Origin: a virus
Lineage: Duplodnaviria > Heunggongvirae > Uroviricota > Caudoviricetes
Length of the DNA stretch: 23,862 bases
Virus record (IMG/VR): IMGVR_UViG_2778261619_000009
Reading direction: 5' to 3' (one strand)
Under the pieces are notes generated by a model. The model ran no database searches. It was not told the origin of the DNA and saw only the letters and a list, made by a program, of their open reading frames with translations. Positions 1-23,862 of the stretch are shown piece by piece. Made by a program: the position numbers and the translations under genes. How positions within the stretch are numbered: the first letter of the stretch is position 1; each line of letters starts with the position of its first letter.

Positions 1-1125
1 CCAGCCTGTTGGCGGCGTTTCTAAAGGCCACGGAACTGGGACACCAACAGGTAATGCAGAGCCTTCTCCCAAACCAAGGTATGCGAGAAGACCAGCAACA
101 TCCTTTCCACTCAAATTAGTCAGCGTATTGTCCAGCGGTTGTTTACCTGCCAGCGCATTAAGCATTGTCGTGGCAAAGTTCGGATCATTCCCCAGTGCCG
201 CCGCCAGTTCGTTCAGTGTATCCAGTGCCGCGGGTGCAGAACCCACCATTCCTGCAATCGCCGATTTCACAAAAGCCGTAGTGGCAATCTGTGTATTGTT
301 GACCGACTGCTCCGCCGTGGGGGCTGTTGGCGTTCCGGTGAGTGCCGGACTCGACAACGGTGCTTTTAGTGCCAGCACATTGTTAATGGTGGTACTGAAA
401 TTCGGATCATTGTTAATGGCTGCGGCTATTTCTTTCAGCGTGTCCAGCGTGGCTGGCGCACCATTAATAAGGGCCGTCAGAGCCGCCTGAACAAACGCGG
501 TGGTCGCAATCTGCGTGGTGTTATTCCCTGCTGCTGGCGTTGGCGCTTTGGGTGTCCCGGTAAACGTCGGACTTTCTTTGGGTGCATACTGTGAATGCGG
601 GTCCGGTGCGGCAAGATGTTTTGCCATCTGATCATCCGCGTACACCTTCAGCTCCAGTGCCTTGTCATCCACATACTTGCGGGTTGCCAGCACTACAGCA
701 GGGTCGATTTTCAGGGTGATATTGTCCGTGCTGCTGGTAATCAGCACCATGCGCACGGTCTGAGTGCGCCCGCTACCTTCAGCCAGTTGCGGCTTATAGC
801 TTTCCGGGCAGTTTCCCACGGCAATCAATGCCCCGGACTCATCAAACAGGCCCACTTCACGTATCCACCAACCGCCCTCGTTTTCAGGGATCACCTGTTC
901 AGCAATAATCTGGCTGCTGTTCTGTGGGTCGATATAGAGCATATTCAGCGCAGCCCGACGTTTCTCATTTACCAGTGCACTCTGCTTTGCGTCCGGCGTC
1001 GGCAATGTTCCGCCACCATCGCCCACCGCCATATGGGTAATTTTTAGCGGCACACCGAGCGCGGCGGCGCTGGCAAGTTTCGCCGCGCCAATATCCGTCA
1101 GCAGGGTATAAAATTTTGTGCTCAT
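1..1125 (-). CDS. H: Tail fibre protein, N-terminal ~375 codons (P2 gpH-like); 3' end runs off the window start
   Basis: Minus-strand frame open from ATG at 1125..1123 (ATGA overlap with gpI stop) to position 1 without a stop, so absent from the ORF track. Hand translation begins MSTKFYTLLTDIGAAKLASAA...HMAVGDGGGTLPTPDA and carries tandem units with NNTQIATTAFV / LDTL.E.AAA..NDPNF motifs, as I recall for P2-family tail fibres. Confidence 0.85.
   Translation of the reverse strand, partial: MSTKFYTLLTDIGAAKLASAAALGVPLKITHMAVGDGGGTLPTPDAKQSALVNEKRRAALNMLYIDPQNSSQIIAEQVIPENEGGWWIREVGLFDESGALIAVGNCPESYKPQLAEGSGRTQTVRMVLITSSTDNITLKIDPAVVLATRKYVDDKALELKVYADDQMAKHLAAPDPHSQYAPKESPTFTGTPKAPTPAAGNNTTQIATTAFVQAALTALINGAPATLDTLKEIAAAINNDPNFSTTINNVLALKAPLSSPALTGTPTAPTAEQSVNNTQIATTAFVKSAIAGMVGSAPAALDTLNELAAALGNDPNFATTMLNALAGKQPLDNTLTNLSGKDVAGLLAYLGLGEGSALPVGVPVPWPLETPPTGW
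133..573 (-). repeat. Two tandem imperfect ~220-bp direct repeats inside the tail-fibre gene (encode ~73-aa fibre repeat units)
   Basis: Protein residues ~185-258 and ~259-331 of the H translation are clearly paralogous (TGTP.APT....NNTQIATTAFV.....APA.LDTL.E.AAA..NDPNF.TT.N.LA.K.PL). The spurious plus-strand ORFs 128..490 and 139..369 are antisense artefacts of this region. Confidence 0.6.
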
Positions 1126-1727
1126 GGATTCACTCTCATTGTGTCAATAACATGGACCGCCCCGCCTTCATGCGCGGTGCCGCCAGAAATAATTGTTTCG
1201 TTGATATACGGATAGATCGTGATTTCTTCGCCAAGATAGCTGGCGGCTCCCACCCAATGCGGGCCGCTGGTCTGCAGATTGATGGACATGCCGATCATGT
1301 GGCGGCTACATGGTTTGGCATCGCTTATCAGTCGCTCAAGTTCCAGATAGGTATCTTCAGTGATGCCCTGGTCCTGCACGCCGATATCCAGGCGAAACGT
1401 GCCCGGAGCCTCTCCGGTCTGCCACCACTCAATAATGCGGATCAGGAATCCGAACGGTTCCACCACCCGCCGCACGGCACTGGTGGTTCCTTTATGCTGA
1501 TGAATATAAAAAGCATCCTTCACTACCTGGCGTTTGACGCTTTCTGTCCAGCCCTCGTCCCAGCGATCCACAGAGAACGCCCAGGCGAGATAAGGCAGGA
1601 AACTGACCGGACAGGTTGCCGGATTCCACAAGTCACGAAGCGGCACCTGCAGATCAGAAATCCCGCTGCAGGTTTGCGCCAGTCGGCGCTCCAGTGAAGT
1701 TGAACCCGGTGGCAGCAGACTATTCAT
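1122..1727 (-). CDS. I: Baseplate assembly protein (P2 gpI-like)
   Basis: 201-aa ORF with ATG at 1727 preceded by GGAGG; motifs LWNP.TCP...LPYLAWAFSVDRWDE and GTFRLDIGV match my recollection of P2 gpI; position between J and H as in P2. Confidence 0.85.
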   Translation of the reverse strand: MNSLLPPGSTSLERRLAQTCSGISDLQVPLRDLWNPATCPVSFLPYLAWAFSVDRWDEGWTESVKRQVVKDAFYIHQHKGTTSAVRRVVEPFGFLIRIIEWWQTGEAPGTFRLDIGVQDQGITEDTYLELERLISDAKPCSRHMIGMSINLQTSGPHWVGAASYLGEEITIYPYINETIISGGTAHEGGAVHVIDTMRVNP

Positions 1728-2628
1728 CCGTTCCTCCGTTGGTTACGCTCCACTGCGTACATGATGCGGCCTGTGTTTTGTTCAGGACCACATCCGCCAG
1801 CGGTGAAGCCAGCTCCACACGTTGAACCCCCTCAACATGCAGCGCGGCAAAAATGGCACTACGGCGAATATCCCGACCAAGCCGCGTCTGACTGGCGATG
1901 TACTTCTGCAGGCTGGCTTTTGCCGCTGCCATTACCGGCTCCGCTTCCGGTCCCGGATAGAGAAAAATGGTGGCTTCCACACGGTACGGGATGATTTCTG
2001 CACTGCGAACCGTCAGACGGTCAGCCACCGGGCGGACGTTCTCACTGTTCAGGGCTTTTTCCACCACATCCAGCAGGTCTTTTTCTGCTGTTCCGTCGCC
2101 TTCGCGGCTAAGGACTGTCAGCACCACCTCTGCAGGTGCCGGACTGGTTGCACTGGCATCCGCCACCCGACCGTCGGCGCTTCGGGCATGAAATTCATAA
2201 GCTGCAGTTGGCCCCGCAACTGAAAGCCCCTCAAAGGCTGCAGGCACACGCAGGCGTAACGCTTCATCGCTTTCCATCACAGCTGCAACGGGCGGCACAG
2301 CGTCATCATCAGCAGGCGTCACCGTCAGGCGTTTCACGTTGTAGTTGGCAGCGAGCTGGTCCAGATCGCCGCCCATCGCGTAAGCCACCATCACCGCCTG
2401 CGCGGCTTCGTTAATGCGCTGGCGCAGAAGCAACTCACGGTAAGCGTTCTCCTGCAGCAATTTGGTGACGGGTTCAGATTCCAGTTCCAGCGTGCGGATC
2501 ACAGCCTCCTGCTCATCTTTCGGATGAAGCGCCACAAATTCTGCCTTGCGTTCGGCAAGCAGCGTCTCAAAGTCCGGCACATCCACAATCTGCGGCGCAG
2601 GCAACTGCGAAAGGTCAATCACTGCCAT
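1720..2628 (-). CDS. J: Baseplate protein (P2 gpJ-like)
   Basis: Track ORF 1720..2667 trimmed to the internal ATG at 2628 (MAVIDLSQLPAPQIVDV..., AGGAG SD upstream), giving 302 aa. Strong resemblance to P2 gpJ throughout (RLGRDIR.SAI.AALHVEGVQRVELA.PLADIVLN). Confidence 0.85.
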   Translation of the reverse strand: MAVIDLSQLPAPQIVDVPDFETLLAERKAEFVALHPKDEQEAVIRTLELESEPVTKLLQENAYRELLLRQRINEAAQAVMVAYAMGGDLDQLAANYNVKRLTVTPADDDAVPPVAAVMESDEALRLRVPAAFEGLSVAGPTAAYEFHARSADGRVADASATSPAPAEVVLTVLSREGDGTAEKDLLDVVEKALNSENVRPVADRLTVRSAEIIPYRVEATIFLYPGPEAEPVMAAAKASLQKYIASQTRLGRDIRRSAIFAALHVEGVQRVELASPLADVVLNKTQAASCTQWSVTNGGTDE

Positions 2629-2974
2629 TCTCTGCTCCTGTTGATACGGAAAGGGACACAGGCACACCGTTATTCCGCCGCCCGGTCAGCTCCACCACCA
2701 TTGAACCGTCAAAATTGCTGTTGATGGTGATGGAATCCAGCGTCAGCCGTGGCTCCCAGCGACTCAGTGCCACATACACAGCCGACATGACCTGCAGGCG
2801 TAACGCCGGATTTTGTGGCTGATCTATTAAAGCCGACAGCAGGGAACCATATTCCCGGCGGGCAATGCGGCTACCCTGCGGTGTCAGTAGAATGTCCCGC
2901 ACCGACTGGCGCAGATGGTCAATATCAGTAATAGCTTTACCGCTGGTATTGTTCATCCCGCTATAAAGCGTCAT
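2615..2974 (-). CDS. W: Baseplate wedge protein (P2 gpW-like)
   Basis: 119-aa ORF, ATG at 2974 with GGAGGT SD, ATGA-type overlap with gpV stop; size and position match P2 W. Confidence 0.8.
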   Translation of the reverse strand: MTLYSGMNNTSGKAITDIDHLRQSVRDILLTPQGSRIARREYGSLLSALIDQPQNPALRLQVMSAVYVALSRWEPRLTLDSITINSNFDGSMVVELTGRRNNGVPVSLSVSTGAENGSD

Positions 2975-3549
2975 ACCGGACCTCCGGTGGTATCGCCGCC
3001 TTTCAGGACGCCAGTATGCTGATGCGCATCAACCACGATCCCGTTAGAACTCATCGCTCCGCCGCCCTGGGTAACGCCACCATTGATCACCACTTCGCTG
3101 TTAATGCGCGTGCGGTCAGCCTCCAGTACAAACTCACTGGTTTTCATGGTGATGTTGTCAGCGGCCTCAATGACCATTGATTTGATGCCCCTGACATACC
3201 AGCGCCCACTGGCGGGTTCGTATTCAAACCAGCCACCGTCAGGATGTTCTGTCACGCAGGCGTCCGCCGACGTCGACGGTGGTGCGAACTGATTCGAATA
3301 GACAGCGGGCAGCGCAAAGGCCGTCTCCAGATTGCCGCCCAGACTCAGCAGCACCACCTGCTCACCTTCCGATGGTTTCCACCATGTGCGGGCATTACCC
3401 GCGCGCAGCGTCAGCCAGTTAATCCAGTTGGTTTCAAGGTCGCCCGTTTTCACCCGGCAAAGCCAGTTTTCCCGGTCCACTTCGGTGACTACACCAGTGC
3501 GGATCAGGTTGGTGATAAGGCGCATGATTTCGGTTAATTGTGCGTTCAT
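2971..3549 (-). CDS. V: Baseplate spike/hub protein (P2 gpV-like)
   Basis: 192-aa ORF upstream of W, ATG at 3549; position and size consistent with P2 V. Confidence 0.8.
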   Translation of the reverse strand: MNAQLTEIMRLITNLIRTGVVTEVDRENWLCRVKTGDLETNWINWLTLRAGNARTWWKPSEGEQVVLLSLGGNLETAFALPAVYSNQFAPPSTSADACVTEHPDGGWFEYEPASGRWYVRGIKSMVIEAADNITMKTSEFVLEADRTRINSEVVINGGVTQGGGAMSSNGIVVDAHQHTGVLKGGDTTGGPV

Positions 3550-3617
3550 AGGGAAAGGTTGCCATCAGGGGAAGAAAGGCGGCAGTGCTGCAACTTGTAT
3601 CAGTGCTGATACAAAGA

Positions 3618-4064
3618 TCACCCCGCCAGCCATTGCAGAATCATGTCGCGGGTCATTGCCTCAACATCATCATTTACACCCAGCAGGCGGCGCTCTGCGT
3701 AACGGACCTCCGGTCCTTTGCGACTGACGCGATCACGCAGGCCGTAATGGTGAACACGGGCAATACGCTGCACCTTGCCTTCAAACTGTACGCTGGCAGA
3801 GTCGGCGCTGGCGGCAGTTTTCAGGTATTTTGTGGTGCGCAACTTTGCAAACATCTGACGTTTGATGCGGCCTTTCTTGCTGCGTGCTGTTACCCTGCGC
3901 GGTTCATAACTGCTGCCATCTGGATTGCGCTGCATCCTGATATTCTGCTGCTGTGTCCGGCGCAGTTCCTGCGCCAGCTGGCGCATCATGCGGCTTCTCG
4001 TGGCTGGTTCCAGATTCGCCAGCAAGGCACTCAGCCAGTCGTCCACCTTCTGCAGTTCAGCCAC
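3618..4064 (-). CDS. S: Tail completion protein (P2 gpS-like)
   Basis: 148-aa ORF starting at GTG 4064 and overlapping the R stop; position R-S-V as in P2. Start codon uncertain (an internal Met pair lies ~26 codons in). Confidence 0.75.
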   Translation of the reverse strand: MAELQKVDDWLSALLANLEPATRSRMMRQLAQELRRTQQQNIRMQRNPDGSSYEPRRVTARSKKGRIKRQMFAKLRTTKYLKTAASADSASVQFEGKVQRIARVHHYGLRDRVSRKGPEVRYAERRLLGVNDDVEAMTRDMILQWLAG

Positions 4065-4509
4065 GTTTCACCGTCCACATTTCTTCAGGTTCATCGGGTT
4101 CTGCTACAGCTTCAACGCTCGACACACTGCCGTCAGTACTGACCAGCACACGTTCCGTCAATTGCAGGTTAAGGCTGATATCACAGACATCGTTGCGCAA
4201 AATATCCACCTCAAAGGTGAATAGCTTTTCCCGTAACGCCGGGTTATTGATGGCATCGGGCTGGTTATCCCGAAGCCACAGTAAAACCGGGGCCATCAGC
4301 AGATTCTGGTCGCCGCTGAAATCCTCTATCACCACGTTCAGGGTATAGCGGTACTCCCATGACATGGAGCTGGCCCCCGTGGCAACCAGCGAACCGTTAT
4401 CCACAAACAGATGCAGTTTGTCCGGGTTATTGCGGACATAAGGCACCGCTTTATTGAGGGCGTGGCGCAGGGATTGTGGTTTGTTCACTGTTTCGCTCCT
4501 GACACGCAA
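4057..4509 (-). CDS. R: Tail completion protein (P2 gpR-like)
   Basis: 150-aa ORF between the lysis cassette and S; size and position as P2 R. Confidence 0.75.
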   Translation of the reverse strand: MRVRSETVNKPQSLRHALNKAVPYVRNNPDKLHLFVDNGSLVATGASSMSWEYRYTLNVVIEDFSGDQNLLMAPVLLWLRDNQPDAINNPALREKLFTFEVDILRNDVCDISLNLQLTERVLVSTDGSVSSVEAVAEPDEPEEMWTVKRG

Positions 4510-4741
4510 TAATCATGTCCACTTTGTCTGCACAGACCGCCCAGGCGGCCTCCGTTTCATCCAGCAACGCGTTCAGGCCACCGTTAGTGCGCGGCGCTGC
4601 CTGTCCCAGCCGACACGGCGTCACTCGCGGACAACCACTGACGGTAAGCTGCACCTCCGGTGAGTGTGGGGCGTTCCCGCAGCCGGATAATGTCAGCAGG
4701 CAAAGGTGTATCAGCCCAGCGGCGTAAATCCTCGTTCTCAC
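4451..4741 (-). CDS. lysC: Outer-membrane spanin lipoprotein (P2 LysC / Rz1-like)
   Basis: 96-aa ORF beginning inside lysB in another frame (GTG at 4741) and extending past its stop; N-terminus ...LCLLTLSGC is a lipobox-type signal; overlap arrangement typical of Rz/Rz1 and P2 lysB/lysC. Confidence 0.6.
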   Translation of the reverse strand: MRTRIYAAGLIHLCLLTLSGCGNAPHSPEVQLTVSGCPRVTPCRLGQAAPRTNGGLNALLDETEAAWAVCADKVDMIIACQERNSEQTTIPAPRPQ

Positions 4742-5012
4742 GTTTCAGTTCCTCAATCCGGTGTTGTCGTTGTCTCAGCAGTACACTGGTCTGTTCTGCT
4801 TCGGCATAGAGCCGCGCCTGCTCCCGGTTATTGGTTTCAGTCAGAATGGACAGGCTGATAAGCTGGCTATTGCTCTTTGCCAGTGCCTGGCTTTTGCTCC
4901 GAAGCTCGTCTGCCTGCGTGCTGATGGTCTGGCTGGCATCAGCCAGCCGCCACGTCTGCCAGCCCAGCGCCGCCAGTAATAACGCCAGCACAACCAGCAG
5001 CAACCGGTTCAT
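4584..5012 (-). CDS. lysB: Inner-membrane spanin (P2 LysB / Rz-like)
   Basis: 142-aa ORF, ATG at 5012; N-terminal TM segment (LLLVVLALLLAALGW) followed by a long charged, coiled-coil-like stretch; position after lysA. Confidence 0.7.
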   Translation of the reverse strand: MNRLLLVVLALLLAALGWQTWRLADASQTISTQADELRSKSQALAKSNSQLISLSILTETNNREQARLYAEAEQTSVLLRQRQHRIEELKRENEDLRRWADTPLPADIIRLRERPTLTGGAAYRQWLSASDAVSAGTGSAAH

Positions 5013-5386
5013 GCTGATACCTGTTGCGCCATCTGATTACGGGTGATCCAGAAGGCAATAACGGTCAGTAGATAAAAGACCAGGGTAATAGCCCACCCCG
5101 TCCAGGCGAGACTTACGACAATCAGCAATCGCATCACCCAGCTGATAAATACGTTTTCTTTTCGGGTAATTGTCTTCAGCAAAGATGCCCTCAACTCCTG
5201 CCAGAGCGGGCCATTCTTAATTAACGCAGCCAGTGCTACCGGAATTACCGCCCATATCAGTAAACAGGCTACCCAAACGCCGGACGCTGCCAGTACCGGA
5301 AAAATCCCCTGGGGATACACCATTGCTGCGATTAACAGCGCCATCCATAACATCAGAAACAGCCCGCTGATTAATTTCTTTTTCAT
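5009..5386 (-). CDS. lysA: Lysis-timing membrane protein (P2 LysA-like)
   Basis: Track ORF 5009..5458 trimmed to ATG at 5386 (MKKKLISG..., GGGAG SD), giving 125 aa with about four hydrophobic helices; avoids overlap with K. Confidence 0.6.
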   Translation of the reverse strand: MKKKLISGLFLMLWMALLIAAMVYPQGIFPVLAASGVWVACLLIWAVIPVALAALIKNGPLWQELRASLLKTITRKENVFISWVMRLLIVVSLAWTGWAITLVFYLLTVIAFWITRNQMAQQVSA

Positions 5387-5387
5387 T

Positions 5388-5900
5388 TCAGTTTGCTCCC
5401 TGTAAACACCAGGCCATCTCCCGCGCACGGCGGTTATCCAGCCCCTGATTAAACACACCTTTCACATACACCCAGCGCGGCAACTGTCGGCACGCATCCG
5501 CCCAGCGCCGCTGATTGAGTAATTTCACCAGCGTGGAACTGCAGGCATTGCCCGTTCCCACGTTGAAGGCAAACGACACCGCAGCGTCATATACCTTCTG
5601 CGGCGGCTGTTGTTTCACACACCTTTCCAGCGCCCGCTCCACACGCAGCACGTTGGAAATCAGTCCTTCTGCTGCCTGTCGTTCCGTAATGGTTTTGCCG
5701 GGAATGACGCCTGACGTGTTACCAATGCCGTCGGTCCAGACGCCCGCGCTGCACTGATACGGCTGCAGACGACAGCCTTCGTAATCGGCAATCAGTTTCA
5801 GCCCCTCCACGGAGGTGTGAAGCTGCTGAAACCCCGGCAGCGTGGCAGCAATAGCCAGCACGGCCCCGACAAGGCAGCGTTTAACGATTGATGGATTCAT
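5388..5900 (-). CDS. K: Endolysin, T4-lysozyme-type (GH24-like) with N-terminal SAR (signal-anchor-release) segment
   Basis: 170-aa ORF; N-terminal hydrophobic stretch VKRCLVGAVLAIAATLPGF followed by a catalytic E...D...T pattern (ADYEG / VWTDGIGNT) and FNVGTGN motif, as in SAR endolysins of the P21 R type. Confidence 0.8.
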   Translation of the reverse strand: MNPSIVKRCLVGAVLAIAATLPGFQQLHTSVEGLKLIADYEGCRLQPYQCSAGVWTDGIGNTSGVIPGKTITERQAAEGLISNVLRVERALERCVKQQPPQKVYDAAVSFAFNVGTGNACSSTLVKLLNQRRWADACRQLPRWVYVKGVFNQGLDNRRAREMAWCLQGAN

Positions 5901-6096
5901 AGTCCTCCCGCGAGATCTGCCCGTCGCGCAGAAGCTGGTAGGCTTTGTGTTTGTAGTACCAGTTGATAGCCAGCATCAGCACACCAATCATCAGGCCGCC
6001 CAGCGTTGAGGCATCCTTGATGGACAAATCGCCCAGCCAGGCCAGCACAACGGCGATGCAGTACGTGATAAAGGCGCTGATTCGCTCAAGCGTCAT
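5881..6096 (-). CDS. Y: Holin (two TM helices; pinholin-like)
   Basis: 71-aa ORF immediately upstream of the endolysin, two hydrophobic helices and a charged C-terminus; occupies the P2 Y position. Confidence 0.65.
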   Translation of the reverse strand: MTLERISAFITYCIAVVLAWLGDLSIKDASTLGGLMIGVLMLAINWYYKHKAYQLLRDGQISREDYESINR

Positions 6097-6099
6097 AAT

Positions 6100-6303
6100 T
6101 CAGTCCCATAGCTGGACGGTCTGCACGGTGGTGGTGGTCGGAATGTCCGGCAGCTCCACCTGCAGCCCGTGAGGTAAAAAGGGGCCATATTCGGCAAGCC
6201 CCGGATTTGCCTTCAGTACCTGCTCCGTGACACCCTGCGTGCGCCCGTAATGACGCCAGCAAAGCGCGTCCACCGTGTCATACTGATGCGCACGCACTTT
6301 CAT
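6100..6303 (-). CDS. X: Tail protein X (P2 gpX-like)
   Basis: 67-aa ORF, the same length I recall for P2 X, between L and the holin. Confidence 0.75.
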   Translation of the reverse strand: MKVRAHQYDTVDALCWRHYGRTQGVTEQVLKANPGLAEYGPFLPHGLQVELPDIPTTTTVQTVQLWD

Positions 6304-6767
6304 CAGATAAGCTCCACTGTGCAGTGCGGCGCATCCTGCACCCGGCTGATAGCCCAGCGGGCGTCACGCCACAAATCACCGCTGGATTCCGCCAGTTCCT
6401 CGCCTCGCTTCACACCGGATGCCGTGGCGTCATAGTCCTGGTATCGTTCGTTGAGCATGGCGCGTGCCCAGCAGTAAACCGCGTTGAAATAGTGCTGAAT
6501 GCGCTCACTTTTGCCGTCCAGCTGTTCCGCCGGAACCTCAGCCAGCGACACATACCCCAGCATCTGCTGACGTCTGCGAAACTCATACAGCTCTGCGTTG
6601 ACCTCCGAAATTGCCGACAGCGCAACCTGCTTTAAACGCGGCTGCGTCACCGTGCCGTCAGTGCGCATGACACTGCGAAACTCCGACAGGTCCACATCAG
6701 GCCAGAACGGCGTATTTCTGATGATTTCCGCCTGTTCCGGTGCCTGTTCTGGCGCAACAAACTTCAT
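6303..6767 (-). CDS. L: Head completion/stabilisation protein (P2 gpL-like)
   Basis: Track ORF starts at GTG 6830; trimmed to ATG 6767 (MKFVAPEQ...), which has an AGGAGA SD that the longer frame would translate as ...SGESS. Position after M as in P2. Confidence 0.75.
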   Translation of the reverse strand: MKFVAPEQAPEQAEIIRNTPFWPDVDLSEFRSVMRTDGTVTQPRLKQVALSAISEVNAELYEFRRRQQMLGYVSLAEVPAEQLDGKSERIQHYFNAVYCWARAMLNERYQDYDATASGVKRGEELAESSGDLWRDARWAISRVQDAPHCTVELI

Positions 6768-6862
6768 GCTGCTTTCTCCTGAAATAGAGGGCGGTGGACG
6801 GGGTTTTGATGTGGCAGTGCCTTTCGCCACCCCGTGCCGCCCGTGCGCGGGGGCACGTTCTG

Positions 6863-7513
6863 TCAGCGGCTGTCATTGCGCAGTCTGCGCTCCAGCTGCT
6901 GTTTGTCTTTTTTCACGCCACAGCGGGGATCAAGCTGTAACGCATGGTTGAGATGATTAAGGGCGGAAGCCGGATTGCTTTCACTCAGGACAGCGCCAAT
7001 CGCTTTATGCAGACGCGCCCGTGACTGGTCCGGCATATCCAGACCGTCTGTCAGCTCCAGCGTCTGCAACAACAGATCGGCATCAAAGCCGGTGGCGGCA
7101 AGCATTGCGCTCTGCGCGGCGTCTGCCATTTCCTCTGCCAGCACGGTCTGCACGTTGCGGTTACCCAGCGGCATCACCCAGCCATGACGCAGGGCATGAC
7201 GCCCGATCTCCAGCGCCCCGGCATAATCTCCGGCATCAATGCGCCACAGCATCACGTACATCAGCACGTCATCCTGTTGAGCGCCTCCGGCAGCCAGGAC
7301 ACCCTCTGCCCAGGCGGCGTACTTCGGCAGCAGCTCCACCTTGATTTCCGCTTTTTTGACCGTGGACTGAACGCCCTTGAGACGGCGGCGGTCTTCCGCC
7401 AGTTGCAGCAGCATCAGGTCATAGCCCGATGCGTGGCGAACACTGCCGCCCTCGCGGGCGGCCTGTTCAGCCTGAACGCGCAGGCGATGCTGCCGTGCGG
7501 GACTCAGGCTCAT
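6863..7513 (-). CDS. M: Terminase small/endonuclease subunit (P2 gpM-like)
   Basis: 216-aa ORF; motifs RHA.GY..ML..LA.D...LK and DD.LM.VMLWR.D.GD.AGALEI..YAL matching my recollection of P2 gpM. Confidence 0.85.
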   Translation of the reverse strand: MSLSPARQHRLRVQAEQAAREGGSVRHASGYDLMLLQLAEDRRRLKGVQSTVKKAEIKVELLPKYAAWAEGVLAAGGAQQDDVLMYVMLWRIDAGDYAGALEIGRHALRHGWVMPLGNRNVQTVLAEEMADAAQSAMLAATGFDADLLLQTLELTDGLDMPDQSRARLHKAIGAVLSESNPASALNHLNHALQLDPRCGVKKDKQQLERRLRNDSR

Positions 7514-7516
7514 GGA

Positions 7517-8575
7517 TTACGCTCCGGTTTCGGCTGCGGCGGCGCTGAAATCACCAATCTGGATGTTTTCCACCAGTGCGGCGCAGCGGTAGTCCTCAAC
7601 CACATAGGCTTCATTAACGGATTCAAAGTTTTCAATCCGGTCACGTTTCGGGTTGTCGATAACTGAACGGCGGCGGGTGTCTTCCTGCCAGTAGATGGAC
7701 AGGTTATCCAGACGGGTGATCAGCAGCGCATTCGGCGGGAAGAACGGCGCACGCACGGCCTGCAGGCCACCCATGCGTTTCTGGCTGATGATCATATCGG
7801 CAGCCAGTTTTTCACTGTTTTCCTGCTCTTTGTTGACCAGCGGGAAATACTTGTCAGACAACAGTTCACGACCGCAAATCACCACCAGATCGTCATCGTC
7901 CTGGTAAACCACGTCGATAAGCTCATTGACGGCATCCATCACCACAGCGTCCAGGTTGGCATATTCGCCACCTTTCCCGACTTTCACCGCACCCGGAGTG
8001 GTTTCACCGCCCGTGGTGGTGCTGCCCATGACGTGATCCGGTGCATCCTCACGGATTTTCTGCAGCCAGCCTTTGTTCACATCCTGCAGCAGCGGGTTTT
8101 CACTACGGTTGGAGGTTTTCGCACGCTTCACGCCGTTAAAGCCGATCATGATGCGGTCCAGTGCCTGACGTTTCACGATGGCGTCACGGATACGCACCTG
8201 GAAATCCTGAAACTTCGCCCACAGGTCCAGCTTCGCGTAGGTCAGCACCGTGTCAAAGTTGGTCTGCTCGCATTTGTATTCCACATCGACCATCAGCGTC
8301 GGATCGACAGGTTCACGCTCTTTCGCGGTGGTGTCAGTGGTTCCGGCAATGGTGCTGCCAACACCCAGCCCCAGCAGCTGACCGGACTGCTCAGTCACTG
8401 GCGTGACGTTAATCAGCGTCAGGAAAGCGGCGGACTGCTGGATCTGGTCTTCCAGCGTCTGCTGCACAGACGGCTCTACAGTGAACTTGCTGGACAGTTC
8501 TTCAACTGCCACACCGTTCAGACGTGCCAGTTGCTGCAGGTAAGCGTTAAAAGCAAAGCGGGTATTCTTCTTCAT
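7517..8575 (-). CDS. N: Major capsid protein (P2 gpN-like)
   Basis: 352-aa ORF between O and M, GGAG SD; size matches P2 N (~357 aa). Confidence 0.85.
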   Translation of the reverse strand: MKKNTRFAFNAYLQQLARLNGVAVEELSSKFTVEPSVQQTLEDQIQQSAAFLTLINVTPVTEQSGQLLGLGVGSTIAGTTDTTAKEREPVDPTLMVDVEYKCEQTNFDTVLTYAKLDLWAKFQDFQVRIRDAIVKRQALDRIMIGFNGVKRAKTSNRSENPLLQDVNKGWLQKIREDAPDHVMGSTTTGGETTPGAVKVGKGGEYANLDAVVMDAVNELIDVVYQDDDDLVVICGRELLSDKYFPLVNKEQENSEKLAADMIISQKRMGGLQAVRAPFFPPNALLITRLDNLSIYWQEDTRRRSVIDNPKRDRIENFESVNEAYVVEDYRCAALVENIQIGDFSAAAAETGA

Positions 8576-8590
8576 CAGGTTTGTGCTCCA

Positions 8591-9424
8591 TCAGCAATTG
8601 GTCAGAGTGTCAGCGGGGGCGTTACCGCCTGTTGCACGCTGGCGGTAGTCCTGGCGGCTGTCTTCATGACTCAGCTTATTCACCAGTTCGTTAAAGGCGG
8701 TCTGCTGTGCCTGCAGGGCAGTCTCCAGCTCAGACAGACGTTCTTCCTGCTCAGACAGGGATTTTTCGGTGCGTGCGCTCAGGTTCTGCTGCTCAGTGGC
8801 GACCAGCTCCACGGCCTTATGCACATCAGAGAACCGGGCGTCATCGGACTGCTCTTTTTTGGTAAACAGCGCCGTGACGCGGGCAAACAGGGACGGTTTG
8901 TCGTCCTGGACTTCTTCCAGTTCGATCACCGTTTCCTCTGCGGCGGTAAAGAGATTGGCGGGATTCTGCTTGCGGTTTGCCAGCGGGTTATGGGCTGCAC
9001 TGGCGCTGAATGTCAGCATTTCAGTGCCCAGACTGGCAGGGTCATCAGTGGCAGCCAGGCCGACCAGGTAGGCTTTGCCCGTATCAGCGAACTTCGGGCT
9101 GACTTCCATAGAGGTGAATAATTTCTGGCCTTTTTTCACCAGCTCCACCAGGGACTCCGTTGGCTCAACGTCGGCATACAGCGCCATCTTGCCTGCCAGC
9201 GGACCTTCCGTGATTTCTTCAGCAAACAGCGCCGTCACCTTGCCGTAGCGGTTAAAGGTGCTGTCCGGCAGATAAGACTTGATGTGCTCAAGGTTAATCA
9301 GCGCGGTATACACCGCCGGGTTATAGCTGGCTGCCATCTGTTCCAGCCATTCACGCTGGATTTCGCGTCCGTCGGTGGTGGCACCTTCCACCCCGATGCG
9401 AAAACGCTTTGCTTTCACTGTCAT
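8591..9424 (-). CDS. O: Capsid scaffolding protein/protease (P2 gpO-like)
   Basis: 277-aa ORF; N-terminal FRIGVEG.T.DGR...INLEH and CYLVGLA.TDDPASLGTE motifs and a coiled-coil C-terminus ending ...TNC, as in P2 gpO. Confidence 0.9.
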   Translation of the reverse strand: MTVKAKRFRIGVEGATTDGREIQREWLEQMAASYNPAVYTALINLEHIKSYLPDSTFNRYGKVTALFAEEITEGPLAGKMALYADVEPTESLVELVKKGQKLFTSMEVSPKFADTGKAYLVGLAATDDPASLGTEMLTFSASAAHNPLANRKQNPANLFTAAEETVIELEEVQDDKPSLFARVTALFTKKEQSDDARFSDVHKAVELVATEQQNLSARTEKSLSEQEERLSELETALQAQQTAFNELVNKLSHEDSRQDYRQRATGGNAPADTLTNC

Positions 9425-9566
9425 GAGCCGTGCTCCGTTAGAAAAAACTTACTGGAGCCTTATGGTTGCGGTGATAGGGGCAGTGAAACAATGCGCGGTA
9501 TTTGTACCGACAACCACACAAACCGCAGGCGGGGAAAGCCTTCATTCAAGGCTGTAGGTTTGTGCC
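9425..9566. promoter_or_regulatory. Divergent late-promoter region between O and P; contains a TGT-N12-ACA dyad at 9503..9520 (candidate Ogr/B-type late-activator site)
   Basis: 142-bp intergenic region between divergently transcribed O and P. The dyad TGTaccgacaaccacACA matches the TGT-N12-ACA element of P2-family late promoters; its spacing would place it ~-55 from a leftward O start site. No second clean dyad found for P. Confidence 0.4.
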
Positions 9567-11333
9567 ATGAACACCACACTGACACCCGCAGATCTCGATC
9601 CCCGTCGGCAGGCCATGCTGCTGTACTTTCAGGGATACCGCGTAGCCCGCATTGCTGAAATGCTGGGCGAGAAAGTTGCAACCGTTCACAGCTGGAAAAA
9701 ACGCGACAAGTGGGGTGACTATGGGCCGCTGGATCAGATGCAGCTCACCACCGCCGCACGCTACTGCCAGCTCATCATGAAGGAGCACAAAGAAGGGAAA
9801 GATTTCAAAGAGATTGACCTGCTGGCGCGCCAGTCTGAGCGCCACGCGCGGATCGGCAAGTTTAACAATGGCGGCAACGAAGCCGACTTAAACCCTAACG
9901 TCGCCAACCGCAACAAAGGCCCACGCCGTCAGCCTGAAAAGAATGTTTTCACCGATGAACAAATTGAGAAGCTGGAAGAAATTTTCCATTCCTCCATGTT
10001 TAACTACCAGCGCCACTGGTGGGAAGCCGGAAAAACCAACCGCATCCGCAACCTGCTAAAGTCACGCCAGATCGGCGCGACCTTCTATTTTGCCCGTGAG
10101 GCCCTGATTGACGCCCTGCTTACCGGACGTAACCAGATTTTCCTTTCTGCCAGTAAGGCACAGGCTCACGTCTTTAAGCAGTACATCATCGATTTCGCCA
10201 AAGAAGTCGAGGTGGAGCTGAAAGGTGATCCGATGGTGCTTCCTAACGGGGCCACGCTTTACTTCCTCGGCACCAATGCCCGCACGGCCCAGAGTTACCA
10301 CGGCAACCTGTATCTGGATGAATATTTCTGGATACCGAAATTCCAGGAGCTGCGCAAAGTGGCTTCCGGTATGGCTATTCACAAAAAATGGCGACAGACC
10401 TATTTTTCCACGCCATCCAGCCTGACACACAGTGCTTATCCGTTCTGGTCCGGTGCGCTGTTCAACCGAGGGCGCAACAAAGCCGATAAGGTGGACATCG
10501 ACCTGTCCCACAGCAATCTGGCCCCCGGCCTGCTGTGCGCAGACGGGCAGTACCGCCAGATAGTCACTGTGGAAGATGCGGTGCGCGGCGGATGTAACCT
10601 GTTCGACCTTGACCAGTTGCGCATGGAGTACAGCCCGGACGAATACCAGAATCTGCTGATGTGTGAGTTCGTGGACGATCTCGCGTCCGTATTCCCGCTC
10701 AGCGAGCTGCAGGCGTGCATGGTAGACAGCTGGGAAGTCTGGACCGACTTTCATGCACTGGCGCTGCGCCCGTTTGGCTGGCGCGAAGTGTGGATCGGTT
10801 ATGACCCGGCAAAAGGTACGCAAAACGGCGACAGCGCCGGATGCGTGGTGGTGGCACCGCCAGCCGTGCCGGGTGGTAAGTTCCGCATTCTTGAGCGTCA
10901 CCAGTGGCGCGGGATGGACTTCCGCGCCCAGGCTGACGCCATCAAAAAACTGACCGAACAGTACAACGTGACATACATCGGTATCGACTCAACCGGCGTC
11001 GGTCACGGGGTTTACGAGAACGTGAAAGCGTTTTTTCCTGCCGTCCGGGAGTTTGTCTACAACCCCAACGTTAAAAACGCCCTGGTACTCAAGGCCTACG
11101 ACATTATTAGCCACCGCCGCCTGGAGTTTGACGCCGGGCACACCGACATTGCGCAGTCATTCATGGCAATCCGTCGCGCCACCACCGCCAGTGGCAACCG
11201 CCCAACCTATGAAGCCAGCCGCAGCGAAGAAGCCAGCCACGCAGATTTGGCCTGGGCAACGATGCACGCACTGTTTAACGAACCGCTGCAGGGCGAAGCC
11301 GCCAATACCAGCAACATTGTGGAGATTTTCTGA
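9567..11333 (+). CDS. P: Terminase large (ATPase) subunit (P2 gpP-like)
   Basis: 588-aa ORF; deviant Walker A (LLKSRQIGAT), Walker B (LYLDEYFW), C-terminal nuclease-like domain; size as P2 P (~590 aa). Confidence 0.9.
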   Translation: MNTTLTPADLDPRRQAMLLYFQGYRVARIAEMLGEKVATVHSWKKRDKWGDYGPLDQMQLTTAARYCQLIMKEHKEGKDFKEIDLLARQSERHARIGKFNNGGNEADLNPNVANRNKGPRRQPEKNVFTDEQIEKLEEIFHSSMFNYQRHWWEAGKTNRIRNLLKSRQIGATFYFAREALIDALLTGRNQIFLSASKAQAHVFKQYIIDFAKEVEVELKGDPMVLPNGATLYFLGTNARTAQSYHGNLYLDEYFWIPKFQELRKVASGMAIHKKWRQTYFSTPSSLTHSAYPFWSGALFNRGRNKADKVDIDLSHSNLAPGLLCADGQYRQIVTVEDAVRGGCNLFDLDQLRMEYSPDEYQNLLMCEFVDDLASVFPLSELQACMVDSWEVWTDFHALALRPFGWREVWIGYDPAKGTQNGDSAGCVVVAPPAVPGGKFRILERHQWRGMDFRAQADAIKKLTEQYNVTYIGIDSTGVGHGVYENVKAFFPAVREFVYNPNVKNALVLKAYDIISHRRLEFDAGHTDIAQSFMAIRRATTASGNRPTYEASRSEEASHADLAWATMHALFNEPLQGEAANTSNIVEIF

Positions 11334-12058
11334 TGCACTCAACCCCAACTAACCTCATGACCACCGCCAGCCTGCCTGTAGATCGCCCTTTCTTTGCTTA
11401 CCAGCATGAATGGAACAGTGGCGCACGCAGCAGAAACCGCGTGCTTACAAAAATGCGTCAGGCTGGCGCGGATTTCTTTTTCGCCTACGAAGCCCTGAAC
11501 GATGCACTGCACACCGGACGCAACCAGATTTTTCTGGGCTGCACCCCGGCATCAGCCCTGACCGTCAAAACCTATATATCAGCTTTTTTAAGTGAGGCAG
11601 CAGCCTGGACGCATCTTGGGAAAATAAAATCAGGTAAAGCGCATCTGGAACTCCCAAACGGTGCGGTCATTTATTTTATCGGGCCGGAAAGTCTCGCTGC
11701 CGCGCTCCATGGAAACGTCTACGTGTCAGAGTATGCCTGGGCTGACTCCCCCAAAAATATGATTGCGCTCGCCAAAAGCCTGTCCATGCACGCGCGCTAT
11801 CACGCTACCTACTACACCACCCCAAGCCCCAGCCCGGAAGCATGGCAGGAATACAAGAATCTGATCGCCCGCAACAGCACTACCTGCATGACCTTTACCG
11901 CTGATGACGCTGCAGCATCCGGGGCTACGCTCGCAACCGGAGCCGCGCTCTTTGATGATGAATGGCTGAATGACATGAAAAAAGAATTATCACCGGAGGA
12001 CTGGAAAATGCTGTTTATGTGCGAATGGCCCCAGGCTGACAAGGAGCAGGCGGCATGA
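11333..12058 (+). CDS. Truncated, degenerate paralogue of the terminase ATPase domain (extra gene between P and Q)
   Basis: 241-aa ORF; ATG overlaps the P stop (TGATG) and its stop overlaps the Q start (ATGA). Aligns by eye to P residues ~140-370 (FFFAYEALNDALHTGRNQIFL vs FYFAREALIDALLTGRNQIFL; LPNGAVIYFIG vs LPNGATLYFLG) with Walker A/B positions altered (KMRQAGAD, VYVSEY). Confidence 0.6.
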   Translation: MHSTPTNLMTTASLPVDRPFFAYQHEWNSGARSRNRVLTKMRQAGADFFFAYEALNDALHTGRNQIFLGCTPASALTVKTYISAFLSEAAAWTHLGKIKSGKAHLELPNGAVIYFIGPESLAAALHGNVYVSEYAWADSPKNMIALAKSLSMHARYHATYYTTPSPSPEAWQEYKNLIARNSTTCMTFTADDAAASGATLATGAALFDDEWLNDMKKELSPEDWKMLFMCEWPQADKEQAA

Positions 12059-13095
12059 GCAAACGTAAAAACAAGAACAACCGCGCAGCGGTGGATCACA
12101 ACGCAGAATCTGGCGGCGCTGCGGCAGAGGCGTTTAGCTTTGGCGACCCGGTGCCGGTGTTAGACCGACGCGAATTGCTGGACTACGTGGAATGCGTGCA
12201 GATGGACCGCTGGTATGAGCCGCCGGTGAGCTTTGACGGACTGGCGCGGACCTATCGCGCTGCCGTGCATCACAGTTCACCAATTGCGGTGAAATGCAAC
12301 ATTCTGACCAGTACCTACATCCCTCACCCGCTGCTCAGCCAGCAGGCTTTTTCACGTTTTGTGCAGGACTATCTGGTATTTGGTAACGCCTACCTGGAGA
12401 AACGCACGAACCGCTTCGGTGAAGTTATCGCCCTTGAGCCTGCTCTGGCAAAATACACCCGACGCGGGTTAGACCTGGATACCTACTGGTTTGTGCAATA
12501 CGGTATGACAACCCAGCCGTATCAGTTCACGAAAGGCAGCATTTTTCATCTGATGGAACCGGACATCAACCAGGAGATCTACGGCCTGCCCGGTTATCTT
12601 TCTGCCATTCCGTCAGCCCTGCTCAACGAGTCCGCCACGCTGTTCCGCCGTAAGTATTACATCAACGGCAGCCATGCAGGCTTCATCATGTATATGACCG
12701 ATGCCGCGCAGAACCAGGAGGATGTGAACAACCTCCGCAACGCGATGAAAAGCGCCAAAGGCCCTGGCAACTTCCGCAATCTGTTTATGTACTCGCCTAA
12801 CGGCAAAAAGGACGGACTTCAGATTATCCCGTTGTCAGAAGTCGCAGCGAAGGATGAGTTTCTGAATATCAAGAACGTGAGCCGTGATGACATGATGGCT
12901 GCGCACCGCGTGCCGCCGCAAATGATGGGGATTATGCCTAATAATGTCGGGGGATTTGGTGATGTGGAAAAGGCCAGCAAAGTCTTTGTCCGAAACGAGC
13001 TAATTCCGCTACAGAAGCGGCTGCAAGAACTTAACCAATGGGTTGGTGAAGAGGTAGCTCGCTTTGAATCATATTGTCTAGAACCAAGGGAATAA
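12055..13095 (+). CDS. Q: Portal protein (P2 gpQ-like)
   Basis: 346-aa ORF; FSFGDPVPVLDRRELLDYVEC, ESATLFRRKYYINGSHAGFIMY and KVFVRNELIPLQ match my recollection of P2 gpQ (344 aa). Confidence 0.9.
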   Translation: MSKRKNKNNRAAVDHNAESGGAAAEAFSFGDPVPVLDRRELLDYVECVQMDRWYEPPVSFDGLARTYRAAVHHSSPIAVKCNILTSTYIPHPLLSQQAFSRFVQDYLVFGNAYLEKRTNRFGEVIALEPALAKYTRRGLDLDTYWFVQYGMTTQPYQFTKGSIFHLMEPDINQEIYGLPGYLSAIPSALLNESATLFRRKYYINGSHAGFIMYMTDAAQNQEDVNNLRNAMKSAKGPGNFRNLFMYSPNGKKDGLQIIPLSEVAAKDEFLNIKNVSRDDMMAAHRVPPQMMGIMPNNVGGFGDVEKASKVFVRNELIPLQKRLQELNQWVGEEVARFESYCLEPRE

Positions 13096-13097
13096 AT

Positions 13098-13133
13098 GTA
13101 CTGTTTGTTCAAATTGAACACACAGTACTTTTT
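13098..13133. terminator. Bidirectional intrinsic terminator hairpin between convergent Q and cargo ORF C
   Basis: 15-nt inverted-repeat arms gtactgtttgttcaa / ttgaacacacagtac (14 of 15 paired, 2-nt loop) followed by TTTTT on the plus strand and ATTTATT on the minus strand. Confidence 0.6.
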
Positions 13134-13139
13134 AATATA

Positions 13140-13979
13140 TTAGATGGCTGGGTTGATGTAATCACCCACGTCATCACCTTGTAGACTAATGTACTCAACC
13201 CGCCACTGGTCCATTCGCCGTAACGCATACAGACTGAATTCAACGTCAGGAACTGCGTTACAAGACATAAGCGCAATGAGTTCACTTTCAGACGCATCAC
13301 CATGGTACGTTACAAAGAACTCTTCAATTTGTGTTGCCGCCTGCTCTGCCTCTGCTCTTGCATCCGGCCCACCATCTATAGAATCATAGACAAGATGAAT
13401 ATTCAGTTCGTAAGGTACACCTTCCTCTAAATCATTGAAACGATCTTCGCCTAAATCAAAGAATATACCTATCAAATAGACTGAATGTTTGCTAATTATC
13501 TTTGCGAGTTCTTTTTCGAATCTAAATTTCTTTGTGTCGAAAGCTCTTAGCCTACTCTCAAAAACATCAGGAAAGGCAGGTCGCCCATAGCGGGCAGCAA
13601 GCCATTGTTTTAAACCTTGCTTTTCCTCAGGGGATATTTGGCAAGTAGGGTCACATCCCACACACGTGAAACGTTCTTTATCAATACGAAATTTGTTGTC
13701 ATGTCTTAGTTCAATTGCATTTTGATTCGCGTCACGCGCTTGCTCTAAATGCAAATGCAGAACTCTGGGATGTTTAGCACGTGCATAATTGCTGGCCCCC
13801 TTAATGAGAGGGCCAGCAATAAGCTCAACGCTGGGTTCAGAAGAGCTTTGCAAGTCACAATCATGACTGATCACGACAACTTTAACGCCTATTTCCTCTT
13901 CGGTAAGAATACCCAAAGAAACCGCATCCTCATGCCTAAGAACCTGGCCTTGGCGCCATGCTGTAGCAATATCAACCAT
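13140..13979 (-). CDS. Cargo protein C, 279 aa, unknown function (contains HDC...CVGCDPTC cysteine cluster)
   Basis: ATG at 13979, 10 nt after the ORF B stop; AT-rich codon usage unlike flanking phage genes; no recognisable family motif by eye. Confidence 0.7.
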   Translation of the reverse strand: MVDIATAWRQGQVLRHEDAVSLGILTEEEIGVKVVVISHDCDLQSSSEPSVELIAGPLIKGASNYARAKHPRVLHLHLEQARDANQNAIELRHDNKFRIDKERFTCVGCDPTCQISPEEKQGLKQWLAARYGRPAFPDVFESRLRAFDTKKFRFEKELAKIISKHSVYLIGIFFDLGEDRFNDLEEGVPYELNIHLVYDSIDGGPDARAEAEQAATQIEEFFVTYHGDASESELIALMSCNAVPDVEFSLYALRRMDQWRVEYISLQGDDVGDYINPAI

Positions 13980-13989
13980 AAATGACTAT

Positions 13990-14631
13990 CTACTCCTTCA
14001 TTCCTGAACCAGGTATAGAAACAGACGACATCCACCCGTCAGTTGGCGTGCTTTTGCTCCCAGTTAAATTCGCTTTTACACCTGCAATTTTAAGCTGGCG
14101 AGCTTCATCGATTAAGAGATTCACAGACGACTTCCAGTCATCGCCTCGCTTAATCAAATCAATAATAGATAAGCCGTCAAACGCTTTCATTTTTGACATC
14201 AACTTAGCATTTTCTACTCCTGCTTTGTTAAAGCGATCGGCTAATCTACTGAGTTCAATGATGTAACCAGCTTTCCCAATATCATCAGGCTGACTGTCAC
14301 CGGATAACCATTTGTATAATGCTTGCCTAGTAATACCCAAATCTTTAGCCAGTTCTGACATTGATGGAGAAAGAGTATCCCTAACATTACTTAAATGTTC
14401 TGAAATTGTCCTGATATCAACAGGGTCATTATCTGTATCCCCATGATTTTCAAGTTTAGATAACCCAAAATGGACTTTAGGTTGTACAAAACCACGCCAC
14501 TGGTTTACATCCTTCACAGAATAGCTCGCTCCTGTTCCACTCAGGAACATAGAGGTTGCAACAAATAACGCTCCAGCAATAGGAGCTAAACCAGGAGTCC
14601 CATAGCAACTACCAGTCATGGATTGACGCAT
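13990..14631 (-). CDS. Cargo protein B, ~213 aa: N-terminal hydrophobic segment plus XRE/Cro-type helix-turn-helix
   Basis: Track ORF starts at GTG 14658; trimmed to ATG 14631 preceded by GGGGAGGTG. Hydrophobic stretch LAPIAGALFVATSMFL (residues ~15-30) and HTH SMSELAKDLGITRQALYKWLSG (residues ~90-110). Confidence 0.7.
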   Translation of the reverse strand: MRQSMTGSCYGTPGLAPIAGALFVATSMFLSGTGASYSVKDVNQWRGFVQPKVHFGLSKLENHGDTDNDPVDIRTISEHLSNVRDTLSPSMSELAKDLGITRQALYKWLSGDSQPDDIGKAGYIIELSRLADRFNKAGVENAKLMSKMKAFDGLSIIDLIKRGDDWKSSVNLLIDEARQLKIAGVKANLTGSKSTPTDGWMSSVSIPGSGMKE

Positions 14632-14648
14632 ATTACACCTCCCCGGTG

Positions 14649-15455
14649 TTATACCCACCTATTAATGGCATGTTGGGATACCATTTTATTAAAGCTTTCC
14701 TTTACAACACCATGTAGTGAATTGAACTGTTGCTCAATTGAATCTATTTCTGGCGGCATGTTTCCTTCAACATAATGGTCTGTATCAATAATTCCATGCC
14801 AAAGAGCCTTGTCGCTCCTGAACCGCTCAAGCATTTCAACCCCAAAGGGCAAGATATCTGGAGGAAAACTCAACTGACCAAACATCTTATGCAAACGAGT
14901 TACTAAAAAGCCAGTACTTATAACAGGACCAACATTTGTTTGGAAAACCATCTCGTTAACCGATTGTATCGGAGATAAATCCAAATCTACACCATGTAAG
15001 CCATTGCAAAGGTACTGCTCAATCTTTTCACCCTCACTAGGTATTACGGCATCCAGATACCTCAAACCAAGTCTTGTCAAAAGGGCTGGGTTAGCATGTT
15101 CTATTACGACAGACAATCCTTCCATCAATGCTTTAAAGAACGGTTCATGTTCTTTGTAATCAGTCGTCTGGAAAGTAATAAAATCGTTACCCAAGACAAA
15201 ACCTGAAGTCTTAGTGATGTCAGACATATACCACTGCTGGACCATTTCAAAAGATGGCTGAGGCGATTCACCGGGCGTATTAACATCAAACACCATTTGC
15301 ATTGCCTCTCTTCTTTCAAAGAGTGGATAGCCCCTTAAACGCAATGCTTCCTGAATGTCATCGACATACTTTTTCATCGCCTTGATAGGCGTAAACTTAA
15401 CTTGCGCCAGCACATAGTATACGGGTGCATTGGACATGCGATTGCTGTCACTCAT
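14649..15455 (-). CDS. Cargo protein A, 268 aa, unknown function
   Basis: ATG at 15455 preceded by AGGAGGG (spacing 4); AT-rich; first gene of the three-gene operon. No nucleotide-binding or nuclease motif recognised. Confidence 0.7.
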   Translation of the reverse strand: MSDSNRMSNAPVYYVLAQVKFTPIKAMKKYVDDIQEALRLRGYPLFERREAMQMVFDVNTPGESPQPSFEMVQQWYMSDITKTSGFVLGNDFITFQTTDYKEHEPFFKALMEGLSVVIEHANPALLTRLGLRYLDAVIPSEGEKIEQYLCNGLHGVDLDLSPIQSVNEMVFQTNVGPVISTGFLVTRLHKMFGQLSFPPDILPFGVEMLERFRSDKALWHGIIDTDHYVEGNMPPEIDSIEQQFNSLHGVVKESFNKMVSQHAINRWV

Positions 15456-15570
15456 GTCGCCCTCCTAATTTTAAAATCCATCAATAACGTTCTTTTCAAT
15501 ATAGTTTACATCTTGGTTGACACATTAACCATAACAAAGTTCCATCAAAACATCTTTTGATAACTTTATA
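15456..15570 (-). promoter_or_regulatory. AT-rich leader/promoter region of the cargo operon
   Basis: ~115 bp AT-rich sequence between the cos-like site and the ORF A start, with a TAAAAT -10-like hexamer on the minus strand and a strong SD; exact promoter not resolved. Confidence 0.3.
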
Positions 15571-15589
15571 TTTAAACTACCGGGCGCGC

Positions 15590-15608
15590 GCTCGTATCCC
15601 CGCCACGC
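15590..15608. other. cos: Candidate cos (cohesive-end) site of the prophage
   Basis: Minus-strand reading GGCGTGGCGGGGATACGAG within a short GC-rich island in an otherwise AT-rich intergenic region. From memory the P2/186 19-nt cohesive ends begin GGCGAGG/GGCGTGGCGGGGAAAGCA..., so the first 13 nt match 186; location is the expected A-to-Q interval. Confidence 0.5.
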
Positions 15609-15653
15609 CTGCCCGCTTTATGTAGTGGTTTTCATGCACCTGCATGATCTACG

Positions 15654-15677
15654 CAAAAGCCCGCCAGTTCTGGCGGG
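15654..15677 (-). terminator. Intrinsic terminator of the SOS-regulated small-ORF/DinI-like operon
   Basis: GC-rich hairpin gcccgccag / ctggcgggc; on the minus strand it is followed by UUUUG, ~135 nt downstream of the DinI-like stop. Confidence 0.6.
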
Positions 15678-15813
15678 CCTTAGCAAAAACGATCCTCAAA
15701 CGATCATGCGATCTCATGCGGCATAGACATGCACTACAGAGCTAACGCCTCGCAAGGACTCGTTGTTCAACCTTGCTGACGCCAGAAGCAAGTTCAGACG
15801 CCAGCAACGTTTC

Positions 15814-16047
15814 TTAATGCAGCCAGCTGTCGTCTTCCCACACCTTCTGCATAATTTTCATCACTTGTTTTCTTTCTTCGTCCTGTTGCAGCCCGGTCAG
15901 TTCCACACCGTTAGAGCTACCTTTGCGGATACGAATTACCGTTTTGGGATACAGGGGGCGCAGATTGCGGTAAAGCTCGGATTCAAGGGCGTCCAGGGTA
16001 GACTGGCTAATCTTCTGCTCTTTATCGATCATTATTTCAATGCGCAT
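15814..16047 (-). CDS. dinI: DinI-family protein (DNA-damage-inducible protein I-like)
   Basis: Track ORF 15814..16119 trimmed to ATG 16047 (MRIEIMIDKEQ...DALESELYRNL...VWEDDSWL), 77 aa, GAGGTG SD; closely resembles E. coli DinI (MRIEVTIAK...DALAGEL...). Confidence 0.8.
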   Translation of the reverse strand: MRIEIMIDKEQKISQSTLDALESELYRNLRPLYPKTVIRIRKGSSNGVELTGLQQDEERKQVMKIMQKVWEDDSWLH

Positions 16048-16057
16048 AAAAGTCACC

Positions 16058-16246
16058 TCAGCTGATGACATCCATTGAGCGGTTGTATTCGTGGCTTCTG
16101 ATTTTTGCCATGAGTTCATCAGTCAATTCAGAAACCCACTGCAGAGCCAGCCCCTTCTCTTCATCACTACACTCACTAGCCGCTACAAGCTTAAGAAAAA
16201 AATCAATGCGCTGGAGCTTCAAAGACTCCAAAAAAAAGTCCTGCAT
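16058..16246 (-). CDS. Small SOS-regulated protein (62 aa), first gene after the LexA box; possible Tum-like antirepressor fragment
   Basis: ATG at 16246 with perfect AGGAGG SD; track ORF 16058..16348 is a 5' extension that would run through the LexA box. Function inferred only from position. Confidence 0.5.
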   Translation of the reverse strand: MQDFFLESLKLQRIDFFLKLVAASECSDEEKGLALQWVSELTDELMAKIRSHEYNRSMDVIS

Positions 16247-16287
16247 CTTTCCTCCTATGACACCACAAGCAATACTGTATACATAAC

Positions 16288-16307
16288 CACTGTTTATAAT
16301 TACAGTA
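16288..16307. promoter_or_regulatory. LexA operator (SOS box) overlapping the promoter of the small-ORF/DinI-like operon
   Basis: cactgtttataattacagta = CTGT-N8-ACAG with AT-rich spacer, ~40 bp upstream of the small ORF; -35-like TTTACA (minus strand, 16325..16330) and a TATACT -10-like hexamer overlap the box. Confidence 0.7.
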
Positions 16308-16399
16308 TATAATAATCTTACTGATGTAAAACGTTTTTTTACGTTCATCAGCCTAATATGCCTGGTATTATTAAGAGCACGAATTGTTAACCTGCGTAA

Positions 16400-18814
16400 T
16401 CAATACAGGTTCCGCCACTTATCATCTTCCTGCAAACGCTGGTTCCGATAGAAGATACGCAGGCCTGCTCCTGACGGAATACTGCCGCCGCGAATGAGTA
16501 AATCGACCTCTTTCTCGCTGCCATCAAATCCTCTGGACTTCAGTTCATAGACGAGCTGCTGTCGTTGATGGTCAGTAATTCGCTGTTTGTAGTCTCTACG
16601 CCGTTTCGGTTTCACCAGGCGTAACCTTGCAGCCAGTTCCCGGCGCTCTTTTTTGTTCATACTGTGCAGGTAATCGTGCAACTCCTTGTCATCCATGCGG
16701 GTGATATCCGTTCTGGTATCCCCATCAGCTGATTTGTCTTTCCCTTGTTGGTACAAATTTTCAGCAAGGGGACAGTTATTGCCACGAGTCCAAGGGGCGC
16801 AAGCGCCCTGGTCGGCTGCCGCCTCCTGAACGTCAACGGCCTTACGAACCATTTTCCACTTCACGGCATGAGTGCAGATCTTGCCCTCTGCAATAGGTGA
16901 CCAGATGCCATAAATACGAATGCCGTGATCGCCATAGGCGGTCGGCTCTTCGTTGATTTCATAAGCAGTTCTGATGAGGTGATATTTGCGGGGAACCAGT
17001 ACGCCACCCTGCTTCATGATGTAGGTGGCAAAACAACCAGCATCAGCAGCAGCCAGAATGGCATCAAGGCGCGGGTTATCCAGTACCGGCGCACCTGCTT
17101 TTTTGTCCCCCTGTTGCCTTGCCGCCTGACCAGCCAGCAATCGCAGTTCACGGTAAGCCTGACGCCCCGGAATGCCAAAGAAGCGGAATTGCTGAACACG
17201 ATGCAGAGACGCCCAGGCATTAACGTATTCAGCATTATCACGCAGGGATTTCCCCGTTTCCTTGCTGATCTCGCCAGCCAGACCACGACCGTCAATGTTC
17301 TTACTGATATATTTCGCGATGTAGCTTGTCGGCGTTCCTTTGCGCGGGTTAATCAACTCAGACTTAAAGCGCGGCCCAGTGTTATTGCCCAGCTCCTCGC
17401 GGTCTTCACGGATGGCAAACTTACGCAGTAATGCAGTAATGGCACGGCGGTCTTTTTTGCGCATGAAACACAACAGGTGCCAGTGAACTGTGCCGTCATG
17501 ATGCGGCTCAGCCACCCGCACGCCATACCAGCGCAACCCGGCTTTGTGCATCGCCTTACGAAATGCAGCAAACATGCCGACCAGATAATCGCTGCTTTGT
17601 CTTACCGTCGCGTTTGTCCAGGTCGGGTTTGGTCTGCCGTTATTTAGCGTGGAATGGAAACGCGACGGACAGGTGATAGTGTAGAAAACGGCGCAGTCAC
17701 CGCGCATTTCCGCGATAAGCTCCAGACCTTTAACACAGGCCATCATCTCATTGCGGCGATGCGCAGGGTTGCTGCTGCTGGCGTTTACCACATCCTCCAT
17801 GTCCAGCGTGTCGCCGTCTTCGTTCACCAGTTCATGAGAACGGAAAAACTCCAGCGACTTACGGCGCTGCTCACGTTTATGCATCACGGCTTCATAGCTG
17901 ACATAGGGAGATGCTTTTTTGCTGACCAGACAGACAGCACGTAACTGCTCTTCCCGCCATTCGCAACGCATCTTCCATAATTTCCGATACCACCAGTCGG
18001 CGCACAGCATACGCGCCAGCGAACCCGGAATGAGTTCATAGGGCACAGGTTTGCGGCGGTTTCTTTTCCGGCGGAGTTGCTCAAACGCAGGCGGTATGAC
18101 ATCCAGTCGCAGGGTTTCTGCTGCCACCTTTTCCCATGTCTTGCGGATTTCTTCCGGCTTAACATCATCGGAGGCGTACAAATCACCACAAGCGGCATCA
18201 AGACACATGCTCATATGCGCAGCGACAAGGGTGGACAGGCGTTTCACCTGATCCTGACTCATTTCAGGCAGGATCAGCAGACCGTCCAGCCCTTCATGGC
18301 TTGCCATAAAACGAAAAGATGCAGATAGCTGGCTGTCGCGTACATGCTCCAGTCGTTCCAGGCATGGCTTAATCGTCTCACGCAAATAGCGGGAATAAGC
18401 CTTTGGCCTGCCCAGGTTGCTGAAGTATTTAATACGTTGCATCAGCGGCTTGCTGATATGGGAAGGCTGGGCGTTGACATCCGCCAGAATGACCATGTCC
18501 GGATTAAAACGCTGCTGCTCATGCGCCAGCTTTGCCCGGCTAATTAGCTTATCCTGCTCCATTTCGCGCTGGACAGGATCACGGGATTCATTAAAGAAAT
18601 AACGCTCCCAGACCTGATCACTCAGTGCCTCGCGGCGCAGTTGTTCCTGCTCGTTATCGGCAGCGTACAAAGTGATCAGGTTTGAAAGCGCAGAAACCGG
18701 CGCAACTTCCGCCGGGTCCAGATAAGGGTTAATGGCCTTTTTCGGGCTGTTCCATGAGAATGCTGCGGCAGCCTCGTTAAAGCCGCAGCAGTTGTTCATA
18801 TCGGCATGACTCAT
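16400..18814 (-). CDS. A: Replication initiation endonuclease, rolling-circle type (P2 gpA-like)
   Basis: 804-aa ORF, ATG at 18814 (ATGA overlap with dam stop); histidine motif GTVHWHLL and tyrosine active-site pair in [11 protein letters not shown], typical of P2 A-family initiators. Confidence 0.9.
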
Positions 18815-19668
18815 GCACGTACTCCGTACACGGCAGAACTGTCCACGCCACGCGAATAATCAAACCCCACCCAGCAGCACGGCCCGGAAACAGCAATGAT
18901 TTCTGTTGCTGATTTACCCTCGCCAGCTGCCACACCGATGCTGCGTTTTGCTTTGATGTAGTGGTGGGTGAAATTGCGATACAACGAACGGATCAGGGAT
19001 GTGTCACTGTTAGAAACAATGACCGGATGTCCTTCTGATGACCGATGTTCAAGAACGGATGCCAGGTGATACTGGTCATCTTCAGTGAAACCATCAGTGT
19101 GATAGCCGGAAAACGTACCGTCATACGGCGGATCGCAATACACCACATCCCCCGCCTTCAACATCGCCAGCGTTTCATCAAAGCTGGCGCAGATAAACGT
19201 TGCTCGCTGGGCTTTTTCTGCAAATGCGCGAATTTCTTTTTCAGGGAAATACGGATTTTTATAATTACCGTAGGGAATATTGAAATGCCTGCTCTTGTTA
19301 TAGCGACATAAACCACGGTAACCGTGACGATTGAGATACAGGAAATATACCGCTTTCATGAAATCAGTAATTTCAGTTGAGTAATTAAACTCCTGCCTTA
19401 TGTTGTAATAAGCCACCTCCCTGTTTGCTTCCTCAAATAAAGCTCTGGCGCGAGATATAAACGATTCACAATCAGCAGCAACCTTTTTATAGAGGTTGAT
19501 TAAATCAGGATTAATATCCGCAACCAGATAGCTGGGGTACTCCGTCTCCATCATCACTGCACAGGAACCCGCGAAAGGTTCAACCAGTCGCGGGCCAGCA
19601 GGAAGATGCTTTTTCAGTTCGGACATAATGGCGGTTTTATTTCCCGCCCATTTCAGGATGGTGCTCAT
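18811..19668 (-). CDS. dam: DNA adenine methyltransferase (Dam-like, N6-adenine)
   Basis: Track ORF trimmed to ATG 19668 ([11 protein letters not shown]..., GGAGGTG SD, ATGA overlap with upstream gene); FAGSCAV SAM-binding motif and catalytic DPPY ([10 protein letters not shown]); collinear with E. coli Dam. Confidence 0.85.
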
Positions 19669-19892
19669 ACAGCACCTCCGTTGTAATGTTTGCCTTTCAG
19701 CTCTGCGATTTCCTGACAGGTAATGCAAAGCTGCACACCCGGAATGGCGCGGCGGCGTGCTGGCGGAATTGGCGCTTCACACTCAATGCAAAGCACGCGG
19801 GACACGCCCGGCGTTTTGGCACGGGCAGAACGGATATGGCGCTGGCGTTCTTCTTCAACGCGCTGCTGTACGAGATCCATTGCATCAGCCAT
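19665..19892 (-). CDS. DksA/TraR-family C4 zinc-finger protein
   Basis: 75-aa ORF with CIEC...(17)...CITC zinc-ribbon spacing typical of TraR/DksA C-terminal fingers. Confidence 0.7.
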   Translation of the reverse strand: MADAMDLVQQRVEEERQRHIRSARAKTPGVSRVLCIECEAPIPPARRRAIPGVQLCITCQEIAELKGKHYNGGAV

Positions 19893-20125
19893 TAGTGGAT
19901 CTCCTGCGCTTCGTTCTGGATTGCTTCAGCTGCCACACGCAGCAGTTCAGCCGCTTCAACGTGGTTTAGCTGGCGGGATGTGATATGGCACGCAAGGCTA
20001 TCAAGGCGAGCTGCCATTGCTTCAGCTCTTGCCCGGCGTTCTTCCAGACGAGCCTCTGTCAGTAAAATATTAAGTCCTGCGTCATCCGGTCCGGTTTTAG
20101 TCGAGAGGGTTTCAATATTACGCAT
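19892..20125 (-). CDS. Hypothetical early protein (77 aa)
   Basis: Track ORF starts at TTG 20131; trimmed to ATG 20125 preceded by AGGAGA (spacing 7); helical, charged composition. Confidence 0.5.
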   Translation of the reverse strand: MRNIETLSTKTGPDDAGLNILLTEARLEERRARAEAMAARLDSLACHITSRQLNHVEAAELLRVAAEAIQNEAQEIH

Positions 20126-20192
20126 AATCAATTCTCCTGAATTTAGATAAAGGAATGCCCGGCGGGTTTACGCCATGAATTTCATTAATTGG

Positions 20193-20534
20193 TTAATTCG
20201 GCAGGGCTAGCCGTCTGGGAAATAAGCTCACCACTGCACGAAGATGATTCATTACTTTAATCAACTCCCGCTTTTCGTCAGTGGTCAGCTCATTAATGCT
20301 GATGCTATGACGTTCAGCTGGAATTTTTGCTATAAAGAATATAGCAGCCAGTGCTCGTTTATTTCGTTCATAATTAACATCCCGTGGATCACGTATATCT
20401 TTAATAAACCGCTCAAGCTCTGACTCAATATTCAGGCCAAATACTTTCGCCCTTAATTCCGCAATATGATTAAGTCCATTCAGGCGTTCACCTGGGCTTA
20501 ATGGAACAGTCGCCGCAGCGCCATTAATTGCCAT
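20193..20534 (-). CDS. Hypothetical early protein (113 aa)
   Basis: ATG at 20534 with GGGGGA SD; in the early operon between cII and A. Confidence 0.5.
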   Translation of the reverse strand: MAINGAAATVPLSPGERLNGLNHIAELRAKVFGLNIESELERFIKDIRDPRDVNYERNKRALAAIFFIAKIPAERHSISINELTTDEKRELIKVMNHLRAVVSLFPRRLALPN

Positions 20535-20556
20535 ACTTCATATCCCCCAAACGCAC

Positions 20557-20781
20557 CTATCGTTCTTTGTTCTTACGGTAACGCTCAAGGGGAGATACAT
20601 TTTTTCGTACCGTCTCTTTAACCTGCTCTCCCCGTAAAAACGTCCCATCCTTTAGCGTGAAAAAGTAACTGCCATCGCCCGACAACGACGGATAACAACA
20701 GAGCAAATCATCTTCAGGTACTGAATAACTCTCCCCTCTGTAACAAAACTGATAAACCACTTCACTTTCCGCTGCATACAT
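20557..20781 (-). CDS. Hypothetical early protein (74 aa)
   Basis: ATG at 20781; acidic, globular-looking sequence; overlaps the 3' part of ORF 20652..20948 in another frame. Confidence 0.45.
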   Translation of the reverse strand: MYAAESEVVYQFCYRGESYSVPEDDLLCCYPSLSGDGSYFFTLKDGTFLRGEQVKETVRKNVSPLERYRKNKER

Positions 20782-20948
20782 TTTGACTTTCTCCGTTTCC
20801 TCGTGGTCAATTCAGACAGCAATTCATCTTGTGAATGACATGGATGCCAGCGTTTTCCATCCTCACCCATGATCCAGCCGTGACCGTAGTGCATTGCCGG
20901 GCTTTGCTTTACCAGCAGCGATGCAAATGATGGTTCTTTCGTCAGCAT
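20652..20948 (-). CDS. Hypothetical early protein (98 aa) or frameshifted fragment
   Basis: Internal ATG at 20948 with GAGGTG SD just after the cII stop; the first ~56 codons look protein-like, the C-terminal 42 codons (Cys/Arg-rich) overlap ORF 20557..20781 and look out-of-frame. Confidence 0.3.
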   Translation of the reverse strand: MLTKEPSFASLLVKQSPAMHYGHGWIMGEDGKRWHPCHSQDELLSELTTRKRRKSKCMQRKVKWFISFVTEGRVIQYLKMICSVVIRRCRAMAVTFSR

Positions 20949-20955
20949 AAGCACC

Positions 20956-21465
20956 TCACAGCAAACCGAATGAAGCACCGAGGCCGGTCACGGTATCAAC
21001 TGCACTCGCCATCGCAGGGTTAGCCTGTAAACGGGCCTGCAATGAAACAGCAGCCAACGCCATCAGTCGTGTTACAGAGTTAATGCTGCTGATAGCATCA
21101 CGACGACCTGCACTGGTTTTTACATCGCCAGATACCGCACCTGCAGCAACACGCCCGATCTCTGCGGTTGCACTCATGACGTAATGTGGCAGTTTCTCTT
21201 TTGCCACCTCATTAATCGGTACACATGGCAGACAATGAATCTGTGCCAGAAAACCATCTACCAGCGTTGAATCTTCAGTCAGATCGGTAAGCAGCCAGAT
21301 TTCTGGTGCGGTTAATAGATGAGGCTGAGCTGGGTTCAGCTTGTTCCGCAGAATCTGCACATTCATGCCTGCACGTTCTGCCAGTTGCACCAGATTGTGG
21401 CGCAGTGCAAATGCACGACAGGCTTCATCAAAATGTGGATGTTTGGAAACTTGGTAATCAAACAT
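20956..21465 (-). CDS. cII: CII-like lysogeny-establishment regulator (phage 186 CII-type)
   Basis: Track ORF starts at TTG 21471; ATG 21465 gives 169 aa beginning [24 protein letters not shown]...[14 protein letters not shown], closely matching my recollection of 186 CII (169 aa). Confidence 0.8.
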
Positions 21466-21497
21466 GGTCAATGCCTCTGATGTATTTCAGAATCGAA

Positions 21498-21719
21498 CTA
21501 ATTAAGGTTTAGATTGCATTCTGAAAGCGCATCAACGGTCATGGCTGCTATGTTGATCATCACTTTTTCGCGTTTTTTATCTTTGCGCAAACGGTGACGG
21601 ATAAGGCGTCCGTCAGCCAACATGTCATTGATGGTATCGATGGACAGCCCTGTCAGCTCGCTATAGCGCTCAATAGTCACATGAGGCGTGGTAAGAGTGA
21701 TTGAAATGTTAGGTCTCAT
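21498..21719 (-). CDS. apl: Apl/Cox-type excisionase and transcriptional regulator
   Basis: 73-aa ORF, first gene of the leftward early operon, divergent from cI; HTH-like [18 protein letters not shown]. Confidence 0.7.
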
Positions 21720-21844
21720 GATGCAACATTCCTCGTTTAATGATGATTAATCAGGACGAATACGGATCGTTTGTATTTTGTGAACACCATAAACATACGA
21801 TCGTACAATGAAATCGTCAAGATAAAAGTTCACTTGGAGTGACC
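21720..21844. promoter_or_regulatory. Lysis-lysogeny switch region (face-to-face promoters and operators) between apl and cI
   Basis: Intergenic region between divergent apl and cI; two copies of an ATACG(G)ATCGT-containing palindromic motif (21759..21777, and 21794..21810 with perfect TACGATCGTA); TACAAT -10-like hexamer at 21803..21808. Confidence 0.5.
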
Positions 21845-22414
21845 ATGAATTTGGAGAAAGGCGGACGAGGCGCTATAGAGCGCATGGTAGAAGCTTATGG
21901 ATTCAAAACTCGACAGGCGTTGTGCGATCATTTAGGAATCTCTAAAAGTACACTCGCCACACGCTACATGCGTGACTCATTCCCAGCAGAATGGGTAATC
22001 CAGTGCGCCCTTGAAACGGGCACCTCGCTTAATTGGCTCACAACCGGACATGGTTCAAAGCAAACTTCAGGTAATACAAATACTATGGAAGTTGCTAAAT
22101 ATGTATTATCTGATGGTGCCTTGCGTGAAGACGGTTTTTATATTTTTGATAAGGGATTTCTACCCTCTACGTTTAAAAAACCTTTTGTCATCACAGATAA
22201 CAATTCTGAATTTATTTGTGATAAAGAATTTGATGATATACGTGATGGTAAATGGGTAATAAGTATTGATGGCGAAGTAACGATCCGTGACATTACTCGT
22301 TTACCCGGTGGAAGAATCTTCGTCGAGGGTGGAAACAGAGCCTTCGAATGTAAGATAGAAGACATTGAAATAATTGGTAAAATTATAAGTTTAACAGTCA
22401 AGTATGTTAAATAG
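21845..22414 (+). CDS. cI: CI-type immunity repressor (phage 186 CI-like)
   Basis: Track ORF starts at GTG 21839; ATG 21845 with GGAG SD gives 189 aa; N-terminal HTH (RQALCDHLGISKSTLATRY) and separate C-terminal domain; 186 CI is ~192 aa. Confidence 0.75.
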   Translation: MNLEKGGRGAIERMVEAYGFKTRQALCDHLGISKSTLATRYMRDSFPAEWVIQCALETGTSLNWLTTGHGSKQTSGNTNTMEVAKYVLSDGALREDGFYIFDKGFLPSTFKKPFVITDNNSEFICDKEFDDIRDGKWVISIDGEVTIRDITRLPGGRIFVEGGNRAFECKIEDIEIIGKIISLTVKYVK

Positions 22415-22429
22415 TACCGGGAGGAAACT

Positions 22430-22621
22430 ATGCTTGGTAAGGTATTTTTTGTGGTTTTGTCATGTTCTTTGTTATTAAACCCACTAACTACCTATGCTAG
22501 AAATTATCCCTGCTCAGGGAAAAAGGGAGGTGTTTCTCACTGTACCTCAGATGGCAAATTCGTTTGCAATGATGGAACTATTAGTAAATCCAAAAAAATC
22601 TGTACTAAAAACTCACGATAA
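22430..22621 (+). CDS. Small secreted cysteine-containing protein (63-aa precursor), AT-rich moron
   Basis: GGAGG SD 5 nt before ATG; N-terminal signal-peptide-like segment ([23 protein letters not shown]) followed by a ~40-aa Lys-rich peptide with four cysteines; very AT-rich relative to neighbours. Confidence 0.55.
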
Positions 22622-22809
22622 CTTTTGCTTTTATATCTGCGTCTAAAATAAAAATGAGCCGCAGGTTAACCGCAAAAGTTACATGCTCACATAGCAAAAA
22701 GAATAGCCAACTTCATTATGGCTTCAGTGAGATGTATGGTCGTAGGATTTCATACATTGACACTGGTTATACATACAGTAAAAATGCTCTCTACTGGAGG
22801 GCATTTTTT

Positions 22810-23862
22810 ATGGCAGTACGAAAACTCACCACAGGGAAATGGCTTTGCGAATGTTACCCCGCCGGACGAAGTGGGCGTCGTGTGCGTAAACAATTCGCCA
22901 CCAAAGGCGAAGCTCTGGCTTTTGAGCGTCACACTATGGAAGAAACCGAATCAAAGCCATGGCTGGGCGAATCAGTGGATCGTCGAACCCTGAAAGACGT
23001 GGTTGAGCTATGGTTCAAACTACATGGTAAATCTCTGACTGCTGGGCAGCATGTCTATGACAAATTGCTGCTGATGGTTGACGCTCTGGGCAATCCTCTT
23101 GCAACCGATCTCACCTCTAAAATGTTTGCCCACTATCGAGATAAACGCCTGACAGGCGAGATCTACTTCAGCGAGAAATGGAAGAAAGGAGCAAGCCCGG
23201 TCACCATTAACCTGGAGCAAAGCTATCTAAGTAGTGTTTTTAGCGAACTATCCCGTCTGGGCGAATGGTCGTATCCGAACCCACTGGAGAACATGCGAAA
23301 ATTCACCATCGCAGAAAAAGAGATGGCATGGCTTACCCATGAGCAGATTGTTGAATTACTGGCTGATTGCAAACGTCAGGACCCAATTCTAGCACTGGTA
23401 GTTAAGATATGCTTAAGCACAGGCGCACGCTGGCGAGAAGCCGTAAATCTTACTCGTTCACAGGTGACCAAATACCGAATTACCTTTGTAAGAACGAAGG
23501 GGAAGAAAAACAGAAGTATCCCTATCAGTAAAGAGCTTTACGAAGAGATCATGGCGCTTGATGGGTTCAATTTCTTCACAGACTGCTATTTTCAATTTTT
23601 ATCCGTGATGGAAAAAACGTCTATCGTGCTCCCTCGCGGTCAACTCACACACGTTCTGCGCCATACGTTTGCGGCGCACTTCATGATGTCGGGTGGAAAC
23701 ATTCTGGCCTTACAAAAAATTCTCGGACACCACGATATAAAAATGACTATGCGTTACGCACATCTGGCACCGGATCATCTGGAAACGGCGCTCCGTTTCA
23801 ATCCTCTGGCAACGCTGCCAAGTGGCGACAAAGTGGCGGCAGCGGTTGGCATTACCCCGTAA
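22810..23862 (+). CDS. int: Tyrosine integrase (P2/186-type)
   Basis: Track ORF 22654..23862 trimmed to ATG 22810 (MAVRKLTTGKW..., GGAGGG SD); C-terminal catalytic signature ...HVLRHTFAAHF...LGHHDIKMTMRYAHL; stop codon is the last triplet of the window. Confidence 0.9.
   Translation: MAVRKLTTGKWLCECYPAGRSGRRVRKQFATKGEALAFERHTMEETESKPWLGESVDRRTLKDVVELWFKLHGKSLTAGQHVYDKLLLMVDALGNPLATDLTSKMFAHYRDKRLTGEIYFSEKWKKGASPVTINLEQSYLSSVFSELSRLGEWSYPNPLENMRKFTIAEKEMAWLTHEQIVELLADCKRQDPILALVVKICLSTGARWREAVNLTRSQVTKYRITFVRTKGKKNRSIPISKELYEEIMALDGFNFFTDCYFQFLSVMEKTSIVLPRGQLTHVLRHTFAAHFMMSGGNILALQKILGHHDIKMTMRYAHLAPDHLETALRFNPLATLPSGDKVAAAVGITP

Follow-up and report, generated by a model that had tools for sequence, protein, structure and literature searches.

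Gene X lies between gene P, which encodes the large terminase (TerL), and gene Q, which encodes the portal protein, in the 23,862-nucleotide stretch of P2-like prophage DNA analysed here (the window; Table 1). X is a genuine gene. It is joined to both neighbours by overlapping stop and start codons, with an overlap of 1 nt with P (TGATG) and 4 nt with Q (ATGA); coordinates and overlaps thus confirm the two-sided coupling of the 241-aa reading frame that had been claimed in the original prediction. The Shine-Dalgarno-like sequences GGAG (for X) and AAGGAG (for Q) are both located 8 nt 5′ of the respective start codon. In relatives that lack X, the identical TGATG junction joins P straight to Q. 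A promoter scan directly upstream of X detected no promoter-like site, and none able to drive lysogenic expression. The original prediction had offered, as one possibility, that X is a superinfection-interference moron; we disfavour such a gene acting from the lysogen, since the scan gave no site for lysogenic expression of X and the loci of the family are located either in the late P-Q operon or next to the early gene A, to which they are coupled.

Table 1. Features of the X locus (positions in the window)
Feature	Position	Strand	Remarks
Gene P	9567–11333	+	Full-length large terminase, 588 aa; Pfam domain matches
Recombination cassette	11217–12260	+	Spans the 3′ ~40 codons of P, all of X and the 5′ ~70 codons of Q; sliding-window identities, dS
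P/X junction	11321–11335	+	GGAG Shine-Dalgarno at 11321–11324; P stop TGA (11331–11333) overlaps X start ATG (11333–11335)
Gene X	11333–12058	+	241-aa stand-alone terminase ATPase-domain paralogue, phage 186 W family
Adenine-binding ‘YQ’ motif, Y23-Q24	11399–11404	+	Gln invariant in TerLs and in the X/W family
Deviant Walker A, K40-M-R-Q-A-G-A-D47	11450–11473	+	K40, R42, Q43 and G45 kept
Hypervariable segment, aa 69–106	11537–11650	+	Stands where TerLs have the invariant S-A-S...Q motif region
Walker B region, G127-N-V-Y-V-S132-E133-Y	11711–11734	+	Asp replaced, catalytic Glu kept
C-motif, T162-T-P-S165	11816–11827	+	TerL ATPase coupling motif; conserved
X/Q junction	12041–12058	+	AAGGAG Shine-Dalgarno at 12041–12046; Q start ATG (12055–12057) overlaps X stop TGA (12056–12058)
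Gene Q	12055–13095	+	Portal protein, 346 aa; domain matches

Domain content and catalytic motifs of X

The P protein consists of an N-terminal HTH (Terminase_5), an ATPase domain (Terminase_6N, residues 162–382) and a nuclease domain (Terminase_6C, residues 410–571). Of these Pfam families X matches Terminase_6N only (PF03237; score 54.9 bits, above the curated cut-off of 22, E=1.2e-14); it also matches phrog_3746 (E=3e-93), and no match was found in NCBIfam. BLASTP aligned residues 21–232 of X to residues 145–368 of P with 33% identity, and at E=2e-34 the similarity is significant. The 40–45% identity read earlier by eye holds for the core, with tblastn giving ~40% across the first ~147 residues of X, but not for the aligned region as a whole. 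The BLASTP span and the Pfam matches also bear out the earlier claim that X lacks the N-terminal ~140 residues of P and its C-terminal nuclease: the HTH, and with it the 144 N-terminal residues of P, is missing, as is the RNase-H-like nuclease, there being no Terminase_6C match and X ending at the equivalent of P residue ~370. The AF2 model of X (pLDDT 83) has the TerL ATPase fold. Its top Foldseek matches in the PDB are the TerL proteins of T4 (gp17), P74-26, D6E, Sf6 and HK97, and its fold matches in BFVD are terminases without exception. A profile search of X against PDB sequences yielded no match, and it was the fold search alone that did.

The P2-type gpP (Terminase_5, Terminase_6N and Terminase_6C) shares with X the fold and the YQ, K-x-R-Q-x-G, TGRNQ, catalytic Glu and T-P-S motifs but, unlike X, has the N-terminal region, the nuclease, both Mg-ligand residues and the invariant motifs. 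In the Walker A motif, KSRQIGAT of P becomes KMRQAGAD in X, and in Walker B LYLDEY becomes VYVSEY, exactly as initially read; this supports the description of X as a shortened terminase ATPase-domain paralogue whose Walker motifs are altered. As judged by alignment, X has replaced both Mg2+-ligand positions, Walker-A Thr by Asp and Walker-B Asp by Ser. The first substitution is shared by nearly the whole subfamily of X (Asp47 in 63 of 64 members, where TerLs have Thr or Ser), and the Walker-B Asp is absent throughout it, the position being occupied by Ser in X and by Gly, Pro, Ala or Leu in others; among 59 full-length sequences the TerL position that matches S132 is Asp in 100%. X has further lost the TerL-invariant S-A-S...Q and T-N...Q motifs and H288, and its clade has also lost W294, G296, D326 and R330, with a ~25-residue deletion in this sub-domain of X. 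The adenine-binding Gln, the P-loop Lys, Arg, Gln and Gly, the catalytic Glu (E133) and the C-motif are invariant or nearly so in the X family, the alignment of which has 33 invariant columns. We also considered Arg239 of P, located just before Walker B, as a trans-acting arginine finger missing from X, and rejected it: among full-length relatives, only 46% have Arg there.

Since it lacks the N-terminal region, the nuclease, the Mg ligands and several invariant motifs, X alone cannot be a terminase. That it is ‘likely inactive’, as the original prediction had it, is not established, given the conservation of the remainder of the nucleotide-binding pocket. X could still be an active ATPase, the second one of the packaging machinery, with Asp47 taking over Mg2+ coordination from the lost Walker-B Asp in a ligand swap. 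This would fit the retained Glu, Lys, Arg, Gln and C-motif, the near-fixation of Asp47, the finding that the Thr-to-Asp change is seen solely in proteins without the Walker-B Asp, and the fully canonical Walker motifs of the basal family members 186 W, P0062 and P0072. We nevertheless regard an active enzyme as improbable: the range of residues accepted at the Walker-B site leaves Asp47 without a fixed partner, three proteins (P0097, P0129 and P0150) retain the Walker-A Ser although the Walker-B Asp is absent, and the motif losses in X and its clade likewise speak against activity.

Relatives, distribution and evolution of the gene

The original prediction took P and Q to be immediate neighbours in P2 as well as in 186. 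This proved right for P2 and wrong for 186, in which the P homologue, Orf12, and the Q homologue, Orf2, flank a 248-aa ‘W protein; similar to Orf12’ (AAC34147.1; GenBank U32222, CDS 1215–1961). An X-type gene between P and Q therefore has a precedent in 186 gene W. BLASTP aligned X to 186 W with 31% identity (E=4e-33). In a neighbour-joining tree the short proteins form one clade apart from the full-length terminases (72% bootstrap), with an inner clade that contains both 186 W and X (56% bootstrap); this support, obtained solely with a distance method, is moderate. By its sequence X is thus a diverged member, a derived variant, of the 186 W family of Peduoviridae, which is also found in PSP3 (gp2), EtG, Midge, SW9, the Yersinia YenM phages and the plaque-forming Yersinia phage vB_YpM_MLG42 (MLG42), with further 186 W homologues in SI22 and BIS20. 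A recent duplication of the resident P was considered as the origin of X and rejected, as the resident P is no nearer to X than other P proteins are, and the cognate P proteins cluster tightly, apart from the short clade.

Like X, 186 W is a stand-alone protein of ~250 aa whose homology is confined to the ATPase domain of P2-type large terminases. Its gene likewise lies between those of the P and Q homologues and overlaps them at the stop and start codons, and 186 W, too, is devoid of the N-terminal HTH, the nuclease and the S-A-S...Q and T-N...Q motifs. Unlike X, it has canonical Walker A and B motifs (KSRQIGAT and GNVYLDEF as compared to KMRQAGAD and GNVYVSEY) and retains the W294/G296/D326/R330 sub-domain. 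The second ‘terminase large subunit’ (254 aa) of the Yersinia phages vB_YenM_56.17 and 201.16, both isolated, viable temperate phages, shares with X the P-X-Q synteny, the Walker-A change from Thr to Asp and the loss of the Walker-B Asp (here to Gly). It is only about 36–42% identical to X, however, keeps the sub-domain deleted in X and is nearer to 186 W (46% identity). A literature search covering 186 gene W, second terminases of P2-like phages, Avs decoys, Peduoviridae paralogues and vB_YenM_56.17 found no paper discussing the gene. Gene W of 186 is reportedly a late head gene by genetics, in work attributed to Hocking and Egan 1982 and Portelli et al. 1998. The 186 record gives the label /gene=W to two CDSs, that of W and that of the portal, and W ambers would have polar effects on the portal gene, which is coupled to W; on both counts the genetic case for a packaging role of W is weak.

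The P-X-Q order with overlapping stop and start codons is found in all P-Q-context loci examined (nine species-representative genomes and several metagenomic contigs). The original prediction had set against itself a universally conserved gene with intact ATPase motifs in its homologues: such motifs do exist, for instance in 186 W, but the gene is far from universal, being present in 21 E. coli genomes as compared to about 1230 that carry the same P type. X is optional for a phage with P of this type, because the Klebsiella phage KP12, a sewage isolate, is without X and has a P identical to that of the window at 583 of 588 residues (99%). A sister clade (P0097, P0106 and P0121) is located in the early operon, coupled to the replication gene A and adjoining a variable cargo slot, rather than P or Q. 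The 1.8-kb contig of P0090 gave no information on gene context.

Pairwise dN/dS values for X range from 0.12 to 0.38 and are mostly about 0.2, pointing to purifying selection. X also evolves faster than either P or Q: when the window is compared with the Yersinia phage, identity is about 42% for X, 69% for P and 65% for Q. The gene lies within a recombination cassette (Table 1), the divergence of which from relatives is uncoupled from that of the bodies of P and Q, and residues 69–106 exist as deeply diverged allelic forms swapped through intragenic recombination. The P proteins of the group are 95–99% identical between phages. We found no support for X type varying together with the N-terminus of the portal or the C-terminal tail of the terminase: the first ~25 portal residues are variable in all the phages, whether they carry X or lack it, and the tail of the terminase is conserved. 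The altered catalytic motifs, together with close relatives that do without the gene, could suggest a functionless, decaying partial duplicate. This explanation is effectively refuted by the reading frame, which stays intact at 220–260 aa down to about 30–37% identity to X across many Enterobacterales genera, by the invariant alignment columns and by the dN/dS values; the gene is, moreover, present in the virion-isolated phages MLG42, YenM 56.17 and 186.

Possible roles of X in packaging and in conflict

The reading that we favour, tentatively and with a probability of roughly 0.45, is that X is a nucleotide-binding, non-motor look-alike of the terminase that acts on the packaging motor; no available reading improves on the broad class originally proposed, ‘modulator, decoy or assembly factor’. 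X would be co-produced with the terminase and the portal from the late P operon via translational coupling. It would still bind nucleotide and, on its own, would neither cut nor translocate DNA. As a TerL look-alike it may bind the same partners as the ATPase domain of TerL, the likeliest being TerL itself or the assembling packaging motor, and as an accessory or regulatory subunit it would provide a conditional advantage and not an essential function. Several observations sit uneasily with this reading: KP12 dispenses with X while having a near-identical P, and X is rare among E. coli genomes with this P (21 versus about 1230); the fast, mosaic evolution and the hypervariable segment suggest a conflict gene more than a part of a motor; the sister clade resides in the early operon with gene A, away from P and Q; and the genetic evidence for W in packaging is weak.

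The main rival, which we consider unlikely, although less so than any other alternative, is that X is a terminase mimic deployed in conflict as a decoy, sponge or shield. Such a protein could occupy the sensors of the TerL ATPase (Avs1-3, Upx) or the terminase inhibitors of satellites and rival prophages, or it could cover monomeric TerL, so that the real terminase escapes. The patchy distribution, the cassette exchange, the faster evolution than that of P and Q and the hypervariable allelic segment are in keeping with this, as is the early-operon clade, made before terminase production and located beside a variable cargo slot. TerL-targeting proteins have a precedent in PLE Gpi and Listeria TerI. 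The TerL ATPase domain by itself activates EcAvs2 and Upx, and EcAvs2 senses the ATP bound to the terminase together with the hydration shell of the Mg2+ (PMC13601566); X is altered at precisely the two Mg-ligand positions, with the rest of the pocket kept. A search of X against the PADLOC defence-protein models matched 0 families at E≤0.01, which is neutral for a decoy.

Stand-alone TerL-like proteins, T4 vs.8 and Ksap1/2, activate Avs2 and have been speculated to be anti-defence proteins (PMC13601566). Like X, they are small, lineage-restricted phage proteins that copy only the ATPase domain of the terminase. In contrast to X, vs.8 has canonical Walker A and B motifs and is encoded far from the packaging genes, and it triggers Avs2 rather than blocking it (PMC13601566), which tells against a decoy. 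The X family and vs.8 are not homologous by hhalign (probability 0.2%); vs.8 is therefore independently derived, from a T4-type terminase. In the literature found, no TerL-like protein is reported as an inhibitor; the motifs of 186 W are intact; and X of the window is predicted to be produced roughly 1:1 with P and not earlier, all of which also count against a decoy. 186 W is, furthermore, said to be a conditional-lethal head gene on laboratory E. coli, where a decoy should be needless, although polarity on the portal could explain the phenotype. A more specific form of the idea, somewhat less likely again, is that X and perhaps the entire W family serve in counter-defence: a copy of the terminase ATPase domain with its catalysis disabled, produced early or alongside the terminase, would titrate or blind Avs1-3, Upx or inhibitors directed at the terminase, and the fixed Mg2+-ligand changes would preclude the ATP/Mg-dependent ‘bridging’ contact through which the sensor is switched on.

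The arms-race pattern of evolution would also suit a dominant-negative poison of foreign terminases, directed against co-induced rival P2-like phages or terminase-using satellites, and X, consisting of the ATPase domain alone, could act as a subunit that caps the TerL ring of a foreign terminase. We find this scarcely probable, since X is predicted to be expressed only within the phage’s own lytic programme, beside its own nearly invariant P, and the high identity of P across phages leaves little scope for self/non-self specificity. P4-type satellites use the helper’s own terminase, so poisoning would not discriminate against them.

No motor known in biology is stronger than the large terminase, which is also among the main targets of innate immunity in bacteria. 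The packaging operon here contains an optional but conserved copy of the terminase ATPase domain with both metal ligands changed, a natural experiment on roles other than hydrolysis, and X reopens the old question of the role of 186 gene W and of the independence of P2 from W. Because natural phages with and without X have 99% identical terminases, this question can be tested directly. A role in modulating the motor would make X the first non-catalytic subunit described for a phage terminase, and a role as a decoy would make it the first countermeasure of a phage to terminase sensing.

A terminase ATPase-domain paralogue between P and Q

The window is a P2-like (Peduoviridae) prophage, and X is, as predicted from the sequence, a paralogue of the ATPase region of the large terminase P. 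BLASTP aligned X 21-232 with P 145-368 at 33% identity (E=2e-34), with ~40% identity across the first ~147 residues. The sole Pfam match of X is Terminase_6N (54.9 bits), while P also carries an N-terminal Terminase_5 HTH and a C-terminal Terminase_6C nuclease. An AlphaFold2 model of X, built from 26 family members (mean pLDDT 83; residues 1-17 disordered), has a TerL fold: its best PDB matches include the terminase ATPase domains of T4 gp17, P74-26, D6E, Sf6 and HK97 as well as the PhiV-1 terminase bound to Avs3, and its matches among viral models are terminases without exception. The Walker changes noted in the original prediction are present, with KSRQIGAT of P becoming KMRQAGAD, and LYLDEY becoming VYVSEY. 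P2-type terminases themselves lack the classical P-loop Lys, having G-A-T in place of G-K-T. Their invariant Lys instead lies four residues upstream of the Gly (K-S-R-Q-I-G-A-T; P residues 165-172), a deviant Walker A found in all 59 full-length relatives examined.

Features of the window and sister-clade genes of related loci (L013, L014, L023)
Feature	Position	Strand	Remark
Small terminase M	6863-7513	-	head gene
Capsid N	7517-8575	-	head gene
Scaffold O	8591-9424	-	head gene
P, large terminase	9567-11333	+	588 aa
X	11333-12058	+	241 aa
Portal Q	12055-13095	+	
Three ORFs	13140-15455	-	279 aa; 222 aa, weak HTH_3/YdaS-like match; 268 aa; portal gene to DinI slot
D12-class methyltransferase and DinI-like gene	18811-19728 and 15814-16119	-	accessory genes; methyltransferase in the early operon
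Sister-clade gene, L013	6001-6750		early operon
Sister-clade gene, L014	6001-6696		early operon
Sister-clade gene, L023	5001-5738		early operon

X is tightly coupled to both neighbours: the P stop TGA (11331-11333) has one base in common with the X ATG, and the X stop TGA (12056-12058) lies within an ATGA with the Q ATG (12055). Shine-Dalgarno-like motifs lie 8 nt 5' of the X start (GGAG) and 8 nt 5' of the Q start (AAGGAG). We found no sigma-70-like promoter around the X start, so the late P promoter should drive X along with P and Q.

The integrase ORF (22654-23862; 402 codons, no stop) is open at the window end, so the prophage end and attachment site lie outside the window. In the early operon, a D12-class (Dam-type) adenine methyltransferase gene lies immediately 5' of replication gene A; a DinI-like gene follows downstream of A. 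Both are typical accessory genes of 186-like phages. In relatives, the slot between the portal and DinI genes holds a TIR protein, a SEFIR protein, an AAA ATPase, a KAP NTPase or SocA_Panacea; it is the hotspot of P2-like phages for variable cargo or defence genes. Pfam, PADLOC and PHROG gave no function for the three ORFs that occupy it here, and these may be an undescribed system.

Phage 186 W and the short-protein family

The direct P-Q adjacency stated for P2 and 186 in the original prediction holds for P2 (Q 187-1221, P 1221-2993) but not for 186, in which W intervenes: GenBank U32222 places a 248-aa 'W protein; similar to Orf12' (1215-1961) between the portal gene Orf2 (196-1218) and the P homologue Orf12 (1961-3730). 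An extra P-Q gene is thus not unprecedented; the gene class has stood in the 186 record for decades. X is 31% identical to 186 W (E=4e-33). Homologues of W that are >90% identical occupy the same position in EtG, PSP3 (gp2), Midge, SI22, SW9 and BIS20, and a 46%-identical form is found in Yersinia phages vB_YenM_56.17 and 201.16. Yersinia phage vB_YpM_MLG42 carries a copy of X itself, 94.6% identical and annotated 'hypothetical', and Escherichia phage 500465-1 carries one that is 88% identical and frameshifted in the record; the RefSeq name for this type of gene is 'terminase large subunit domain-containing protein'. In the 500465-1 record (L002, NC_049342, 4001-5758) the X homologue and the portal gene are each split into two CDSs, reflecting frameshifts from either sequencing errors or a decaying prophage. 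In U32222 (L026, 196-1961), the label /gene=W is shared by the portal CDS (Orf2) and the 'W protein' CDS, which makes it ambiguous which ORF is the genetically defined gene W. Amber mutants of W would be polar on the portal gene, whose start codon overlaps the W stop codon.

An exhaustive profile search yielded 547 relatives; of their clusters at 50% identity, ~40 consist of short proteins of 220-260 aa. A bootstrapped NJ tree was built on the ATPase domain. In it the short proteins group together, separately from every full-length terminase (72% bootstrap), except for P0080 (283 aa), which falls among the full-length terminases; support is 56% for an inner clade that contains 186 W together with X. 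Phages bearing X or W have cognate P proteins that form a tight cluster elsewhere in the tree. X is therefore an old, diverged member of a known, functionally uncharacterised family and did not arise by a recent duplication.

Full-length terminases always have K-[SAG]-R-Q-x-G-x-[TS] and then D-E. The short family retains the adenine-binding Gln, Arg36, the P-loop Lys/Arg/Gln/Gly, Glu53, the G-R-N-Q strand, the catalytic Glu, Trp136 and the T-P-S C-motif. Terminase-invariant S-A-S...Q (P 194-199), T-N...Q (P 236-242) and His288 are gone from all short proteins, 186 W included. Canonical Walker A and B persist in 186 W and in the homologues P0062 and P0072. Across the Yersinia form and X's large clade, the Walker-A Thr is Asp in 63 of 64 sequences and the Walker-B Asp is never present (Ser in 51, otherwise Gly, Pro, Ala or Leu). 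The Thr-to-Asp change is confined to proteins without the Walker-B Asp, and P0097, P0129 and P0150 have lost the Walker-B Asp while keeping a Walker-A Ser. X's own clade additionally has a ~25-residue deletion that takes terminase-invariant W294, G296, D326 and R330. From this pattern we infer a maintained nucleotide pocket, Mg2+ handling rebuilt or abolished, and loss of motor and DNA functions. That X is instead an active ATPase with swapped Mg ligands strikes us as improbable. Our literature search found no account of a large subfamily with fixed substitutions at both Mg ligands, nor a description of cassette-like or allelic evolution or of an alternative early-operon location of the X family.

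Divergence, exchange and distribution of X

dN/dS is 0.12-0.38 (mostly ~0.2) for X, 0.01-0.17 for P and 0.05-0.14 for Q. X diverges much faster than P and Q: identities between the window and the Yersinia phage are ~42% for X, 69% for P and 65% for Q. A decaying duplicate, the least credible reading of X, is effectively excluded. X behaves as an exchangeable cassette: the P of E. coli locus L006 differs from that of the window by a dN of 0.001, yet the X proteins are just 74% identical, while in loci L005 and L007 X is 95-98% identical, yet the P/Q backbones share only 80-90% nucleotide identity. The block that is exchanged spans ~11217 to ~12260. Within X, residues 69-106 (window 11537-11650) occur in at least two allelic forms that are 24-30% identical, in proteins otherwise 70-100% identical; homologue P0008, for example, matches X at 100% over residues 1-68 and at 24% over 69-106. 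The pattern points to recombination within the gene or to diversifying selection acting on a single helix-loop.

By megablast, X is present in 21 of 5426 complete E. coli genomes, as against 1230 for the window's P type. In ~70 close Klebsiella and E. coli phages, P directly abuts Q via the same TGATG junction. As the X-less Klebsiella phage KP12, a sewage isolate, has a P identical to that of the window at 583 of 588 residues, the window's terminase does not need X. Among species-representative genomes, nine of nine hits are arranged P-X-Q (Pantoea, Citrobacter, Phytobacter, Atlantibacter, three Yersinia, Serratia and Buttiauxella).

A sub-clade of P0106, P0090, P0097 and P0121 (100% bootstrap), a sister clade of the X/W family with '[SP]-E-W' where terminase Walker B has 'D-E', lies outside P-Q in the three members with an informative contig (that of P0090 is 1.8 kb and uninformative). 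There the gene belongs to the early operon, immediately behind replication gene A or behind small ORFs next to A, which it overlaps or abuts; in these P2-like prophages P abuts Q. Such a location implies that the protein can serve a purpose when it is produced earlier than terminase and at a distance from the packaging genes.

Possible functions of X

X is a TerL ATPase-domain look-alike that should be co-expressed with terminase and portal; it is conserved yet optional, its nucleotide pocket apparently preserved and its metal ligands replaced. Our preferred reading, to which we give a probability of roughly 0.45, is that X is a packaging subunit: it would bind nucleotide without a motor role, dock on the ATPase domain of TerL or on the assembling motor and modulate packaging. 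This reading rests chiefly on the near-universal P-X-Q coupling and further on the fact that 186 W was classically named as a late gene. Work by Hocking and Egan in 1982 and Portelli et al. in 1998 reportedly made 186 W a conditional-lethal head gene. The genetic evidence on W is weak because of its doubled gene label and the polarity of W ambers on the translationally coupled portal gene.

The main rival, which we hold to be rather unlikely, makes X a decoy, sponge or shield in conflicts that target terminase; its rate of change, cassette exchange and rarity, and the early-operon home of its sister clade, are more typical of a conflict gene than of a machine part. The TerL ATPase domain by itself triggers EcAvs2 and Upx, and EcAvs2 touches the γ-phosphate of terminase-bound ATP and the Mg2+ hydration shell via a bridging ATP (PMC13601566). 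X is altered at exactly the Mg ligands. The same study speculates that stand-alone terminase-ATPase-like proteins, such as T4 vs.8, whose role is unknown, are anti-defence factors (PMC13601566). However, the effect of vs.8 on Avs2 is activation, not a block, and inhibition by X has no support in our analysis; vs.8 and X have no sequence-level homology, which indicates independent origins. That X poisons foreign terminases seems to us slightly less probable still than an active ATPase.

The original prediction was largely correct, save for its premise that the extra gene was unprecedented. With natural X-plus and X-minus phages that have identical terminases, X offers a tractable system, and it bears both on the old question of 186 W and on the current one of how phages cope with terminase sensing.

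Follow-up and report, generated by a model that had tools for sequence, protein, structure and literature searches.

What do three AT-rich genes do that lie between the replication gene A and the portal gene Q of a P2-like prophage, and do they belong to the phage at all? They are part of a stretch of viral DNA of 23,862 nucleotides (IMG/VR record IMGVR_UViG_2778261619_000009), which was analysed whole and is called the window here. An earlier note, made by reading the letters alone, had proposed them as a candidate anti-phage system. The genes, which we call gA, gB and gC, and the borders of their slot are the following.

12055-13095, plus strand: portal gene Q (Pfam Phage_portal), inner border of the slot.
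13098-13128, no strand: hairpin, a bidirectional terminator between the convergent Q and gC, from RNA folding.
13140-13979, minus strand: gC, 279 aa in two domains (MazF/CcdB-fold N-terminal domain, alpha/beta C-terminal half); candidate effector.
13990-14631, minus strand: gB, 213 aa from its ATG, with a hydrophobic N-terminal segment, an XRE-type HTH at about aa 75-116 and a conserved C-terminal region.
14649-15455, minus strand: gA, 268 aa, TIGR04255 family, first gene of the operon.
15460-15466, minus strand: AGGAGGG, Shine-Dalgarno sequence of gA, read directly from the sequence.
15591-15609, minus strand: cos-type cohesive-end sequence GGCGTGGCGGGGATACGAG, outer border of the cargo slot.
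15814-16047, minus strand: DinI-like gene on the gpA side of cos (Pfam DinI, E 3e-23), backbone and not cargo.
16400-18814, minus strand: replication gene A (Pfam Phage_GPA, E 2e-127), backbone.

The layout given in the earlier note was reproduced: three co-directional genes on the minus strand (268, 213 and 279 aa) with strong Shine-Dalgarno sequences and gaps of 17 nt (gA/gB) and 10 nt (gB/gC). AGGAGGG stands 4 nt from the ATG of gA, and AGGAGGGCG is kept among enterobacterial copies. The ribosome-binding site of gB is GGGGAGGTG, 4 nt 5' of its ATG, and that of gC is AAGGAG, 5' of its ATG. An upstream GTG would lengthen gB to 222 aa; the RefSeq call is likewise 213 aa. The GC content of the cassette is 0.423 against 0.529 for Q, 0.564 for P and 0.532 for A, and the sliding profile drops to 0.40-0.44 across 13000-15500. 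The AT-rich block therefore stands (42% against 53-56%), the 55-60% estimated for the flanks having been slightly high. The hairpin, bracketed by the stops of Q (13095) and gC (13140) and flanked on both sides by T/A-rich tracts, has a dG of -15.5 kcal/mol (z -4.28) that none of 200 shuffles equalled; this structure, common to Q and the cassette, and the cos sequence do bound the cassette as had been described. In locus L001, RefSeq names Q 'phage portal protein'.

In a P2/186-like prophage, the cassette occupies the gpA/gpQ hotspot next to cos as an accessory moron. Along the window the order is A (16400-18814), cos (15591-15609), cassette (13140-15455) and Q (12055-13095), in agreement with the position that had been claimed for it, and the gpA-gpQ slot is a documented P2 defence hotspot (PMC9122126; PMC13586616). 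Comparison across related prophages bears out that the slot is swappable: the cos-containing flank (window 15585-15700) occurs in 1,277 of 5,426 complete E. coli genomes, the cassette in one of the 5,426 and in only one of the flank-bearing 1,277. Three prophages with a similar backbone (L087-L089) carry different genes between gpA, cos and gpQ, and the DinI-like gene is kept in prophages with other cargo. At locus L002 the backbone is 91-96% identical to that of the window, whereas its version of the cassette is too diverged for DNA alignment; megablast finds one stretch of 78% identity, mostly cos-proximal and non-coding, that reaches ~110 nt into the start of gA, and the rest of the L002 cassette has no blastn match to the window. 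There is hardly any chance that the three genes are conserved core functions of P2-like phages. Their position between Q and cos is the one point in favour, and we found no other. We ruled this explanation out on the rarity of the cassette among genomes sharing the cos flank; the other genes at the slot in L087-L089, the presence of the trio in non-phage chromosomal settings of many phyla and the lack of a significant match to a structural or replication PHROG also speak against it.

gA, gB and gC form an operon that is self-contained and moves horizontally. The genes co-occur in the same order in 86 of 86 loci from many phyla, and this synteny persists around gC relatives of ~30% identity and gA relatives of 29-36%; across 132 loci the three co-diverge with r of 0.94-0.98. 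In three Arenicellales loci gA and gB are fused into one protein, from which we predict a physical gA-gB complex, with gA contacting the N-terminal part of gB. The trio ranges over proteobacteria, Nitrospirae, Chloroflexota, Chlamydiae, Acidobacteria and P2-like phages, is patchy (161 of 185,579 species) and is present in 51 viral contigs, in some 35 of which it adjoins the portal gene of a P2-like phage with a terminase P 59-100% identical. Most copies reside in bacteria without a P2-like context. gC falls into at least 2,000 clusters at 50% identity. Some copies adjoin BrxR/SNF2, DUF4011 helicase, BREX, Hma, type IV restriction, HEC-09 or PDC-S27 genes, many lie outside defence islands amid housekeeping genes (type II secretion operon, glucokinase, peptidase), and the neighbours also include transposases, resolvases, ParA, TniQ and PIN genes. 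The 135 flanking ORFs surveyed at 27 loci were too heterogeneous for an enrichment statistic, and they showed no dominant defence signal, no linkage to metabolic genes and, beyond the trio, no constant neighbour.

Domain searches of all three proteins (Pfam, NCBIfam, PADLOC-DB v2.0.0 including its PDC and HEC candidates, PHROGs) identified gA as TIGR04255 and found an HTH in gB, and no defence-specific model of PADLOC-DB v2.0.0 matched gA, gB or gC. The earlier view that no protein could be assigned to a family is too strong, as gA is a TIGR04255 protein, gB has an XRE-type HTH and the N-terminus of gC has a MazF/CcdB fold; that none belongs to a known defence family agrees with the PADLOC result, and the motif check likewise found no Walker A in the three sequences. 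The cassette had also been called possibly uncharacterised. It is in fact already catalogued by Rousset et al. 2022, where no assay of it is given: Table S5A contains the accessions of gB and gC as encoded in the window, these exact proteins, and Table S5B has the curated system #59 'HTH_31' with 69 occurrences in the P2 hotspot (PMC9122126). The HTH_31 proteins are the L002-type variant, 57-61% identical to those of the window; they are of the same three-gene family, occupy the same slot and share the motifs NAPVYY, THDCDL, KQWLAA and DQWRVEYIS. HTH_31 is a catalogue entry alone, absent from Table S2, named from a weak HTH match and without description of function, structure or cis element. 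A second system, '3HP' (hp+hp+hp, pFR109), is a validated three-gene P2-hotspot system active against P1, and it resembles the trio in having three proteins without recognised domains, in the hotspot and in the cos type. Its proteins differ in length (341, 365 and 228 aa against 268, 213 and 279 aa), and we rejected it as the identity of the cassette since BLASTP reached an E of 0.3 at best and none of Hp1-Hp3 is matched by a profile HMM of the trio. We note that GGCGTGGCGGGGATACGAG recurs in Table S2A of Rousset et al., where it borders the insert that was cloned from the P2 hotspot of E. coli E1114; the same table gives the P4 sequence GGCGAGGCGGGGAAAGCAC (PMC9122126). A literature search on the WP accessions and on MazF-like three-gene systems returned nothing relevant.

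gA matches the NCBIfam model TIGR04255 with 161.2 bits (cutoff 30, E 4e-47) over its full length, aa 6-267 aligning to positions 1-251 of the 252 in the profile, and RefSeq annotates it likewise. It has no significant PHROG, no PADLOC match at E up to 1 and no match in the PDB sequence-profile search, and TIGR04255 is mentioned in none of the roughly 8 million papers searched, its synonyms likewise leading to nothing relevant. Its nearest structural neighbours are guanidino (arginine/taurocyamine) kinases, McsB (a protein-arginine kinase), glutamate-cysteine ligase and glutamine synthetase. The large antiparallel sheet of gA bears invariant Arg/Asp/Glu and resembles guanidino-kinase/glutamine-synthetase-fold enzymes. 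These neighbours and residues would suit a regulated module with a physiological or stress role and no connection to phage. In it gA might be an ATP-using enzyme (kinase- or ligase-like) whose transcription gB regulates, and gC might bind a substrate or serve as an accessory protein, the whole having hitch-hiked on the prophage as a fitness factor. The frequent housekeeping neighbourhoods point the same way, as does the non-defence cargo known from P2 hotspots, such as cytolethal distending toxin and partition genes (PMC9122126). We nevertheless think this improbable. The survey of flanking ORFs gave neither metabolic linkage nor a constant neighbour outside the trio, the distribution is patchy and recurrent in phage hotspots, and the toxin-type fold of gC and the AT-rich, foreign composition fit conflict systems better.

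gB scores 23.5 bits against Pfam HTH_3 (cutoff 23), a model that 37 of 38 gB homologs match, and R102, Q103, Y106, K107 and W108 of its recognition helix are invariant. Its PADLOC matches, RmrA and mad1, are weak and at the level of the HTH (E 0.003-0.007), and the PDB sequence-profile search returned HTH fragments and nothing more. A ParS/Xre-antitoxin-like (DUF2384) C-terminus was considered and dropped for want of profile support. The hydrophobic segment spans aa 14-32, and Rousset et al. remark '1 TM in protein 2' in Table S5B (PMC9122126). A membrane-associated gB, with gA and gC, could block DNA entry or inhibit a host or satellite (P4) system, making the trio a non-killing superinfection-exclusion or counter-defence cargo; the cassette does adjoin cos, near which P2-P4 conflict genes cluster (PMC9122126). 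We regard this as very unlikely. The segment is borderline, with a KD19 of 1.56 in gB and a median KD19 of 1.56 as well; some homologs lack it, and gA stands in its place in the Arenicellales fusions; most copies, moreover, are found outside any P2-like setting, and anti-defence genes are rare in P2 elements (PMC13586616).

The region upstream of gA holds what appears to be the control site of the operon.

15503-15531, minus strand: putative promoter and operator, assigned from cross-locus conservation.
15531-15526 and 15508-15503, minus strand: -35-like TGGTTA and -10-like TAAACT.
15522-15516 and 15510-15504, minus strand: direct heptamer repeats TGTCAAC and TGTAAAC.

The element GTCAAC-N6-GTA[AT]AC lies directly 5' of gA in 64 of 86 loci, in single copy in nearly all 64, and occurs once in the window. 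With relaxed scoring (at least 10 of 12) it was found at 80 of 83 loci against 1 of 130 control regions, and an anchored alignment resolves 2-4 repeats starting at positions 0, 12, 19 and 31. In 80 of 83 loci the conserved array overlaps a -10-like TAAACT. A generic sigma-70 scan upstream of gA called no promoter, so the proposed gA promoter rests on cross-locus conservation. L073 is the one clear locus that lacks the repeats, and its recognition helix is degenerate too. We suggest that the array is a putative operator over the proposed gA promoter. The heptamers are direct and not palindromic, which is atypical for XRE-type dimers. A 7-bp inverted repeat 5' of gA (ATCAAAA-N4-TTTTGAT) was discarded as operator, being missing at other loci. 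Type II antitoxins and the regulators of defence systems repress their own operons, and gB may bind the heptamers and repress in the same way.

Two independent structure searches assign the N-terminal domain of gC to the MazF/CcdB toxin fold, an SH3-like barrel of ~100-115 aa as in the MazF/PemK/CcdB superfamily. At the sequence level gC has no Pfam match, PemK_toxin and CcdB included, and its family profile matches no PDB sequence; hhalign against a hand-typed five-sequence alignment of MazF/Kid/ChpBK gave a probability of 0.13%, and the catalytic Arg/Thr of MazF could not be aligned. We therefore make no claim that gC belongs to the MazF family, and the fold may serve another function. No significant PHROG and no PADLOC match at E up to 1 were found. 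H39-D40-C41-D42, E52 and R72 are invariant. The C-terminal half gave fold matches to MNT, AAD(9) and CdnD; a nucleotidyltransferase was not accepted, as these matches score weakly and the two Asp positions in question, D175 and D199, vary across the wider family.

The trio shows no sequence similarity to MazEF, Kid-Kis or CcdAB. The MazF catalytic residues are unidentifiable in gC, which at 279 aa possesses a further domain at its C-terminus and an invariant HDCD/E/R cluster of its own. MazE and CcdA are AbrB- or RHH-type, whereas gB, the putative antitoxin, has 213 aa and an XRE-type HTH; all three proteins are 2-3 times the size of classical type II components, and the trio has an obligatory third gene, gA. 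Tripartite systems with a regulator or third component are known in MqsRAC and the toxin-antitoxin-chaperone (TAC) modules. The trio is like them in its three co-transcribed genes, its pairing of an HTH with a toxin-fold protein and its mobile, sporadic occurrence, and unlike them in domain content (TIGR04255 and a two-domain MazF-fold protein). With its HTH_3 domain, gB has the DNA-binding fold expected of the upstream partner in an autoregulated type II toxin-antitoxin or defence operon. An HTH gene directly 5' of a MazF-fold gene, with operator-like repeats over the putative promoter, would also be expected of a tripartite addiction module that stabilises its mobile element by post-segregational killing and has no meaningful anti-phage activity. 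The sporadic spread across phyla, the transposase, resolvase, ParA, TniQ and PIN neighbours and the many chromosomal copies outside defence islands are consistent with it. It is unlikely in our judgement. Plasmid-style addiction would be of little benefit to an integrated P2-like prophage, and the gpA-gpQ slot, where about a quarter of P2-likes have partition genes, is otherwise dominated by anti-phage cargo (PMC9122126). Nor does addiction exclude defence, as many toxin-antitoxin modules serve both.

In the end, we favour an autoregulated tripartite toxin-antitoxin-like defence module, to which we give about an even chance. The argument draws on the slot as a documented P2 defence hotspot; on a rare, swappable and AT-rich cassette; on strict synteny, gA-gB fusions and co-divergence; on the viral contigs with the trio, most of them beside a P2-like portal; on the operator-like repeats and their absence at L073, where the recognition helix is degenerate; and on the copies next to BREX, Hma, type IV restriction and similar genes. 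Against it we count the missing sequence relation of gC to MazF, the oversized proteins, the housekeeping neighbourhoods and the direct, non-palindromic repeats. Anti-phage activity is inferred from location, mobility and architecture. In such a module the effector (toxin) would be gC, which might be an RNase or act on nucleic acid in some other way, and gB, whose gene sits immediately upstream in the usual antitoxin position, would restrain it. gA would associate with gB as a sensor or modulator, such that gC is released on infection; the infected lysogen would then arrest or die (abortive infection), shielding the host population from competing phages. More tentatively, and with rather less confidence than in the module as such, we suggest a widespread, hitherto unrecognised anti-phage immune family in which a TIGR04255 protein, by way of its kinase- or ligase-like sheet, would sense infection and signal through an HTH adaptor/repressor, directly bound to it and possibly membrane-associated, to a MazF-fold effector with a new HDCD active site.

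The cassette is no conceptual surprise, because unknown cassettes are expected in the P2 hotspot. As the trio illustrates, P2 hotspots exchange modules with the chromosomes of distant phyla. The catalogue line 'HTH_31' of Table S5B is turned into testable hypotheses, with a candidate effector that has four adjacent invariant residues and a candidate repressor whose putative operator spans 19-30 bp. Should the trio prove to be a defence system, it would be a broad family that PADLOC has overlooked, as has Pfam for gA and gC. It would then provide the first function for TIGR04255 and for two unnamed protein families, and add a defined operator-repressor pair.

By gene content, the window is a P2/186-like prophage, which also carries dam, CII/Fil-type genes, CI and an integrase. 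The features in and around the cassette are as follows, in window coordinates:

9567-11333: terminase P
12055-13095: portal Q
13098-13128: stable hairpin (dG -15.5 kcal/mol, z -4.3) between the convergent Q and gC stop codons
13140-15455, minus strand: gA, gB and gC, ORFs of 268, 213 and 279 aa
15503-15531, minus strand: conserved cis element, its downstream end 47 nt upstream of the gA ATG
15591-15609: cos-type sequence GGCGTGGCGGGGATACGAG
15814-16047: DinI-like gene
16400-18814: replication gene A

The cos-type sequence places the cargo between cos and Q. The earlier note described three minus-strand ORFs with Shine-Dalgarno sequences and gaps of 17 and 10 nt, bounded by a hairpin common to Q and by a cos-like site, and all of this is correct; the sole correction concerns GC content, as the cassette is indeed AT-rich (0.423) but Q, P and A measure 0.53-0.56 rather than the 55-60% estimated. 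Other AT-rich stretches (19000-19750, 20000-20750 and 21750-22750; GC 0.37-0.45) cover the dam 5' region, the DUF5347/Fil region and the CI-integrase junction, and the CI-type ORF has 191 aa, whereas the GPEC1405 prophage (L002) has extra genes and a "phage repressor protein CI" of 300 aa. Mosaicism thus seems to extend to the immunity region. Between P and Q, relative to L002 and a second comparison locus (L001), lies a 788-bp insertion (11336-12123). Among 5,426 E. coli genomes only 21 have it at ≥80% coverage, and its gene is annotated there as "terminase large subunit domain-containing protein". Its plus-strand ORF (11333-12058) overlaps the P stop codon at its start and the Q start codon at its stop, and encodes a 241-aa protein 33% identical (E 1e-14) to residues 145-368 of P, the Terminase_6N ATPase domain. 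Possible roles for this second and truncated terminase ATPase gene, which sits within the packaging operon, are decoy, anti-satellite factor and modulator of packaging.

A megablast of window 13000-15700 against 5,426 complete E. coli genomes located the cassette in a single genome (CP106929, 99.8% identical), whereas 1,277 contain the query's 116-bp cos-proximal end (15585-15700), and a core phage function for the trio is thereby excluded. The cassette is swappable, as had been proposed: in three prophages with the same backbone (L087-L089) different small genes fill the slot, and the GPEC1405 prophage holds a diverged trio (proteins 57-61% identical, backbone 91-96%). Rousset et al. 2022 (PMC9122126) described this slot as the gpA-gpQ hotspot, counted 1,650 gene arrangements across 18,150 loci and demonstrated that several occupants are anti-phage systems; its standing as the main defence hotspot of P2 was confirmed in a 2026 survey (PMC13586616), and both studies agree with the earlier description of the A-Q interval as an anti-phage exchange hotspot.

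The trio behaves as one unit. A profile of gC homologs finds relatives in 161 of 185,579 species genomes, spanning gamma-, beta- and alpha-proteobacteria, Nitrospirae, Chloroflexota, Omnitrophota, Chlamydiae, Verrucomicrobia, Gemmatimonas and Acidobacteria, and an exhaustive HMMER search yields 2,090 gC-family clusters at 50% identity, all of about 260-290 aa. The gA, gB and gC HMMs match neighbouring ORFs on one strand and in constant order at all 86 loci examined, an arrangement also kept around gC relatives of about 30% identity and gA relatives of 29-36%, and the identities of the three proteins to those of the window co-vary (r 0.94-0.98 over 132 phylogenetically non-independent loci). 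The trio is present on 51 IMG/VR viral contigs and adjoins a P2-like portal in about 35 of them, with terminases 59-100% identical to that of the window. That it is an autonomous, mobile accessory operon is well supported. Two copies in Chlamydiae metagenome-assembled genomes, L051 (3729-7992) and L082 (5684-8001), have a 2.3-4.3 kb insertion between gB and gC, and in L051 gC is divided into two ORFs; these copies were probably disrupted by a mobile element. Neighbourhoods are heterogeneous, with many copies among housekeeping genes and some beside defence-type genes (BrxR with an SNF2 helicase, a DUF4011 helicase, BREX, Hma, a type IV restriction enzyme, HEC-09 and PDC-S27). Exclusion or counter-defence strikes us as a highly improbable role for the trio.

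gA matches TIGR04255 over its full length (161 bits, cutoff 30), a family of which we found no mention in the literature searched. Its AF2 model (pLDDT 92) shows a large antiparallel sheet with helices behind, and the invariant R128, R132, D135, E168, D224 and D226 are located on strands, a placement that hints at ligand binding or catalysis. A physiological module unrelated to phage, with gA as its enzyme, would draw on these residues and on the housekeeping neighbours; given the hotspot location, we consider it improbable. gB carries an XRE-type HTH whose recognition helix, TRQALYKW, is invariant across the family, a conserved C-terminal region with no detectable family, and an N-terminal hydrophobic segment, its end marked by an invariant GTG, that is borderline for a membrane helix (median KD19 1.56); Rousset et al. 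2022 (PMC9122126) annotated "1 TM" for protein 2 of the L002-type variant. Fused gA-gB genes, each one ORF of 427-440 aa, are present in three metagenome-assembled genomes of Arenicellales (L073, 6706-7986; L076 and L077, 6643-7962). In these, gA takes the place of exactly the first ~70 gB residues; the gB part begins at profile position 70, so the hydrophobic segment is missing. The fusion argues that gA and gB act as a complex.

No sequence family was found for gC in Pfam, NCBIfam, PADLOC and PHROGs scans or a PDB sequence-profile search. Every one of its 39 best Foldseek matches is a toxin chain of the MazF/MoxT/CptN type (target TM up to 0.63), and CcdB comes at rank 45; hhalign against MazF sequences gives a probability of 0.1%, so the two have only the fold in common. 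H39-D40-C41-D42, E52, R72 and the W126-R133 segment are invariant down to 30% identity. A pure addiction module, suggested by this fold next to an HTH protein, seems unlikely to us for a trio borne by a defence hotspot.

Aligning the regions upstream of gA across trio loci revealed a conserved cis element, new in this analysis. GTCAAC-N6-GTA[AT]AC occurs in 64 of 86 loci and is single-copy within nearly all of these (10-17 kb each); with relaxed scoring (≥10 of 12 matches) it is found in 80 of 83 loci and 1 of 130 control regions, and two of the three loci scoring lower carry it slightly further upstream. The anchored-alignment consensus, TGg-N8-gtGTCAACCa.ggTGTAAACTgacaac...a.tgtcaac, consists of two to four heptamers TGT(C/A)AAC (starts at positions 0, 12, 19 and 31), which are direct, not palindromic, repeats. 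TAAACT occupies a -10-like position, with TTG/TGG some 17-18 nt upstream of it in a -35-like one; a generic promoter scan called no site at the element in the window. The one locus clearly without the motif, L073, has a degenerate gB helix, VSERTLFLW. We infer from these sequence patterns that gB would bind the heptamers, and the operon is probably autoregulated. The 7-bp inverted repeat seen between cos and the putative gA promoter region (15523-15590), ATCAAAA-GATG-TTTTGAT, is not conserved at other trio loci and so is probably unrelated to operon regulation. In L011 (Serratia sp. L9), the operon leader contains a tandem (GTGAGATA)n microsatellite with about seven copies, located at about 6400-6480, after the putative operator motif and before the start of gA. 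Related loci have one imperfect copy of the unit, and the microsatellite might be a phase-variable switch.

The reading we judge most likely, at about an even chance, is a tripartite toxin-antitoxin-like abortive-infection or defence system in which gC would act as effector, gB would serve as repressor/antitoxin and gA as sensor or modulator. Against it count the absence of any sequence link between gC and MazF, the size of the proteins, which is large for components of toxin-antitoxin systems, the direct orientation of the repeats, and the heterogeneous neighbourhoods, many of them housekeeping. The earlier proposal of a candidate anti-phage system thus holds as regards mobile hotspot cargo, with defence only the most likely function. 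Its failure to place the proteins in a known defence family is matched by PADLOC v2, whose models (PDC and HEC candidates included) do not match gA or gC, but each protein can be related to something known: TIGR04255, an XRE-type HTH and a MazF-type fold. The system is uncharacterised, as claimed, but not undescribed: in Rousset Table S5A (PMC9122126) the very accessions of the window's gB and gC appear under "hypothetical x4 + DinI", and the L002-type variant is entered in Table S5B as curated system #59, "HTH_31" (69 occurrences), which is absent from the cloned systems of Table S2. The validated three-gene "hp+hp+hp" from the same hotspot is unrelated to gA-gB-gC. The cassette is therefore a catalogued but uncharacterised candidate defence system, not a categorically new one, and would fall among the hotspot-borne toxin-antitoxin-like modules. 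Cassettes without known function are expected in the gpA-gpQ hotspot; this trio merits attention as a large family overlooked by annotation tools, for which the HDCD motif, the putative operator and the fusion of gA with gB offer concrete handles.

Follow-up and report, generated by a model that had tools for sequence, protein, structure and literature searches.

A putative toxin-like effector with a predicted MazF-like barrel in the three-gene operon A-B-C of a P2-like prophage

MazF/PemK/Kid, CcdB and the type III toxins ToxN, AbiQ and CptN have in common the fold that is also predicted for the N-terminal domain of protein C, the subject of this study. A MazF-like fold has likewise been predicted for GajC, the presumed effector of the experimentally validated anti-phage system type II Gabija (Liu-DS1; PMC13069673); the family of this protein is unknown, but it is a useful precedent, as it places a MazF-like effector in a validated defence system. 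With respect to gene order, Xre-RES, MbcA-MbcT and ParS-ParT resemble the locus described here in that the gene of an HTH protein lies directly upstream of a presumed toxin gene, and a third protein tied to an antitoxin-like protein is found in tripartite toxin-antitoxins such as TAC with its SecB-like chaperone and type VII systems such as MntA-HepT, in which an enzyme modifies the toxin. With respect to location, experiments have established the A-to-Q interval of P2-like phages as an anti-phage hotspot (PMC9122126), and Rst_3HP ('hp+hp+hp'), a set of three hypothetical genes from this hotspot, protects against phage P1 (Rousset et al. 2022, PMC9122126).

The locus analysed here comprises the genes A, B and C on the minus strand of a P2-like prophage, referred to below as the window, i.e. 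the whole stretch of 23,862 nucleotides. Compared with the MazF group, C has no detectable sequence-profile relationship and carries an HDCD/E/E/R set of its own; at 279 aa, it includes an extra α/β domain and a tail; and its partner is an XRE HTH protein, not MazE (AbrB-type) or an RNA repeat, with a third gene present. GajC differs in its split MazF-like domain and its GajB helicase partner, and is accompanied by neither a TIGR04255 nor an HTH protein; no homology between GajC and C is claimed. Rst_3HP shares with ABC the A-Q hotspot of P2-like prophages and the make-up of three hypothetical genes, but its proteins (335, 355 and 228 aa) contain no HDCD or HTH and are encoded on the other side of cos from ABC. 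Identity of ABC with Rst_3HP was rejected, the proteins being unrelated in a by-eye comparison with the table in PMC9122126. B (WP_130055671) and C (WP_042104940) appear in Table S5A of the same study as untested 'hypothetical' cargo (PMC9122126), and ABC fills one 'hypothetical' entry of the P2-hotspot catalogue.

With a probability of roughly 0.5, we regard C as the terminal toxin-like effector of a conserved, horizontally mobile operon A-B-C, carried here as accessory cargo between cos and the portal gene. If ABC is a defence or toxin-antitoxin system, C would represent a new type of effector, in which a MazF-fold barrel bears another invariant active-site-like motif, and the operon would offer the first functional handle on the orphan TIGR04255 family.

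Gene C and its protein family

Gene C occupies positions 13140..13979 on the minus strand (stop codon 13140-13142) and encodes 279 aa. Its start is the first possible ATG, and homologues begin at the same methionine in the alignment. The protein is acidic (pI 4.89; 48 D+E versus 30 K+R) and contains five cysteines, C41, C106, C109, C113 and C240. The segments ISHDCDL and FTCVGCDPTCQ, from which a first-pass annotation of the window had proposed a metal site, span residues 37-43 and 104-114, respectively. The sequence-level statements of that annotation on C, the reading frame among them, all proved correct; the HDC and the three cluster cysteines that it listed are present, and C240 had escaped it. 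The weak Shine-Dalgarno-like element that it had named, GGAG, was read directly at 13993-13996 (minus strand), within the last codons of B and 13 nt upstream of the ATG at 13979, and C begins 10 nt after the stop codon of B. Coupling of C to translation of B had been suggested on this basis; the B-C gap in 80 related loci, usually 10-18 nt, supports the suggestion, and C is probably coupled in this way. As had also been noted, C is the last of three co-directional cassette genes. Its designation as a plausible effector is likewise supported, and we regard C as a putative effector of the cargo cassette.

A word-index search for homologues of C returned 326 sequences, and an exhaustive profile search 2134 clusters (50% identity, E<=1e-3), with 1,484 at E<=1e-10; nearly all are 260-290 aa in length and have a single architecture. 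Searches of C against Pfam, NCBIfam and PADLOC gave no match. For 39 diverse members, no Pfam family was matched, PF02452 included, and PADLOC-DB v2.0.0, which includes the Rousset, Vassallo, Millman and PDC candidates, yielded nothing credible, the two stray Cas3b matches stemming from one member at E 0.002 or weaker. A profile search of C against PDB sequences produced chance matches only. The only library family to recognise the C family was phrog_34320 (PHROGs v4), which was matched by 33 of the 39 members (best E 6e-15) and is without functional annotation; the match covers most of the length of the window protein, which itself scores just E 0.016. Literature searches for the HDCD motif and for TIGR04255 found no paper. 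Judged by sequence, C belongs to a large uncharacterised protein family, with more than 2,000 clusters, the same three-gene operon in many phyla and in P2-like prophages, and no annotation in Pfam, NCBIfam or PADLOC.

The three-gene operon across genomes

For the comparison of loci, genomes were scanned at one per species, which gave 165 relatives of C, and 80 loci were fetched. They span Proteobacteria, Nitrospirota, Chloroflexota, Chlamydiota, Verrucomicrobiota, Omnitrophota, Acidobacteriota, Gemmatimonadota and Actinomycetota. At all 80 loci, tblastn placed relatives of the three proteins in the order A, B, C on one strand; the B-C gap is usually 10-18 nt long, and genes A and B either overlap or are no more than ~25 nt apart. 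With B an HTH_3 protein encoded immediately upstream of C and in the same direction, the arrangement is that of a type II toxin-antitoxin locus. More distant triads start with TIGR04255 proteins 29-31% identical to A, followed by a gene of ~205-211 aa and, where the contig permits, by one of ~280 aa, whose product is a member of the C family (hhalign probability 100%, 30% identity); a triad from Acinetobacter is organised in the same way.

In eight of these loci (L018, L026, L027, L031, L033, L034, L040 and L070; about 3900-7083 in L018 coordinates), a ~3.2-kb segment that comprises just A-B-C is ~94-97% identical between genera of Beta- and Gammaproteobacteria, with differing flanks, which points to a recent horizontal transfer that moved the module as a whole. 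Many chromosomal ABC loci have housekeeping neighbours; this analysis of neighbours is qualitative, because the crude ORF caller performed poorly on high-GC flanks. Such neighbourhoods agree with a plain addiction or stabilisation module, or a regulatory prophage moron, with no role in phage defence, as do the toxin-antitoxin-like architecture and the presence of stability genes such as StbA/Plasmid_stab_B in P2 hotspots; we nevertheless rate this explanation as rather unlikely.

Several loci depart from the common layout. Three Arenicellales loci have A and B as a single fused ORF of 420-433 aa (L069, 4727-5989; L073 and L074, 4664-5965), from which the 'GTGSxY' segment found N-terminally in free B proteins is missing. 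A gap between B and C occurs in only two loci, L047 (1733-6000) and L080 (3688-6024), and is due to mobile-element insertions at the junction. One insertion is an IS66 element into which a group II intron reverse transcriptase has in turn inserted, and the other an IS607-like MerR-resolvase element; in L047, B and C both appear truncated. A further record (L092; CAKLQF020000006.1, 207 kb), labelled 'Acinetobacter phage MD-2021a', carries a distant ABC triad beside OmpA-like genes and a DGQHR-domain gene, and looks less like a phage genome than like a bacterial chromosome containing a prophage.

Conserved residues and predicted fold of C

Conservation was counted over 129 aligned members of the C family, down to 28% identity. 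The motif H39-D40-C41-D42 (codons 13854..13865, minus strand), located where strand 32-36 ends and a short helix begins, is essentially invariant, with H39 and D40 retained in 128/129 and C41 and D42 in 129/129. Further conserved residues of the N-terminal part are Q10 (129/129), E52 (128/129), R72 (129/129) and E48. W126, L127, Y131 and R133 are each found in all 129 sequences, and R130 is near-invariant (108 R, 20 K). Towards the C-terminus, conservation extends to F174-D175 in the C-terminal domain, to C240 (Cys in 127/129) and to W259 (126/129), R260 (115/129) and S265 (127/129) in the tail. H39, C41, D42, R72 and C240 are immediate targets for mutagenesis.

The cysteine cluster C106-V-G-C109-D-P-T-C113 (codons 13641..13664, minus strand) behaves differently. 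Cysteine is kept at position 106 in 18, at position 109 in 13 and at position 113 in 2 of the 129 sequences; all three are kept only in the window protein and in one protein 85% identical to it, and position 113 is normally F, Y or L. When the composition of C is shuffled, ~1.5% of the shuffles have three cysteines within eight residues, so the cluster is mildly unusual and not striking. The proposal that H39/C41 join with C106, C109 and C113 in a Cys4/His metal centre, which would be the functional core of the effector, draws on the presence of these residues in the window protein and on a chance probability of ~0.015 for their clustering, but the conservation counts and the placement of the segment in a variable loop largely refute it, and we consider it very improbable. 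Because HDCD is conserved and the cluster cysteines are not, the HDC...CxxCxxxC site of the first-pass annotation is not a feature of the family. As far as the alignment goes, the CxxCxxxC cluster is a lineage-specific, local accident with no conserved role, and a metal or catalytic site of C, if there is one, must be built from the conserved set H39-D42, Q10, E48, E52, R72 and C240.

In a rival reading, C would be a Cys-His hydrolase or protease with C41 as nucleophile at a helix N-terminus and H39 as base, cutting B, A or a phage protein as a switch. Both residues are invariant, the motif immediately follows a strand and opens a short helix, and the conserved C-terminal tail of B could be the substrate; even so, we judge this improbable. 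Readings of the motifs as PD-(D/E)xK, Toprim, NTase or Cys-phosphatase were rejected by reasoning on motif order and predicted fold, both of which are unsuitable.

A structural model of C was computed with AlphaFold2 from 92 sequences (mean pLDDT 82, pTM 0.52). The N-terminal domain (13632..13979, minus strand; ~residues 1-116) is predicted as a β-barrel of the MazF/Kid/CcdB fold with strands 32-36, 50-59, 73-77, 88-92 and 96-100, and runs on into helix 117-131. It is followed by a C-terminal α/β domain (13209..13631, minus strand; residues 117-257), whose α/β part comprises residues 138-254 in the model, and by a tail (13143..13208, minus strand; residues 258-279) with pLDDT <50, predicted to be disordered and yet conserved. 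The C-terminal domain does not show the combination of hG[GS], followed by DxD on the next strand, with a clear fold match that would be expected of a minimal nucleotidyltransferase (MNT/pol-beta NTase). Structure prediction and fold comparison had been recommended in the first-pass annotation, which had named non-conserved cysteines combined with the fold of a known housekeeping protein as the outcome that would speak against its proposal. The cluster cysteines are indeed not conserved, but the fold match is to the MazF toxin family and not to a housekeeping protein.

The predicted structure has the SH3-like β-barrel and C-terminal helix of the PemK/MazF fold, but C does not match the profile PF02452 (CcdB/MazF superfamily). 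In hhalign, C was aligned to B. subtilis MazF with a probability of 0.35%, and the profile of its N-terminal domain to a five-sequence MazF/Kid/ChpBK alignment with a probability of 0.3%. This small alignment was used since a homologue search with B. subtilis MazF gave only sequences of at least 94% identity. When the alignment is forced, which makes it weak and provisional, it is collinear with the motifs matched by eye: HDCD falls after strand 2, at the 'ND' of MazF, with C41-D42 as a two-residue insert. In the same weak and provisional alignment, the catalytic Arg (R25 in B. subtilis, R29 in E. coli) and Thr (T48/T52) of MazF are absent from C, falling on K33 and ~L58, and inspection of the family alignment showed that these positions vary. 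C is consequently not a demonstrable member of PemK/MazF, sharing with it the predicted fold and neither the profile nor the catalytic residues. What the model shows is a predicted MazF/CcdB-fold barrel with an invariant polar set of its own (Q10, H39-D42, E48, E52 and R72); the strand topology suggests that one end of the barrel brings together Q10, H39-D42, E48 and E52. Cleavage of RNA by C would be an analogy with MazF only, the canonical catalytic residues being missing.

Partner genes and prophage setting

Gene B (13990..14658, minus strand) encodes an XRE-type HTH protein of 213 aa when started at the ATG at 14631, as in RefSeq, or of 222 aa from the GTG at 14658. It matches Pfam HTH_3 with E=6e-5 and, more weakly, antitoxin-type HTH families; its profile match to the antitoxin MbcA is marginal (E 0.055), and a search against PADLOC gave weak generic HTH matches only. 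Conserved segments in the alignment are an N-terminal 'GTGSxY...W', the stretch 'LLKMKAFxGxSLxDL' and a C-terminal tail 'DWxSSxSIPGS'. An N-terminal transmembrane helix in B was considered and rejected, as the hydrophobic residues in question lack conservation in the alignment. Conserved short tails end both B (13990-14050, 'DWxSSxSIPGS') and C (13143-13208, 'DQWRVEYISL'; both minus strand), and may be docking peptides within a complex.

Gene A (14649..15455, minus strand; 268 aa) encodes a protein of the TIGR04255 family (NCBIfam, 161 bits with a cut-off of 30, E 3.9e-47), a match that extends to the A proteins of the distant triads. Neither A nor any of 58 members of its family matched PADLOC-DB v2.0.0, and in the supplements of DefensePredictor TIGR04255 occurs only in a table of protein names. 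Conserved Arg, Asp and Glu residues of A lie at alternating positions on the strands of a guanidino-kinase/TBP-like sheet; as alternate residues of a strand share a face, they may form a site for a nucleotide, or for phosphate and metal. In a rival assignment of roles, A would be the catalytic or toxic part, a guanidino-kinase/GS-like enzyme acting on a target by phosphorylation or ligation, and C a non-toxic sensor, adaptor or substrate, for example a MazF/CcdB-fold module that binds a phage molecule or is modified by A, as in type VII systems. By sequence, however, the profile of A found no kinase or ligase in the PDB, and TBP scores nearly as high as the kinases. The A-B fusions speak against A as a toxin released from B, though fused toxin-antitoxins exist, and the invariant Cys/His/acid cluster of C looks more like chemistry than binding. 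This assignment is, in our estimate, unlikely.

In the favoured reading, with C as the toxin-like effector, B would act as a type II antitoxin-like regulator or adaptor that keeps C inactive, the translation of the two being coupled, and A, bound to B, would sense infection or enzymatically modulate the complex. Phage infection or loss of the element would upset this balance, upon which C would be freed and growth arrested; the outcome could be abortive infection, addiction or both, most probably so in prophages. Most speculatively, the target of C might be RNA or a different nucleic acid, attacked by a site that centres on HDCD and possibly depends on metal. A bolder version, which we put forward only tentatively, is that ABC is a new and widespread three-component anti-phage (abortive-infection) system, with a MazF barrel bearing a new catalytic or metal centre at HDCD and with A as a guanidino-kinase-like enzyme or nucleotide sensor that acts via the HTH adaptor. 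Were it true, effector chemistry and sensor type would both be unlike those of any described defence system; new chemistry and a new sensor in ABC are a real possibility.

Within the prophage, positions 13100-15500 match E. coli NZ_CP106929 with 99.8% identity, the sole near-identical copy among 5,426 complete E. coli genomes. The GC content drops from 52-56% to 40-44% in the cassette, compared with 52-60% for the backbone. On one side, it is bounded by the portal gene Q (12055..13095, plus strand; as annotated by RefSeq in the 99.8%-identical locus), which is convergent with C across a 44-nt spacer and marks the boundary of the cargo. On the other side, the cos-like sequence GGCGTGGCGGGGATACGAGCGCGC is found at 15586..15609 (minus strand), ~130 nt upstream of gene A. 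The motif was compared with the P2 and E1114 cos regions, on the basis of the cos sequence of P2/186. P2-like loci that carry an ABC variant (L002-L004, L006, L083 and L087-L090) have a cos-like GGCGTGGCGGGG[AC]TACGA ~130-180 nt upstream of A in every case. This position of the motif places the cassette between cos and the portal gene. P2 old/tin and Rst_3HP are situated on the replication-gene side of cos, and the P2 'hotspot' seems to comprise two sub-sites.

Beyond cos lie a GC-rich hairpin with a T-run (~15655-15679, minus strand), which, as read from the sequence, resembles an intrinsic terminator, then a small ORF and a DinI-like gene (15814-16119, minus strand), and replication gene A (16400-18814, minus strand). 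The presumed promoter region of cassette gene A contains a perfect 7-bp inverted repeat, ATCAAAA-N4-TTTTGAT, at 15544-15561; it is not conserved in related loci and may therefore be due to chance, and no conserved operator was found upstream of A. A type III toxin-antitoxin of the ToxIN/AbiQ/CptIN kind was rejected, since neither tandem repeats nor Rfam families were detected in 12900-16400.

On the far side of the portal gene, the window has an extra ORF of 241 aa (11333-12058, plus strand) between the terminase gene P (9567-11333) and Q, overlapping both at the junctions. Its product matches Pfam Terminase_6N (E 1.2e-14) as a paralogue of the terminase's N-terminal half, the ATPase, with 'KMRQAGAD' where gpP has 'KSRQIGAT'. 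The ORF is missing from the otherwise near-identical prophage of NZ_CP106929, in which P and Q abut, and occurs in only a few phages, namely Yersinia phage vB_YpM_MLG42 (94.6%) and Escherichia phage 500465-1 (88%). It could serve as a decoy, have an anti-satellite function or mark a second cargo slot.

Follow-up and report, generated by a model that had tools for sequence, protein, structure and literature searches.

The stretch of DNA analysed here (the window; all 23,862 nucleotides of IMG/VR virus record IMGVR_UViG_2778261619_000009) is a P2-like prophage which, in addition to the terminase, portal, DinI-like and replication genes listed in Table 1, encodes a Dam methylase, a CI-type repressor and an integrase. 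An E. coli chromosome is 99.8% identical to the window, and RefSeq gives the same functions there. Between the replication gene gpA and the portal gene gpQ lies a cassette of three genes, A, B and C, transcribed in that order, with 17 nt separating the stop of A from the start of B and 10 nt separating the stop of B from the start of C. The GC content of the cassette genes is 41-44% (41% for gene A), compared with 53-56% for the phage core. In both location and composition the cassette is cargo of the P2-like hotspot, and two papers describe the gpA-gpQ locus as the principal hotspot of P2-like phages for anti-phage systems and as a reservoir of them (PMC9122126; PMC13586616).

Table 1. Positions of the cassette genes, the signals upstream of gene A and the surrounding prophage genes in the window.
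Feature	Position	Strand	Basis or description
Terminase gpP	9567-11333	plus	Window gene
Portal gpQ	12055-13095	plus	Window gene
Gene C (279 aa), putative effector/toxin	13140-13979	minus	Predicted N-terminal MazF/CcdB/Kid-like domain and C-terminal alpha/beta domain
Gene B (213 aa), Xre-type HTH protein	13990-14631	minus	Start of RefSeq homologue; Pfam HTH_3
Gene A (268 aa), TIGR04255 family	14649-15455	minus	ATG-started ORF; NCBIfam match; AlphaFold2 model
Shine-Dalgarno sequence AGGAGG of gene A	15461-15466	minus	Read from sequence; 5 nt before the ATG at 15455
AT-rich leader from cos-like sequence to gene A; presumed promoter/operator region	15467-15576	minus	Sequence
DinI-like gene	15814-16119	minus	Window gene
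Replication protein gpA	16400-18814	minus	Window gene

An initial annotation of the window had placed A first in the cassette and credited it with the best translation signal of the three genes, and both statements hold. On the 5' side of A, the AT-rich leader and a cos-like sequence are all that separates it from the terminator of the DinI-like gene, and the AGGAGG of A is almost equalled by the GGAGGT of B, which likewise stands 5 nt before its ATG. This ATG, at 14631, is the start used by a RefSeq homologue of B; an alternative GTG at 14658 would extend the protein to 222 aa. Gene C is preceded by AAGGAG at a distance of 13 nt from its ATG. A scan of the minus strand of the leader for the sigma-70 consensus gave no promoter match. 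The leader contains two copies of the 8-mer TTGATGGA (read on the minus strand; 15477-15484 and 15541-15548, 64 nt apart), which are possible operator half-sites for B, although two copies of so short a sequence may be a matter of chance.

Two further elements separate the leader from the DinI-like gene. The terminator of that gene is formed by a GC-rich hairpin and, after it, a T-run (GGCCCGCCAGAACTGGCGGGCTTTT, approximately 15655-15679, minus strand), which the terminator scan missed. The cos-like sequence GGCGTGGCGGGGATACGAGCGCGCGC, located within 15577-15680, matches the part of the Rousset et al. hotspot clones that contains cos (Table S2A). Its position would place the cassette at the gpQ-side end of the packaged linear genome, and its match to these clones identifies the cassette as cargo in the cos-proximal gpA-gpQ locus.

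Inspection of the rest of the prophage revealed additional variation. A 241-aa gene at 11333-12058 (plus strand), situated between gpP and gpQ, is absent from the closest relative, a near-identical prophage in E. coli MFDS1001074 (L001). The gene encodes a stand-alone Terminase_6N (ATPase) domain that is 33% identical to residues 145-368 of gpP, with neither an N-terminal HTH nor a nuclease domain. Inserts of this kind are found in 21 of the 5426 complete E. coli genomes, where they are annotated as 'terminase large subunit domain-containing protein'. The product could modulate packaging or could act for or against satellites. The L001 prophage in turn carries, between the CI repressor and the integrase (L001:20746-23996, corresponding to window positions 21839-23862), an extra gene for a 443-aa P-loop NTPase and a small ORF, which mark a second variable locus of the same phage.

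The initial annotation had suggested, as a hypothesis, that proteins resembling A belong to TIGR04255. A search of NCBIfam bears this out: protein A scores 161.2 bits (E 3.9e-47) against a curated cut-off of 30 bits, and its residues 6-267 align with positions 1-251 of the 252-position profile, which makes it a full-length member. The identical E. coli protein already bears the TIGR04255 name in RefSeq. The NCBIfam entry gives no function and its name holds no reference to the gene context described below; the family has no Pfam model and no solved structure, and a literature search for 'TIGR04255' and for the RefSeq accessions found no paper that mentions either. A profile search of 1.84 billion representatives from a library clustered at 50% identity recovered 4068 clusters at E<=1e-3, of which 570 reach E<=1e-30, with family members nearly all about 260-270 aa in length. 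The breadth of this family, together with the full-length NCBIfam match, argues that A is a genuine gene and not a chance ORF.

Several sequence properties of A are as first described. The protein has a mixed charged and hydrophobic composition (23 Lys and Arg residues and 34 Asp and Glu residues, making it acidic overall), the highest 19-residue Kyte-Doolittle mean is 0.96, which indicates that it has no transmembrane segment, and the P-loop pattern [AG]xxxxGK[ST] does not occur in it. The statement that A has no recognisable catalytic signature fared less simply. It stands as far as curated libraries are concerned, since A matched nothing in Pfam, PADLOC v2, PHROG or the sequences of the PDB, a profile built from 49 sequences matched no PDB chain, and no match to a characterised non-defence enzyme family was found. 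It does not extend to the pattern of conservation, because A contains an invariant constellation of polar residues that resembles an active or ligand-binding site.

This constellation emerged from a comparison of two deep clades of the family, spanning 21-100% identity to A. Fourteen residues are invariant in both (P11, F21, Q35, R39, Y100, F106, G130, R132, D135, R187, D224, D226, F255 and W267), and R128, Y133, D200 and H248 are conserved in at least 90% of the sequences. The segment RLGLRYLD (residues 128-135), which the initial annotation had singled out as conserved-looking, proved to be the best-conserved motif of TIGR04255 and contains the invariant G130, R132 and D135 as well as R128. 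An AlphaFold2 model based on the 49-sequence alignment (pLDDT 91.8, pTM 0.88) consists of two beta-alpha-beta4-alpha repeats, in which R128 and R132 are predicted to share one face of the strand 126-137 and D224 and D226 a common face of the strand 218-233. Invariance of this kind over 21-100% identity would be less usual in a scaffold than at an active or ligand site, and the many fixed charged residues thus point to a putative catalytic or ligand-binding site.

Structural comparison placed A in no fold family. Foldseek against the PDB ranked just weak matches to AdoMetDC, TBP and EspG (E>=1e-3, TM about 0.27), for which reason we read the model as a pseudo-dimeric beta-sheet platform that has no close solved relative and is not a kinase. 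Phosphagen (arginine/taurocyamine) kinases, McsB and the glutamine-synthetase-like 'cradle' enzymes count among the nearest known comparisons; for the phosphagen kinase and glutamine-synthetase-like enzymes, neither a family HMM match nor the catalytic motifs were found in A.

The nature of the putative site bears on what A does within the cassette. One proposal casts A as the catalytic effector. It could, for instance, be an ATP-dependent phosphotransferase or ligase with a glutamine-synthetase/guanidino-kinase-like beta-sheet cradle that would modify a host or phage target, with B and C serving as regulator and adaptor. We regard this proposal as distinctly unlikely.

We then examined the genomic neighbourhoods of A homologues, a check that the initial annotation had put forward. 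Among 80 genome loci drawn from one-genome-per-species contigs (A 38-89% identical to that of the window; 76 not cut by a contig end), a C homologue follows on the same strand about 650 nt downstream of A in 73 of the 76 untruncated cases. The organisms represented are Gamma-, Beta- and Alphaproteobacteria together with genomes or MAGs that bear the labels Omnitrophota, Nitrospirae, Verrucomicrobiae, Chloroflexota, Acidothermus, Bryobacteraceae and Bacillota. Loci inspected one by one at A identities of 64, 57, 44, 36, 29 and 28% each contained three genes, with homology of B and C confirmed. Among 58 IMG/VR viral loci, the A-B-C arrangement is likewise present in every one that has enough sequence, and it recurs, confirmed by HMM, in the second deep clade (Acinetobacter, Pasteurella, Nitrosococcus and others), whose A proteins are 21-26% identical to that of the window.

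The reverse search gave the same picture: starting from C, genes A and B were found upstream in 65/65 metagenome loci with at least 1600 nt of upstream sequence. With very few exceptions, A homologues thus travel with B and C, and synteny persists across many phyla even where the identity of A has fallen from 100% to about 21%. The TIGR04255 protein is, always as far as sampled, the first gene of one three-gene cassette.

The three genome loci that lack C (L060, L068 and L092) each retain A and B. In two of these, both from Methylococcaceae (L060:3428-4594 and L068:2209-3375), a 389-aa Fic protein (motif HPFGNGNGR; PADLOC SoFic) is encoded about 390 nt downstream of A-B, at the place of C, and may represent either replacement of the effector or a mere defence-gene neighbour. 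Fic genes also flank the full cassette elsewhere (L024:5169-6455 and L084:2313-3467). We considered Fic as a regular fourth partner and rejected this, since the 390-nt gap and the varying positions of the four Fic/SoFic-like neighbour clusters indicate association and not membership of the operon.

A closer tie between A and B is suggested by a 433-aa protein of the representative library (P0208), in which a TIGR04255 domain (residues 1-257) is joined to the HTH and C-terminal tail of B and the hydrophobic N-terminus of B is missing. The protein has the sequence of a natural A-B fusion and may be either genuine or a product of frameshift or misassembly. Together with the survival of A-B in the absence of C, it indicates that A works through B.

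Protein B is an HTH protein by several lines of evidence. It scores 23.4 bits against Pfam HTH_3 (E 6e-5; cut-off 23) and matches PHROG transcriptional regulators, PADLOC v2 returned just weak HTH-type matches (RmrA and mad1, E 0.003-0.008), and its profile yields generic HTH matches in the PDB, among which the sole hint related to toxin-antitoxin (TA) systems is MbcA (E 0.13). An alignment of 42 sequences reveals an order of features that opens with a variable N-terminus, which includes a hydrophobic stretch, and continues with a GTG...W element, the HTH (residues 90-116 approximately in the 213-aa form, with the motif GV[ST]RQA[IL]YKW), a KMKAFxGxS motif (also written KMKAFxGRS) and a tail. 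In the first clade this tail is conserved as SKxxPTDxWxSxxSIPGxxE (also written SKxxP[ST]xDWxSxxSIPGxxE) and ends in xxE(x) in most sequences. The hydrophobic stretch GLAPIAGALFVATSMFLSG (residues 14-32 approximately in the 213-aa form) has a 19-residue Kyte-Doolittle mean of 1.56 and is followed by the nearly invariant GTG...W; it resembles a borderline membrane helix, which is odd for an HTH regulator.

The conserved ends of B invite two other views of its relation to A. We entertained the tail as a Pup-like substrate, with a C-terminal Glu, of a ligase-like A and retain this as no more than speculation, on the grounds that the second clade lacks the conserved tail while the site of A stays. 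Alternatively, A could be a chaperone or stabiliser of B, comparable to SecB in TAC or MqsC in MqsRAC, that holds the N-terminal segment or the tail of B and is titrated during infection. The A-B fusion, the retention of A-B without C, the conserved extensions at both ends of B and the weak Foldseek matches of A to the EspG chaperone are all compatible with such a role, whereas the persistence of the charged and polar invariants of A in the second clade despite a different B tail, the low probability of the EspG matches (0.14-0.33) and the lack of SecB similarity in A lead us to consider it quite improbable. The fixity of the polar site of A where the tail of B changes suggests that A binds something invariant, either a small phosphorylated or nucleotide ligand or the RY-RPAFP motif of C.

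Protein C, encoded by the last gene, is predicted to consist of two domains (pLDDT 79.7, pTM 0.50), and its model has the SH3-like barrel fold of the MazF/PemK/CcdB superfamily. The resemblance to MazF and CcdB is at the level of predicted fold only. Searches of Pfam and NCBIfam, including the PemK_toxin and CcdB models, gave no match at E<=0.1, PADLOC v2 and PHROGs gave none, a 32-sequence profile recovered neither a MazF or CcdB chain nor anything else meaningful from the PDB, and the catalytic residues of MazF were not identified in C. Conservation in C is concentrated in an invariant HDCD in the N-terminal domain, which reads SQSCD in the second clade, and in the motifs WLAxRYxRPAFPxxF and DQWRxEYIS, with WLAARYGRPAFP occupying a central position. 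With B, the gene for a DNA-binding antitoxin candidate thus lies directly upstream of the gene for a toxin candidate.

The surroundings of the cassette are almost never alike: clustering at 60% identity sorted the 255 genes that flank it in the 80 genome loci into 229 clusters, indicating a highly variable context. By Pfam, these flanking genes include integrases, IS66 and Mutator transposases, a resolvase, phage GPA, terminase, DNA methylases, ResIII/SNF2 helicases and four Fic clusters, as well as ordinary metabolic and regulatory genes (LysR regulators, cytochrome b, EAL proteins). By PADLOC, they include HmaA, SoFic, components of type I, II and IV RM, JetD, AbiEii, Hhe, MkoA, PbeA and the candidates PDC-S04 and PDC-S37. 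In approximately 38 of the 58 viral loci a P2-type portal gene, with products 59-100% identical, lies convergently just downstream, which assigns these loci to the same hotspot. Other carriers are Klebsiella and Enterobacter elements with a DUF927 primase and Phage_ASH, and one lambdoid prophage.

Individual loci illustrate the same setting. An Arenimonas cassette adjoins BrxR and an SNF2/NOV_C helicase, and the divergent cassette of A. baumannii (L159-L161, 6001-8264) is located terminally in an element that also carries Bro-N, DUF927 primase and SSB genes, with a type I RM system a few kilobases downstream. With index entries for its A protein in about 500 blocks of the collection, this variant is common in A. 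baumannii. The mobile and defence contexts anticipated by the initial annotation are therefore borne out by the gpA-gpQ hotspot, by other prophages and by positions beside RM, Hma, Wadjet, AbiE and SoFic genes. Of 5426 complete E. coli genomes, 19 carry the cassette (one near-identical and 18 distant copies), such that the window variant is rare. A tblastn search of GenBank phage records with A retrieved two distant Acinetobacter records only, and the cassette is essentially absent from isolated phages.

Mobility and gene order by themselves could also be explained by plain addiction, with the cassette acting as a TA module that maintains prophages and islands through post-segregational killing or stabilisation, has no specific anti-phage role and uses A as an accessory regulator. 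An HTH gene that precedes a MazF/CcdB-like gene is the order expected of a TA module, the cassette occurs on many different mobile elements and islands, and about one quarter of P2 hotspots hold maintenance (partition) rather than defence genes (PMC9122126). However, plasmid-style addiction would be of little gain to integrated prophages, simple addiction needs no strictly conserved third component with an enzyme-like character, and the cassette often adjoins defence genes. We consider this explanation unlikely.

A role outside genetic conflict altogether, as a lysogenic-conversion or a metabolic or regulatory module, would fit the metabolic character of some chromosomal neighbours and the derivation of the defence role from context so far. 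It accords poorly with the lack of a match to any characterised enzyme family, the extreme variability of the flanks, the patchy distribution across phyla, the repeated presence of the cassette in phage and satellite hotspots and the MazF/CcdB-like predicted fold of one component, and we judge it highly improbable.

Comparison with catalogued systems showed that the cassette has been recorded before. Rousset et al. 2022 (PMC9122126) catalogued it as system #59 ('HTH_31'), which their Table S5B counts 69 times in 18,150 P2 loci and which is absent from the tested systems in Table S2. Cassette and gpA-gpQ locus are the same as in the window, with 57% identity between A and protein 1 of the system and 53% between B and its protein 2. 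The window carries a divergent variant, and the accessions of its own C and B proteins are present in Table S5A. The rarity of the cassette among complete E. coli genomes (19 of 5426) is in line with this frequency. Identity with the validated Rousset system '3HP' (Rst_3HP) was rejected, as the best E value in BLASTP comparisons of A, B and C with its three proteins was 0.48 and the protein sizes differ. P2 old/tin and 3HP share the cos-proximal gpA-gpQ hotspot with the cassette and encode unrelated proteins. In PADLOC-DB v2.0.0, A and C match no defence family, and the cassette was not recognised as a known or candidate system.

Relative to classical TA systems (MazEF, Kis-Kid and CcdAB), the cassette differs in each of its parts. 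Protein C, at 279 aa, has the extra HDCD and WLAARYGRPAFP motifs and a second domain; the antitoxin candidate B is of Xre-type HTH and not of the MazE or CcdA type; and a third gene, A, precedes the pair. Tripartite TA systems (HigBA-SecB 'TAC', MqsRAC, HipBST and PaaR-PaaA-ParE) combine a toxin, an HTH protein that acts as antitoxin or regulator, and a third, accessory component. The cassette follows the same three-part logic, with the differences that its accessory gene comes first and that A is not SecB-like. None of the searches run matched A, B or C to the families of these systems.

Taken together, these observations lead us to propose, with moderate confidence, that the cassette is a TA-like abortive-infection (phage-exclusion) module in which A serves as an enzyme-like sensor or controller. 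The placement of an HTH gene upstream of a gene with a predicted MazF/CcdB fold, the tight coupling of the genes, the weaker translation signal of the last gene, the mobility and foreign composition of the cassette and its location in the hotspot form the signature expected of such a module. Counting against this TA-like reading are the pTM of 0.50, the absence of a PemK or CcdB profile match and the SQSCD variant of C; the failure of A and C to match any PADLOC v2 model; the three loci that keep A-B without C; the unexplained hydrophobic N-terminal segment of B; and the many ordinary chromosomal neighbours.

In the TA-like module that we favour, C would be a toxic, growth-arresting effector acting through its MazF/CcdB-like N-terminal domain, and B, encoded just upstream, would repress the operon and neutralise C, keeping it in check. 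Protein A would provide the sensing or catalytic function by binding a ligand through its invariant Arg/Asp/Tyr/His cluster, probably a phosphorylated or nucleotide-type molecule or else a conserved partner peptide. Physical contact between A and B would then decide the release of C, which would give the cassette its anti-phage phenotype.

We also advance, tentatively and as a possibility on the unlikely side, a broader version of this proposal. The A-B-C cassettes might constitute a widespread new anti-phage class in which A is a hitherto unrecognised enzyme with a two-repeat beta-sheet platform and an invariant Arg/Asp site. When a phage infects, this enzyme would convert or bind a ligand of the nucleotide type, or would act on a conserved B or C peptide by modifying it, and would thereby free a MazF/CcdB-like effector from an HTH antitoxin.

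The family was already on record as an NCBIfam name and the cassette as a line in a supplementary table. New in our analysis are the strict A-B-C rule, which spans two deep clades, the candidate A-B fusion, the predicted MazF/CcdB-like fold of C and the conserved site of A. An anonymous hypothetical protein thus becomes a cheap-to-test candidate for a tripartite TA/abortive-infection defence system with a new third component. If the proposal is true, it would provide a function for a family of several thousand clusters that has neither a Pfam entry nor a literature. Validation would add a system missed by PADLOC v2 and would help to identify what is recognised at the invariant Arg/Asp site of A.

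Follow-up and report, generated by a model that had tools for sequence, protein, structure and literature searches.

The closest described relatives of the locus analysed here are the tum operons of P2-family prophages. In phage 186, the LexA-repressed p95 promoter drives the expression of Tum, which inhibits DNA binding by the immunity repressor CI (annotation of the 186 record; PMC7708051), and direct binding of CI, as PMC3121763 and PMC7708051 cite it from Shearwin et al. 1998, has been shown only for this 186 protein. The 186 Tum is a single polypeptide of 146 aa, and internal starts in the same gene also give DinI-like products, the short forms carrying the annotation 'modulates SOS induction' in the 186 record. 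Lemire et al. (PMC3121763) point out the resemblance of Tum to a fusion of an antirepressor with DinI and, citing Bunny et al. 2002, mention that the tum coding region of Fels-2 and PSP3 is split by a stop codon. For PSP3, the same article assigns the antirepressor activity to the upstream gene, in a remark quoted from a personal communication of G. E. Christie, and the PSP3 record describes tumA as 'similar to 5' end 186 tum; UV induction of prophage' and tumB as 'similar to dinI and 3' end of 186 tum'.

Genetic evidence for a prophage of this type comes from the 2025 Phollow study (PMC12055606), in which the gene called 'tum' (ECHS_RS04495) was deleted in frame in the E. coli HS prophage DuoHS. 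The 'tum' deletion and a lexA(Ind-) allele each abolished mitomycin C-induced lysis and the formation of virion foci (PMC12055606). A comparator outside the P2 family is provided by the dinI-gfoA/gftA operons of the Salmonella Gifsy prophages, which resemble the present locus in placing a DinI homologue and a small antirepressor, directed against a non-cleavable repressor, under the control of LexA (PMC3121763). The likeness is drawn at the level of the operon: the Gifsy prophages are lambdoid and have a repressor of another family, and in their operons dinI comes first, which is the opposite of the gene order found here.

In this work we describe the tumA-tumB region of a prophage contained in a 23,862-nucleotide stretch of viral DNA (the window). 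The tumA-tumB pair is the already known split form of phage 186 tum, and the module is an ordinary one that has been tested experimentally in a near-identical prophage. Very probably the region is a LexA-controlled SOS operon of the prophage with a naturally split tumA-tumB, in which TumA would disable CI and TumB would have a modulating role.

Prophage setting and distribution

The window is a prophage of the P2 family and of the 186/Fels-2 type. In addition to cI, which is on the plus strand, it carries an integrase gene, and the strand opposite cI contains apl-like and cII-like genes, a Dam methylase gene and replication gene A. Two of these genes define the position of the operon and its predicted target:

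16400-18814, minus strand: replication gene A open reading frame, 804 aa, with its 3' end at 16400, upstream of the tum promoter
21839-22414, plus strand: cI, the 186-type immunity repressor and predicted target of TumA, with 96% identity to DuoHS CI and a 186-like cI/apl/cII arrangement

The tumA-tumB pair lies downstream of gene A in a prophage that has a 186-type CI, and the same order, from gene A to the tum region, is seen in 186, PSP3, Fels-2 and HS. PSP3 likewise has tumA and tumB as separate genes of one operon, which comes after gene A and has a LexA box. An 801-bp stretch around tumA-tumB has matches in 56 phage records, and, of 5426 complete E. coli genomes, 1143 contain the region, in most cases with 95-99% identity; some of them carry the module in up to four copies. 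At the E. coli matches the RefSeq labels read, in order, 'replication endonuclease', 'hypothetical protein' and 'DinI-like family protein', and the arrangement of tumA and tumB is kept across genera. The cargo open reading frames downstream gave only a weak helix-turn-helix match in Pfam and PADLOC searches.

The tum promoter and its LexA box

Upstream of tumA, the following elements were read from the sequence:

16325-16330, minus strand: -35 hexamer TTTACA of the p95-like tum promoter, 17 nt upstream of TACTGT
16307-16302, minus strand: -10 hexamer TACTGT, which is the left half of the LexA box, as in the p95 layout
16288-16307, minus strand: predicted LexA (SOS) box TACTGTAATTATAAACAGTG, of the form CTGT-N8-ACAG
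16273-16292, minus strand: possible second, imperfect LexA box CAGTGGTTATGTATACAGTA (GTG for CTG), overlapping the first by 5 nt

An earlier note on this DNA had proposed a CTGT-N8-ACAG LexA box at 16288-16307 that overlaps -35/-10-like hexamers, and both elements are borne out: the box is the sole one of its kind in the window and is conserved at all ten loci compared, and the hexamers form a TTTACA-17-TACTGT promoter of p95-like layout in which the box overlaps the -10. The box TACTGTAATTATAAACAGTG agrees with the palindromic LexA consensus at 16 of 20 positions, in keeping with a gammaproteobacterial SOS box. Within the window the count by itself is weak statistics (one CTGT-N8-ACAG against 0.27 expected, with 23% of shuffles reaching one; 0.16 expected for the stricter TACTGT-N8-ACAGT pattern in the window), and the significance of the box therefore comes from its conservation among relatives. 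The loci compared were those of the window, DuoHS, Fels-2, Klebsiella phi4.1, Yersinia MLG42, two ESSI-2-type phages, Yersinia YenM_06.16-2, PSP3 and 186, and at every one of them a TACTGT-N8-ACAGT box is located 38-68 nt before the tum or tumA start codon, within flanks that are divergent. In 9 of the 10 loci a TT(T/C)(A/C)CA hexamer is found 17-18 nt upstream of the box, and the left half of the box thereby also serves as -10 hexamer.

The annotated p95 promoter of 186 is TTCACA-18-TACTGT, which the layout in the window resembles, and the equivalent site is labelled a putative LexA binding site in the 186 record. The promoter and LexA box of Fels-2 and HS are those of the window save for one spacer base, whereas in PSP3 the box is 40 nt before the start codon, compared with 61 nt in the window. 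A generic sigma-70 consensus scan of positions 15400-16500 flagged no promoter, because TACTGT agrees with TATAAT at just 3 of 6 positions and is thus a weak -10 hexamer; the promoter is accepted here because of its homology to p95 and not by consensus. LexA would be expected to bind at 16288-16307 and to repress this promoter. The overlapping CAGTGGTTATGTATACAGTA agrees with the consensus at 15 of 20 positions and is a possible LexA site; among the ten loci, its TA(T/C)ACAGT half-site is kept only in the Fels-2-type promoters, and the spacer is variable.

Elsewhere in the window, a second LexA-boxed promoter is predicted in front of int (22757-22785), and with it the SOS input in this immunity type may be doubled.

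TumA is a member of the Tum/TumA antirepressors

The first gene of the operon and its ribosome-binding site are:

16251-16256, minus strand: ribosome-binding site AGGAGG of tumA, read from the sequence, with the ATG 4 nt downstream
16058-16246, minus strand: tumA, encoding a 62-aa antirepressor of the Fels-2/DuoHS type (PHROG 698; assigned by homology and HS genetics), with a TGA stop at 16060-16058

The 62-aa open reading frame preceded by AGGAGG had been recognised before, and it is indeed read from 16246 to 16058 behind AGGAGG at 16256-16251. Its product is identical to E. coli HS ECHS_RS04495 at 61 of 62 residues and to Fels-2 STM2728 at 59 of 62. The longer versions of TumA in the databases (87-96 aa) are start-codon over-extensions, and in the window the ATG of the longer, 96-aa open reading frame (16348) sits upstream of the -35 hexamer.

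No Pfam family matches the 62-aa protein, which falls in PHROG 698, a family of stand-alone proteins with 63 residues (63 positions) and no assigned function. Pairwise BLASTP of the 62-aa sequence with 186 Tum gave no alignment, and the homology of TumA and Tum is thus based on profile methods. Residues 1-70 of 186 Tum match PHROG 698 with E = 6.7e-6 and in register (7-44 vs 7-44), and two further families, PHROG 8554 and PHROG 1993 (to which PSP3 TumA belongs), are matched by both the window open reading frame and residues 1-70 of 186 Tum. In a family-against-family comparison with hhalign, for which 45 sequences of the 62-aa family from an exhaustive HMMER search were set against 84 sequences of the 186-type N-terminal half, residues 2-44 of the two families aligned with each other at a probability of 96% and E = 4.8e-9. 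Identity between the window protein and 186 Tum over the TumA core is 20%, and the common core reads E-x5-(Q/E)R(I/V)-x6-L-x6-C-x3-(D/E)(K/R)-x-(L/I)A(L/I)-x2-(W/L)-x2-E(L/I). These profiles make the 62-aa protein a homologue of 186 Tum residues 2-44 and place it among the Tum/TumA antirepressors. The PSP3 TumA is in another subfamily (PHROG 1993), with about 20% identity to the TumA of the window.

AlphaFold2 models TumA as a two-helix hairpin (pLDDT 89), with helices at residues 2-23 and 28-61. A Foldseek search of the PDB with this model returned generic helical hairpins only, the best with an E-value of 1.8, and a profile search of PDB sequences with TumA returned nothing.

For the function of tumA, the HS genetics are directly relevant. 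Primers NHR24 and NHR28 in the supplement of PMC12055606 correspond to window positions 16244-16266 and 16038-16060 with no mismatch, and therefore the deletion removed only the 62-aa gene, fusing its ATG to its TGA and leaving the DinI-like gene and its ribosome-binding site intact. Since TumA is identical at 61 of 62 residues and CI at 96% between the window and DuoHS, the functional conclusion reached in DuoHS carries over to the window at little risk.

TumB and the probable 3' end of the operon

A DinI-like gene with its own Shine-Dalgarno sequence had been claimed 10 nt after the first gene, and it is present as tumB, with 77 codons, a GAGGTG and a Pfam DinI match (3e-23). The features from the tumA stop codon onward are:

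16054-16059, minus strand: ribosome-binding site GAGGTG of tumB, read from the sequence and overlapping the tumA stop codon
15814-16047, minus strand: tumB, encoding a 77-aa DinI-family protein (Pfam DinI), with its ATG at 16047, after a 10-nt spacer from the tumA stop, and its stop at 15816-15814
15769-15811, minus strand: strong hairpin directly after the tumB stop, without a U-run (minimum-free-energy and centroid folds)
15655-15681, minus strand: predicted intrinsic terminator with a GC-rich stem of 8-11 bp and UUUU (fold and sequence)

The TumB protein matches Pfam DinI (PF06183) with an E-value of 3.1e-23 and 82.3 bits, against a cutoff of 24.2, across profile positions 1-63 of 63, and it matches E. 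coli DinI (PDB 1GHH) over residues 1-75 with E = 1.6e-6. It differs from the Fels-2 DinI-family protein at one residue of 77, and the PSP3 TumB is a close homologue when the translations are compared by eye. The alignment to 186 Tum that had been recommended for both genes pairs tumB with residues 71-145 (41% identity) and tumA, through profiles, with residues 2-44, so that the N-terminal part of 186 Tum is homologous to TumA and the C-terminal part to TumB. By this alignment, TumB is the equivalent of the C-terminal half of 186 Tum. Its family membership suggests that TumB probably acts on RecA filaments, tuning the strength or duration of the SOS response, rather than on CI. Non-polar deletion of the dinI homologue did not significantly alter induction in the Gifsy-1 and Gifsy-3 prophages (PMC3121763).

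The region 3' of tumB has a fold with z = -4.0 and two strong hairpins. A terminator was said to come next in the earlier note, and one is present at 15681-15655, though it does not adjoin the gene: it is approximately 135 nt past the stop, with the other hairpin in between. The hairpin at 15681-15655 is plausible as a terminator and as the likely end of the SOS operon. A simple terminator scan did not call it, probably because, with G-T/A-T pairs allowed, the stem reaches into the T-run, and an Rfam search of the whole window, including the structured 3' region, found no RNA family. A hairpin at the junction of the genes (16069-16052), which takes in the stop codon of tumA and the ribosome-binding site of tumB, was considered as a coupling or attenuator element and dropped, its folding being no better than that of shuffled sequence (z = -0.85). 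In Fels-2 and HS there is a third gene behind the DinI-like gene, which the window does not have.

Two genes or one

The earlier note had left open whether the pair is a split tum or two genes, and it drew attention to a zone at 16058-16119 in which both frames are open and to a summed length of about 140 aa, close to that of Tum. The zone exists, and at 62 nt, or about 20 codons, it is unremarkable; the summed length is 139 aa, compared with 146 aa for 186 Tum. The evidence favours tumA and tumB as two genuine, conserved separate genes and not as a frameshifted pseudogene, so that what survives of the split-tum idea is a conserved split and not a gene broken by a frameshift. In the window the two are parted by a TGA stop, a 10-nt spacer and a change of frame, and are thus not a fused Tum of the 186 type. 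Fels-2 (STM2728/STM2726.1) and HS (ECHS_RS04495/ECHS_RS04500) agree with the window in the lengths of both genes (189 and 234 nt) and in the 10-nt spacer, and the gap in PSP3 is 3 nt. Among homologues the open reading frames are separate and conserved: a DinI stretch is absent from all 181 proteins of the 62-aa family, 66 of which are cluster representatives from an exhaustive HMMER scan of 1.84 billion proteins. In the case of the 186-type N-terminal half, the proteins are mostly stand-alone, 63-78 aa in length and called 'Tum protein', and 5 of 120 listed proteins run into DinI, whereby the fused 186 gene looks like the exception. No DinI gene follows the LexA-boxed tumA-like gene of the ESSI-2-type phages and of the Yersinia phage vB_YenM_06.16-2, an arrangement that fits TumA as an autonomous effector and TumB as an accessory.

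These observations bear on two alternatives in which the two frames were, or still are, parts of a single protein. A once-fused 186-type tum could have been broken by a frameshift or stop, leaving one or both halves non-functional; in line with this, the two open reading frames occupy adjacent frames, which are both open over a short zone, and together come close to the length of 186 Tum, and fused forms are present in the 186 lineage. Such decay is extremely unlikely, however, for two open reading frames that each have their own ribosome-binding site and start codon, whose split is kept with an identical spacer in Fels-2 and E. coli HS, and which occur at mostly 95-99% identity in those 1143 complete genomes; PHROG 698 is made up of stand-alone proteins, 0 of the 66 HMMER representatives is fused, even the 186-type N-terminal half is mostly a stand-alone protein of 63-78 aa, and the HS orthologue of the first gene is functionally required. 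A programmed +1 frameshift within 16058-16119 would instead make a TumA-TumB fusion of approximately 143 aa the real antirepressor, and we consider this exceedingly improbable. Upstream of the tumB ATG, the DinI frame, which is +1 relative to tumA, stays open for some 24 codons, and the homology of TumA to Tum stops at residue 44, near the start of the frame overlap, but by a rough estimate an open stretch of that length would occur by chance in roughly 1 of 3 cases. The overlap, read by eye, has no slippery or stimulatory motif, and the sole local hairpin is the non-significant one at the junction; the LexA box is retained in tumA phages without a DinI gene, and the reading-frame relationship across the 3-nt gap of PSP3 is a different one.

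A further alternative concerns which gene is the effector, with the DinI-like protein causing induction and the 62-aa open reading frame serving as a mere leader or coupling element. It is the DinI-like half only that has a curated family match, and whole Tum proteins are called DinI by phage annotation pipelines. This proposal is nonetheless very unlikely to be correct, given that the in-frame deletion in HS of the 62-aa gene alone, with tumB and its ribosome-binding site kept, abolishes induction, that antirepressor activity is reported for the upstream gene of PSP3, that phages with tumA alone exist, and that the annotation of 186 gives the truncated DinI-like products of tum a modulating and not an inducing role.

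A model for SOS induction

The reading of the region as an SOS operon with two separate genes agrees with the proposal that this is an SOS module related to 186 Tum, both open reading frames being homologous to Tum and the promoter copying the p95 layout. Its anatomy, homologies and conservation, and its near-identity to genetically tested orthologues, are directly observed; for LexA binding here, the contact of TumA with CI and the role of TumB, we infer the following sequence of events. In an undamaged lysogen, host LexA would be positioned on the box, over the -10 hexamer and the start site, where it would occlude RNA polymerase and keep the operon silent, a state that the DuoHS genetics support. 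Upon DNA damage, RecA would become active, LexA would undergo self-cleavage, and tumA-tumB would be transcribed. The 62-aa helical hairpin of TumA would then bind the 186-type CI and block its binding to the operator, as suggested by the biochemistry of 186 Tum, and the early lytic promoter would be derepressed, leading to lytic growth as indicated by the DuoHS genetics. TumB, as a member of the DinI family, would modulate RecA filaments.

One important consideration is which part of CI might be recognized by TumA. Across ten phages, TumA identity follows the identity of the CI N-terminal DNA-binding domain (r = 0.86, Mantel p = 0.0002), compared with r = 0.34 for the CI C-terminal domain. The CI proteins of Fels-2 and the window are 38% identical overall, with a conserved N-terminal domain; between DuoHS or the window on one side and Fels-2 on the other, residues 1-46 of TumA are 98-100% identical, whereas the CI N-terminal domains are 70% and the C-terminal domains 27% identical. 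Both DuoHS-type and Fels-2-type prophages are reported to respond to the loss of LexA repression. The domain correlation together with the shared TumA allele suggests an N-terminal-domain target and action across prophages, and it is conceivable, if rather doubtful, that TumA recognizes the CI N-terminal DNA-binding domain and not the oligomerization domain, so that one allele could inactivate CI proteins whose C-terminal domains are less than 30% identical. With so few phages, which moreover are not independent of one another, this idea is a lead only. If it is true, SOS induction of one P2-family prophage could induce co-resident relatives in trans.

Significance

The antirepressor route of SOS induction is already known, and possible novelty is confined to the tracking of the CI N-terminal domain by TumA and to the LexA-boxed int promoter. 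Nevertheless, the 62-aa product of a key prophage-induction gene is a 'hypothetical protein' in RefSeq and has no Pfam family, and its partner is recognized only as DinI-like. Prophages of this kind are very common in E. coli, Salmonella and Klebsiella, and it is tumA that decides whether they wake after DNA damage. With tumA linked to 186 Tum, to PSP3 TumA and to the 'tum' of E. coli HS, the inducibility of such prophages becomes predictable from sequence.

Correspondence of TumA with the CI domains

Between the window and Fels-2, the CI repressors diverge very unevenly along their length, in that the N-terminal domain of the CI shared by the window and the E. coli HS prophage DuoHS (21839-22414) is 70% identical to that of Fels-2 (L004, 31891-32523) and has in common with it the invariant stretch RDSFPAEWVIQCALETG, whereas the C-terminal domains are only 27% identical despite near-identical TumA proteins. 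Across 10 phages, TumA identity follows that of the CI N-terminal domain (r = 0.86) far more closely than that of the C-terminal domain (r = 0.34).

Promoter and gene content of the tum operon

A possible, imperfect second box, CAGTGGTTATGTATACAGTA (16273-16292, minus strand), shares 5 nt with the main LexA box of the tum promoter. The TA(T/C)ACAGT half-site of this second box is kept in the Fels-2-type promoters (the window, Fels-2, DuoHS, Klebsiella phi4.1, and Yersinia MLG42), while the bases between its half-sites differ among them; in the promoter comparison the half-site is absent from the 186, PSP3, and ESSI-2 types.

The operon also varies in gene content. In many relatives the DinI-like gene is followed, ahead of the terminator, by a third gene that is missing from the window; the LexA-controlled promoter would drive it together with the rest of the operon. 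Carriers include the following:

Klebsiella phage 4LV2017 (L012), 1052-1729, a 225-aa lipoprotein-like ORF
Fels-2, STM2726
E. coli HS, ECHS_RS25360
186, orf97

In the phages ESSI2_ev015, Cronobacter ESSI-2, and Yersinia vB_YenM_06.16-2 (L007, L008, and L009), a LexA box accompanies the tumA-like gene, but no DinI-like gene lies downstream of it. The record of Cronobacter ESSI-2 carries no annotation at all for its tumA-like ORF.

Additional ORFs flanking the portal gene

Two further regions, on either side of the portal gene, hold additional ORFs:

13140-15455, minus strand, three cargo ORFs (268, 222, and 279 aa) bounded by the terminator of the tum operon and by the portal gene
11333-12058, plus strand, a 241-aa ORF flanked by the genes for the terminase ATPase (9567-11333) and the portal protein (12055-13095)

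The cargo ORFs occupy the P2-family moron hot spot, and none was matched by Pfam or PADLOC, apart from a weak helix-turn-helix match in the 222-aa protein. The 241-aa ORF overlaps both flanking genes at its start and stop junctions and is matched by Pfam Terminase_6N at 1.2e-14; since it shares 33% identity with the ATPase-domain region of the neighboring terminase (residues 145-368), it is a stand-alone terminase ATPase-domain paralogue. Of the 1207 E. coli genomes with a match to the terminase-portal junction, only 21 have this ORF.

A LexA-type box within a putative int promoter

The region leading into int contains the following features:

22430-22621, a 63-aa signal-peptide-like ORF separating cI from int
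22757-22785, plus strand, a strong sigma-70-like promoter, TTGACA-17-AAAAAT (10/12 matches)
22763-22778, plus strand, a second LexA-type box, CTGGTTATACATACAG, placed exactly within the 17-nt promoter spacer
22811, plus strand, the likely int start, the promoter lying ~25 nt upstream of this probable true start

Only two AT-rich CTG-N10-CAG sites occur across the window, of which CTGGTTATACATACAG is one, and the sequence does not differ between the window and DuoHS. The intervening 63-aa ORF distinguishes the window from 186 and Fels-2, where int lies directly next to cI. Together, the LexA-type box inside the promoter spacer and the setting apart of int from cI suggest, at the level of sequence, that int of the window has its own SOS-controlled promoter.

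Follow-up and report, generated by a model that had tools for sequence, protein, structure and literature searches.

What does the small gene between the immunity repressor and the integrase of this prophage encode, and what might it do for a lysogen? The window, by which we mean the whole 23,862-nucleotide stretch of viral DNA that was analysed, has at its right end the lysogeny region of a 186-like (P2-family) prophage. In this region the cI repressor gene and the integrase gene (int) are read on the plus strand, and a cII gene (PF06892) and an apl-like gene are present on the minus strand. The ATG of a short open reading frame (ORF) lies 15 nt downstream of the cI stop codon at 22412-22414, and the ORF is separated from int by a spacer (Table 1).

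A small gene under strong purifying selection

As judged from its sequence, the leader of the ORF product is a Sec-type signal peptide with predicted cleavage after TYA. Specifically, K4 is followed by hydrophobic residues 5-16 (9-residue Kyte-Doolittle means of up to 2.7) and then by NPLTTYA, with T at -3 and A at -1 of the predicted cleavage site, and this Ala is invariant in 27 aligned relatives. Cleavage at this site would leave a mature peptide of 40 aa that contains 7 Lys and 2 Arg versus 2 Asp, has a pI of 9.7 and carries four Cys residues, while the fifth Cys of the ORF protein, C12, falls within the signal peptide. A first-pass annotation made from the letters alone had read from this stretch a GGAGG Shine-Dalgarno sequence, a signal peptide cut after TYA and a Lys-rich, four-cysteine peptide of about 40 residues. 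All three readings agree with what is observed or predicted here, the Shine-Dalgarno sequence being GGGAGG, 5 nt 5' of the ATG.

Table 1. Features of the cI-int region, in window coordinates. L003 is a near-identical locus that was used for mapping PGAP coding sequences (CDS).
Feature	Position	Strand	Basis and remarks
cI immunity repressor, 186 type	21845-22414	+	PF07022 and PF16452; L003 PGAP CDS maps here
Shine-Dalgarno GGGAGG	22419-22424	+	5 nt before ATG; read from sequence
YdcA-family gene	22430-22621	+	ATG to TAA; 192 nt including stop; 63 aa
Predicted signal peptide, residues 1-23 (coding part)	22430-22498	+	Hydrophobicity profile; Ala at -1 invariant in family
Predicted mature domain, 40 aa, four invariant Cys	22499-22618	+	Alignments; AF2 model; best PDB match Dis2
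Stable RNA hairpin, no U-run	22619-22681	+	Starts at ORF stop; MFE -22.7 kcal/mol, z -3.9
Variable slot	22622-22720		~100 bp here; blastn of spacer versus related loci; gene maps
Conserved int leader	22721-22809	+	Kept in KAP-containing variants
Tyrosine integrase, 350 aa, start MAVRKL...	22810-23862	+	PF24624 and PF00589; L003 PGAP CDS

The gene had also been singled out as AT-rich. The ORF does have a GC content of 35.4% (GC3 of 29.7%) versus 51.8% for the whole window, but this composition is not its own, being shared with the C-terminal half of cI and with the spacer. Specifically, an AT-rich block at ~22080-22800 spans the cI C-terminal domain (33.8% GC over the C-terminal half at 22081-22414), the ORF and the pre-int spacer (36.7% GC).

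Substitutions were counted over a 32-codon core by comparing the window copy with copies in other prophages. The core differs from that of L006 by 8 synonymous and 0 non-synonymous changes, from that of L005 by 11 and 1, and from that of L011 by 21 and 2. The core omega is 0.015-0.025 where dS is computable, and elsewhere synonymous sites are saturated. In the signal-peptide codons pN is ~0.44 and identity between lineages is 17-29%, with hydrophobicity kept. The ORF is a real gene under strong purifying selection, and no chance ORF. The earlier description of a real small gene for a secreted four-Cys peptide is therefore upheld, inasmuch as the ORF, the Shine-Dalgarno sequence, the leader and an omega of ~0.02 all agree, with export being predicted.

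The ORF lineage is present in 628 of 5426 complete E. coli genomes (~12%) at a query coverage of at least 80%, and every E. coli record among the matches listed carries an intact CDS annotation. The locus is found at 99.9-100% identity in E. coli chromosomes, where it adjoins host rcdA and where the PGAP gene order reads 'phage repressor protein CI | YdcA family protein | phage integrase'. The first-pass annotation had reasoned that the gene should be doubted if related prophages with the same junction did not conserve the ORF; they keep it.

Downstream of the ORF the spacer consists of a variable slot and a conserved int leader. In sister prophages of other E. coli and of Klebsiella the variable slot holds a gene for a KAP-family NTPase, which matches the PADLOC candidate defence gene PDC-S20 with an E value of 1.3e-171, and in Enterobacter there is no spacer. 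The hairpin that begins at the ORF stop falls in a part of the spacer that is seen only in prophages of the window/L006 type, and 0 of 200 shuffles fold as well as it does. A promoter scan revealed a promoter-like site (TTGACA-17-AAAAAT) at 22757-22785 within the int leader, and the scan picked up neither a promoter-like site in the gap from cI to the ORF nor, past the ORF, a terminator-like site on the plus strand. A second hairpin, at 22780-22808 (MFE -18.5, z -5.6), involves the int ribosome-binding site in its pairing and has a U-run at its end; hairpins of different sequence are seen by eye at the same place in L011 and L017. Note that a 402-aa ORF starting at 22654 is a mere in-frame upstream extension of int. 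A Phe_leader candidate (Rfam) in the spacer was rejected as sub-threshold (22.2 bits versus 55). In E2348/69, a different gene pair is found after cI instead.

The YdcA family and its probable relation to Dis2

Its database matches make the ORF product almost certainly a prophage-borne member of the YdcA family. It matches NF007463 (NCBIfam, PRK10040.1-2) with 115.8 bits versus a curated cutoff of 93, with residues 5-63 aligned to positions 1-58 of the 58-position model, and it matches phrog_6000, a phage family of unknown function, with an E value of 1.9e-34 (residues 3-59 versus positions 1-56 of 56 in the profile). In addition, PF27300 ('YdcA') is recorded on a cluster representative that is 98% identical (P0001), and the RefSeq/PGAP name for the ORF product is 'YdcA family protein'. 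The peptide, for which the first-pass annotation named no family, belongs to one that is catalogued as NF007463, PF27300 and phrog_6000. As an object the gene is thus already known, through curated NCBIfam, Pfam and PHROG models and its RefSeq name. In the literature we found one study only that speaks of the 'YdcA family', and it calls the family poorly characterised. Judged by their titles, other reports that use the name ydcA, for a Bacillus rhomboid YdcA, a Neisseria genetic island and a ColV plasmid, apparently concern unrelated namesakes.

An exhaustive profile search returned 464 representatives of this family at the 50% identity level, while 763 clusters, formed at 90% identity, came from a word-indexed profile search. 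The 120 best of these 763 clusters consist without exception of single-domain proteins, 46-77 aa long, and nearly all of those that are named come from Proteobacteria. The family consensus is N-[TY]-P-C-S-G-K-K-G-G-[IV]-S-H-C-x(2,3)-G-K-F-[VI]-C-N-D-G-x-x-S-x-S-K-K-x-C, in which P27, C28, S29, K32, G33, G34, C38, F44, C46, D48, G49, S52, S54, K55 and C58 are invariant in 27 sequences, and the four-Cys pattern is kept in 63 diverse core domains. Net charge is positive in 94% of the family domains, with a mean of +3.3. Among the 149 listed representatives the domain starts at a median of residue 26, normally right after the leader, and tandem copies (two or three) occur in 7. Two further candidate relationships were discarded. 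A GULLO2-like Pfam match to the ORF is at chance level (E 0.075), and DUF3761, considered as a circularly permuted relative (CxDGxxSxS...CSxHGGV), is unsupported by Pfam matches even for P0065, which has three copies.

When representatives of at least 110 aa are considered, 50 in number, the only recurrent enzymatic partners are nucleases, and these are of three unrelated folds: Endonuclease_NS in three proteins, SNase in one and a PLD-like domain in one, which amounts to 5 of the 149 listed representatives. Other fusion partners, VasL and DUF4124, are single cases. In the four fusions that were read singly (P0105, P0151, P0159 and P0174) the YdcA domain is N-terminal, just after the signal peptide. 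These nuclease fusions seem to be previously unstated in the literature searched, and they provide a second, independent lead to function.

The prototype of the family is YdcA (b1419) of E. coli K-12, a protein of 57 aa whose sequence was taken from the K-12 genome. It has the same layout as the window protein, a signal peptide and then PCSGxKGG[IV]SHC...F[VI]CNDGxxSxSKKxC with four Cys. However, the K-12 YdcA subfamily is a different one, as the window protein scores 68.5 on NF007462, where the cutoff is 118, and the 32-codon cores of the window gene and K-12 ydcA differ by 9 non-synonymous changes (pN of 0.12). The genes also differ in their setting, K-12 ydcA being located between rydC and hokB and the window gene in a prophage lysogeny operon. 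A chromosomal copy is already present in the E. coli hosts that were checked, and the neighbourhoods of chromosomal homologues revealed no consistent partner, with DsbC located two genes away in one lineage. K-12 YdcA, with its 57 aa, has been described as a protein of unknown function, predicted to be periplasmic, that is found in E. coli and Shigella (PMC11340327). Deletion of ydcA sensitises E. coli W to 300 mM 3-hydroxypropionate (PMC7642389), and that study also cites earlier work on YdcI-controlled induction of ydcA at pH 5.

The structure of the ORF product as predicted with AF2 is a small beta-hairpin knot with a pLDDT of 88-91 in the core block and a mean of 81. Going by this model together with the sequence, the best and only meaningful PDB match of the window protein is Dis2 (Lpg0823) of the Legionella Dot/Icm system. 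Specifically, the top Foldseek match in the PDB, from both the full-length and the mature-only models, is chain AN of 7MUC/7MUD, which is Dis2, with 36-39% identity over 38-39 columns, a probability of 0.72-0.99 and a TM-score of 0.6 as normalised on the 40-aa query. The support from sequence is mixed. A profile match to Dis2 has an E value of 9.8e-5 and comes in two stretches; with the leader left out the match is statistically weak, at 0.12, so the first figure is partly due to the signal peptide. When the core was aligned with mature Dis2 by hhalign, a probability of 91% and an E value of 1.1e-6 were obtained. Furthermore, a close Dis2 homologue bears a precomputed PF27300 match, and a 'KMGG...CNNG' variant of the motif is common to Dis2 and the family members P0066 and P0068. 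On balance we consider it likely that the YdcA domain is homologous to Dis2. The top core-only PDB profile matches, LDL-receptor class A repeats (E 0.03-0.1) and lysozyme, were attributed to a coincidence of Cys/Gly pattern, with the former dismissed as the match covers no more than half of the LA module.

Dis2 is composed of two similar lobes with five disulfides that are seen in cryo-EM density, it adjoins the outer membrane, and its model begins right after AFA (PMC8486379). It is located on the outer-membrane-facing surface, where it contacts DotC, DotD and DotK away from the translocation channel, and dis2 is dispensable for assembly, with its deletion having only subtle effects on translocation (PMC12716638). 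The likeness to the window protein lies in the motif CSKMGGINYC...LVCNNGxxS and, as far as the latter's properties are predicted, in export, disulfides and a place next to the outer membrane. The two differ in that Dis2, with two lobes, ten Cys and five disulfides, is a stoichiometric part of a secretion machine, whereas the window protein has one lobe and four Cys in its mature form, and there are no T4SS genes in its locus. Dis2 has been described as Legionella-specific and without structural relatives (PMC8486379; PMC12716638). The relation of the family to the Dis2 lobes seems to be previously unstated in the literature searched, and it matters to the Dot/Icm field, where Dis2 stands as Legionella-specific.

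Placement after cI in diverged Peduoviridae

Homologues from E. coli (P0012), Klebsiella (P0028), Enterobacter hormaechei (P0019) and Yersinia enterocolitica (P0034) are all located directly after a 186-type cI and before int, and these four differ in leader and flanks. In the Enterobacter copy 2 nt separate the stop codon from the ATG of int. The same placement is seen in the Haemophilus phages HP2 and S2 (Peduoviridae, Hpunavirus), which have a 60-aa homologue after cI and int further downstream. The HP2 homologue starts at the last base of the cI stop codon and its core is 76% identical to that of the window, and the HP2/S2 homologue is absent from the record annotation (HP2, NC_003315). 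HP2 differs from the window in having orf1(S), a gene for a secreted, OB-fold-like protein (PF12869), between the homologue and int.

Coliphage 186 has the same repressor family, the same divergent apl/cII arrangement and int downstream of cI, but its cI and int overlap by 1 nt with no gene between them. In the 186 record, pL and pE are annotated as driving a cI-int-orf69 lysogenic operon. A tblastn search of 50,697 phage records matched no record of 186, P2 or other coliphages. Outside the Peduoviridae, family members are also seen in Moraxella Mcat phages, where they lie in the region of the tail genes, in Vieuvirus phages of Acinetobacter, on plasmids from Acinetobacter and Rhizobium that include a 3.9-kb mobilisable MOBQ plasmid, and in ordinary chromosomal settings.

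Relative to the window, the Enterobacter prophage exhibits 43% identity in cI and 54% in Int versus 97% in the YdcA core. The corresponding values are 35%, 48% and 91% for Yersinia and 38%, 51% and 76% for HP2. A core that is 91-97% identical amid diverged cI and Int, together with saturated synonymous sites, points to long residence under constraint and not to recent insertion. Sequence comparison therefore argues for a YdcA gene that has resided after cI for long and under tight constraint, rather than one that was recently inserted. This cI-linked placement across the Peduoviridae, the HP2 gene included, seems to be previously unstated in the literature searched.

The first-pass annotation had placed the gene between cI and int and had called it a moron. 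The placement is confirmed, with phage 186 having nothing there. The term moron is apt only in part: the gene is absent from 186 and its GC content is 35% versus 52%, but no promoter or terminator of its own was detected and the AT-richness begins in cI. In the sense of a recent AT-rich insertion, the term suits the gene poorly, as the arrangement is common to prophages whose cI and Int are 35-54% identical and whose synonymous sites are saturated.

Candidate functions in the lysogen

The best overall explanation, to which we give about an even chance, is that the gene provides lysogens with a periplasmic YdcA domain whose target would be a conserved anionic component of the envelope. Gene order suggests that ydcA would be the second cistron of a lysogenic operon, cI-ydcA-int, and would be made together with the repressor in lysogens. 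We infer lysogen expression because the gene lies within the operon that in 186 is annotated to pL and pE, overlaps the cI stop codon in HP2 and is 2 nt from int in Enterobacter. The second hairpin, terminator-like and paired with the int ribosome-binding site, is downstream and would leave ydcA on the cI side of any attenuation. The product would then be exported by Sec, cut after TYA and presumably oxidised in the periplasm to two disulfides, as in Dis2. The extreme conservation of the core indicates that its ligand is probably a conserved host component and not a fast-evolving phage target.

Where this target might be is suggested by analogy with Dis2. The free domain may dock on the periplasmic face of the outer membrane, at anionic lipid head groups and/or outer-membrane lipoproteins, in the manner of Dis2 on DotC, DotD and DotK. 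Docking could alter a property of the lysogen envelope, either its tolerance of envelope or acid stress or the passage of incoming DNA or phage. We put the probability of such docking somewhat below even. It fits with where Dis2 lies, with the positive charge of the domain, with the host phenotype and with the VasL fusion; the nuclease fusions, too, would be explained by a tether at the outer membrane. Several observations speak against it. Dis2 is a two-lobe machine subunit, and a free single domain may not make the contacts that it makes, the ORF protein has no match among the defence systems of PADLOC-DB, and the effects of dis2 deletion are subtle (PMC12716638). A generic outer-membrane tether would also be expected on many kinds of enzyme, and only nucleases recur.

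This last observation is what favours a different ligand. Instead of membrane or lipoprotein, the basic Lys/Ser/Gly-rich knot (GxKGG, SxSKK) might bind nucleic acid in the periplasm, where it would hinder incoming phage, conjugative or transforming DNA, and in the fusion proteins the domain might hold a secreted nuclease on its substrate. Taken jointly, we regard these two proposals as possible yet rather unlikely. In their favour, no enzymes other than nucleases, of three folds, recur as fusion partners, the net charge is positive in 94% of the family domains, the next gene in HP2 codes for the secreted OB-fold-like PF12869 protein, and the family is carried on phages and on plasmids that include the 3.9-kb MOBQ plasmid. 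In addition, most of the phage-borne copies in the phage collection searched come from hosts with natural competence (Moraxella, Acinetobacter, Haemophilus), which may be a sampling bias. However, Dis2 binds proteins by the outer membrane, away from the translocation channel (PMC12716638). Nuclease fusions are also limited to 5 of the 149 listed representatives, while the best 120 of the 763 clusters are stand-alone proteins, and the nuclease fusions are equally well explained by a tether under the outer membrane.

A further part of the earlier proposal, that the gene may serve superinfection exclusion or lysogenic conversion, is possible. Llp of T5 and Cor of phi80 and N15 are small exported phage lipoproteins on the periplasmic side of the outer membrane that block the receptor FhuA and evolve with it. 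They resemble the window protein in being small phage proteins with an export signal, and their action at this place is of the kind that the first-pass annotation had proposed. They differ from it in that the YdcA core is too conserved across hosts for a receptor-specific blocker, and a core that evolves this slowly speaks against the blocking of any specific, fast-evolving receptor. Searches detected no sequence relation to known exclusion proteins, with the PHROG match being to a family of unknown function and PADLOC giving none. Another proposal is that cI-linked YdcA is a long-standing part of the lysogeny module of 186/HP2-type Peduoviridae that acts in the periplasm to keep foreign DNA, whether of superinfecting phage, conjugative or transforming, from passing the envelope; it would bind this DNA directly or take up a site near the outer membrane that DNA-entry machines need. 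We consider this proposal doubtful. If true, it would give a first function to the fold that YdcA shares with the Dis2 lobes and with the N-terminal modules of secreted nucleases.

Alternatively, the gene could be a plain fitness factor, which duplicates the host YdcA function in organic-acid or envelope stress under linkage to the repressor and has no role in phage-phage conflict. The core motif is indeed common to chromosomal YdcA (pN of 0.12), and both the 3-hydroxypropionate phenotype of the ydcA deletion and the cited induction at pH 5 (PMC7642389) point to stress. Conservation is also far above what is usual for exclusion proteins, and there is no PADLOC match. Nevertheless we think a role of this kind improbable. 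Only one study reports the host phenotype, and the checked E. coli hosts already have a chromosomal copy. In addition, the strict placement after cI in diverged Peduoviridae, beside the slot that can hold PDC-S20, hints at a purpose specific to the phage. Being linked to the immunity repressor in phages that have diverged widely, and unusually constrained, the prophage copy offers a good handle for genetic tests, and any answer would bear on a large family (763 clusters) whose prophage copy is present in ~12% of complete E. coli genomes.

We also considered that the protein is anchored by a lipid, with Cys12 in VVLSC|S acting as a lipobox cysteine. V-L-S-C does fit a loose lipobox, and one relative carries the UniRef label 'Lipoprotein'. 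However, what is invariant throughout the family is the Ala at -1 before a mature N/R-x-P-C-S-G, and the Dis2 model likewise starts after AFA (PMC8486379). Cys12 is limited to the window lineage, with no leader Cys in the Enterobacter, Plesiomonas, Yersinia, HP2 and K-12 copies, and a signal peptide of 11 residues would be unusually short. A lipoprotein is therefore very improbable.

The location of hokB next to K-12 ydcA raised the idea of a type I toxin, which was rejected. Type I toxins are hydrophobic membrane peptides; the conserved part of YdcA is a hydrophilic, exported domain, and the adjacency to hokB is absent in the prophages. The broader option of a bacteriocin-like or toxin-like peptide, which the first-pass annotation had left standing for a product that is small, cationic, Cys-rich and predicted to be secreted, is barely credible, as the leader is of the Sec type ending in TYA and not a double-glycine leader, Sec export in Gram-negative cells leads no further than the periplasm, the neighbours are cI and int with no immunity, ABC-exporter or lysis gene nearby, the K-12 chromosomal paralogue has no partner gene, and the CDS is intact in the E. 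coli genomes among the matches listed.

Cargo between cI and int

In 186-like prophages the stretch between cI and int serves as a slot for cargo, and its contents in four related loci are located in the table below. In E. coli and Klebsiella, ydcA is followed by a gene for a KAP-family NTPase that matches the PADLOC candidate defence gene PDC-S20 (E 1e-171). E2348/69 lacks ydcA and carries a CI-annotated protein of 307 aa together with a second KAP NTPase, and other loci have HEC-04-like and SocA/Panacea genes just past int. In Haemophilus phage HP2 (L001), the gene that follows the ydcA homologue, orf1(S) (3112-3876), codes for a secreted product that contains a PF12869 domain (tRNA_anti-like, OB-fold), so that genes for two exported proteins separate cI from int in the lysogenic operon of HP2.

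Coordinates of cargo intervals, hairpins and promoter-like sites
Feature	Locus	Position	Strand	dG	z
cI-int cargo	L005	3252-4583
cI-int cargo	L011 and L017	5198-6529
cI-int cargo	L004	3166-5632
Near-consensus promoter-like site TTAACA-17-TATAAT (11/12), antisense to cI 3' end	window	22382-22410	minus
Stable hairpin starting within ydcA stop codon	window	22619-22681		-22.7	-3.9
Conserved promoter-like site TTGACA-17-AAAAAT	window	22757-22785
Hairpin, 13 bp, arms AAAAAUGCUCUCU / GGAGGGCAUUUUU	window	22780-22808		-18.5	-5.6

Sequence features of cI and of the ydcA 3' end

Within cI, GC content falls from 48% to 34% at the junction of the N- and C-terminal domains (the AT-rich part being 22081-22414), and the N-terminal part is 90-91% identical to that of L011 and L017 whereas the C-terminal part is only 57-58% identical. 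This drop in GC content, taken with the difference in identity between the two parts, suggests that a recombination boundary lies within the repressor gene. The promoter-like site antisense to the cI 3' end may be a chance occurrence in AT-rich DNA, and comparison with shuffles revealed no excess of promoter-like sites across the whole region around it.

The hairpin that begins in the ydcA stop codon was not equalled in stability by any of 200 shuffles. It has no U-run and lies inside a segment of ~100 bp that is present only in the window's type of prophage, and it could act as a transcript-end stabiliser or as a processing site.

The leader of int

When ORFs are listed mechanically, the integrase ORF has 402 aa and begins at 22654 (22654-23862). 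Homology and the PGAP annotation place the real start of int at 22810 (MAVRKL...), which makes the 52 codons upstream a non-coding leader. The 13-bp hairpin in this leader has its 3' end 1 nt from the int ATG, pairs the int ribosome-binding site within its stem, and is followed by a U-run. Hairpins that differ in sequence occupy the same place in L011 and L017, with a compensatory change between these two loci. In addition, the predicted transcript start from the conserved TTGACA-17-AAAAAT site falls near the end of the hairpin's 5' arm. A possible attenuation logic is that read-through from cI-ydcA would be attenuated and int would be translated from proximal transcripts only.

The YdcA domain in other proteins and settings

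Dis2 (Lpg0823), a Legionella Dot/Icm subunit, has been described as Legionella-specific and as having no structural relatives (PMC8486379; PMC12716638). From the entries compared (PDB 7MUC/7MUD chain AN; P0228, P0229), Dis2 appears to consist of two YdcA-like domains in tandem, and the Pfam YdcA family PF27300 is carried by one of its close homologues. Outside the window, in the representative proteins P0105, P0151, P0159 and P0174, the YdcA domain lies on the N-terminal side of secreted nucleases whose three folds (SNase, Endonuclease_NS and PLD-like) are unrelated, and it is present three times in tandem in P0065. A second Cys module, CxC...CxGPxGGxxC, is found in 13 proteins. Finally, one of the five genes of pApiMCR53a (L009), a mobilisable MOBQ plasmid of Acinetobacter (3916 bp), is a YdcA homologue (728-904) that directly follows a small TraD-like gene. 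In UniRef, the E. coli prophage YdcA cluster bears the name 'Conjugal transfer protein'.
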